From Catajapyx aquilonaris (taxonomy: Eukaryota), in assembly GCA_000934665.2 (NCBI GenBank), contig JYFJ02002424.1, positions 1 to 57,223 on the forward strand: DNA of 57,223 nt. Reading direction: 5' to 3'. Below are positions 1 to 57,223 of the stretch, piece by piece. The number at the start of each line of letters is the position of its first letter. Position 1 is the stretch's first letter. The translations under genes and the position numbers were made by a program. The notes below the pieces were generated by a model that searched no databases, was not told where the DNA came from, and was given only the letters and a program-made list of their open reading frames with translations.

Positions 1-419
1 GAAGACTTCAGGTGGGTTTGTAGCATTCACCCAGTGACACAAGTCACTGCTACTGCTGCTAATCTACCCTTCAGGCTTGTTGACAACAGCGATTGGCAGG
101 GTCCAGGTGATGTGTCAGGCTGGAGTCAGAATCCCTTCCACCACCACTATGTACAGTTGTTTATCCTTGGAAGCATCTGGCCATCTAACCTCCAGGGAGA
201 CTGCACATGACCCGTTTTCAGACATTGCACTTGCACCTGTGTCTCCTCCCCAGAAATCCCCATCCTTACCCCATGTCCTTTCATCCTTGCACTAGAGTTG
301 AAAAAAATTACAGAAGAATTGATGGACAATGGTGGTATCTCCACTCAGCCGGAAGAGGGCCTCTGGCCATATCATGGGTTAACATTTAAAAAAAATCATG
401 GTTCAGAGAAAGGTCTTGA

Positions 420-510
420 TGTGGGAAGAGTTGCAGTGGGTTCTCCACTCTGCTTGTGTGGGTTTCCTGTTTCCGCCCACTTGTAAAAACTCATTGTTAA
501 CATTGGTAAT
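420..510 (+). mobile_element. Degraded SINE central-domain fragment
   Basis: ttctccactctgcttgtgtgggtttcctgtttccgcccac resembles the conserved V/Meta-type SINE core (tctcc...gtgggtttcctccgg...tttcctcccac); no head or tail found. Confidence 0.35.
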
Positions 511-1393
511 GTACACTACCTAGTAAGCTTACTTAAATGGAGCGTTCAATATCTGGCTTAATGATCATACTACTTTCCTTATTTATTTCCCTTTGTTGCA
601 ATATATTATCAAGCACATTGACGTTTCAGAAGACCCCATTCTCCATCATGCAGAAGTTCATTATGGAAGGGAATGGTCAGTTCATAGCCAATATGGATTA
701 TTAACTGAGTTCTGAGATTGGCGACTATTATTATGCAAGCTCCAGTATTTCAGATGACCAAGCAGGACAAATAACTCGGATCCATGGACGAATCTCAATC
801 AGTTTCTTTTGCTTAGGACATGACCTGCAGCATGAAATCTAGTGCACACTGTTATAGGTGTGAGTAAAGTGACAGAGTGGTATATCCTGCATACTACAGT
901 AGAAACTTGCATAATGCATAATATGCAGCATAATACTACATCTGCCAAGTTATTTAAACTTTTCCAGAATAACTGGTTATAGTTTTAAAATTACCTCTTA
1001 AGTGATGACTTTTTAGTACCACTATAACCATAATCATTGACGCCAATAGGATGTGTCCCAGTAGGCCATTCTTTTATGAATGTGACAACTTTGCAATTAA
1101 TGTGATGCAGTGCTACTACAGTAAAACCCCTGCTGTTGGACACCCCTGTATGTTTGATATTTTTGGCGGAACCGTGGAAAAGCCTATCCATTTGTATGGG
1201 CACATTAGCTCTTAAGTTGAACACCCCTCTATCCTTTAAGTTAAAGTCATTAATGTTGTAAGAATAAATGTTGTAAGAATAATAGCGTTGGACAAATGCC
1301 GGACGCAAGCGTCAAACATGCATCTTGATATGCCCCGTATGTCCAATCGCGTATCTCTCCCTCTCTTCTCTTTCTCTCTCCTCCAGTCCCCCG

Positions 1394-1396
<3 letters not shown>

Positions 1397-1470
<74 letters not shown>
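1397..1470 (+). repeat. (AG)37 microsatellite
   Basis: Perfect AG dinucleotide run; explains the RERE/SLSL ORFs in the track. Confidence 0.98.
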
Positions 1471-1475
<5 letters not shown>

Positions 1476-2387
1476 AAAGAGGGATTCAAAATGGCCTTAG
1501 TTGGCAAAGCCAGGCCGAACCCTTGCTCCAATCTGTTGAACACGTTGAAGGTCACCTGTTAGAAGCATTCTTCCTTTGAATGGCAATATATTAGAGTTGC
1601 TGGACAGCAGCCATTTCGATCCAACTCCCCTGCATTGCCAAGTTTCAGTGATCTGCTCCAATCTAAGGAAACGAATCATTGTGCCATGTCGGTTGCTTTG
1701 CTTAGTCAGGATAACCTTGAACAGGTCCTTTTTATGAAAACCAATCAATTAGTACTAATAATCATCAAAGTGCACATTGCACAACCTGCTTCACATTATC
1801 AATCGATGACATGGTGTCTGAGAATGTTATCTACTATGCATGCATCTTAACATTCCTCAATAACTTTTTACTTATTGTGTTGTTATTAATGAAAATTGAC
1901 ATGTACAGTACTGTACTTACCTTGTATGATGCCAAACAAGGCATATGCTGGAAACTGACCCTTCCAGCATCCATTTTTGAATGCGAGTCTGCATACTGGC
2001 GTATATGCAGAGGGGTACACCTGCCCTGCCTCGGAGAAATGAACACCAGACCTGATTTCTTCTTGTGGGGTTTAATGAAGGGCCGCACATCATAATACAG
2101 GATTAAACACATAACAATTGAAGCACTCTGGCCCCGATACAGAGGGAATTTGATGCCATTTATATGATGACACATTAGCATATATACCGGTATACACCAT
2201 TATGCAGACTCAAATTCTAGGCAGACCTTGTTTGGAATTATACAAGTTAAGTACGTCAATTTTCATTGAGAACCATACAATAATTAAAAAGTTATTGAGG
2301 AATGTTTGGGTTCGGTTTCATGATAGTCACCCTGTATTTCAACTAACTATTAAACATGTTTGATTTAGGTTAAGTTTTTATGGTTAA

Positions 2388-2782
2388 AGGCACACTCCAC
2401 TCAAAAAACAAGTTTGGCTCTAAAAATCGGGCAAAAAATCCCGAATCCGACGGTGCAATTCGTTTTTCCCAGGGCGAGGGGTCAAAGAGGGGAAATTCAA
2501 ATAGTGAGCTAGAAGCTGGCCGTCCGCCAGCGACGCCCTCGGGACCTTGGGAACTGGGGGGATGCTCCCGCCTGCCCGCGCGCTTAGGCCCATCCCAGAG
2601 CGGTGCAGCCCTCCAGTTCCCCTGTTCCCCGCGTGGCGGCGCCGCTCATTAGCAGACGACACACTTTGACACCTCGCCCTGGTATTACCGTTCCGCGTAG
2701 CGAAAAACGAATTGCACTGTCGGATTCAGGATTTTTTGCCCGATTTTTACAGCCAAACTTGTTTTTTGAGTGGAGTGTCCCT
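2388..2782. mobile_element. Kolobok/T2-type MITE
   Basis: TTAA on both sides (2384-2387, 2783-2786), AGG...CCT termini, about 80-100 bp TIRs (aggcacactccactcaaaaaacaagtttggct / agccaaacttgttttttgagtggagtgtccct), GC-rich core. Confidence 0.88.
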
Positions 2783-3223
2783 TTAAGACTTCATACATTA
2801 GTGTGTTAAATACAAGAATATGTGGTAACTTGGGTATTTCGGTTATCATGCAGTAAAAAGGCCAAAAAGGCATATTCATTAACATCATTATACAATACTA
2901 GCAGGTTACCCGGCGTTGCCCGGGTGTGTTGGGGTGCTGGTAAAGATAGGGGTACATATTATCTGTGATAGATTACCTGCTTGTCTTATAGCGTACAGTC
3001 TACACGGATATTCTGATTGGATGTGTAAAAAGAGGAATGCGGATGGAGTAGGCCCAGGAAAAGACTGCACAGCCATGTGTTTTTCCCCCTGCATTTTTGA
3101 CCCCTTGACCCCCCAACCCCACTTCACACCCCCACCTCGTTCCATATGTTTGCTCTGAATAACTTTAGAAATGTACGTACAGATGTATGATGGGAAATTT
3201 TGTTTTCAACATGGAGTAATATA

Positions 3224-3503
3224 AAGTGGCGCTGCGGGAACGTCGGATTCGATCCCAGCCCTCCTTCATCCCGTGCAGAGTTGGTTCGTCTCTGGCTTCG
3301 TTGCGGGTGGAATCTCCTCAGACTAATCCACCCGGGGGAGTTCACAAAATATACCGTTTGAGAATTGCACTTGCACCTTGCACATCCCCTCCCAGTCACC
3401 CTGCCCGTGGGCCCGGGCGCTACGTCAAAAAGGTTCCAATCAAGACGAAATAAAGGTTCTCTCACTGCGGGACGATGCAGGGATGAAGTAAATAGCCAAA
3501 AAA
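3224..3503 (+). mobile_element. Probable SINE inserted in the Helitron
   Basis: B-box-like ggattcgatccc near 3246, A-rich tail, candidate TSD aatata (3218-3223 / 3504-3509). Confidence 0.5.
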
Positions 3504-3594
3504 AATATAGGCATTTCCATGGGAATGCAAATTGATTTATTGTTATTATTGTAAGCTAATTGTTGAAGCAAGAATATGCGTGTTGTGGGAGTAA

Positions 3595-3744
3595 AGGCCA
3601 TTTCACAAAAAAAATGTCGCGCGGCAAACGGCGCGACTTGCGGCAAATTTTATTGTTGCCAATAATTGGCAACAATAAATATAAATAAAAATTTGCCGCA
3701 AGTCGCGCCGTTTGCCGCGTGACATTTTTTTTGAGAAATGGCCT
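3595..3744. mobile_element. PIF/Harbinger (Tourist-like) MITE nested in the Helitron
   Basis: About 65 bp near-perfect TIRs (aggccatttcacaaaa...gcggcaaattt), TAA/TTA flanks, and an internal secondary palindrome tttattgttgccaataattggcaacaataaa. Confidence 0.8.
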
Positions 3745-4390
3745 TTAGGTTCATTTTCGGAATCTGAAACATGCGGCGTTAGATTCCTTGGAAAAAGTAA
3801 CCCCCGATATGCTAATTTAAGGCGGTGTAAGGGCCTTCCCCTGGATTTCTATGAGGGACAAACATCCAAACTGCCTTATTTATAGATATAGATACCGTAT
3901 GTTGTATAATATATCCTACATTCAGTGGTGGGCACCGCTAACTGAAAGTTTTGCGCTGCAAACCGATAATCAGCTAGCTAAAAAATGTTGCCGTCGCTAA
4001 AAGGCTGGAAAATTAGCGAAAGTTAACGGTAACAGGTAACTCTTATTTTGTGAATTTAACCTTTCTTGGTTCTAAGACCCTTTCAAAAATAAAACCAGAC
4101 CTAGACTGATAAAGCCTCGAGAGGGTAGGACAAAATATCGTAATAGGAACACCTGCAAAAAGCGGTTGAAACTTCGCGTCTGTTTTTTTCAAAAACTTGA
4201 AAAGTTGGAAAGGTAACTATTACCAGGCTTTGAAGCTCTGTCGATGTACATTTGTGGAGGTATGCAAATGAAACAAAAATCACGAGAGGAGGGAAGAAAC
4301 AAAAGAATTTCGAACCCCCCCCCCCCTCCTGGCTCCATTTTTGACCATAGCGTTCAATTCTTTTCATTTGAAAACGAAAGCAGTTACAGA

Positions 4391-4756
4391 CAGCCCCCAG
4401 TCACTCTCCCTCTTTTTCCGTGAGCTTAACTAATCTCCCCACCGAGGTTGGCCAACGACAGCGCTAGAGTCAAGTGTCGAGTTAGTGTCGAGATGGTGGC
4501 GTCTTACCTAGCGGCCACCTCAGAACCATTTCGGTCGGCCCCACGGTTGTTAGAGTATATCCCGAGGTATATCCTTCCGGGTCGGCCCTGCCAATCGGAG
4601 TCAACCGAAATGGTTCTGACGTGTCCGCTAGGTAAGGCGTGACCATCTAGGAACTTGACTCTAGCGCCGTCCGTGGCCAACCCCCTCGGTGGGGGAGATC
4701 AGCTAAGCTCACTGGGGTAGCAAGGTACTGGTATAGGGAGTGACTGTTGGGGGCTG
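4391..4756. mobile_element. hAT-type MITE (fold-back)
   Basis: CAGCCCCC...GGGGGCTG termini, self-complementary over about 140 bp arms, 8-bp TSD gttacaga/gttacaaa that interrupts the host element's arm. Confidence 0.82.
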
Positions 4757-4928
4757 GTTACAAATATGAACTCTACTGGGTTTTGAAGCTTTATCGATGT
4801 CACTTTGTGCGGTATAGAGATTGACCAAAATTACCGACAGGGGGCCTCCTTCCTCAGCACTAAATGTGAGAAGAGGTTGGACAAAATAATGTCTAGTAAG
4901 TTTGGGTCAAATTTTCGTCCCACTACTA

Positions 4929-5319
4929 CTCTCCGATTCACATTTTTAGGGCCGGTTTCACCGAGCTTGGTATATGATAAAACCAGGTTTCTTTAGGAAA
5001 ATCCAATACAAATAGATAGGGATTTTGAGAAAGAACCCTGGTTTTATCATATACTGAGCTCGGTGAAACCGGCCCTTAGTCTCAACCTTTTTGGATATCC
5101 ATACGCCCGAAAGTAGTGCCTCACAACAAAATGTGCAGTTTGTGTAGCGCTGCAGGGCGATACCGCATGGGCTGCCCATGATAATTAGGCATTCGAATTA
5201 CATGTACCAGCACTGTTTCTTCAAGAAAGCCAACGATACCGGTTACTAATTTTGCGGCGGCTCACCCCCTCGGGCGTATGTACATATCCAAAAAGGTTCA
5301 GATTATGTGAATCGGAGAG
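4929..5319. mobile_element. Tc1/mariner-type MITE (TA target)
   Basis: TA|ctctccgattcaca...tgtgaatcggagag|TA; arms continue as aacctttttggatat...catacgcccga. Confidence 0.72.
4949..5075. mobile_element. PIF/Harbinger (Tourist-like) MITE nested in the left TIR of 4929-5319
   Basis: GGGCCGGTTTCACCGAGCT...AGCTCGGTGAAACCGGCCC TIRs, exact TTA TSD (4946-4948 / 5076-5078). Confidence 0.88.
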
Positions 5320-5691
5320 TAGTTACTAGTACTAACTTAGCAGTACCATATTTGGCACTGTTACTGCTAAGTTAACCAACAAGATTAGTAACAAACACCA
5401 ATAAAGTTCATATCTGTAACTGTTTTCGTTTGCAAATGAAAAGGGTGGAACGCTATGGTCAAAAATGGGGCTGGGGGGGGGGGGGGGTGNGTCTTTTGTT
5501 TCTTCCCCCCATCACGTCTCTCAGCATTGCTCAGATATTACTACACAGTACACTGGGCTGGACCCGGACTTTTGTCTCAAAATCCTAGTTTGTTTCAGAT
5601 ACCGTACCGGTCGATCGACTGACTAATCACGTGAACTAAAATTTATAGCTCTTGCATCCTAAGGTAGGTGGGGGAAAAAATAATGTTTTGA

Positions 5692-5765
5692 CCTCTGGGT
5701 AAGGTGATACTCTGGTCCCGTAAGGAGTACTCCTTACTGGACCCGAGTATCACCTTGGGCAGAGG
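5692..5765. repeat. 74-bp near-perfect palindrome
   Basis: cctctgggtaaggtgatactc...gtaaggagt|actccttac...gagtatcaccttgggcagagg, centred on gagtactc. Confidence 0.8.
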
Positions 5766-5820
5766 CTAGAGATGAAGTGTACCAGTACCAGCTGATGGGG
5801 TTGAGATATGATATATCAGT

Positions 5821-6225
5821 AACCGAGCAGTAGTGCTGGAGTGTATATGGTGTCCTACTGCTAATCGGGAGGTCCTGGGTTCGAATCCCGGAGGCCGGCG
5901 ATCCTGACCTTGGTTTTCTGTGGTTTCCCAAGGTCGCCCCAGGAAAAATTTCCGGGATCGTACCGTAAAATAGGCCACAGCCGCTTCCTTCCTTTCCCTG
6001 CCCTGGAGGAGGTGCGGAGCAGTGGGAGTTCCTGACTCGCATCTAGGGGGTCATCTTGGCGAACGGGCCCCCTGAGGGACTGCACACGACCCCCAACTTG
6101 ATGACATTGCACATGCACCAGTGTTCCCCCCCTCCTATCCCTACTACCCTGTCCCTGCACGATAGTGGTAATCCACTCCCCTAAGAGGGCCTATATGGCC
6201 CTAGCACAGGGTATATCTAAAAAAA
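5821..6225 (+). mobile_element. Full-length tRNA-derived SINE
   Basis: tRNA-like head with exact B box GGTTCGAATCC (5878-5888); insect-SINE-like core ggttttctgtggtttccc...ccaggaaaaatttccgggat...ggccacagccgcttccttcc; 3' stem-loop and poly-A; 13-bp TSD atgatatatcagt (5808-5820 / 6226-6238). Confidence 0.88.
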
Positions 6226-6234
6226 ATGATATAT

Positions 6235-6460
6235 CAGTGGTTTCCAACCTATTACCGACTGCGACTTCCTAAACATATTTCCATAAATGTGCGACCCCCC
6301 CCCCCTTCCTCCCCTCCCCGGGCCAGCATACAACTGCCCCCTTTCCTAGCTGTACGGCCGCAAAAATTGTTCAATTGACACAGAAATTGCAAAAAAAAGT
6401 TGGACCAAGGCTCGCGACCCCCAGCGACCCTGACCGCGACCCCCTGTTGGAAAACCACTG
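6235..6460. mobile_element. hAT-type MITE
   Basis: TIRs cagtggtttccaac / gttggaaaaccactg, 8-bp TSD tgatatat/cgatatat, subterminal gcgacc repeats. Confidence 0.85.
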
Positions 6461-9400
6461 CGATATATATTTTGTATGTATATGGTGTGCACAAGATGTC
6501 GCCCACAATTTTAGTTGGCTGATCGCTTCCTAAGGTACAGGGCCTCTATGTACTCTTCACTCTCCCGCTTAAGTTTGAACAGTCAAATGCAGTGCGCATG
6601 TGCAATGCCATTGTCACACAGCCTCTCCAGACCTTGTCGCCTGACCGTGGTCGGCAGCAAGCGCCGACGGTTGAGCGGGTCGAGTGTAAACCCACCTTTA
6701 GTAATGTGGTTTGCGCTCCAGCCGTCTAGGGGAGGGAAATGTTAAGTGGTTATAAGGAGGTACAGGCCAGGCAGGAGGGATGCTAATTGAGGATTGTGGT
6801 ATCCGGTGATTAACATGCCTCGGGCTTGCACGATCGATATACCCCACCCTCATCTACCCTCTCCTCCTACGCTACCTCCTGGTGTGACGTTAATAGAGTG
6901 TGCGTTTGTGGAAAGGGAAAAACGGAGAGAACGGATTCTCTCGTGGCATCAGCTGTACAGGAGTTTATGAAGGTAGTCGCTGGCGAACATGGTGCGCTTT
7001 AAACCTCAATGTAATTGCTACTTACTGGGCACGCTGGCCTCACAATTCCTCTTATTTCTGCCTAGAGGCGGTGGTCCATTCAATGTCGATTTCCCATTGA
7101 AGCAACTTTCGACGCTCCTGAGAAGACAGCTGACGTCGACTGGCGCTAGGGAAAGCATAACCATACTCGGGACCAACATGCTTTACTCACACTGTGGACA
7201 TTATTAATTCTTAATGATTTGGACTACAGTATATATCACGAATCTATTCCTTAGAACACAGCATAGGAGAGGCCATTGGAGTAGCATATAGGATTCTCTA
7301 CCATTATTCTGAGCATTTGAAAATCCGCGGAACTGGGGTAGCCTATATCACCTGTATGGCTGTATATTGAAAATGATTAGTGTTAGGCTACGACGTACTT
7401 TATATGTATGACGAAACTGCACATATTGAGTCAGGGGTTCTGATTTTGATAACATACATTTTCTTAGTATCTGAGCCACTTATCGTGTACTGTTTCATTT
7501 TAGATTTCATTGCACTCTGTGGTGTATAGGAAAGTAGAAAACTAAAATATTTCTTGTTGGTTTCACGCCTTATTTTTTTACACCTACTGCTCACCACTCA
7601 TCGCATCTACATACTTGATAGGCCTGAGAAAAATATTCAATGTTTATCTGTTTTCAAATTTTTGAATATTTCTTTGCTATAGATAATATTTACAACATAA
7701 TAAGTCGTATAGAATTCATTGACATCCTAATCACTTTATTTTGTTATGCTCTTCCCCCTCGCGCTCATCCATGCGCTTCCCAGAATTATCTCATTTTTTC
7801 AAATTTAAAATACATTTTAGCCACTTATTGAAGGCTTTAAAAAATACGCTACAATATCTCATTTTTCATGAAAATGTCAGTTGGCGGTTTTTGATCCTCA
7901 ACCCCTCAATTATATTGAATAATTTTTATCACACACATTCTGCACATCCTCCACTTTTAAAGGAATCATTCACGGATTTACGGTTTGATAAAGAAAGGCC
8001 ATTTTTGTATTTGTGTTCTCGTTGACTGATATATAACTTACTCATGTGTAAAAACGGTGATGCAACCACAAGAAAACGATAATTGTTAGCACGGAAGAAT
8101 GCACAAATTTCATTGTCACAATGTAGCTCTTTCAGTTAAAGACGGAAGTAGTTTTTTGAGAGTTCGCCTCTCTATGGACCCAATCTATATCCCCCCCCCC
8201 CCCCACCCTCATTCACCGATCATTTTTTCTATACGGGCCAATGGATTATTGTTGTGGACTGATGTCTCCTCCAGGAAAAAATCGCCAACGGGGTCAACTA
8301 TATGAAACATTTGTGCATTTGTGTCAATATTTGCTCAAGACACAAACTGAGTATGGTAACTTCTGAGAAATGACAGTTGTTCGTTTTCTACCGTAATTTA
8401 TTTCCTTCATTTTGTGACTACGCCTTTTAATAAAGTATATTCACATTTCATCGTAAAATTTTCTCGATAATATTTTCATGAGTTTTGGCATTAAAATTTT
8501 TCATTACCTTCGCGACTGATTAAAAATGTTATAGTGGTCCTTATGTTTTGCATAATGCACTAAGACTAGATTACTATTGTTAGCATGACAATACTAGTCT
8601 TGGCGGTGCTGACGACCAAAAAAATCTATTATCCAAACATAGCTCTGAAAAGAACTTGGTAAGATCCGAGTAGCACTGGTGAGATTGGAGGAAATAGGGA
8701 TTTTCTCTTATAAATCTGAAATTCAGGACTAATATTTCGAACCGAATGAACATGTAGCAGTGAAGGAAAAGTTTCATTGCGGCTCTAATTGGATTTTGTC
8801 GACTAGATTTTCCATGCTCAGCTCTGCCTTCACTCTTGATTTGGGCATTCGATGGTGTCCATTACATCGCTTACACGTTGGCATTATACGGATCTAATTG
8901 GTAAATTTTCTTCCCGCTCGTACTGTAATCATATCTAGCGAGTTTCTCACCACCACTTTTTACAAACATTTTTTAAATTTAGAAACCAGGAAATTCATCA
9001 ACGTGTTTACTCGGATTACCGTTTTAAAAATTCATAATCAAAACTTGTGTGTTTTTTCTCTCCCTCGATTGCTGTGATTTAAGATTTGAATTTGAGCAAG
9101 TTGTGGAAAAGCCATGGGGGACTAGGAGTTCTTTGGAAACTCCTTTCCCCATCTGGGTAAAACTCATCTTCTCTCCAAGGTGGCAACGCCGATCGGGTAA
9201 TTGGGCCCGACAGCTCCACAGTCCCGCGGGCTTTGTTTAGCTCACTTGCCACCCTTGTCCAATTTGCCCTCAAACTTGCTCCAAATCAGATTAAATCGAA
9301 TCAATTCACAGCCACCAAAACGGCAAAAAAAAGGAGTGGGGTCGAAAGCAGCATGTATTTCGAATCATGCTCGGACATACATGGATTTGGCACAAATTCA

Positions 9401-12400
9401 AGTCCGGTTTTGGGCTCTTTGAAGAGGTGCGTTTTGTGGTGGAAAGATTTAATTTCGCTAAAATTTTACATTTTGAAGCAAGTATTGCGAATATCATAAT
9501 ATAAAAATTACAACAACAATGATTTCCGCTAAAATCAGGCACCATCAGAGTCATACATCAATCTTATCATAGGCAAACTGCAGTGTAAGCCACAGATGAA
9601 GTATTACAAATTAATGCAATTTTCCGTTTCGTTTATGTGTTTTCTAATGCATTACATAGGTGTGAACTATGTTTGAGAGTGTAAAGTGATTTCAAACCAA
9701 GCGTTTGTCATGGGGATTCTGGTCAAAGAGATGAAACACGAGTGTCACCTTTGGTGATTAACTGCGAGAAGACCCTCATGGGAGTTAGTAACTAGTGTAA
9801 ACATGCCTAGACATTTGCGACACATTTGCTTTTATTTGTGTGTCATCATTCATGCCACCTGTTTTGTTGACATGATTCATGCAAATATCCATAAGAACTA
9901 ATACACAAGCACGCATGGAGCATGGCCAGTAATTTCCCCATTATTTTGTTTTAGGTAGGGCGATTTCAAACTCTATCCTAAGACCAACATCAAGGCCCAG
10001 TTGTGTCGACACAAATTAGGCGACATACTAAGTCAGGTTATGAACAGTGTATGTATTCAGAGATTTTCTTCTTAATTTCAGTTGATAGAACCGACCCTGA
10101 ATTATTTGTACTTGTAGCTGCGAGGCTTAATTACTGATTATGACGGCTTTGTACTATATTTAACATTATAGGAAATATCCTGCAGGGCATATCATCCGGT
10201 CAGGAAATGTGGTGTACTGTAAGGATGTTTCTTATACCGAGTATCGGATTAGAGTATACACTTAATTGAAACACATGCATTAAGTTCTATACCAAATATA
10301 CTGTAGAACGCTCTATTATAAAAAGATTCATAATTTGAAGAAAAATAACCTAAAGTGACAAATAAGTGCATAATGTTTGCACTGCAAATCAAGGTAGTCT
10401 TCCAGTGTTCCGCTCTAGCACAGCAATAAAAAGTCAGGAGCAAAAATGGCCAAAGTACGATTGAAATTGGGTTAATACCACTTTATTGAACACAGAGCAG
10501 TGAACCGATGTTGAAACTGATTTCCATATAGCCCTCATAAATGTGCAACGGAAAAAAACTTCTTTTGCCAGGAACCTTCTATGCAGTTTTCCAAGTTGGG
10601 AAAGTATCGGAGGTGTATGACGCTCAAGTGAAACAGACATGAAAAACGATCGTGTAAGAACTTTTCTCCTTTTTTTGCGTTTTTTTTTTTTTTTTTTTTT
10701 GGGGGGGTCTGATTTAGCCCTTGGTTCCGAAGCAGCTTTTGCCATATAAGGCTTGCAAAAACTAAAGATCCTTCCTTCCAACAGCTCGGTTTTAACTTTT
10801 GGGCAACGGCCCATCCTCTAGCTACTGTGACAGCTAACAGAGACACAGAGAGGACAGAAAAAAAAAGGCTAGCATGGATATATTTTGGGCCAGAAATTTT
10901 CAAGCGAATGAAGAAATGAGTTTGAAATTCTGGACGAGTGAAACTGACGCAAGCTGCAGTTAAAAATTGAATGAGATCTTTTTTATACTGTTCTCGCATT
11001 ACTGGGTGGCCTTAAAAAATCGAAAGCTCATTTTCATATTGTTATATTCTTATATCATTCATCTTGGCGTCTTAACCTGGCTTCTTATTGTGGTCTTGGA
11101 AACAATCGATGTGACATCGATGCAGTTTTGCGAAAAAGGTTTTGTTCAAAAACAAATTTTGAACTTTATTTTTAACACTTCATATTTTAGTTTTGTAATG
11201 ATCGTGAATTTTTGATGATTTCGTGATTTTCGTGATTTGTATGATTTTGTAATGATCTTGAGTTTTCCTGATTTTGATCTACGTATTTAGTTGATGCAAT
11301 TTCATTTTAGGAGAGTAAACTTTACTCTATTAATGTTCACAGTTCCAGGTAGGGAATTTCCAGTTTAAATTTTTTTTACAGCTCAACTTTTTTCCAACTG
11401 TACTACCTTTCTTTATTTTTAGCTCTAGGTTCTCTAATCCTTGGTTCCCATTCGGAGCACGACACAATTCGATCATGGGAAGAGGATCCGTGTCCCGAAA
11501 CTCTTTCTTCCCTGCCGGCCATTTTTCCGGCCTTGTAGAGCGGTCGGGCCTCCGGATTGAATTTAGCGATTGTATCTGCTTTCGGAATAATCGACCTAGT
11601 CCTCTTCCGCTCCTGCCCGTTTCCTCCGGATCCTACCAGGTTACACCACCGGAAATGTAAAATAGAAGTCAAGAGAGTTCACCTGCTGATGTAAAAAACT
11701 GTTCCCATTTTCAAATATTGCGCACATTGGTGTATAGAATTTGCTGATAGTATTAATTTGAAAGTATAGGGCCACTCTAGAGGTGTGCCGGAAAGTTAGG
11801 TTACAATGCGTTTGAAAATGCACATGTATTGCACCCAGCTAAGGAAGGTAAACTAGGATAGGAGCTGATCATTAATAAAATATTAATAAAAGCATGCAAT
11901 GTGAAGTACAGTACCTGCATTGTTCGAATTTGCGCCGTAATCTATCTGAAAAGGAATCCTACGGGGTTGCTTTAAAACTGCACTGAGCACGTCAAGACAG
12001 TGTCGTTTGCCGTTTGCGTTGGCACGAACGCATTGAGCCTGCATTGCTTGGACATTGGCTATGATCCAGGCAACTCCTATACACTTAAAGAGGCAATATA
12101 TTATTCCATTATATTGCCATTTATTTGCCCAATTTAATTTATAAGTTAAGTCTTTTTTTGCTTCAGCGTACATATGGGGTGTCACTTTTTACCATCGTTG
12201 GAATTACTTTTGTCTACATACACAACGGCCCTTCCATTTATGGGAAACTTCTGGATTAAACAGTTGTGACGTAACTTCGGGCTTGGCTGTGTGGTAGTTT
12301 TACAGAGTTCGTGAAAATAACTTCGACATCAAATTCGAAAATAAACGCATGCCCCTAACCTGCTTACTGTTAGAAATGACTGAAATACACATCGGTCACA

Positions 12401-14221
12401 AGGCTTTCATAAATACCTTAAATTTATTTTTAGCCATACCATACTGTTAAGGATGAATTATGCCATGTTCAGCAGCCACTAGCGTGTCAAAAGTCCTGTG
12501 ATGGTGGTGAATCACGAATCACATATTGGAGATGGCTTTAAGATAAGCCCATGCAAAGTCGTAGATGAAGTTTAGGTGATTAGCCTACATTTTCTTCGAA
12601 TGGCATAGGCATTTTCATGTCCTGGCATCTCCAAGCACTTTAATGTTCTAGCAGGGACGTACATCCTAAGAAAGTAACTGACTTTCGAAATTTAATTAGG
12701 AGTTTCAACTTCGTTATCTTCTCCAAATTAACACGTTGACAAGAAATCGCTTTCACTTTAATACCGCTGCTTGACAGATATTTTCATCCCCAATTTTACT
12801 CAAACCGTGAAAATTAATGCCCGACAAATTGCTCGCGACAGGTACAACATCTGAAGGTTTTTGGGGAACTTTTGAAGCCACCACGAGGTGCATGACCATG
12901 ACAGTGACATGGCCGTGATGTCGCATCATTCCATCCACTTTACGTCATCGACCTGTGTAAAAGTTAGCAACTTTAGAAATATATTGAGTTCGAATTAGGT
13001 AGAATGTTTTCAGTGGAAAAACAGTGCCATCAAAAAATATGGCTGTCCTGTTAAGGAGGTCGCGCTAACAATCATCTTGGTTCATGCTAAGATGCGTTCT
13101 GGCAAGTGCACTTGGCCATTACATCAGACGGAATTTAGAGAGGCATATGGATAGGCTTGTTAAACGATTGGTTCCCGCTGACAGGTGTTCCACTTGATGG
13201 ATCGAAGCAGTCAGCTTCCCGCCTTTCGCAAAGTCCAAGAAGGATGGTTGAGAAACGAGACGGATTTGACTGGTTCCATCCCATCCGTTTTTTCTTCTTT
13301 TCTTTCTTCCTGTTGGTCTCCTCCCCTTGTGGCCACAAAGGGGGGAAAAAACCGTCGGGTTGTAGCAGGCACCGCATTGCCACGGCGCAGATGATTAGGC
13401 CGGGGCGTCTTGTTAGCGCGTCCCAATTAGGCTTGCTAGGGTAATCATTTTTCCCTTGTACCAAACCCAAGAAGACAGTTTTTGTCTCGACCGACTCAAG
13501 AAGGATGGATGCGATTCTGAAAACAAGGGCCGTGTGAAGCTAGTAACGAAGCCATTTTTTGGTCAAGGTAATGTGCCCAATGAGCGACCTGAACAATAAT
13601 CCGCTGCAGCCAATCAGACTAATGAGACGCTGCGCCACGCTGTGTGGCCACGCTGCCATCTCTCGGCCGGACGCTGCGAGATGTAGCGAAATTTTTCACA
13701 TAAAATGTGTTGGATAGGAGCCGTGGCCCTTAACAACCTTCAGCCAGGTCCAATGCTCAGTATATTATGGGGAATGGGGGAAAAAGAGTTCTGTGAAGTT
13801 TTGGAATGGTTTCTTGAGGGGCGAGGCAAAGATACCTTAAGCAAACAAGCCGTGTTCCTTTGGAGTGTTTGCTTCCCACGGGAACCTCAAATTGCAGACT
13901 TTGCCTTACTTTTCGTTCTTTTCTGTGTGTCGTTCCCCTTCCCTCCCCCGCTTTCCTCTTCTTCTCCCCAAACACCACTTTTTTAATGTCACTCGATGAT
14001 GAGATTTCTAGATGGGGCTAAGTAAATAAAGATTCTCTGCGACTTTGAAGTCTACGTCGGCCTCTTTGATTGCCAAAGATTCGGGGCTGGTCCTTTCGAA
14101 TGCTTTATTGGACCGGAGATAAGTTTTTAGTGGTCTGTTAAGACCAGTTTCAAGTTTAGGCAGGAGTCAAGAAGGACCGGCGGGCTGTGAGGATAGAGAC
14201 TTACCTTTCCGTATCATATTC

Positions 14222-17200
14222 TTTATTGTTGCTCGGTTGTTGGGGTCTATACATTACAATGCCATGGTACACGGGTTACAACCAGTCTTTGACACGTGTT
14301 AATAGAAGAAAAAACGAATAGACTTCGGTCGCAATAAATAGTACATTATTATTGTGGCAAGCAGATGCACTACAGCCAATACCAAATTTTCAACACTTTT
14401 CATCTTGACTAGGTTTAATTACAAAGACAACATTAAACGCATTCACCTTTCCAGTAACGACTGTTTCGCTGTTCGACAAGTTAACAGATGCTGCCTTCTG
14501 TGCAATAGTTATACGGGATTAAATGAAATATGTTTCTGGTAATGCAGGAGAAAAAAAAGTAGGAAGGAATGCAACGGAGACAGACTATATTCCGCGCAAT
14601 TATACGTAGTGTAGTGTTCACCTAAAGGATACGCGTACTACAAAGAGCAGGAAAAGAATCAGTGTTAAAGAAGGAAAATGTAGTTATTTTAAAAATGAGA
14701 CAGAAAAGATGTTGATGTTACGAAGATAAAATTGTGCAGGTATAATGTCTGCAGGTGGCCTAAACGACAGAATTTGTATAATGAAACATACAGCTATCAA
14801 CATTGCTCTTTTTTTTTCGAAAATTACGGAACATATGTAATTATTTAAACTCTCATTTCCGGTGATCTTAGCAAGATATCTTGATCATGACGATCTACTT
14901 ATAATGAATTGAAATTATTGAGCTGCTCTAATGTAAGTAATGTTCAATATATTCTGCAAGGCTGAGGATACTTTACGAGCAACAAAGTACTAAACTATGT
15001 GCATGGTAGTTTTTAGCCATATCAAATTTTATGTAGGATGTAATGTCGCATTATTTTAGGTGCGTATTTAACGAAATATCCTGATTTTCTCCAATAATTA
15101 CTATCTCAAGAAACAAGTGCATTTTTACTGAATAGAAGTTGCGTAAATAAGAAGCATCAAGTTTGATTGTAGAAGTAACGAGTGCACCCTTGATAACAAT
15201 TTGTGATACCCTGAAACCTTATCTAATATTACCTTTACTTGATAAACTAAAGTGGAATACTAACAGTGCAAGTTATGCGAATGATAACTTTCGTATCATT
15301 TTCTAATTTTGTGCTCAGGAGTAATTGAACACTACTTGAGCGAAACTGCATTGAAGGAATTAAATTGTTAAATCATATTAATTACTATGCAAAACAAAGT
15401 AGCAAGCATTTCCAAGGCTTGAAACCATACTTAAGTGCACAACTCATTACGATTCTCAGGTAACCAATGACAGAGCACGACAAATAAGTAATAACACCAT
15501 CTTGATGATCGAAACGTCATTTATGTAAGTTCGGAAATGACGCCACCTGACTATGCAAATGAAGAGATGGAAATCACCAAGCTATAAATACGTACGAATA
15601 TGGCCTTCAAACCGTCATATTACTCTTCCATAACAGGAAATAGGAACACACATATACACACAGGGGCAGCTTTTTTTGGTAAGTAAAAACAAACAATACA
15701 TTACATCAGTTCCCATTGTCTCCTCTTACGAGGTGCGCTCTGGGAACAAGACATTTTCTTAATTTAATCGGTAACCTGGGCCTGGGACAGGAACAAAGTT
15801 AATTTGGCACAAATAGAGCAGTTTAGCAGTTTTGCGGACGAGATATTGAGGAAGCTCCTATGATGAAATGTATAACGTTATTTACATCACTACAATGAAG
15901 CCCGAAATGTTTGTCCGGGCGACACTAACATCGAAGGTACACTATGCAAGATGCATTTTTTTCTATATCGTGGTTTGGGGGGTTTTTGGTTTCAAAAAAA
16001 TTTTAAAAATGGGTGGGGAAAATTGCAAAGAGAGCTACATCATTGGTAGAAAAACACACTTACAGGCTCCAGATATTTTACGTGGATGGGGGCAGTTAAA
16101 TTTTTTTTTCCTATAATAAATCCTGAGGGTCATCCTGCTCTATTCTACAACAATGTACCTGCTCGAATCTGCAAGTGTTTTATTTTTTTGGTTACTCCTT
16201 CAACCCATTCACACTGAAAGTGTCAGGATCCACAGTTGACCTGCAGTCTGGCAACGTGGCACGTTGATGTTATAAAATATAAAGTTACATGAGTCAGGTT
16301 CTTTTGAGTCTGAACACGACCCTGCACTGTCTTTTGGAGCATTAAAATGTGTAGGGCACAGATGTACATTACAAATTGACGTAGACTGTACAAAAAGAAA
16401 AAAAAATCCACTCATGCACAAATTTGACATGGGATATAAAACGTATAAACTTGCACACATAGTCTGGTTAATCCCACTTGTGCTATATTCCGTTTAGTCA
16501 TATCCTGCCCATAAACTGGTTCATAAAGAACTAAAAAAAAACGACACCATGATCTGCTCATGATTGTTTCATATACCCCGTGTCATCACATTTGGTCAAT
16601 CAGTTTGCGTAACGATGGCCGCTTCCGTGAAAAATTCACCACAACTTGTAATCGAGTGAACTGTTGAATGTTAGGGGTGAGGGTAAGGTTGGGAGGGGGG
16701 GGGGNNNNNNNNNACAAAAGTGAAAGCTCGAGAAAAAAAATGGAAGATTGTACGTAAGTTGGCGTTTGGTAGAAGAGGTAGTGGTGGTGGTTAAGGGAAG
16801 CGTCAATTCACGTCGAGGTCCTCGAATGGAATTGGGAGTTCCAGTCACGAAATAAGAGAGTGGAGCTCCTCGACAACTTTTGGCACTCGAGGCTTAAGCG
16901 TGCAGTTTTCCGTCACGTTTCCAAGTGTGGCCTCGGCCGCATTCGAAGGCATTTCCGATTCATCACCGCTTTAACAAACGTGATGTTAACGTAGTTACGG
17001 TCCTTTCCATTTCCATTCGAATTCGGCGGAGGTCCGCTTCGGCCCGCCCAAAAAAATTCTTCCAAATCCAGCTGGCTATGTTTGGTAGGAAGGAAGGGAA
17101 GGTAGGATGGGAGTGGTGCGCGAACTTTGTAAAAAATAATCAGAAGACAGGAACTCAACCTAACGTAGGTTGTTTCCTACACTTGAACCTTACAGTTCAC

Positions 17201-17447
17201 GCTACACTACAGGAAAACGGGTAGAAAGTTCTTTTTTCTTCTTTTTTTTCTTCTCCGGAGACAACTCCGAATTCACTATAGCAAGTGTGATAGGAAAGTT
17301 CAGGGCACACGTAGGTTGTTGAGGGGAGGATGAGGTCAAAAAAGCCTTTCTTTTTTAGGTGGAGCGATCTGAAATGTCGCGTTCCGCTGCCAGCGTGGAA
17401 TTTTGCGAGAGTCGCTCTCCTTGTCAAGGGCCTGTAGAGGTGTGCCA
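14222..17447 (-). other. Putative long 3' UTR of the dipeptidase gene
   Basis: Follows the stop codon. AT-rich, with no TIR elements seen. Minus-strand AATAAA at 16179-16184, about 14345-14350 and 14222-14227. The end point is inferred. Confidence 0.45.
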
Positions 17448-17549
17448 TCAGGAACCGAGGTACATACAGCTGGTGTGACCCTCCAGGTACTGTGGAGGAA
17501 TCAGGTCTTCAATGGGACGTACTGCTGCCAGTTGCCACTTGTCTCGTAT
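17448..17549 (-). CDS. DPEP1: Dipeptidase 1-like gene, terminal coding exon F (with stop)
   Basis: Strong acceptor tttttctcttatatattttttgcag|ATA in phase 0. Encodes IRDKWQLAAVRPIEDLIPPQYLEGHTSCMYLGS* (TGA at 17448-17450), resembling the DPEP C-terminal PxExxIP...SC segment with the dimer Cys. Confidence 0.9.
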   Translation of the reverse strand: MRDKWQLAAVRPIEDLIPPQYLEGHTSCMYLGS

Positions 17550-18277
17550 CTGCAAAAAATATATAAGAGAAAAAAATGTACTTTTGCAGGTCTTTAATGA
17601 ATGGTCTCATCAGGCTGGAAAGCCCCTTATCCCATCAGAGTCGGGCGCTAATCGCCAAAGAACGGCACTTAAACGTTCTCCTCCTTCACGCCCCCACCTC
17701 ATCTTCTCCGTTCCCCACCAAACCAGCTCCGAAAACTTTCAATTTGATAAAACGTCAGCGGGGGATTTTCACTTTTCAGTCCTGCCAAAGCCTGGTTTCC
17801 ATCCCTAACGACTTGCTTAAGGCGTACTTACTTCCCCACTTACGTGCGTGCTGGAGCTAACTGCCTAATAACTGCGAGAAGGACTCGAATGTCAATTCAG
17901 GCATCACCACCTTTCAGTCCCAAACTCATGGCAGGTGTACCGTTCGTTTAGAACGGAATTTGATTCAAGGAAGGAAATGTGCGTAATCAACAAAGTCTGA
18001 TAATAAATGTAATTTCTGCCGCGGCTTCTGGCATGAAACCGATTATGTAGAGCTCAAAGCGTGGAAAAAGGTTTCACTCGGATTGCGTTTCATTTCGATT
18101 TCCTGCACATTTATGCGGAATTTAGGTCGGTTTTTTCTTCTTCGGACTCTTGAAGAGTGATAGAATGGAGCGCTTGGAACAGATCTCGTGAATATTATCA
18201 GAAATATAAAGCACTGCATTATTCAAATAGCAGGAACTCTTGGCTTATAATAATTGATTATGGTGTAGACTGTAGAG

Positions 18278-18644
18278 CAGGGGTGGGCAACCTTTTTTCT
18301 CCGTGGGCCGCATAGAGATTTTAAAAATATTTTGATGGGCCGAATCTATCAAAAGAAATTTAACTTATAAAAAACGTTTACAATTATATATCCCTCGTTT
18401 TAAATGAACTTTCATTAATTCCATATAATTATCATTAAATTCTCTGAAAATCTATAAAATTAGCTTAATATATCAATGAAAATGGCTTGTATAAATAAAC
18501 AAGTTTTGTGGATTTAAAAGCATTAAAAAGAAAGGCACAGACATAAAATTTTGCCATTTTAATTTTTCACCATTTTCAGGAATTCCGAAATTTTTGCGCG
18601 GGCCACACAAATTGTCTTCGCGGGCAGTAGGTTGCCCACCCCTG
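18278..18644. mobile_element. hAT-type MITE in the last intron
   Basis: Perfect 15-bp TIR CAGGGGTGGGCAACC, perfect 8-bp TSD ctgtagag (18270-18277 / 18645-18652), subterminal (g)cgggcc motifs. Confidence 0.93.
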
Positions 18645-18807
18645 CTGTAGAGTATATACAGGTCCTCCCTTATCACCTTCCCCGACCTTCCCCCTCCTTC
18701 TAATTAGTCCCTTCCTGCCACATCATGTTTGTCCTTTCTCCATCTCTACATCCGCCCCCAACTTGACCCCCGGAGCGAGGGACTTGATAAATACGAGGTG
18801 GGTCATC

Positions 18808-18953
18808 CAAGGGGGTAATCACTCGACTGAAAAGTGTACACTGGAGTACCAAATTCAAGGAGTACCAAGGAGTAATAAAGTGTGAGGTACCTGAGGAGTA
18901 CCAGGGAGTACCACTAGCAGGTGTACACCGGAGTACCGAAGTGATTACCCCTG
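18808..18953. mobile_element. Small TIR element with internal GGAGTACC iterations
   Basis: ggggtaatcact / agtgattacccc inverted ends; about 7 perfect or near copies of GGAGTACC; no clean TSD. Confidence 0.55.
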
Positions 18954-19141
18954 ATCCTTGTGTATTCCTTACGCATTACTCTCCCTCAATCCTAGTCTTA
19001 TTGGTATAATAGTATTTTTTATATTGAAATGTGCCAAACAATTGCTCTTCCAGAAGCCATTCAGGTTTCAATGACAGCAAACCATAGCAGAACCCACAAA
19101 ACGCAAAGATAATAATAATAATAACGCTATACAAAAAAATA

Positions 19142-19569
19142 TACAGGGTGTATCTGAACTCAGTGCCCCGACGTATATGACTGCCTTCCTAGCCACCAGA
19201 GGATCGATTTAAGTATAGGAGTCATATGTCTGGGCAGCCTCATTACGGAGATAATTGGCCGCAAACATGTAGTACAAAATATCCTGTCGGTTAGGCCACC
19301 CATCGAACCCTCCCCCAGTCAGAAGGCTCTGAAAGGTCTGGGGGCGGGACTTTGTTGGTTTGTTGCCCACAGGTGGTAAGGCCTCTTTGGCTAGTTACAC
19401 CAGAAAATTCTATTTAAAAGTCAGAAGGAGCGATTAGGCAAAAATCGCTAAAGAGTGTATCTCAGTAATGAGGCTGCCCAGACATATGATTCCTATTCTT
19501 AAATCGATCATCTGGTGGCTAGGAAGGCAGTCATATACGTCGGGGCACTGAGTTCAGATACACCCTGTA
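19142..19569. mobile_element. Tc1/mariner-type MITE
   Basis: TA|TACAGGGTGTATCTGAACTC...GAGTTCAGATACACCCTGTA|TA; about 110 bp near-perfect TIRs. Confidence 0.92.
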
Positions 19570-22470
19570 TAAAATCAAACTCTAGGCAAGAACTTAATTC
19601 TTAGGAATCACGTATCGGTACCCTAAAAACTCCAAATTTATACCAAAGAAACTCAACATAAAAATAGTTAGCAGTCAGCTCGACAGAATTAGAGGGCTAT
19701 GATAAAAAAGAGTGCCAGCAATTTCGGGGCAACCAGCTCGCTGGCATAGAGCCGCGTGGAGAATGAGCAGGTTTATTCAGTTAGTCGAGCATAAATCGAG
19801 AGAGAGGAAAGAGCAACAAGAGGATTCCCATTCGGCCTGTCGCTACCCACCGTTATTGGACACTTTATTACTAGCACCATCTTTCTTTCTGCTTCTGGAA
19901 GCATCTGCACTTGGAGAAGAGAACTGGGTAACATGGCACCGGTCCGAATAATGGCTAGAGAAAGAAGCGAGGGGGTAACACTGCACCGGTCCAAACTATA
20001 CAGGGGACTGGACGGAAGTCTCGCTTGGTGGCAAATTATTTCCGCAAGCAAATGGACATTGCTCACACAGCTCGTGGGGGGAGGATTAATGGCTCAAGTA
20101 TACGCGACAAATGAGCTCTTCACGCTTCACTGAAGAAATAGGCTCCATTTTATTACACCTGTCATTAACTGATTATCATCGTTCCCGCATTAAATCATCG
20201 CAAATATACCACCCCTGCTCCATAAATGACGGCTTTATGTGGAATGAATATTGGGTGGATTAAATTGGAATTAATTTGGATTTATTATGCACGCTTGCAT
20301 TATGTAGTTCGCCAAATTGGAATGCTTGTGTGGCTTAAATAGATATATATTTTAAAACTGGATGCAGATTTGGTATCCTAATAAACAACCTGATGATCAC
20401 CAGGTTGTAATGAAATGTCGTCTAGTCGTTTTTAGTGCGGGTGTTAAGTGGAAATGACTTTTCTATAGCCATAAAATGGTATTATGTAGATTTATGAATA
20501 TGTTATCGCGAAAATTATATAAAGAATTTTCAGGGGAAATCCCTGATGTGTGGAAAATTACCCAGATATCACTCATATTGCTCTACTGAGCAGAACATGG
20601 CATTCAATTTTTCACGCCCGCAGTTCGAAAAGCAACTCTAATATCTTATTCAAATTACGTCTAAGTGGAAACAAGCATTGGGAAGCCAACGTGCTCAAAA
20701 CCTTATTTGGTAGCCGGAAATTACGTTCATTTTTCCACTCTCCCACTTCCGGCGTTCGCAGATCGGCATTGTGTATCCCGACGCTGTTTCAATGCTACAC
20801 ACGCTGTACTTACACGCCCTTGTATAAGTGAGGAAAATCCATTTTAATAAAAATGCTCGCCTTTGATGAGAATTCGTGCCTAATGGGCCCTTTGAAAGCA
20901 CATCCGGTGGAAAAGCTTAGCCATATTGTCTGCAGCACAAGAATGCTAATACCTCCATTGTTCGTTTCTGTGAATCAAAATGCGAAACTTCGTAGCGATT
21001 CCTTCCTGATTTAGGAGTGGTCAACGCATATTGCCGTAGAAAAAGCCATTATAAGTGCGAAAGAGTTGTTTTAATTAAGCCCACGCTTAAAACGGAGAAG
21101 TTTTGCATGCAAATGGCCAAAGAAAACGCGTTGCGAAGAGGAAATGACGGCACTTTTCACCAAAGGTTGGGTGGAAAGTGCAGCCAAAAGGAAATATTAT
21201 GCACCGAGTTTACAAGGGGCCAAATGGGAGAGTTTAAGCTGTACATATTATGACCCTGGCATGATATTGCACTCGTTTGACCATGATTATCAGGCTGCAT
21301 TCGATGTACTGTTGTGTGTATATGTTAGTAGAAGTCACGTACAGGAAGTCAAAAACACACAAGTCCACTGTATTTATCATGATCATTTTTAATTCGAAGC
21401 ACAATGCAAAAATGGGATGGGGCTGGAGGAATATTTTCAGAGGGAACAATAGCCTGAAAAGCGTGAATAGGCGAGCGTCCCCAGTAATCTGGATGCCTTT
21501 CGAACAAATGACAGTTTCCGGCCGCTTCTCAGTCCTTTTTTTCTGTCTCTCTCTTCATCCCCTTTTCCCCGAGAGCCTGCTCGGAGAAGGGCTGAAGAAG
21601 CCAGGAGGGCTTGGATTGTGATGGAGAGGCGAGCACAACTAGTTAAAAGACTCCCACCACCCTCCATCTCCGCCCCTCCACTCGAGGAGCTCCGGCTCTC
21701 CGATGATGACAATGGCAGGAAGGAAGGAAAGGATAGAAACACAAGAAAGGACACAAACAGCGCCAGGCTCAATCGAAATTCGTTTTCGGAGGTGAAACAC
21801 CTCGGGCTTTGATGCTTGATGTCGTGATGGGCGCTTTTGTGGAAGGATGCTAGAGGTGACGACAGATGGCGGCGCTGTACACAAATCGAGTGGAAGACAT
21901 CAGGTGCTGCTATCTCACGGATCGTTCATGGAAATTATGGCATTGCAAGATGTGCTGTACAATACATGTATACATTATTCACTCTTTAGTGCATAGAGGG
22001 ATAGCAAATTTTGTTATATAGAAACTCTCGAATGTGAATAGCGAAGCTTTAATTTTTGTAAAGATGATCGACATTTTGAGAAATGTTAAATTGACTTTTA
22101 ATGACAACATGCATATAGAAAAGGAGCATCGTTATGCCAGTAACATTTTTGACATATTGTCCTATTATTATCTTTTTAACTACAGTAGGTACACAAGACC
22201 TAGACATAATGCTTTTAAAGATAACGATTGACGTATTTAGACACCCTATCAACTATAAAATGCACCTATGCTGTTCAGAATTGCAATAGTATACAAAATT
22301 GCTCCCTTCATTTATCTATATACTCCATCCCTCTCCTTCACATCCTCTCGGGAATTACGGGTGTCCTCCATACCCTGTTGGGCTGATACCAATCAGCCAT
22401 ACTGTTTTTCTCCTTGGAGAATTTAGGTGGCTTCCCCTCTCAAAACAGTTTGGCCATAACTTTGTCTGTA

Positions 22471-23398
22471 CAGTGCCGTGCACAATAGCATATAACAAGT
22501 GTAAACAACGACTTTGGCGTTACCTGGCAACTGGGCGTGTTCGGACATCGGCATGTGGAGAGTGCTTAGCGTTCTTTCTGTCGTTGCCACTGTTTACAGG
22601 TAGCGATTGATGCTGGGCGACCTATAGCGAAGGGTGTGTGCATGCTTACCAATGCATGGCATCGGAATAAGCGGGCTGAGGGGATATTATTTTGAGAAGG
22701 CGCTTCGTTATTATCACACTATCGTCACTGTCTTATTCCCACGATGATATGGAGTTATGGAATGGCCGGAAAGATGAGAGGGATGTTCTAGTAGTTGGTT
22801 GCTATGTGTGGTTCTTATGAAATGGCTAAACGACTCTTGACAGTAATTCAGAACGAAAATGTGTCTCTTACCCAACCAACCCACCCTCTTTCACACCCTA
22901 TCACCCACCCACTACTCCCCTTTCACCCGTTACACTGGACTTGATTGGGAGTGGATGACATTCAATGTGGACCTTATATTAATTTGACAGACAAGAGCAT
23001 GTACGATGTACCGGACTCCTTCCCGATCATTCAGTACAGTAACTCCATGCATCCTGACTCCTGACTCATACTGGAAAGTGACGATAGTGTGATAATAACG
23101 AAGCGCCTTCTCAAAATAATATCCCCCTCAGTAGGGAGGTGAAGTGGCGCAGCATTAACGCTATTAATATTATTATTAATATTAAGGTCCCGGGTTCAAT
23201 CCCCACCCGGGGTTCCCACCTTTATCCACACACCCTTCGCTATGGGTCGCCCAGCATCAATCGCTACCTGTAAACAGTGGCAACGACAGAAAGAACGCTA
23301 AGCACTCTCCACATGCCGATGTCCGAACACGCCCAGTTGCCAGGTAACGCCACAAAGTCGTTGTTTACACTTGTTATATGCTATTGTGCACGGCACTG
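22471..23398. mobile_element. Tc1-like non-autonomous element with long TIRs
   Basis: TA|CAGTGCCGTGCACAATAG...CTATTGTGCACGGCACTG|TA. About 170 bp near-identical arms (22471-22640 / 23227-23398) plus a second IR (22676-22729 / 23077-23131). No transposase ORF. Confidence 0.92.
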
Positions 23399-25591
23399 TA
23401 CCAAGCGGCATAATCCAATCACAATATTCAGAACGCCTCTGAAAATCGAGGTGTACCACATGTTTTAGTGCGTTGACATTAATGGAATCTCCATTAATAG
23501 AATTCTCTCTGGGAGAGTGGTGGACGAGAGAGAAGAGTGGGCATGCTTTTTCGTGTGTCTCATAGAGCCATTTTCCGATACCGCATGACAACAAGTGACG
23601 TGCTGCCACTCTTACTGTGTAAAAAAATAGACCATTTTTAGAGCCGTCAATCACCATGGTAAGTAGCGCACATCTAAACTCATATAGGATTGGTACAAAA
23701 GTTACGACTCTCTAAAAAGAAAAGTGCGGAGTCGAAACATCAGAAATCCACTCACATTGTTGACTGTCGCAACCATTGTAGAGAATATGTAAAACGTGAG
23801 CTCAGCTAGTAAGGACTTGTAACCTGTCACAGTCACAGAGAGAAAAGGGGGAACATTTGCATACGAATAGCCCCGTCTCCATTATTTATTGCAGGCAGGG
23901 GAGCAAAGTTGCAAGGCCGGGCAAGCGAAATGAGCGGAATCACTTGTTTGATGGCTGTCCATCATCCCGCGTTTCATCTTTCCAGAGATCAAAAGAGAGA
24001 TAAGTACATCGCAGTCATTTATCGCAACGAACATGGATTTCGTTTGATCAGAGGCACAGCATCCTTCCTAAGCCACAGATCATTTCCCCGATTTAGTCCG
24101 CCCGTTTTCATGACGACAAGATCAAATATATGGCTTGATTTCCATCCCTCATTTGCATGCTGTAGGAAACCGGGCGGACTGCCTTGTTTCCCAAAGGATT
24201 ACTGTTTGTGTAACTACTGCGCCGTTATACATGTCAACTTCAAAGGCAGTGCCAGCCAGACTACTATTTTGCCATGTTGGGAGAGAAATATAAACAAGGC
24301 AGGCTTGTGCAGGGGGGGAAAAATTCATATATTCTACCCAGACTTTGTACGTTGCATTTGGGCATGTAAATATCTAAACAGCCCGCGAAATGTCTTCAAA
24401 CAAATTATAATCCGTGCCCATGTCAAACACAAAGGGAGGTTACTGTGAAATTTTGGGTACCATCCAGTACTGGAAAAGTAAAGCGGTGAAACTCTAATGG
24501 GGCATTTTTAATGCGATGACAACATTTTTGATGTTCACTATAAAATTAGTATACCCTTTTTCTGCATGGAAATGTACTGTACATAGTGTTAAGCAAATGG
24601 TTCATGTAAGCAGCAAAATTAGGGTAGAAGACCTGAAGCAGGCTTATACTAGTAACGTTTCTTCGCCGTTGTGAGAGTACGTTGCAGTCTAATTTTATCT
24701 GCAGTATTAGTCATTTGCGACAAAAATCTACCTAATTGCCGGACCCAATCCAGAACATCTGATGGCGCTACAGAAATGTATGCCTGAGGCTCTCGACTGA
24801 TTTTGTTGGATGATGGTGTCATCATTCTGCAGGGCAGTGCTCGCTATGAGTGCGCAGATTGCAATGGATTTATTGCCAAATTCGTACGTGGGAGTTGCTG
24901 CACCACCAACCCCAGATGTGACTATGATTCGTCGCAGAAAACGAAAGAAGTCATGTGCGCTACCCGCTTTGGGAACATGGAGGCATAACCTGACAGGTTC
25001 AATCTCTCAACAGAAGCAAACTGTTAACTGGTATTACGGTTCCACCTCATCTATGGGAATCTGTCATATCCTAGAAAGGGGACTACTTTGAAGGGTAGTA
25101 ATTTCCACTCCGACGTGTCAGGAGACATTGCTGCACAAAGAGATAATCTTCGTTTAATTAAAACACGGGCACTTTAGGGAAAATGTGCAATCAGTTGACT
25201 AACATAGTTCTAGTTTGTAACGCCATTTGCATTTCACGCTTGTCAACTTCAGAATCGCAAATTTTGATGTCATTTAAAATATATGTGCAACCAGTTCAGA
25301 TAAATCGCGTATTATACGAGTGGAGCGCATTTCCTTATGCCCCTGTATTCTATGCATACTGCTGCTCAAAAAAGGCTGATGGGTAGCCCTGAAAAGCAAG
25401 GATAAACTTCTGGGAGTGAAGTTACCCAAGCAAGAAAGTACCGTTCAGCTTGTAGGAATTTTAGCCATTGGCCCAAAAGGTTTTTATTGCCTGGAGTTCC
25501 GAAGAAATCGACGGCTTATTCGCATGGCCGGAATTAGTTTCAACTTAAAGCTCAGCTTTTTGTCAGTCAGAACCTGGGACCTATATCTATA

Positions 25592-25828
25592 GGGAAGGAC
25601 TTTCGTAATGGGATACCAAATGTGGCAGGGGTAGGGGCACGCTACACCTACCTACCCCATGACCTAACCTTCCTTCCCGGTGGATACACGCCTATCCTTC
25701 GGCGGATACACGCCTATCCTTCGGCGGATACACGCCTATCCTTCAGCGGATACATGCCTATTCTTCAACAGACACACGCCTAGGAGAGTAGGTAAAAGTG
25801 CGGGGTCTCCCGATACGAAAGCGTAGCC
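25592..25828 (+). mobile_element. Dispersed repeat with internal 22-bp minisatellite (copy 1)
   Basis: Unit ggatacacgcctatccttcggc at 25682, 25704, 25726, 25748 and (degenerate) 25770; imperfect terminal IR (ctttcgta / tacgaaag); TA flanks; second copy at 40322-40538. Confidence 0.82.
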
Positions 25829-26885
25829 TATCCATCATGTAATATGGTGAGGTACAGTGTAACATATTTCTAGTAATAAAATAGTTAGCTATCAGGCACT
25901 CTATTTAAGCCTGAAAGTGTTATGCATGAAATGTGATCAATGTATGTGACGCTGATTCCATAAAAAGTGTACCTTAATTATTACATTGGACTACTTCCAT
26001 ACTTTAACTGGGTCACTCAATTAGGGTCGCCCGATAGTTATTTTAGAATGAACAATTTTGATTAAAATTTTTTTGGCCAACGAGCATAGAGCAAGGTGAG
26101 AGAAAAGAGACCCAAAGAAGATGTGCATTGATATCTGCATTATTAATCTTTCCTCTCTGCTTGCTCTTGGCACTCGTGAATCTGAAATTGGAGCCGTTCG
26201 GATTTCCGCGTGTAATGAAACTCTGCGAAATCGCAGTCAAGTCAGGGTTTAGATGACGAAATTAATATTTGCACACGAAAAATTTTACGCTTTCTCGCTC
26301 GTTTCCTCTCTAGTGCCCTAGAGAATCTGGTACCCTCTATGAAACGTAGGTCCAGCAGCTAGAAAATTTGACATTGCGAATCAAGTGGACTGCACAATAT
26401 TGGTAATGTCATAAGAAAAAGTTTATTCTAGTCAACAACAGCAACAACAACAAAATAGTCGGGCGCCATGTCTCAAGAAAGTAAGGATTAGGTAGGTCGT
26501 CTTCGATCAGATGATTCCGAGGAGGAAGTGGACTGAACTAGAGGAGAAATGAAAATCTCCGGGGAAGCCGGGCTGGGATTATGGATAGATAGGACGAAGC
26601 GATAAATCCTGGAGGAAGTTTTGGGAGGAAGGTTCCGGACGCCCCTCCGGGACGACACGGGATGGATAAGGAGCTCCATTTGAAAAGGCGCCTGGACTCG
26701 ATCGCAACTGATTATTATATTTTTTCCCGCTTCTCTGAGTACTCCGGCCCATCAACAATAGACATTTCAGCCAACTATAGGAGAAGCTATATCAGGCCAA
26801 CCTTCTTGGGAATATACACAAGCCATTTTTTATATCCGGAAGTAATGTTCAAACTATGGCATATACTGTACCTTTAAATAATGTA

Positions 26886-27033
26886 CTATGGGGCTCAAAT
26901 TCTTTTGGCCACTTTATCCTGGTCTTGTAGCAACCCTTCGCACAGGCCCCATGGTGAGGAAGTGTGTGTGTGTGTATGTGAAGGGTTGCTTCAAGACCAG
27001 GATAAAGTGGCCAAAAGAATTTGAGCCCCACAG
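26886..27033. mobile_element. Short TA-flanked MITE (hairpin)
   Basis: About 55 bp near-perfect TIRs (ggggctcaaattcttttggccactttatcctggtcttg...), TA on both sides, short (GT)n spacer. Explains the mirror-image ORFs MGLKFFWPLYPG on both strands. Confidence 0.88.
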
Positions 27034-30000
27034 TACAGCATGGCTATCTCTAGATTATGGAGTATTTTCTCCTATGAAACCATTTATAAAGATTAAATAA
27101 TGTGTAATTACTGATAAACGTTTCTGAAAAATACTAATAGGTCTATAAACAAACATTTTTATTATTCGCATTTCATATTCCATATAAAACCACTTACGGG
27201 ATATAGCTTCACTTTAAATCAATTACGCACTTAATAAGCCAATCAAATCATATGCACGCTGCATAATTGAAATGTAAACGTATTCATTGGCGCTTATGTA
27301 CTAATTGGCAATTGATCGTCACAATCCAACTGACATCATGTCTAAAAGTAGACAGGTGTTGGTGGTCGCACCTGAACTCTACCTCTTCCTCCACTAATTG
27401 GGTCTGGATTTTCATGGGCGTACTGCATTGCAGTCTGACCCCTCGCATGTCAAGATGGGATAGGGATGAGTGACACTGGTCATCGATCGCTAGATTCTCT
27501 CTCACTCTCTCCAGCGTGTAATTTTCATATTTCCTCGGCATGTTCTCCTTTTTTTGATGATTGCGCATTGTTGGGACAAGCAGACAACCGGTTTCAATCT
27601 ACGTTTCTTTTAAGAGGTGGAAGTAAGCGTTGAGTCTTGTGGTATGAAGGTTATGAAATGTTTTCTCTCCGCTCCTTGTATCTAGAATTGCCTGCGTTTT
27701 TTTCCCAAGGATAATTACCACAAACCTGAGTTTCAGGAAACTACGGGTTCTTCAAGAAGCTCCAGTGTTATGTAATTGTTGCAGGTGCAGTGGCCTCCCA
27801 AAATTACTGCGGGTTACCAGGATGTTAGGAGGTCGTAAATATAAGAGGGTTTCGTAGCGTGATTATTCGTATTCCAAACCTCCTCTCCGAATATTAGGTG
27901 AACGTATCGAATTCCGACTCTGCTTACATCTCAAGAATGATGAATGCCACCGGAAAAAAACTCTGCTGTTCGTTACAGCTATCCATCCGGAGGAAGTAGA
28001 TGTTAAATGAGAATCTACTTTTTGCTGGTTCTTTTTTTAAATCCCCCTTTGTTCTTTGGCGGCAATCATTTTTTTTGATGGTAAAGCATAGAGAAGAAAT
28101 GAAGGCGCAGGATGGTGGCAATTGCCAGCGATAATAATTCAACAGCAAGGAAAATGAATCAGGGCTCATTTTGAAGTCGCGGGGAATTTAAAACCCCGTA
28201 AAAGTCTGACAAGCGAAGAACCATTACAACTTCGGATGCTGATTCAGGCAGAAGAAAATTGCCAAACCCAGCCGAGCGACTAAACACGCTACGTCTACAT
28301 TAGCTACGTTATTGACTTAGCCAAACCAGAAATGCGATTTAGAAGCAGAATTCTCAGTTGGTGCATGGACATTTGCCGTTTGGCCCATTTCGCTATTTTT
28401 TTTATATTATTGCCTAGTGACATTCTTGGATCTTATTGCTGTTTTTCACGCAAGTTAATGAACTATGTTTCATCCAGCTAGATGGCGTGGTCATTAGTTG
28501 CTGAAGGCGGAATAGGTTGAGGCAGGCTCTGGAGTTGGTACATAGATCTGAATTGCATGGCAGCCACTGCACCTATGGAGTGGGCCGGTGATTGCTTCAT
28601 TATTTCACGGGATCGGCGGTTGTCCGCCTTTCGCTTCCTGCGATTTGTCAATCTGGCTGCAAGCAAGGACGCCAGAGCCATAATGTGAGTAGGAGGCATC
28701 AGCACGAACCAGACGTGGTTATTAGGAATGACGTCTGCTGATGGTTTCATTTGTCAAGTTCGAACGGAGGGATAAAAACTGTTATATTATTTTATTTTGC
28801 AATGGGCAATTACTGTATATCAAAAAAGCTTTAGATAACCCTCATCACTCTAGAAAGGTAAAGTTTAGTTACGTTTGAGCGGAATTCTTTGGCATAAGAT
28901 TCACTGTAGCTTTTGCAGGCCAATTTTCCTTTATTAATTTTAAATAGCTAATACATATAGTCCGTTAAGCCAAAGAACGACATGACGTCACGTTCAGCCC
29001 ACATCCACCCGGCTCTTCCCTCCAATCATGTCCCCGAATTACTCTGCAAGCATCCTACTGCGCTTGCTCATAAAACACGGTTGGTGTGACGTCAGGTCGT
29101 TCTTTGTTTTAAAGGACTGTATCATACATGCAATTGTATAACTCGTAACCAAGCGTTGGGCAATAATTTTTCTCTGTAACCGCATCTGCTCAAATCGGAT
29201 ATATTTGACGTAAGTACAGCAGCAATGAGCTTTCAAAACCAGAGTAATCAAGCAGCCTCGTAACGTCAAAACTTGCTAACCGCTTTGAAAATGAAGCGTT
29301 ACTTGTATTTGGTCCTGTAAACCGGCATGCGCGCATCAATGATTTACATGTACATGTAATCCTAGGAGCCTGGGAATGGGTGTCAACAAAAATACCGCCG
29401 CGTGCCACATTTGAGGGGGGACTGCGTTAAAAAAGTACCTCTCGCATAGGTTACATTTGCAGAGCCTAGCAGCCGCATTTCATTTGAATTATACGTTCAC
29501 CCGAATTTTGGTGGACATCTGCCTCTCCCTAAACCGACAGAGTTGTGTTGGGACTGGAAATAATTTTATGGTGACATGCAAATTCATGAAGCCATGCGAA
29601 TGAATGAAGCATTTTCCCTGGTGCTGCTGGGGGGGGTGTCCGCGGATGAAAGCCTAAAAAATTAAAAACCAACGGCGGCCTTAACTCATGAAATGACAAT
29701 GCTCCCCCCCTCAGTGGGATATTTTCGCAAGATTGACTCTAGCCATACTTCTGGCATCGAATATTCTATCCGGGGCTATTTCGCTTCAACCTCTAACCCA
29801 TTTCTCGGAGGGCACTACTTGGAAAAGCCTTCCTTTTCCCAGCTAATTGAGTGGTGCGGGTTCCACCCCCGAGGCTTGGCCTAGTCCCAAAAACCAGTGG
29901 GGGTACTATAGGATGCTAGGATGGATGGTCTATTACGATAGGGACCACGATGGTCCTACCTCCAGCTAAGGTTTTAACCCTAACTTGCAGGGGGTTTATT

Positions 30001-32004
30001 ACTGCCTCGTTGTATGGGTTACTACAAGGCTACACTGACCCTTACTATTTTTTTTTCGTCGCCAAAACTCAATGGCCAAATGCATTAGGCTAATGGGCTC
30101 CGATCTAGCAGGCTAGCCAAATGCCATAGTTATCTGAGTCCCGGTTTATTGATTCTTGTGGGATTTTAGCCAGCATGGTTGAGCGATTATGTCCCTGCCA
30201 TGCGTGATTTTCTCGGTGTATTTTGGGTAGGGGCGCTCACCCCATGGGTTTGTTTTTGTGCCAAGTGTTAGAAGAGGCGTTGTTACAGTGCAGTTCACAC
30301 TTTTGAGTGTGGTTAACTGCACCATAAGGGTGTCACGTGTGTAGGTGTAGCCGCGGTTTAAAAAAAAAGAATAACACTAGGGATATTTTGGAGGCACTAA
30401 TGGCCCCATAAACGGATACAAGTGCCACAGTTCATCACTAGTTGCCGCCCATTCCACCCACCCACTTTTTTACTAGTGGCATTTAGCCATTAAGCGGGAA
30501 TTAAGATGGGTTCAACGACATAAAGTTTGGGTGGGCGGTATTATCGCGCCACAGCTTGTCAACACGTTTTATGACGCGAGCTATCGCAAGAAAATTGTTA
30601 ACAAATCTCACGTACGTTTTGGGCCCTGAAATATGGCCCCGGTCGTGCCACCTAACTGACAAGGGTTTTCAATTTTGTTTTGACAGGATTTTTTTTTTTG
30701 GAGCGAATCAAGTGGGAAAATAAATTAGGGCAACTAATGAGATTGCGCTTCCAGCTGGGAGGTACCGGCACAACTAACACGGATTGTGCGATTAAGCAAC
30801 GTATAGTCGACCACCTCTAATGTGCTGCAGTTGTCGCGAAAGACATAGTGCTAAGTGCGTCCAGGACAAACTCAGCACTGTTGCGTTGAAGCTTTTGAAA
30901 CGGCTCTGTTGTCTTGTTGGTTCAAGTCGTTAGGTGGTTTTTGGGCGGTGGAGCAACTGCCGCCATGTGGACACAAACATTTGGAGCTGGCCACCTAGCA
31001 AACTATCTGCTTAGATTAAGCGCCCGCAATGCTTGTATGTACTCGTCTGTCCACTTTCAGTGGTAGAGCTCTGTATGCTTTTCCTATTTGCACAGATCAA
31101 GAAACAGGACCATTTGTTCATAGTGTAGTTACACCCCCTCTTTTTTTGAGAGCTGGTTTGGGTTGTCGCCTCGACTGTGAGCTTGATTTATTTCGCAACT
31201 TTTGAATGGGGTAGAATTAGTCCTGGCACGTGCGATTGCATTCATATCCTTGCGCAGTGCATGATGAAATTCGCTCAGCGTTTGCTGGGGAAGGAATTAC
31301 GATTGGAAATTGCTTGTCATTTTTCCTTTGCGTGCGTGTAAAGGACATTGTAATTTATAAGCCCCTTCGATTCAAAAGTACCATGCATCAAACCCTACTA
31401 CTGTACCATAAGGAAAAATATTGACCCCTACTCACTCCACCCCGCTATTCCGTCCCCGCCTCCCCACTTTCCCCTCCTCTCCCTTTTTTAATGGCTCAAT
31501 TTAGGCTCCACTTGAAACTCAGGAGGAAGTTCGAAAATGAAATTAGCAAGGCCTGACATGTCCTGTATGAGAACAGCTCGCATGCAGGAAATTAAAAATG
31601 TTGTGAAGTATGTTCGCGGACGGGACTTGTAACCGCTGTGCAAGTTGAACTCGACCTTCCCAGCCTTCGCTCCCCCAATTCATAAAGTCCACATTTTGGA
31701 CCGCTGAACTGTCCCCTGGCCTTCCCCTCCCACTATGCGGTTGCTCAGCTGTGAACAACGCTGGCCGGACGAGTACACTCTGGTTCACTGTACAACAATG
31801 GCTTCCTACTCGTTTGGATTGGTCCCTCATATTATCGGCGGCCGGGGTATTATCGGAGTGTTGGCGATCCGCTTTACTTCGGTATGGATCCAGCAGATGG
31901 CGAGTCGACCGATAAACCGCATGAGGTAGTCAGCTAATCATCTGTAATTTAGTCACATCAGAGGTTTTAATATTAATGCGGAAGGTTAAGACACCACTTC
32001 TGAG

Positions 32005-32125
32005 ACATGTAGTTCGATCCTCTGACCTGACTAAAGATATTTTTCATATAGGCGCGGATTGATTGTCTTCGTATTGGCGGTGGTTTTCTATGGGTTCTCC
32101 AGTATCTTTCCACTTCAAAATCCAT
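32005..32125 (+). mobile_element. Degraded SINE fragment
   Basis: B-box-like gttcgatcc followed by the core-like ggttttctatgggttctccagtat. Confidence 0.4.
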
Positions 32126-35086
32126 TTGAGGTTGGAGTTAGAAAATGGTAAGGACTTTCCGGTTTATGGTAATAAAATTAAGTCAGTACCTTTTGATGTA
32201 CATTAGTGGTTATAACTATTCTTCTGGCCTGCTCATGAGGTGCTGCAGTAAGCCAATTGGTATCAGGAAGTGACAGAGTGTCTCTACTTCCACTAGGACT
32301 AAAAAGATGGCGGGGAAGACATGGGTGGTGAGCGAGAGTCACGTGAGCGGGTAAGCCAATCGCCCTGAGCCGGGTATCAGAGACAAGGTTTTAGCCTGAA
32401 AAATGGATGGCAGCACGTAGAGAGCAGCGCTGTGGGACCGGGATGCAAAAAGTTAGTGCCTGTGCGTCGCGTGGAGGTTGACTATAGGCCGAACCATGCA
32501 GAGGGTCTCGTAAATCGGCGGGGTAAGCCGGGGATTGAAGTTATGGCCCCCATAAAAGTCAATCCTGACCTCCAACAGATGATGGTGAGGGATCGTGAGG
32601 AGGTTCCAATGGCTAGGCCTCCCCCAAATATTGGCCGCCAATGGCCCTGCATGCCCATACGCCACCCATGACACTCTACATACCAAGTGTTGTACCGTAC
32701 TTTTTTTAAAAAAAAAGAAGAAGAAAAAAAAGACGAGCCTGAAATCTTTTATTGATAGAAAGGGATAAATCTAAATTTGGTGGCTGCATTTCCCGAGTCC
32801 TTTACTGTCACCACTGGGACAATACCCAACGGTAGTAAAGCCATATCCAACAAGTGCCCTTCGGCTCTCGGAATTGCCCACCCTGCAATGCATTTTAGCA
32901 TTTATTCGCGCAACAATCAGCACCCAGGTCACCCCATAAAGTGCGTCGTTGCACCGTACACCGCCGTCAATTGCTCCGCTGATCGATTGTTTTACGCCCT
33001 TTATGATCTTTTACATTACTAGCGGGGCCCTCTTTGGAAGTAACAATATCAAGGCGGAAGATTGAAAACAGTTTACAACCTGGTTTTACTACTAGCTTCA
33101 TTCGCCTCTGTTCGCGAGACTAGTCGCGAGTGAAGATCTCGTTATGACTCGGCAGAATATATGCAAGACTTCTCATTTTTATTGCTTTCGTCTTTTCGAT
33201 GCAACCGGAAGTATCAGACAATTCGGTGTTATATCAATGTACAATTTTTTGCTGACAATGACAGAGCCTGCGTTGCACAGTCCCCTCGCCAATTTTCAAG
33301 GGGTGTATCTATTTCCTGCTGGGAACAAGCTCTTTCCCATTTTTTCCCTGGGTCTCTAATGAGGAAATTCCATCCGAGAGTAGTTCATGGGATGAACTTC
33401 ATTGCCTTTGTTTCCGCTCTTTTCGACCTCTCAATCAAAGATCAGAAAAGATTAACTTCCATATATAACGAACCTAATATATGCACCATTTCAGGTTACT
33501 GCGTTTAAAAAAGTGAAGATATGACAAACCAACATCATTAGATGTTTATTCCAGGGCCTTTCACCCTGACGTAATAGTGTGTCGGAGATAAAAATACAGT
33601 CATGTCAGTTGCCACTCTTTCCTTTCATGGTTCACCTTTCATCATGGAATTAGTCGGCTGAGTGAATTCACTTTTCTAGGTCGCTGATCTTCGCATAGTA
33701 TGACAGAGTGTACGCCAATTTACGTATTTTGAATGCGATCCTACTGGCTTGGTGGTAATGTTTAAAACATTACATTAAGCATCGTAACTTTACATTGAAT
33801 GTAAAGTAATTTTTCCTACACTCTAAAAGTTAGTTGAAACCAAAAACATGGCAAAATTACCAGATCAAAGAGTTAACATGCCGTACTGAAAGTTTTAAAA
33901 AATTATCATGGAAGGTGTCAGTGTCGCACAGTAAAATGTTAAATATTGTTAAAACTATCGACCAATTTCCAGCTCACATCGTAAAAACTCTAAGTTATAT
34001 CAAAAAGCAGTCATTTGTCGATATTTTACAGATTAGTCAAATTATACCGGTTAGAATAACGAGTCACATTTAAATATTACTTCTTAATTACTGCATTATT
34101 GAATAATTTACTAATAGAAATTCAACATTAATGGTACAAAATTACTACACAGTGCATAATAATGGCTCGGTTCAGAAATAATTTTCCACATGATATTTAT
34201 TAACAAGTTTACGTGGCATTGGGACTGGACTAAGATAACCTCAAAGGTCGTAGCCACATTACGTTCGAGCACGGCATGTAAGGCCTGCTGGCCTTAGAAA
34301 CAATTAGGGCCTAATCTCACTTTGATGACAATCCAATCCGGAGTATATTACACAACATCCTCTAGCTATACGGCCGTCGCTGATATCATTTCCTCTCTCT
34401 ATTCAAGGTTTTCGTTAATGATGGATCTAAAAAGGCTCCCCATTTGCACAATTAGGTTACCTTATATCCTACAAAAACACAAGAAAAAATGATATTCTTC
34501 AGTCAGATAGCAAATTGTTTCCCACATTAGCAGTTCCAGCTGTGTGATTGATACACGAACCTACAGGCATTTCATTACAAGATTCAATATGAGCATTAAA
34601 CAGTCCTGCGCAATTTTTCACAAAATAGTTTTCTAACTAATTTAATATTACACTCATTGGACAAGTAACAATACATGTATAAGAGATGTCCTTAGGTTCA
34701 ACTGATATATTATGACAAAACGCATCTTAATCGCATTGGGTTTTCGGTATAAGTCAGATTGCCAACACCAAAGTGTACGCATCACCTCCACCCTGATTCA
34801 GTGTTTCGGCTGCCAGAACTATACCCCAAATGAGCCCTGTACAGTATAGCCAAAAGCAGTAAATGTCATCCAAGGTGTTAATGGATAATCACATCTCTGT
34901 CGCTTATGAAAGTCCACCCCATAAACCCCGCCGACCTGTTTGGCAAAATGCCCCGTGCCCAGATTATCACAAAGAAAATATCAACCTTCAGTGAGCGTAA
35001 ATTATTTTTGAGTGCATTAACTAGCTGAATACCTTGTCATTTGTGTCAGATTGATTAAATTGCGGTGTAGGGAGAAGAAAACTTAC

Positions 35087-35225
35087 CTCTTCAACTTTCC
35101 TGAAGACCCGTAGGAAATTATGGCCAGCCAACTTCTTTAGGTCGTCCACTTCCCAGTTACTGTCTTCCATGAGTTTGGCGAAGAGGTAGGGATACTTGGA
35201 TACGTCTTCCAGTCCACGAGGTACA
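35087..35225 (-). CDS. DPEP1: Dipeptidase 1-like gene, coding exon E
   Basis: tttacag|T GTA...GAG|gtaagt; 139 nt, phase 2 to 0. Encodes (Y)VPRGLEDVSKYPYLFAKLMEDSNWEVDDLKKLAGHNFLRVFRKVEE (PxGLEDVSKYP and NxLRVF motifs). Confidence 0.96.
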
Positions 35226-35350
35226 CTGTAAATTGAAAACACAATGATGCATAATCATGAAATGTTGGTTCAAGTTGCAGTGACTTCGTTTTAAAAATAT
35301 ATATGGGGTTCCATGTCTGCTTGGATATTAATTATTTCCATGTTACAGTA

Positions 35351-35517
35351 CAACCATTTTCAGAAAGGGACGTGATGTATGATGACGTTTCATAAAGAAC
35401 CAATCAGAGGCAGGATCCTCCCCCCCCCCCCCCNCCAATAAGCTTCAAGTATCCCATTTGATCGTGCCTCTGATTGGTGCTTTATGAAACGTCATCATCC
35501 CTTTCTGAAAGTGGTCG
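35351..35517. mobile_element. Mariner-type MITE upstream of the exon E acceptor
   Basis: TA|caaccattttcagaaaggga...tccctttctgaaagtggtcg|TA; inner arms atgatgacgtttcataaag.accaatcagaggca are complementary. Confidence 0.82.
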
Positions 35518-37002
35518 TACTTTATCTACATTGCACATCAATTTTAAAACTTGAAAATCCTCATGCTGTGTCTCCAACTCCAGTGTGACTCTAATCAGTC
35601 TACATTTAAGGTTCTTCACATGCATAATAAAATTCACTAACGCAAGGTGCACCGCCGAGAATTCGATAGCTACTAATTTCCACTAGCAGCTATACCCCCA
35701 CAAGTTCCGGAGACAATAGTAATATTTCTACTCGCAGCCTCATTAGAAAGCGAGCAGTCGGGCCCATAAATTTCTTGCTCAGAATGAAATTACAGTAAGA
35801 GTACGTAATTGCACCACAAAAACCCCAGTACCTCTGGGCAGCACAGTAGTCGTGCCCGTTCGACAGGGTCATTAATTACGAAATGGGTTTTAGGGATGAG
35901 CAGGGGGGGGGGGGGTACTGGGAGAGAGAAAAAATAGGACTAGAGGGTAGGCTGGGACGAGTCAAAGTGACAACTTGATGAAGATTTCACGAAGGCATGA
36001 ATTGAGAATGAACTTTTTGTACTGTCGCTCATGGTATAGAACCTGAACGTATCCTCCCCCTAAAAATATGGTAGTAGTAGATTTGTCAACGAAGCTTTGC
36101 ATTAAAAAATTAAACACGGAATCCCTGGCACTTTCTAGTGGTTCCAGCTTTTCCCAGCTCCTAATCCCAAGAATCTCCCACACTCGCACAAATTATTCCA
36201 TTCCGAAGAGCTCCCAAATGGATTCAGCTTCCCTGTTTTTTTCTCACTCCCTTGCTTTTTTTCCAGTCTTCTTTTGGGGCCATCCTCCTTGAGTTTTACG
36301 GTACGCATGGTAGTATCTGAACCATCCTCTTCCTATTTTCTCGAGAACCAATCCTACAGATTTTTTTTTGTAGCACCCTCCATGCCCTCCTTCTTTTGCA
36401 ATATTAAATGTTGGCTAGACGTATGTCGCCCAAAACCCAGCTGCTCCCGGCTTCTATGGAGGGTAATATTTGTCCACTTAGAGCATGGCGTAATTTCGTT
36501 GGCGCGATGTACGGACGCAATGCTCTTGTCAGGCTTGGAATTAAAGTGTGTGTGTGTGTAAAGGAGAGAAAGGATGGGGATCAAATAGCCACGCTTTTCT
36601 CTCCGCATGTGTCTCATTGTTGTGCTCAGGCGCCGAACGAACTTTTTTTTTACGGTTTTCGATCCACTCTTTCCCCATTTCTCTGACTCTGTCGGCCATT
36701 AAAATAATGGTGATTGGCCGCCACGATCGACTTGCCCAGACATCCCTTTGTGTCCACCTCTGTGCCATCGGTTTGACAAGCTTAACTTTTTTTCCTTCTT
36801 AGGCTTGTCTTTCTTCTTTGTGTGCCCTGCCCTTTATTTAATCTTCTTTGAGAGAGCTCTTACAAGTTAGTAGTGGACGGAAGAAGTCCGTTTAATATTG
36901 CTAGGATTCTAGCTCTCTTTTGATAATCTGGACACGAAAGGGGGCGTTGGAAAATTGTAAAATTTGGAAAATTTTATAATATGCGGGGAATAAGTATACA
37001 GA

Positions 37003-37342
37003 GGGTGTTTTTTATAACTGATATCGCCCGATAGTAGTTATTGTTGTGTAGCTTGTTGTGCCCCGATCCAGGTTCCCCATTACTCTCAGTGGGTCGAATA
37101 TAGCAGTTGCTATGTATAATGGGGCAATTGGTTAGGGGTAGTTGGTTAAAGGATAATTTTCCTTTCCACATGATTATTAGCCTCTAACAGAGGTGTTGCC
37201 TCCCCCTGATGCAATGACTCGCACCTCTGTTGAAGGATAATAACCCAGCCTCATGTGGAAAGGAAATCCTTTAATTTAACAGACTGCAACAAGCTACAAA
37301 AATAACTACTATCGGGCGATATCAGCCTATAAAAAACGACCC
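37003..37342. mobile_element. Degenerate fold-back element / MITE
   Basis: Arms ctgatatcgcccgatagtagttatt...gtagcttgttg / caacaagctac...aataactactatcgggcgatatcag; inner pairs tttcctttccacatga / tcatgtggaaaggaaa and aacagaggtg / cacctctgtt. Confidence 0.75.
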
Positions 37343-40321
37343 ACGAATTTGGAACACCATTTTGTTGAATCCATGCAATATTAGCAAAGGACTAATCTTC
37401 CGAATAGTCTTAATTACAAGAAATGTTACAAAGTCATATTTTCAATCATATTAACTACATAGAGTATAGCGCGTGTAACTTTTTTAAACTTCAAACAAGG
37501 TACAGGTACCGTATATTAAAATTTATTTGAAATATTTGTGTATCAATGAGACAAATCCTTCCACCTTGAAGTGACCATTTGACACAAGCTGTAGGAAAAG
37601 AGAGAAGAAACTCCCCAAAAATCTGCGGAAATAAGCCGGAAAGACTGTTGCAGCCATAAAACTTTACATGGCTCTCCTGAAAAGTTGGGCCGAGTTGGGA
37701 CACGCCCTTCTTGCCCCAACCCACTCAATTTAAAGCTTACTAGCCCTTGCCCCAAAATATGACAAATTTCAACAAATATTCACAAGCACCCTCATGCAGG
37801 CCACAAACATTCCACTAATACCCCCCATACAATAATTATGTCCCCATTTTTTTCCCCCAGCCCAACTCTAAGAAAAGGACAACTCCTCGCTCCAGTTAGG
37901 CTGCACACTGCTCTGCAATGCGCATATAAGTATAAGTAATGTTATGAACGCTTGGTACAGCATACGGCAATTACCCCGAAACGGAGCTAAAAGGAGAGTA
38001 ATACGCCCTGGGAAGAGACTGCAGCGCGCCCTACTGTAGACTATGAATCTCAGCCCCCTCCTTCCCCCCCCCCCTCCCCCGCCCTCTCACAAAAGCAGCG
38101 GAGGGAGGGATATATCCTCTGAAAATAATTATCAATGACTGCATAGAAATGCGCGCATAAGAATGCTCGCTACTGCTAATCACCCAGACTGTCCCGGATT
38201 AGCTTTTCCACGTCTCCCTTCTATATTACCCGTTGATTACCGTCGAGGATTTAGGCGCCCATGTTCCTGTTCTAAATCCGGCTGATACTATAGCACCGTG
38301 CAGGTCATAAAAAAGTCTACCCACAACCTCCGCCTCTCCCCACAGTAACTCGGTTTATAACCAGCCACCAGAGAGCTTCTCAGAATCAGATGTTGGATCT
38401 TTCTAGCATGTTCAAAATAAAGACGGCTTCATTTCAATCAAGAGGGTGTGAGTGTGGTACTGGTGAAGTCACTTGTGGGTAACATTTCGCATCGCAGGTA
38501 TACAGTAATAGATTTAGAGCCAGGGTCGTTCTGCACAAATGCCTGCACATAAATTGTGTAATAAATGCGACTTCCTCTAGCTTCGGGGACATCTGATATA
38601 TTGTGGACACAATGCTCACTAAACCGTGTCATTGCAGATAATACGACAGGGTGGAATAGGTACCTAATTTTGTATCTGAGAGTTTTATTACCGGTAATAT
38701 TTTCAAGATCACAGTTTTGTGGGCAGTTACGGGGCAGAAGATTCCATTGCTCCGTTTTATAGAAAACTGACGAAGCTAAAACGAGGCAGTTACATTCTCT
38801 GGTGCGTGCTCGGCAGGTAGAAAAGGGTTCTACTTTCTAGCACAGCTTTATGTCACCTGAAGCGAGAAGTTACCAACTTGCTGCGCAGTATATCTGCGGT
38901 AACTACATAGGCGCATCTAAAATCCTAAATTCATCAGTATTGGTATATACAGTATATGATTGATGGATGACTAATGTTTTTTTGATGTAGAGACGATAAC
39001 ACAATATATAGGAGTGACTTTATGCATCTTCGACGTCAGCATATCCATGCCTACGTAATGTATTTTACGTGCTAATTCACAGAGATGGTTCTTATAGGCC
39101 TACGAAGCTTTCAAAACAGGTGCTATACAAATATACCTGCTGATTGGGTCTCGACCTCCTGAAGGTGAAATTGAATTAGGCCTGATTTAACTTAGTCTTG
39201 AGAGGCCTTTCAGGCAAGTTTCTCAGTGTCGTCGTTGTTAGAAACAAAATTTACATTCATCTATACTCTAGAGATTGATTATGTGTAAATCTACTTATTA
39301 AAATCTAAAAATTAATAGGTTGTTCTAGGACGGAGCGCTTCTATATGGTGCTAAAGAACGCGTCACATTTTCTTGATTATGAAACAATGGAATGGAGAGC
39401 TCGGATAATTTTTATTCAGGATCAAAATTTATGGGATTCGATTAATTCGCACAAAAAATACGAAACAATGCGGGATTTTCAGATTTGTTTGGAGCCAAAG
39501 GGTGCCTATTTATATGAGAGTACCTACAGTTAGATCTCACATTTCAAAACTTCAGTTGTAGCTAGTTGGAGGACTGCATTCATATCTTAGAATAATACGA
39601 ATAACTTGAGACAAAAAATTCCGAGACTTCCAGAAAGTTTCATAAAGAGTTCTTTTTTCAAAAGCAGATTTTTTTTTAAATGAAGGGCTTTTAATACTGC
39701 AGCATGTACTAGCTTCAGGGTGGTAGATTTTCACCACTTCTATGTTACCTTCTGATTTGTATCAAAAGAAAGCAAAAGTTCCGGCAAGACCCAGAAAAAA
39801 ACCATAAAAGGAATATTCTACAAAAAAATGAATCTCCACCATCCTTTACAGTTGTAAAATCGTCGTTGGCATTACAATATTATGTTCCAAATGCCTTCAT
39901 CATATTTATTTAACGATGCAACTTGAGACATCACAGAAACGTCTGTCCCGAAAAGAATGCCTTTGACTTAACATGGAGGAATGCTTTTGAACAGCAAGTG
40001 CACCGGCAATTTACTCTTGATAGCCGAATGGAGAAGTGTCCCCAGCAACTAACATTGTCTCCAGTGTCATTAAGGTCAGCTCGGGGCGGAACGTAAAAAT
40101 GCCAGCGAATGCCTTTTTGTTGCCGCTAGTCTGGAGTGATTTTCAGACCAGATTCGCCTGCCAGGTGGGTTCCACATAAAACCTTTACGGGCAGAACCAA
40201 GCTCCGGACTCAAGTTCTCAATACCCATATGATATTAATGATAGTCGTATGTGTACATGCAATATCAGAGCAGATCATCCTTGAGATCATCCTTCCAACA
40301 GTCTAACACTGGTTGTATGTA

Positions 40322-40538
40322 GGCTACGCTTTCGTATCGAGAGACCCCACACTTTTACATATTCTCCTAGGTGTGTATCCGCTGAATGATAGGCGTGTAT
40401 CCGCTGAATGATATGCGTGTATCTGCTGAAGGATAGGAATGTATCCGCCGGGAAGGAAGATTTGGTCATGGGGTACGTTGGTGAGCGTGCCTCTACCCCT
40501 GCCACATTCGGTCCCCCATTAATATGAAAGCCCTTCCT
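40322..40538 (-). mobile_element. Dispersed repeat with internal 22-bp minisatellite (copy 2, inverted)
   Basis: Reverse complement of 25592-25828 (ggctacgctttcgtatcg.gagacccc.cacttttac...taggcgtgtatccgctgaa...cccctgccacatt), with one repeat unit fewer. Confidence 0.82.
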
Positions 40539-42854
40539 TAATGTAAGAGTTTGAAATCGTAAGGCCACAGGTGAACGAAACAAAACCCTCTCAGTACCTA
40601 CGTAGGTACATTTCGACTCACTTCAGCTCCACGTACCCTTTTAGTTTGCTACACCCTGTGCGAGACCAGCGCACAAGGGAGGTCAGGAATTGCTACAAGG
40701 TGGCCTCCTGAGAGCCCCGGAATTAATATGCAGGCTCTTATTGCGTTAGCCTAGGATGTGTGGAAGTCTGAGGGAAATGAGAATGGATGGCTGGTTGTGC
40801 GGAGCAGAAGGCGGGCGATAAATCCGGCTGGGCGCAAGGACGAGGAGTCCGGGATAATTGGGGGGAGGACGGGGGAGGACGAGGGTATGGCAATCTGGAC
40901 TGCCAACAGAGAAGAAGGCCTAGTTTGTGTTTCCAGTTATTGCATGCACACCCCTGTCAAGGCATTAGCATCATACTGCCATTTCCACACAAATGGCACT
41001 TTTCCACGCCGCTCGGGAGAAACGTGTCGCTAGGAAAAGGCAACCCGGAGCCTTTTCCTTGCCCACCTTGGCTGCCAACAGGAAGGTACATTTTGCAACT
41101 TGGTGCACTTGGCACTAATTAGGCCATTCAGGGGAGCGAAGGTTCCCCGTGGTCTTATATTCAAATGTCACCACCATGTGACAATCGACTTAATCGCACT
41201 GGCTCATGAAGTGGCCCGGACCTAGGGCTTGCTCACTAACGCGTGACGTAGAACAAGGTGGGTCGGTTGGAACAAGATATGACGCTGCAAATGGTGACAT
41301 CGTCAAATTGAATAACTATCACATCACATAATGGAGTCAGAGTTTTTTTTAAACACTGTAAAGTGATTGATACTACTACATATAGCCAGTACACCCTGAT
41401 TTCCATCCACCTTTTGAGAATCAACTAAGCGTAGTTCACTAAGCCAATAGAGAGACCCAATAATACCCTAAGTGGTCGCTCAAATTACATCCATCGGTGA
41501 ATCTCTGTTGATGTTGGCATTTCTGTGCGTCTCTTGCTACATGGCAGGCTCAACCCATTGCTATCTCATTTGCACACTTCTGCTGAGGTAGGCTTTATAC
41601 TACATTTCCGTGGACCTTGCTAACTACTAAGAGTTAGCTGTTACTAGTTACTCCTAAAAATGTACCGGTACTTGACACAAATGTGAAGACCGCATTCCCT
41701 GCATTTTAAGGCAGACAATGATTCCCTTACTGTACAGTACTATGCAGTTACGTGAAAATTTGACCACGAGTCAGATAAAAAATAATGCTGCACTACAGTG
41801 CTTCACTGTGTAGAAGAAAATACGGTATTATACTTCCACTACATAAATAGGACATGTGCTCTGCACTGAACAGTTAGAGTGAAAGGCATGCACAGGTACT
41901 TTCTTTATGATTACAGCATGTTATTCTTAAATGGCCTGCGGTGGCATCAGAGCACCAGTGTATATCAAAAGTTCATGTGGGGAAAGTTCTCGAATTGCGC
42001 AATAGCCTCACAAAACCTAGCAAAATATACAAATGTTGAGCACTAGCATATCATGGCCTCGAAATTATTACTATTATTATGTTCCCTTGAAACAAGTGTG
42101 CTCTATTCCACGAATAAAAATATTTCACGTTCATGTACAAAAAATTTATCATGCAAAATTCATTGAGCTCTGCCGGTTGCCATCATATTTTTTCATAAAC
42201 AAGCAGCGTAATCGGAGTAGCTACACATTTTGCCCACCGACCATATCTGTAGTAAGAGCAATTGGCCGGTTGGGAAAATTCGTAAATGGCGTGGGATTAA
42301 TTAATATCCATCATGCAAGTTGCGAAATCGCCTGCTGTACAACACTAGGTTAATATTTGTCTTTCTGAAAACTATTCACACACGCAGCGAAACATCCCAA
42401 ATTCCAGCCCCTTTTTTGTTTGCCTAGCATGACATTGGGTAAAATATAATGACCAACACTTGGAAGTCTATACCGTAAATGATCAGTGTGGCATAAATCC
42501 CAAAGAATGCGGCTTGCATGTAGATACAGCAACAAAAGAGTTTGCACAATCAAAAGTGTGAGTTATATGGCAAATCGATGTCAGACCCCCCTCCCCCCTT
42601 CCACCCCCTACCCTTATCACTAAAAATCAATGCCGTGAGAGGGGAGGGAGACCTTTCTCTGCATTTGATTTTCATTGCTAATGGCTCCGATATGAGCCCT
42701 TGTCATTCTTCACTAAGACTCGTTGGCGGACCAATTACAAGCTAATCAAATTATTGGAATCTGCCATAAACTAGATGCTTGATTTTTGTTTAAAAAAAGT
42801 TTAAAGAGGTTAAAAAACGCATGCTCTAGAGAGATACCATAATTTTTTACTCAC

Positions 42855-42930
42855 TAATTAATTCCGTCGTATCCAGCCCCGATTCCAACGTGCTCCACTC
42901 CTGCAACATCTCGGATGTGGTTGATGTGGT
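42855..42930 (-). CDS. DPEP1: Dipeptidase 1-like gene, coding exon D
   Basis: ttttttccag|AC CAC...AAT TA|gtgagt; 76 nt, phase 1 to 2. Encodes (D)HINHIRDVAGVEHVGIGAGYDGIN; phases match both neighbouring exons. Confidence 0.95.
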
Positions 42931-44976
42931 CTGGAAAAAAATACAAGAGAAAAAATTTACATAAGCACTATAATTATCGACTTGTTTGGATGCATTAACA
43001 CCACATTTTCCTCAGACTCTACCATCCCCTCAATATCAACACTGTAATCATGCTGGAACGTGAAATAGTGTAACATTCAGGTGGGGAGAGGAGTAGGAGG
43101 GGATAGGATGTGTCACTGGGGAAGCCCTCATTTATGAATGAGGGTCGAAATCCCACGGAGAATAGTCCTTTCCTAACCAACGTGGCATTCCGCTCGGCAT
43201 TCTGCTCATCAACAAGCGTGCTGTTTTATGCCCCCGGATGTACAGGGGGGTGAAGGGGGTGTGAGAGGGGGTGTCCATGCCGCCTTTCCCTCGGGTGTCA
43301 TCCTACTAACTGTCACACTCGGATGCTTATATTGTGGTCTGTGCCTCGCAATTCCGGTAACGCCCTGCACTCATGTATAAGCATTTTTGGGGTGGTTGGG
43401 AGGGGTGGGTGCTGCATAGGTGCGATATCAATTGGCGGAAACTGCAGGTATAAAACTTTATGCGGTGTCGTTAACGCTCGATAATTGCGTGCATTTGCGT
43501 CGTATCTGCGTTTGGGTGAACGTCGCTATGAAGAGTTTGTAGACTGGATGTAGCCCGTTGTAACGTGGCCGTCAAAGTAATGCGTGCCTAAGGTCAGAAA
43601 AAACAAAGGTTGTGGTGTAAAAATCCTAGCTTTCATAGTTTCCTCTGTGAGGCTAACGGCTACTTAAACTGCATGTGAATCTCGGTGGGACAGGCGCAGG
43701 ACTATCCAATCAAATAGCCGCGTGGCATTGTTGCTGTTCGGGGTGCAACACTTAAATTTATAGTACACCACGCTGGTTCATCCAGTGTAGTGTTATGGCA
43801 TGGCGCTGAGTGTCCCATGCTCAGAAATGGGAACCAAAATTGGGCTCAGACTATTATCTTCAGAAGGGATGTAGCGTTTACGTTATTTATAGTGTTTCAG
43901 CTCCTCTCACACCGGTATATGCCAAAATAGAAAATGATATGACACATTGACTCCCTTTCTGGGGCCTTGGTGTGTATTCTAGTCCAGGTTTGGCGTTCGG
44001 TAAAGAACTATGCGATAATGTTCCTCGAACCGTCGAGTCTTTGAGCTGACAACCATACTATCAGACGTTGCATTGTTTCACAGCAATGGAACATGGATGA
44101 TATTAAATGCAAAGAACCTTGGGCAAAAAAAGAGACCTGAAGTGCGGATCACATCAAAGGATTCACATTTTGGTCGAATTTTGTGTCTTTCACTTTCTGA
44201 AGGCCAAGTCTGTTTTATGATAGATCCATTACAGTTCTCTAGAAGAGTGTCTGAAAAAAGGGATCCCATAAGGGGGAGACAATGCAATCTTCAAACCCTT
44301 TTATCTCGAAATCTTTCCAATGTGACTCGGATCATTCTGCATTTCAGGTCTTCAAATGCATTTTGATGGCGAATCAAACTCTATTGTTCAGATTCTCTTT
44401 ATCTATTTGTGGGCCTTGTTTATGGGCAAACCCTACTGAATGATTTCCATTCATTACTGCTTTAAACATTTAATCACGGATTTAAGGAAACGGTTTCGAA
44501 CTCTTTTATATCGTCTCCACGTCAGTGGCAGTTGCTCTGAAAATATTTTTAAAATGCTTTTATCATGAATGTTTTGAGTTTAAACTAACTTTTACTAGAG
44601 GGAGACTACTAGGAAAACTTGATTAATAGGCTCTAATGCTATTGTTTTGGTCGGCAGTTGGGGCAAGCCTGATTTTCCGAGGAAAAGCCAGCCCAACGTC
44701 CAGCATGACAAATGCCTCACAAGTCTTCACTCTGCCATAGCCTCTCCCCATTTCATTTGTAACTCCGTGCAACCACAGCGAGAGAGTTCGGGCCGAAAGA
44801 TGGGGTACTTCCTCTTATGGTATGCGCAGCAGAAGCCAGATCTAAGTCGCCTAATTTAGTCATTTTGTGTAGCACAAATGGTTTGGATTACGATCATATT
44901 GGTTCTATCATTTTGTTTTCCTTGCTTTCCAACCGCATTTGTCAGACCAATCTAAAGTTCTGCAACTGTGATGGAA

Positions 44977-45136
44977 CAGTATTGGTCATATATCGAGGCA
45001 ACCGCCAGCGACATTTTCCGAAGCGGCAGAAGAAGGAGTCTTGCTCGCCAGGCTTGTAGCATGCTTATCTTCGATTCCTTCTTCTGCCGCTTCGGAAAAT
45101 GTCGCCGGCAGTTGCCTCAATATATGACCAATACTG
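44977..45136. mobile_element. Short MITE-like hairpin
   Basis: About 62 bp near-perfect TIRs cagtattggtcatatat.gaggcaac.gcc.gcgacattttccgaagcggcagaagaagga; TSD not resolved. Confidence 0.8.
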
Positions 45137-48100
45137 AACATAAAATCGCTCAGACATGATAAAGCCTATTCCAAGATTGAACTTGGGTTTCAAGCGCAAC
45201 ACCTGCAACTATTGAACTCGGAGCTCCTGTGAATGGCCGGTAATTTGGCAAGGTTGGAATGGGAGATATAGCTATGTGAAATAGGAAGTGCAGCCCTAGA
45301 CAGTACACGTTCATGCCTGTTTTTGTTAAGACACATACTGCACATTCCATTGACCTGAAGGTTTCTGAAACGCCAGGGACAACTGAGAAAAAATGACTTC
45401 TGTTTACACCCCTGGATTGCCGAACTGCTTTCAACTATTGACTCTTCTCTTACGATTTTCTCTAGGAGTACACTACCTGTATATTCGCGGGCACTGTGTA
45501 CACTACTAACTTGTTGTCTTGATGATCGCCAAGAATATTGTCTGAGCTTCTCGTATAGTCCAGACAGAGTGCTAAACTTAGGACAGGGTGCAAAAGAAGT
45601 AAAGCCGACTGTGAATTATGGCAATGCTGGACCAATTGGCCCTTTACAGGCCCTTTTCATCAATTCTGGAATCCAGATCGCTCAAGGCGGGAAACCGGTC
45701 GTGTCTTATCATCAATCGAGATCCAAATCCATCACGAAATGTAAAAGAAATCACTTCAAATGGTGGGTGCTATTTGATAATATTTGGGGTCCTCTTGTCA
45801 CTCTCAGCGAGGCAAGCTTTTTCCCACCTATGCTATGGCACGATTTTTGAGTAGTGTACGATATAAATTATAATAACTTATGTATGGTGAATAAAGTTAT
45901 TTTTTTAAGAAATATGTTTCATGTATGGAACATAATTCGCACTATACACGTAAATCGAGACAGATTTCAAGGGGGAAAAAACCAGGCGTATCTAAATATC
46001 CGATGTAGTCCCTGTACATCCTAGTTTTTAAAAGTATCATAAACCCGGAGGTTAGCTGCATTGATATCTGCCCAATGGCCATAAACCATACTTGCAACAA
46101 ATGGATTTATCGAGTTATAGGATGCAACGCCTCATTGAGAGCCTGCAGTTTTTTCTCTGCCGTCAAAAGCAATTTTATGGATCCCTTTTTACAACCTAGT
46201 GTATAACCCGGTCAAAACACTGGAGTTCTGTAGGCTATACAAGAGATCCAACCTGAAACAGAGTGTACCACACCTTGATAGACTAACACTTAGGCTGGTT
46301 GCATTGCTTGCGGTACCGTACATCAAAAATGGTGCGTTTATGCTCACAATTCATTGTTAGCAACAATAAAACAATAGCAAATAACATGAAGAAACACGCC
46401 GTTTTTGATTACCGCCAGCTGTGCAACTCGACCATAGGGAGCAGTTTATTTCATTTTAGGTTAGTGCTAATATTCAGCCAAAAAGGGAAGATAGTGGATA
46501 AAGTTGTTTGTCGTTGAGATCAGTGTACCCAACATGCATCCATATACGAAGTCAAGATCGGTAGTCATAGAGACATGAAAGTTTGTTTTCTCAAACAATA
46601 GGAAATCTAACCTAATCTAATGCTAATCTAAAATCATGGATTTCACGTTCTTATTCTTTTTCCCGGTAGTGTTAGGCCTTGACTGCCTGTATTGCAAGGT
46701 TATGATGCTGGAGGAGCGGTTGTCGATGTTGGGAAACAATAAAGCAGCTGAGGAAGAACCGACAGGTTCCAACGAAGACGACGACGCCGACATAGAAGAA
46801 ACGTGGTTTTTTTAAGCATCAAATGTTGGAAGGTACAGTAACTACTAGCCAAATAGTGTTCAGCAAATTAACATTTATAGCTGATTTTCCTGCACTGAGA
46901 GTTTCAAAAGTTTCAAATGAAGTCATCGTTGTTGTAAGTACTAAGCAAGTCGTACTAACAATGGCAGGGATAAGGTGACAGTCATTTTTAGAACTTATAT
47001 CTAAAAATCGCATTGTATTCTACTTTCCGATTTTTTTCTTCAAGTAAGTTCAAGTATTCAGTGTAAAACTACCGTGAATGTCTGGCAGTGAGCAAAATAG
47101 ATTCAGCAATTGGCTTTTCCGCATTCCGACTACGTTTTAAAGTCATATTATCATTCATGAAATGTATTGGGATATGGATAGGAGGATTTAGTGGTTCTAA
47201 TATGCAAATTAGAACACTGTAACATCGCGCAATTGAGTCAATAATATTTATAAAACCATCATTTTAACGGCACTTTGTTCTCTTACAGGCTACCAAACTC
47301 CATGCAAACAAAATTATAAGTATAAATTTGGATCAAATGTGTAGTAGGCTACAGAAGAAACCGGGAAGTATCTGCCAAGGTAGGTTTACTTCATATCAGC
47401 ACTTACTGTACGTAATTATGCGAATTTATAATTTCCCTCAGACTGGCAGGAGTGTCATACTTATGCATAATGTAACTTCTCTAAAAACTTTAAAAAAAAA
47501 TTGGTCACATGATTAGCTCGAGTGATTAATATCACCTATTCACGATTTAAATTCCAAATTTAAGAACGAGTAACCTAAATAATATTATACCGTAATTAAA
47601 TAGGTTGCGATAATGTAGCGGTTTCTCTCATTGGGTTGGACAAAAGATTTTTTCCACGTGAAATTTAATTCCCGCATGGATTCTTTACGTGCTTTGCATC
47701 CTGAATTTCTCCCTGAGGGGGGGGGGGGGGTTCTCCTCTTTCCACCCACTCTCAAAAAGGGATGAATAATCAAGTAATAAAATAATGTAACTGGTTCCCC
47801 TAACAGGTCCAATGTTATTACTTTTGTTTTACTTTTTTGTTTACTTGCAGAGTGTGGAATAATATGAAACTTGCTGTCCCAAGGCAAGACTGGAGGTGTG
47901 TGGAAAAGTGTGCAAAAGTAGATGTATTCGAGAAATGATGAACTACTCTTTGCAAAAATGAAGATATTTACCTCCTCCTCCTTCTGCAAAAATGAAGCCT
48001 ACAAAGCATGAACATTGCTAAATCAATAGTCGAATTATAGTAAAGAACAGGAATGTACGTAATAAAAATTTATATATGTGAGAGAAAATCTGAGATGCTA

Positions 48101-51100
48101 TTTTGTTTGGTTTATTTGCGTTTACGACCACAGTTTTTTTTAATGTATTACGTCTAATACATCTAAACCTATTCCTACGGTGGCCATCTGCTACGGTATA
48201 CATCTTCCTGTGAATAAACAAAAAATCCAACATCTATTCTTCCGTATGTATTTCACTACAAAATTAATGTAGTCTCTCAGCCTGCAGACACAAACTTAGA
48301 GGTGAGTCATTGTGTGAGTTACACCATTGCCTTTGTTCGATTTTCACAATGTCGGGGAGCCTTTCCTACAACCACCCACTGCCGTTGCCCATGACAACAA
48401 AACCACAGAGTGTAACCAGCCGAGGACCTGACTCCTGCTTATAACTGCACAGCAGGTAGCTCCGACTCGCTTGAGAGATCATGCAAAATGTGATGCATAT
48501 GATCTAATGCATGACAATCCTGGACACTCCAGGAAAAATACTCTCACGTAGGCCTACTTTGTTGTTGACAACAAGCATTGGTCACATATAATTTGCGATC
48601 CAAGCCAGTTATGGCCAATATTCGACTACGTGTATAGCGGCATAGTGTGAGCAGAATGCCAGATGAAGACGGTCTTGACTTGGCAACCACCGTTTCCCCC
48701 ACCCTCTCTCTCCCTTCTCCTCTATCCCATTTCCCAATTCATGGAGGTGGACTTGGCGCCATTGCGGCACCCGCGCCCAGTAAATAATGGAAGCCCCCAA
48801 TGCTCAAAATTTAATGAAAATAAGATTGCCACGGCGGCCAGCTCGGGAGTGAATCTCTAATTGAATGTGGCAGCACTGTCTGAGTGCGGCTTACTACCTC
48901 CTAAATCCTAAACTTTCGGGGAGAGATGCACTGCAACTATGCGTCCCATGACTGAATAGAGAGCTACGTGGCCTGATTCAGAAGAGACATTTTGTTCCAG
49001 GGGTGGGGAGGGGGGAAGAAAGGGATGGTTGCTGCGCCCTCCATGCGATGTTTTATGTACTCTTCAATTGTCACCAATTAGTCTGGGCTTTGATAGTGGG
49101 CTAACCTTTTGTTGTCGGCGGACCAGTCGACCATGTATTCTCCTGCTAATTGGATTGCACATTTCTTACGCATTTTGTTCACTAAACGTCGGTCCATCAG
49201 GATGGCAGTTAACGATTCACACTCTTTGAACCGGTTGATGTACTGTGGTAATGACTGTCTATATACACGTGGTAATGGATTTGTTTTCTTGTGGATCTTG
49301 CAACGTGGTCATTTTTTTTTAGATAATAATGTGAGTCCATATCAATATAGCTTCCTTCAAAATGCCTGAAATGAATGATGCTCATGGGACATTCCGCCTG
49401 ACGGGCTGGCATTTCAGTAGATGGCCAATGTTACTTTGCCTGATGGAATTACGGGTTCAAACAAATACAAATCACACAGTGCGACAGACTTTCAAAAAAA
49501 ATGGCGCTTTGGTCCAACAGTATATATATAAATGGTGTTGTAAATAATGAGCAGCAACTAGGCTCAAATAATGGTGGCAAAAAATACTCGACATATCCAA
49601 TGGCGGAAATAATTTATTGTCGCTACAAAACCGTAAATAATAGACCTGATTAAATAGTGGGAACCGTAAAGTTACTACACACTGGAGGAGGCACCACGTG
49701 GTAACCCGGAAGCGTTTACGAAAATACTGCATCTCCAGAATGTCATTAGATGCGTGTAGGAACTTTACGACTTCCACATAAAGCGCCTAAACCAGGTTGC
49801 AAATGTGGAGTAAAACAGGGACTGACGCTGGCAATCCATTGTCGTGTGCCAAGTTGGACCCACGGAAGCGGCAATACAGAACATAGCGGATGGAGTTGCC
49901 GCAGAAAAATCATACAGTAAAAATTATGGCATATTCTGCTTAAGAGCCAGTCACTAATGCGAATTAACTACAAAGTGATGCGATGGTTATTTTGCCATAA
50001 CGTGAAATGGGCTTGCTTTTTCTGATATACTTCTCTGTATAATTTTGAACAACTATTTACATATACCAAGGCCCGCAACATCAATACAACATCCAACAAA
50101 ATACAAGTTTCCTTCGTCTAAAAAGTTCTTCAGTTACAGTCTCACTGAATAGGAAAATGGCGCACGTCTTTTATGCATCGGTCGGATCCCGCCCAGAGAA
50201 AGTGTTTCATATATATTTTCTTCCATATTGAAACACTTAGGGGCAAGTCTCGAAATTCTCTTTTCCTGGCTGAAAATCAACATCTGTACTGTTTGCGAAA
50301 GGGTAGACGAACCCTCTCCCTTAATCTCTCCGGCATAGAACTCGAGGCAGCGGAATATCTCAGACGAGAGTCAAATGGGCTCCTTGGCTTTGCGATAAGT
50401 ACCCTTAATCACGCTTCCGATCAATATTTGGCGATAATATTATAGGCCAAAAACTCTCAAGGAAAAGGAAAAGGAGAAGCCGCGGCAAAAGATTCTAGAA
50501 GGGGACGAAAAGGGAAGGTCGGTTGGAGTTGCAATTTCGCTGGGATTTAGTCTCTCCTTTTCTGCTGGAAATTGTCAGCCAAGGTGCCGATGTCACATGG
50601 CACAATAAAGTTCACCAGCACACCCTTAGGACTCGTGCTAATGCATATTAATAACGTGAACTCAAAATAACCGAAAGGAAGGGAGGGAACGAGAGCTGCC
50701 TTTTTTTGTGTGTGTGCTACTGGATGTAATATGAAATCGAAATAAGACCTGGGATCGTGCTAGAAAATGGTTGAAAAAAAAGACCGCTAGTCTTCCTGCA
50801 GGCTGGAGCGGAATTGCTAAAACTTGAGCTTTAAATCGCTTTTGTACTGTATGGTGTTTTTTTTATTACATTCACTTGTGCTAGTTTTATGAAATTATTG
50901 GTCGCTTCAGAAAAATGTTTAATGGTAATGTTGCAATGACAGTAGAAAAAATGTAGTAAAAAAGTGAAACTGAAGAGGTAGATGACAAAAAAAACTCAAA
51001 ATCGATTGTAAGGTTTTTTCAGTCTCCTGAGAAAAGGAAATGAGCTTGATCGATTGATGTCATAGGATCTCTCCTAAAAAAAAAATTCTACCCTCGTTTG

Positions 51101-54100
51101 AATTCACTGCGAAGCACAGGATTTCCTATACTGTATGCACCAGTATCATCCTGCACGTGCAAGCAGATATTGTTTACTGTAATCCCAAACCGAGTTTAAA
51201 ATTCACAGGAACCTATACACTATAAAAGACTCATCACGTCTGAAAATATGCGTGATTGTATGCGTGTGAGAAACTTGAACACTTTCACTATTATCGTCAC
51301 GAGCACTCTGTTTATGCATGTCACAATATACCCACAAATCCCAGGGTTGTCGTGACGTCGTAAATACCGGACGCATTCCCAAGAGATGCTCAGTTCTGAA
51401 ATTACAAGAGCTTTTGCTTAGGAAAGTGCGAGAGACTTTATGAGGTTGCTTATGACTGTTTTAGATTTCATTACCATCATGAGTGGAGGTAGGGGTCGGA
51501 CAAGGTTCTGGTAGAGGCAGAAATGGAAGAGGGGGGGGGGGGGGNAAGTGAGCTGCGTAAACACTCCATTAGGGTTCTTCATGGAAATGCTGGGTGGAGG
51601 GAGGGGGTTTTGAGGGAAATTGTGTTTCGAGGGGGTAGGGAGGAGCGGGGTCATTCGGTTTAATGGTGCGCCCCGGCTTTAATATATGCAAACCGTAAGC
51701 AAATGGACTACGGATTTGAGGCGTGTTATTATTTTGCGGGAGAGGAAGTGGCTGGGATGAGAAATACAGGGGATGCGGACAAGATGGGGAAGGAAGCTTT
51801 CTTTTTACATCTCAGGGATTATTGCGTTCGACTAAGTGAAGAGACATCGGAAAACGGGGAGGATGGAAGGGACAAAAACAACCCTCGACAAGTTTCTTTC
51901 AGAGTGAAGGACTCCTGTGGATGGGTTGCCTTTGTCAGGGTCTGTATGTCGTTTGATGTGATCAATGAATGGCGGTGGTGCTCAGGCCTTTCAACATGAC
52001 GGCAAGTGGTGCCGGAAGATCGCGCCCTGCACGACTGGCGGAATGGGCTAAAGCTGGGTGCACAATGTCCAATCCGAATGGTAATCTAGGTCGGGGTCCA
52101 TGTGAGGCTGGCTCACCGGTCTAACTAGGTCAGCCACCTTGGTCTGGTCCTACGGCGCCTACGAATGCACCTTGTTATCATCAAATCTGTAAATTGAGGT
52201 TTCGTTTGTTTTCTTAATGGTAATGATCAAAATGGCGGTGGCTGCTTATGTCTGATAAATAATTAGAGTATAATTACGTAGAGTATAATGTAAGTAGATA
52301 TTTTCCCGTACGTGCTTTGAGTCGAACTGTCATTTGTGCTACGGTATCAGTTAAAATTCCGGACGATATCGTCCGTGACATACATCATTTTGGATCGTAA
52401 CTGTAACGCAATAGGCCCTACGTGTCTGGAAAGCTCATGTATGACTGGAATGATGTCACAAAGGAGAGAAATGAATTTAATGAAATTGGCAATTGGCAAA
52501 GTACTCTATGATACTGCCTGCTAGCGAGGTCCAAAATGGCATATATTTATGAAAGTGGTTGGCCCGCTTCTTTGATCAATCACCCTTACTGATATGTAGG
52601 ACCAAAACGAGGGACACGGAGGTAGTTTTGGCTTGACATTTTTTGATTGGTAGAGGCCAAATCGTTAAGTACTGTTACATTAAGAGGAGCCCGATGTAAA
52701 ATGAAAAAAAATGGTCCCAATCCACTTAGCAAATTCAAAAGGGTACAATACACCTTTCGACCCCAGATATGAAGCAGGCACTTGAATTGGGACTCCCAAA
52801 TTTTCATGAGCTGGTAGGCTTCTCTATATACACTTGGGTCACATCAGACGGATGTCTCCGATACGGTCAATATTGCATCTTCTTCCCTAATAAATATTGT
52901 TGCTAGAGTAAAATAAGTAGGCCACCTAACATTGCATTGGGTCAAAGCGACCAGGTTTACACGCTCAAAATCGGTGGCAGAGAATGCCTTTATGACCAAG
53001 GCAGCACCTTGGGCACGACATTGAATATTCATCCCATGATTTATGTGAGCTCGGTACTTACGTGAGACAACAAACCTTACTTAAACTCATCTCTTTAGAA
53101 ACTTTTTGGCCGGACGTGTAATATCAGTTTGGAAAATGACCTGTTATTTCCGAACAATTTGGTCCTCGCCTACCTTCCTCTGACCTGCAAGCGGAATTTT
53201 CTTGGATATCTTCAGTCACGCCATCCTGTCAGTACATTTCCCAAAGTATAGGAGTTGCCTGTCAGAGCCCCCTAGCCCCTGGGAACTTAATCTGGACATG
53301 CAAGCTGTTCATTAAAACGAACGAGACAGGAAATGCGAGAGCATGGAATAAGTGCCAGCAAACGTGTTACTTGATGTCGGATCCTCATTATGTCAAAGTA
53401 TTGGTCAGAGAGACAATGTCAGATTGCAAGGCACAATGGATTACAAGGTTGATGTCTTACAGCGTGTCAGGATGCAGAGCGTGCAAAGACCACGTGAGAT
53501 TATATGGTACGACATCCGTTTCAGTTTTTGGGAAAAAATTATTTCTAGTCAGGTATATCGCAGGACCTGCACAATATATTGCTGATAAGGCAAACTGACC
53601 CTCACCTAATGAAGACGTGATGCATAGCATGCAATCATTCCAGACATTATAAAAAATGATATACGTCCATTTTCATAACGATCTCACTAATAATGGTCAT
53701 GACAAAAGTTGCTTAGAATCCTGTTCGTTAGTTTAGTTCTTCGCAATCGACAGTGGGCCTGCAGGAATTTCAAACAAAAATTGCACTCCATGCATTGTGT
53801 TCATGTCCTGATAACACTGCGGCACACTTTTCTGCGTGAAATAATAACCCTCTGCAAGCGTAACCTTTCGCAAAAAAAAGTCCCAATACCTAACGATAAG
53901 CCGCTTGCAGCTCCAAGAGATGCGAACGCTAATGGAGGCGAAGAGAAGCGAGTACAACCTAGGGATTTGTGGATGGGTTTGGAAAAAAAAATTATTTTGA
54001 AAAAAACTGGAGGAAGAGGGTGGACTGCGAGTGAATAATATTCATGGCATGAGGCTGAAGGGGGTTGGGGGAAACAATAGCACCCCCTCCCTACAACCAC

Positions 54101-55411
54101 ACCCACCCAATTGGCTGTGGCCTGCGGGGGTGAAGGGGGGAGGGGGCAAGGGCATTGGGTCGGATTGAAAACGGGCGCGACAAACTCATTTGGGGAGCCG
54201 GCGATCGTGGATGCATTGTGCTCGGCTTGTACGACAACCTTGTCCGACACGAGAAGTGCATTTGGCAGTCTCAAATTACTGGCCCTCCACCCCCCTCCCT
54301 CCCCCAACAAACCTAGCCAGCCGGCCTCCTCCGGACAATGAATTTACATCCAGGGTGTACACAGCACAAATGGCTAGTCTCCGCCTGGAATGATAACGTC
54401 GTTGGAAGTTTCGTCCTGAGAAAGTACGTTTCAGCCCGGAGCCTACTCCTTGCGTAACAGCCAACGGGTCTATACTTGTCGGTCGCCATTTTTAAGCCCT
54501 ACCAGGCCTACCTGGACTGCTTTCTGTGTACTGAAAGGAGCAGGATTTTGTTTCTGTGAGAATTGTTTGCGTTGTTAGACTCTTTTTCCTATACGGTTCT
54601 TTTTTGTAAAAACCTTTCAGCTTTGTAAGAAGTACCGGAATCTTTTTGATGGATCAGTGAGTTCAGGAGGATCCGACATCATTAGGCACAACTTCTGAAA
54701 TTTCCTCTTTGTGCCTGAGCAAGTCGCGCAGATATGTTTAGAGAGCTTGTTCTTTTCAGTTCAAGACAACCTTAAAAAAAAACCTCTTACAGTATGCATA
54801 CACGCCATAAAACCACCTGTAAGTGGCATTATCATCTTAGAGCCACGGGCAGAAAGACAAAAATGAGCAAGCATATTCTCCATCAGGTCACACATGATGC
54901 ATGATATGGGCCAAGTTGATTCATATTAGGAACTCCCTTCAGCAGGGCAAACAAAGCTTACGCTTTTACACAGCATATAAAATTAAGCGTAGCCGTGTTG
55001 ACCGTTTTTAGTGTTGGCTAATATTTGCCTTTTTCTTCGTTCCTATAAAGAGAACATGCACTCTGTTGGCCTACTTTGGGTCAGTACGAGCCCAGTTAAT
55101 GGATAGTCCAGCAGGGTAGGTGCTCATCTTTGGCTGGCTGAAGAGCAAAATGGATGGATGGATAGGTGGATGGATGTATGGGCGAATGTGTGTGAGTGTG
55201 TGTGTGTGGCAGGGATGAGGCAGCAAAATCTAATGCACCAGCTTGACAGATTCTGAACAAGCACGCAATTTTTTAATCTCCATTATGTTCCTGCGAGTGG
55301 GCTTTTCACGGCATCAGCTTTGTTGCACTCTACCGCTAGAGAGAGTATAAAGGATTTTTTTGACTAGATTTTTTTTGTGTCTACAGAGGTATTTGGAAAA
55401 TTAGGACTTAC

Positions 55412-55496
55412 CTATTACGTCCGTAATTGTTGCGGATTCATTGCAGGTGATAAAGTAGTTGTAAAAGCTGACCATCACAAGGCCCCCGTTTAAGGT
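55412..55496 (-). CDS. DPEP1: Dipeptidase 1-like gene, coding exon C
   Basis: tttcag|ACC...ATA G|gtaagt; 85 nt, phase 0 to 1. Encodes TLNGGLVMVSFYNYFITCNESATITDVI (GGLVMVxFY motif, conserved Cys). Not in the ORF track; found by reading the sequence. Confidence 0.95.
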
Positions 55497-56268
55497 CTGA
55501 AATGAGCCAAAAAGTGGTGCTATGAGTGCACTCAGAGTAATGTGGGGATGAAACCAAATAGCATTACAATCATATAACTGAAATGCAACATTAAAAAGAA
55601 TTCACTTATTTCTTAACAGAGCAATCAATTTTTGTATACACATATTTCTGACCAAATCTGATCCTTAAGAAGTACTATTTGTGGATTATTTTATGCAGTT
55701 ATTTAAATATAACTATGTTTGCAAATAAAGATTTCAGTTACAAATATAAGGTTTCATCATCTTTTTGTCAATAGCAACAGATCCAGCGAGACACACCCTG
55801 CAATATAGAGTTCACGCAGGCTGAACAGAAGTCGGATAATGTGGCGAAAAAAGAAAACCGAAGAGCCTTGTGGGGCTTGGAGGAGTATCAGGGTTGGAGG
55901 AACGAGAAAAATGAAGTGGTGGTCGGGGACAAATGGGGTGTGACAGGATGTAGGAGGGCGGGAGGTGGAGCAGTGTTATGGCCGAATTAGGCCTTATCCA
56001 GGTCCAAGCCATAGTTGACCAACTTCCACAGGACCACACTGAAGGGGGGAAAAAACTGCAGACTGGCACCGATGGGATTTCCAACTACTGACAATCTGTT
56101 GCGAAAGAATTTGAGCTACAGTTGGGCTTACTTACGTTTCGGACACAGTAAGTAAGCGTTAATGCAACGTCGTAATTTACGGCACGGAAAAAAACGTGAC
56201 GTTTTTCCTTCAGTGTGAACCTCCGGAGTCAAATTGTATTGTCATGCAAACAATATTAAAATACTCAC

Positions 56269-56445
56269 CACTTGTCTGAGGATGTCGTCGGGGACATTGC
56301 GTGAGGAATTGCACAGTGCGAAGGCCGATGAATGCGAAAATATGACTGGTGCTTTGGAAGCAGCTAGGGCGTCACGGATTGTCTGCACTGACGCATGCGA
56401 CAGGTCCACCAGCATACCCAGCCTATTCAGCTCTTTTATCACCAT
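56269..56445 (-). CDS. DPEP1: Dipeptidase 1-like gene, coding exon B
   Basis: tttcag|ATG...GTG|gtgagt; 177 nt, phase 0 to 0. Encodes [59 protein letters not shown], with the M19 motifs ELNRLG, DLSH (Zn His), IFSHS (Zn His) and RNVPD (substrate Arg). Confidence 0.97.
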
Positions 56446-57047
56446 CTGAAAAGATCGTGCAATTTGGTTTTTAGTTTCTATATGGATGTGTCACGCAACG
56501 TCTCACACCTTCAAAGGTGGCAACAGAGAACAATCAGAATTCCCGTGATTTTTTTTGCATCATTCGGGATTCATTTTGCAACAGTAGATTTCATCAGAAT
56601 TTTGCTACCAGTGGTAGTAGTAACCATAAAAAATTGTAGCACTTATTCTGTTGCACCCAGCTTACTGCACGTGTTATACGGCGTCCGGGCAACACTGTGT
56701 CCTGTCCGGGAAATTTACAGCGCAGCTTTCCGCCTCGCTGAATAATGTAACTCCCAACAAGTTGATTTACATTGGCAAATGTAATCCAATTTGTCTTTTC
56801 TCCCTCTCCCGCCACACGTGAAAATGATGTAGGACTATGTTACTTGTGTTGAAAACAACTGCGGTTAGTTGGTGCAATCGTCATAAACAAGCTCGTAATC
56901 CCGACGGGAAATTGTTTTCAACACGGCAACGCATCTTCCGCACAAAAATAATTGTCGACTATGAATCCCTAGCCTTGTCGATGGATAGTGCAGCTGTCGA
57001 ACTCTATAGGAAAATTGAGTGACTAAATAGTAAAATGGGGAACTTAC

Positions 57048-57117
57048 TTTTCCGAAGGATGTGAGCCCGTTGTGCTCAGGCAGCTGTCCCGGACTATCTG
57101 CTGACGAGCAGTCTGCC
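57048..57117 (-). CDS. DPEP1: Dipeptidase 1-like (M19) gene, coding exon A (first in window; gene continues beyond right edge)
   Basis: Minus strand ttggcag|G GCA GAC...GGA AAA|gtaagt; 70 nt, phase 2 to 0. Encodes (W)ADCSSADSPGQLPEHNGLTSFGK, matching the M19 segment WAD...GL(S/T)xFG. The symbol indicates family, not proven orthology. Confidence 0.93.
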
Positions 57118-57223
57118 CTGCCAAATAAGGCACAAACTAAATATACATACACTTGTTTTCAATGGTTTGCACTAATACTATATTAATACGCACACATACT
57201 TTGCACAGACGTGAGCAAAAGAC

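Follow-up and report, generated by a model that had tools for sequence, protein, structure and literature searches.

In enzymes of the M19 family and the wider amidohydrolase superfamily, an aspartate at the end of β-strand 8 accepts a proton from the bridging hydroxide and hands a proton to the leaving amine. This strand-8 Asp is said to be the general base/acid of M19 and amidohydrolase enzymes. One M19 protein, DPEP3, reportedly lacks dipeptidase activity. A review passage refers to a general-base Asp matching the strand-8 residue, for D-aminoacylase only. Other papers describe three relatives. DPEP1 is attached to the membrane by a GPI anchor (PMC11730190), and Drosophila CG6154 is treated as the fly DPEP1 ortholog, with conserved zinc ligands (PMC6372189). 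PvdM of Pseudomonas is a non-hydrolytic M19 homolog that binds peptide and is anchored in the membrane by an uncleaved N-terminal signal (PMC9305348). The protein examined here has Gly in place of the strand-8 Asp. In the open-access literature searched, we found neither a description of an Asp-to-Gly subfamily nor an assay of dipeptide hydrolysis for any Gly-type member. Databases name these proteins "dipeptidase 1-like," a label that hides the absence of the residue thought to drive catalysis.

The window is the whole stretch of DNA that was analyzed, 57,223 nucleotides of Catajapyx aquilonaris contig JYFJ02002424.1. Searches by tblastn with six insect homologs identified six collinear exons on the minus strand, whose borders were refined afterwards. 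The features are as follows.

57048..57117, minus strand: first exon within the window, 70 nt, phase-2 start, ADCSSADSPGQLPEHNGLTSFGK; tblastn with orthologs, AG acceptor and GT donor
56269..56445, minus strand: exon of 177 nt with DLSH (His198 equivalent), IFSHS (His219), SRNVPDD (Arg230) and the first disulfide Cys; phmmer, Pfam, AG/GT borders
55412..55496, minus strand: exon TLNGGLVMVSFYNYFITCNESATITDVI, 85 nt, with the second Cys of the pair; tblastn, both borders seen in a contig from run X5
42855..42930, minus strand: exon (D)HINHIRDVAGVEHVGIGAGYDGIN(Y), 76 nt, β-strand 8 region; AG/GT borders, X5 contig with 0 other letters
42872-42874, minus strand: Gly codon GGA (reverse complement of tcc), in the column of DPEP1 D288, Sco3058 D320 and GliJ D304
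35087..35225, minus strand: exon (Y)VPRGLEDVSKYPYLFAKLMEDSNWEVDDLKKLAGHNFLRVFRKVEE, 139 nt; tblastn E about 1e-15, Pfam PF01244 E 4.6e-08, AG/GT borders
17448..17549, minus strand: last coding exon IRDKWQLAAVRPIEDLIPPQYLEGHTSCMYLGS plus stop, 102 nt; tblastn, AG acceptor, in-frame TGA

Each of the six exons has an AG acceptor, and GT is found at all five internal donors; splicing by coordinates gives an open, 215-residue C-terminal half of the protein, 71-75% identical to its orthologs. The window holds the 3' half of the gene, and the exons for the HxD motif, Glu125, His152 and the N-terminal anchor lie beyond base 57223. Introns are very long (12.5, 7.6 and 17.5 kb). The segment encoded by 57048..57117, ADCSSADSPGQLPEHNGLTSFGK, corresponds to the variable loop that follows the His152 strand. 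Exon 56269..56445 matched human DPEP1 (1itq) at E 8.9e-21 by phmmer and Pfam PF01244 at E 5e-24. Its DLSH and IFSHS align with DLAH and IFSHS of 1itq, which places the zinc ligands His198 and His219, and SRNVPDD aligns with RRNVPDD, which places the substrate-carboxylate Arg230. One Cys of the disulfide pair lies in ALCNSS and the other in ITCNES. The last exon supplies a Cys aligned with the DPEP1 dimer Cys and carries no hydrophobic GPI-signal tail; the protein ends ...GHTSCMYLGS, and orthologs end in the same way (...CMYLGS) at the same stop position. Window exons scored 85.5 and 33 bits against a PF01244 cut-off of 26, and the full-length termite ortholog P0020 scored 387.9 bits, which identifies the gene as a member of the M19 family. 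An earlier note, made from the letters of the window, had described everything other than the strand-8 residue as intact (DLSH, IFSHS, the RNV Arg, the Cys pair, the dimer Cys, the frame and the splice sites), and this holds for the C-terminal half. Fifteen long ORFs elsewhere in the window gave no Pfam matches at E up to 0.01.

The exon at 42855-42930 enters in phase 1 and leaves in phase 2; its acceptor AG follows a T-rich tract, and its donor reads GTGAGT. It encodes VGIGAGYDG on the minus strand, with GIGAGYDG at 42863-42886; DHINHIRDVAGVEHVGIGAGYDGIN is the end of the minus-strand stop-to-stop reading 42854-42967. In phmmer searches of PDB chains, the exon peptide aligned without gaps to residues 267-292 of human DPEP1 (1itq, VGFGGDFDG), with Gly opposite D288. 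Equally gap-free alignments placed the Gly opposite the corresponding Asp of pig DPEP1 (9h0b), D320 of Sco3058 (3id7, GIGGDYDG) and the Asn of DPEP3 (6vgo, GIGGNYDG). The preceding Ala faces DPEP1 G287, and the Tyr-Asp-Gly that follows faces F289-D290-G291. P0020 aligned in the same register, with its Gly opposite the Ala of 5lx1, a chain titled "GliJ mutant D304A"; others had thus picked this very residue for mutation. The Asp that an active M19 dipeptidase of the EC 3.4.13.19 type requires at the end of β-strand 8 is absent, with Gly in its place. The earlier note had put Gly at the catalytic-Asp column (DPEP1 D288) and had counted GGA as two changes from GAY; the alignments and codon 42872-42874 agree on both points. 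It had also raised the possibility that the downstream Asp of YDG occupies the catalytic position. The gap-free alignment does not favor this, and because Asp-type proteins (GGDFDG) conserve that Asp equally, it is not a shifted copy of the catalytic residue.

Four DNA runs of a single sample contain the stretch and may be its source. The exon structure and the Gly codon were compared with a fifth run, X5, which comes from another study. This run contained 7% of the sampled words, about the expectation for the exon alone. A 549-nt X5 contig, aligned to 42600-57223, covers 42855-42930, 55412-55496 and 56269-56409 with 0 other letters, joining the 3' border of exon 56269..56445 to the next exon. 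It skips 12,481 bases (42930>55412) and then 772 bases (55496>56269); both gaps are bounded by CT..AC, read as GT..AG on the minus strand, and joints of this kind are absent from the DNA run. The first 247 nt of the contig lie below 42855 and by length alone fit exon 35087-35225 plus the last exon. Coverage stops at 56409, so that exon 57048..57117 and the junction 57048/56445 fall outside it. No run listed as containing the stretch is recorded as RNA, and X5 is taken to derive from RNA solely on the grounds that two introns are skipped at GT..AG in its contig. The contig is a spliced form of the transcript and confirms GGA independently; the window gene is real, spliced and expressed. Since an independent run from a different study carries the exon with 0 differences in a spliced contig, a base error is excluded, which answers the earlier concern that reads might show GAY at this codon.

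The long introns and flanking sequence also hold repeats. At 44977-45136 (wider 44552-45527), in the 12.5-kb intron, there is a hairpin-like inverted repeat with 64-nt arms that are 94% complementary and 32 nt apart. There, contig depth in the DNA run sums to about 13,000-14,500, vs about 29 elsewhere, pointing to a very high-copy MITE-like element, and X5 contigs also hold copies. Six more inverted-repeat pairs (22515-23352, 19140-19571, 2384-2786, 3592-3747, 26882-27037 and 4316-5487) have 60-129-nt arms, 88-98% complementary with 34-1022 nt between them, and are either intronic or downstream of the gene. They resemble MITE-type insertions, and the long ORFs tested near them had no Pfam match. 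Segments of about 130 nt at 25645-25830 and 40320-40483 are 87% complementary, oppositely oriented and 14.5 kb apart, and probably represent two copies of the same dispersed repeat. At 51542-51545, the sequence of DNA run X1 departs from that of the window by two bases and a 6-base insertion (ATTTTC) beside the lone N at 51545; a patched assembly gap seems likelier here than a biological difference.

Homologs were examined for the state of the strand-8 column. Among the best 120 homologs of the DLSH exon, the strand-8 motif was found 95 times, as AG[YF]D in 36/95 and GDFD in 38/95. VGIGAGYDG itself occurs in stick insect, termites, cockroach, locusts, katydid and beetles, and the springtail Folsomia has VGIGAGFDG. 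When 266 proteins were aligned to one HMM, the D288 column was D in 158, G in 62, N in 6 and another residue in 6 (232 domains). In an enlarged set of 451 proteins on one HMM, AG[YF]DG/G accounted for 221 and D for 189 of 425 domains, in a sample biased towards G by the inclusion of two further searches with G-type queries. Hexapod carriers of Gly, by name, include Collembola, Ephemeroptera, Orthoptera, Phasmatodea, Blattodea, Hemiptera, Hymenoptera, Coleoptera, Neuroptera, Lepidoptera, Siphonaptera and Diptera, among them Drosophila melanogaster; crustacean carriers are Daphnia galeata and the barnacle Amphibalanus. Every malacostracan domain seen with this column reads AD[FY]D (Scylla, Eriocheir, Panulirus, Penaeus, Procambarus, Hyalella, Oratosquilla, Chionoecetes and krill). 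Ala at the preceding column is common to all Gly-state proteins and the malacostracan Asp-type proteins. The Gly-state proteins comprise three hexapod paralog groups (G1, G2 and G3) together with the Daphnia and barnacle proteins. As far as sequence comparison can tell, the Asp-to-Gly change marks an old, well-conserved M19 subfamily. The suggestion that the motif characterizes a subfamily and is not a private mutation was sound, with the proviso of the G-biased sample; its attribution to insects was right in that insects carry the motif and too narrow in that Collembola, Daphnia and a barnacle carry it as well.

Relationships were examined with a tree of 65 proteins hand-picked from 372, built after removal of three trait columns (IQ-TREE, LG+G4, 1000 ultrafast bootstraps, SH-aLRT). 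This tree contains a pancrustacean clade (support 100/99), G1 (18 rows, 95/84), G2 from Polyneoptera and Hymenoptera (100/100), G1 + G2 (93/96), G3 from mayfly, locust, planthopper and others (100/98), and a canonical hexapod Asp clade (99/95). The window protein groups with Folsomia inside G1 (97/83); it belongs to G1 by its AG[YF]DG motif and by this placement in the absence of the trait columns. A second, quick tree of 58 rows hand-picked from 451, adding Daphnia, barnacle and ten malacostracan rows, recovered the same groups and the same placement. Within G1, the order of mayfly, Hemiptera, Polyneoptera, Hymenoptera, Neuroptera + Coleoptera, Lepidoptera, flea and Diptera is that of hexapod phylogeny; G1 is therefore read as a single, vertically inherited ortholog group.

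Patristic distances were compared between G1 and the canonical Asp paralog for pairs of taxa, with these results.

Schistocerca - Bacillus: G1 0.48, canonical 0.52
Schistocerca - Bombus: G1 0.70, canonical 0.72
Bacillus - Bombus: G1 0.62, canonical 0.62
termite - Bacillus: G1 0.26, canonical 0.32
Collembola - Schistocerca: G1 0.86, canonical 1.06
Collembola - Bombus: G1 0.92, canonical 1.03

Judged by these values, purifying selection on G1 appears as strong as on the canonical Asp enzyme. The protein had been called "selected" from a single sequence, and a G1 tree that mirrors hexapod phylogeny, with distances that equal or undercut those of the canonical paralog, agrees with that description.

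The fate of the rest of the active site was followed at seven other sites (H20, D22, E125, H152, H198, H219 and R230) in the 157 domains that are complete there and at the D288 column. All seven were intact in 101/103 Asp-state, 15/44 Gly-state and 2/10 other-state domains; Fisher's p is 2e-17, counted per sequence, and sequences are not phylogenetically independent. The exceptions in the Asp lineage are two H152W sequences. Gly-state proteins were assigned to G1, G2 or G3 by their best BLAST hit to labeled references. Among 124 G1 domains, 51 were fully intact (HDEHHHR), all of them non-dipteran by name and together amounting to 51/51 complete non-dipteran G1 domains. A further 40, from Drosophila and its relatives, read HNEHHHR (D22N); D22N also occurs in Musca and other flies. 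On top of this, calyptrate flies carry H198Y and tephritids E125K, and H198Q is seen in syrphids and R230G in sandflies. G2 shows R230S in aculeates and scattered other changes, and G3 has H152S in 11/11 domains. These several separate further losses in Gly lineages argue that hydrolysis is no longer maintained by selection. The earlier characterization of the protein as "catalytically impaired or re-specialised" gains indirect support, because Gly lineages repeatedly lose other catalytic residues and Asp lineages almost never do. Columns were also scanned for residues at least 85% conserved in Gly-state and rare in Asp-state proteins. As regards a compensating residue or a remodeled pocket, the scan returned, beyond the Gly column, only V145A and an R-to-D change at P0020 position 372, and it found no new conserved acidic residue near the site in Gly-state proteins. 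The R-to-D column, which faces a gap in 1itq, is not taken for a substitute base.

Membrane topology was surveyed in 139 single-domain Gly-state proteins starting with Met, taking as hydrophobic any 19-mer with a Kyte-Doolittle mean of 1.8 or more; the measure is crude, and the Asp-state comparison set holds many partial models. Such a 19-mer precedes H20 in 134/139 proteins, usually by about 50 residues, and in 130 of them its start is >25 residues from the Met (median start, residue 182). A hydrophobic C-terminal tail occurs in 0/139, with a median of 5 residues after the dimer Cys, and the window protein likewise has a short C-terminus there, as in G1 (...GHTSCMYLGS-stop). This architecture fits a type II signal-anchor with a cytoplasmic tail. 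PF01244 is the sole Pfam domain of the 964-residue D. melanogaster protein (P0287). Brachyceran G1 orthologs (e.g., P0287, 964 aa; Haematobia P0134, 1306 aa) are extended at the N-terminus by about 400-900 residues ahead of the transmembrane segment, and shorter isoforms exist too. Elsewhere in the family, tandem triple-M19-domain proteins were seen in Anopheles epiroticus (P0269, 1194 aa) and the ostracod Darwinula (P0001, 1468 aa). The first domain of the mosquito protein has degenerated heavily (HRKSYNL.. SGFE), and its other two are canonical; in the ostracod protein, all three domains have Asn for the second Asp of the DFDG motif.

An AF2 model of P0020, built from a 50-row alignment, reached a mean pLDDT of 92 and a pTM of 0.89, and its strand 340-342 ends just before the Gly. 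VIA-align matched the model to M19 structures as follows.

9h0b (pig DPEP1): Z 59.7, rmsd 1.4 Å, 364 residues
1itq (human DPEP1): Z 59.2, rmsd 1.4 Å, 364 residues
Sco3058 entries: Z about 56, rmsd 1.5-1.6 Å, 352-354 residues
GliJ entries: Z about 55, rmsd 1.3-1.5 Å, 346-352 residues
6vgo (DPEP3): Z 54.6, rmsd 1.7 Å, 348 residues
3b40 (PvdM): Z 44.9, rmsd 2.3 Å, 333 residues

The predicted structure of the termite ortholog is a TIM-barrel amidohydrolase fold superposable on DPEP1. The superposition on human DPEP1 that the earlier note had proposed was thus carried out with this full-length ortholog.

Two alternatives concern the Gly state itself. One holds that the gene is a pseudogene, or that the Gly stems from faulty assembly or sequencing or is private to this individual. 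Nothing was found in its favor; only half of the gene lies in the window, and its introns are very long. Set against it are the open frame across six exons with canonical borders, the spliced contig with 0 differences from another study's run, the identical VGIGAGYDG in termites, stick insect, locusts and beetles, and the 71-75% identity of the window protein to its orthologs. Within the window this explanation is already refuted, and we regard it as extremely improbable. The other is that Gly arose several times independently, by convergence, in which case the Gly proteins would not form one subfamily. The free trees require at least three state changes, the pancrustacean backbone is poorly settled, and G3, Daphnia and the barnacles do not join G1 + G2. 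However, holding all 31 Gly rows of the 65-protein tree together costs 13.2 lnL (p-AU 0.196) and is not rejected, Gly monophyly in the second tree (29/58 rows) costs 0.04 lnL (p-AU 0.507), and Ala stands before Gly in every Gly-state protein, as it also does before the Asp of malacostracan proteins. Repeated origins therefore seem to us rather unlikely. The sequence data are compatible with a single ancient change from Asp to Gly and duplications after it, but do not prove it.

As to function, we consider it probable, with appreciable room for doubt, that these are membrane-anchored M19 ectodomains that retain zinc and ligand binding and have lost canonical hydrolysis, or nearly so. By hydropathy, full-length G1 orthologs are type II membrane proteins, with a variable cytoplasmic N-terminal tail, one transmembrane helix and an extracellular or luminal M19 TIM-barrel domain; the helix lies about 50 residues before the HxD motif. 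In these orthologs, the domain keeps the ligands of the binuclear zinc site and the substrate-binding His and Arg, along with the Cys of the disulfide and that of the dimer, and the β-strand-8 Asp is a fixed Gly. Such a pseudo-dipeptidase could bind metal and a dipeptide-like ligand and act as a binding, receptor or scaffold protein. For the Gly-type protein, loss of activity and retention of zinc and ligand binding are what we infer from the sequences. Two observations run counter to this reading: HDEHHHR is strict in the 51/51 complete non-dipteran G1 domains, as expected of an active metalloenzyme, and a single other column separates Gly- from Asp-state proteins at 85% or more, with no sign of a remodeled pocket. 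The protein might instead still be a working metallohydrolase, in which Gly opens the floor of the pocket and another proton shuttle serves a substrate other than classical dipeptides. Retention of the other catalytic and zinc-binding residues in those 51/51 domains, across the whole hexapod tree, a rate of change equal to that of the canonical enzyme and an unchanged predicted fold are all in its favor. However, zinc-ligand and substrate residues have been lost in Gly genes that are themselves conserved (D22N, H198Y and E125K in flies, R230S in G2, H152S in G3), and repeated site losses in genes that stay conserved are hard to square with catalysis as the selected function; nor is there a new conserved acidic residue near the site in Gly-state proteins. 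We hold continued hydrolysis to be possible but doubtful, and we are equally hesitant about the candidates for its shuttle, namely a substrate carboxylate or amine, His152 or water.

The pseudo-dipeptidase reading can be extended, tentatively, to an ancient pancrustacean family of type II proteins with long variable tails that retain the zinc site and whose intact pocket senses, and does not cut, a small peptide, leaving 3/4 of the hexapod M19 groups non-catalytic. It is no less speculative that the sensed ligand is, e.g., Cys-Gly or another glutathione- or cysteinyl-derived peptide. As a lead only, the fly member may be the uncharacterized, brain-expressed behavior/stress GWAS gene CG44837. 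Its human ortholog is given as DPEP3 in the GWAS table of one paper (PMC11021027). A preprint describes CG44837 as a predicted gene that lacks experimental functional annotation and is expressed in adult brain, and whose RNAi raised male mating success (bioRxiv 10.1101/2024.03.01.582979). If the Gly-type proteins are inactive, 3/4 of the hexapod M19 paralog groups would not perform the glutathione/leukotriene-type dipeptide cleavage inferred from mammals, and pathway reconstructions that count M19 genes would be wrong. The family would also offer a natural experiment in pseudoenzyme evolution, in which one catalytic residue was lost early, the pocket was kept across the hexapod tree, and the metal site then decayed stepwise in some lineages only (flies, aculeate wasps and bees, and G3).

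Among known proteins, the closest structural match is DPEP1 (1itq, 9h0b; MEROPS M19). P0020 belongs to the same Pfam family, has about 49-50% identity and is predicted to share its fold, and the orthologs have the same zinc ligands, His152, Arg230, disulfide Cys and dimer Cys. They differ from DPEP1 in the replacement of Asp288 by Gly and of Gly287 by Ala; where DPEP1 has a C-terminal GPI signal, they have a signal-anchor at the N-terminus and a tail of 5 residues beyond the dimer Cys. The canonical hexapod M19 paralog (GGDFDG; Drosophila CG6154) is carried by the same species and falls in the same pancrustacean clade (100/99); unlike the Gly-type proteins, it keeps Asp288, with all other sites kept in 101/103 Asp-state domains. 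The analogy to DPEP3 drawn in the earlier note stands in one respect, since DPEP3 (6vgo) also has a residue other than Asp at the D288 column (Asn) in an otherwise conserved M19 fold. It fails in others: His152, His198 and Arg230 are gone from DPEP3 as well (replaced by Phe, Tyr and Leu, respectively), and DPEP3 lies in the vertebrate clade, with a separate origin, whereas the window protein is pancrustacean, has Gly at the column and keeps His198 and Arg230. GliJ D304A (5lx1) is a laboratory change of the same Asp to a small residue in an M19 enzyme, in that case an engineered fungal one. PvdM (3b40), a bacterial protein about 22% identical, is a precedent for an M19 fold that serves without hydrolysis and matches the model at the Z of 44.9 given above; PvdM has lost four of its five zinc ligands, whereas G1 keeps all five and loses the Asp only.
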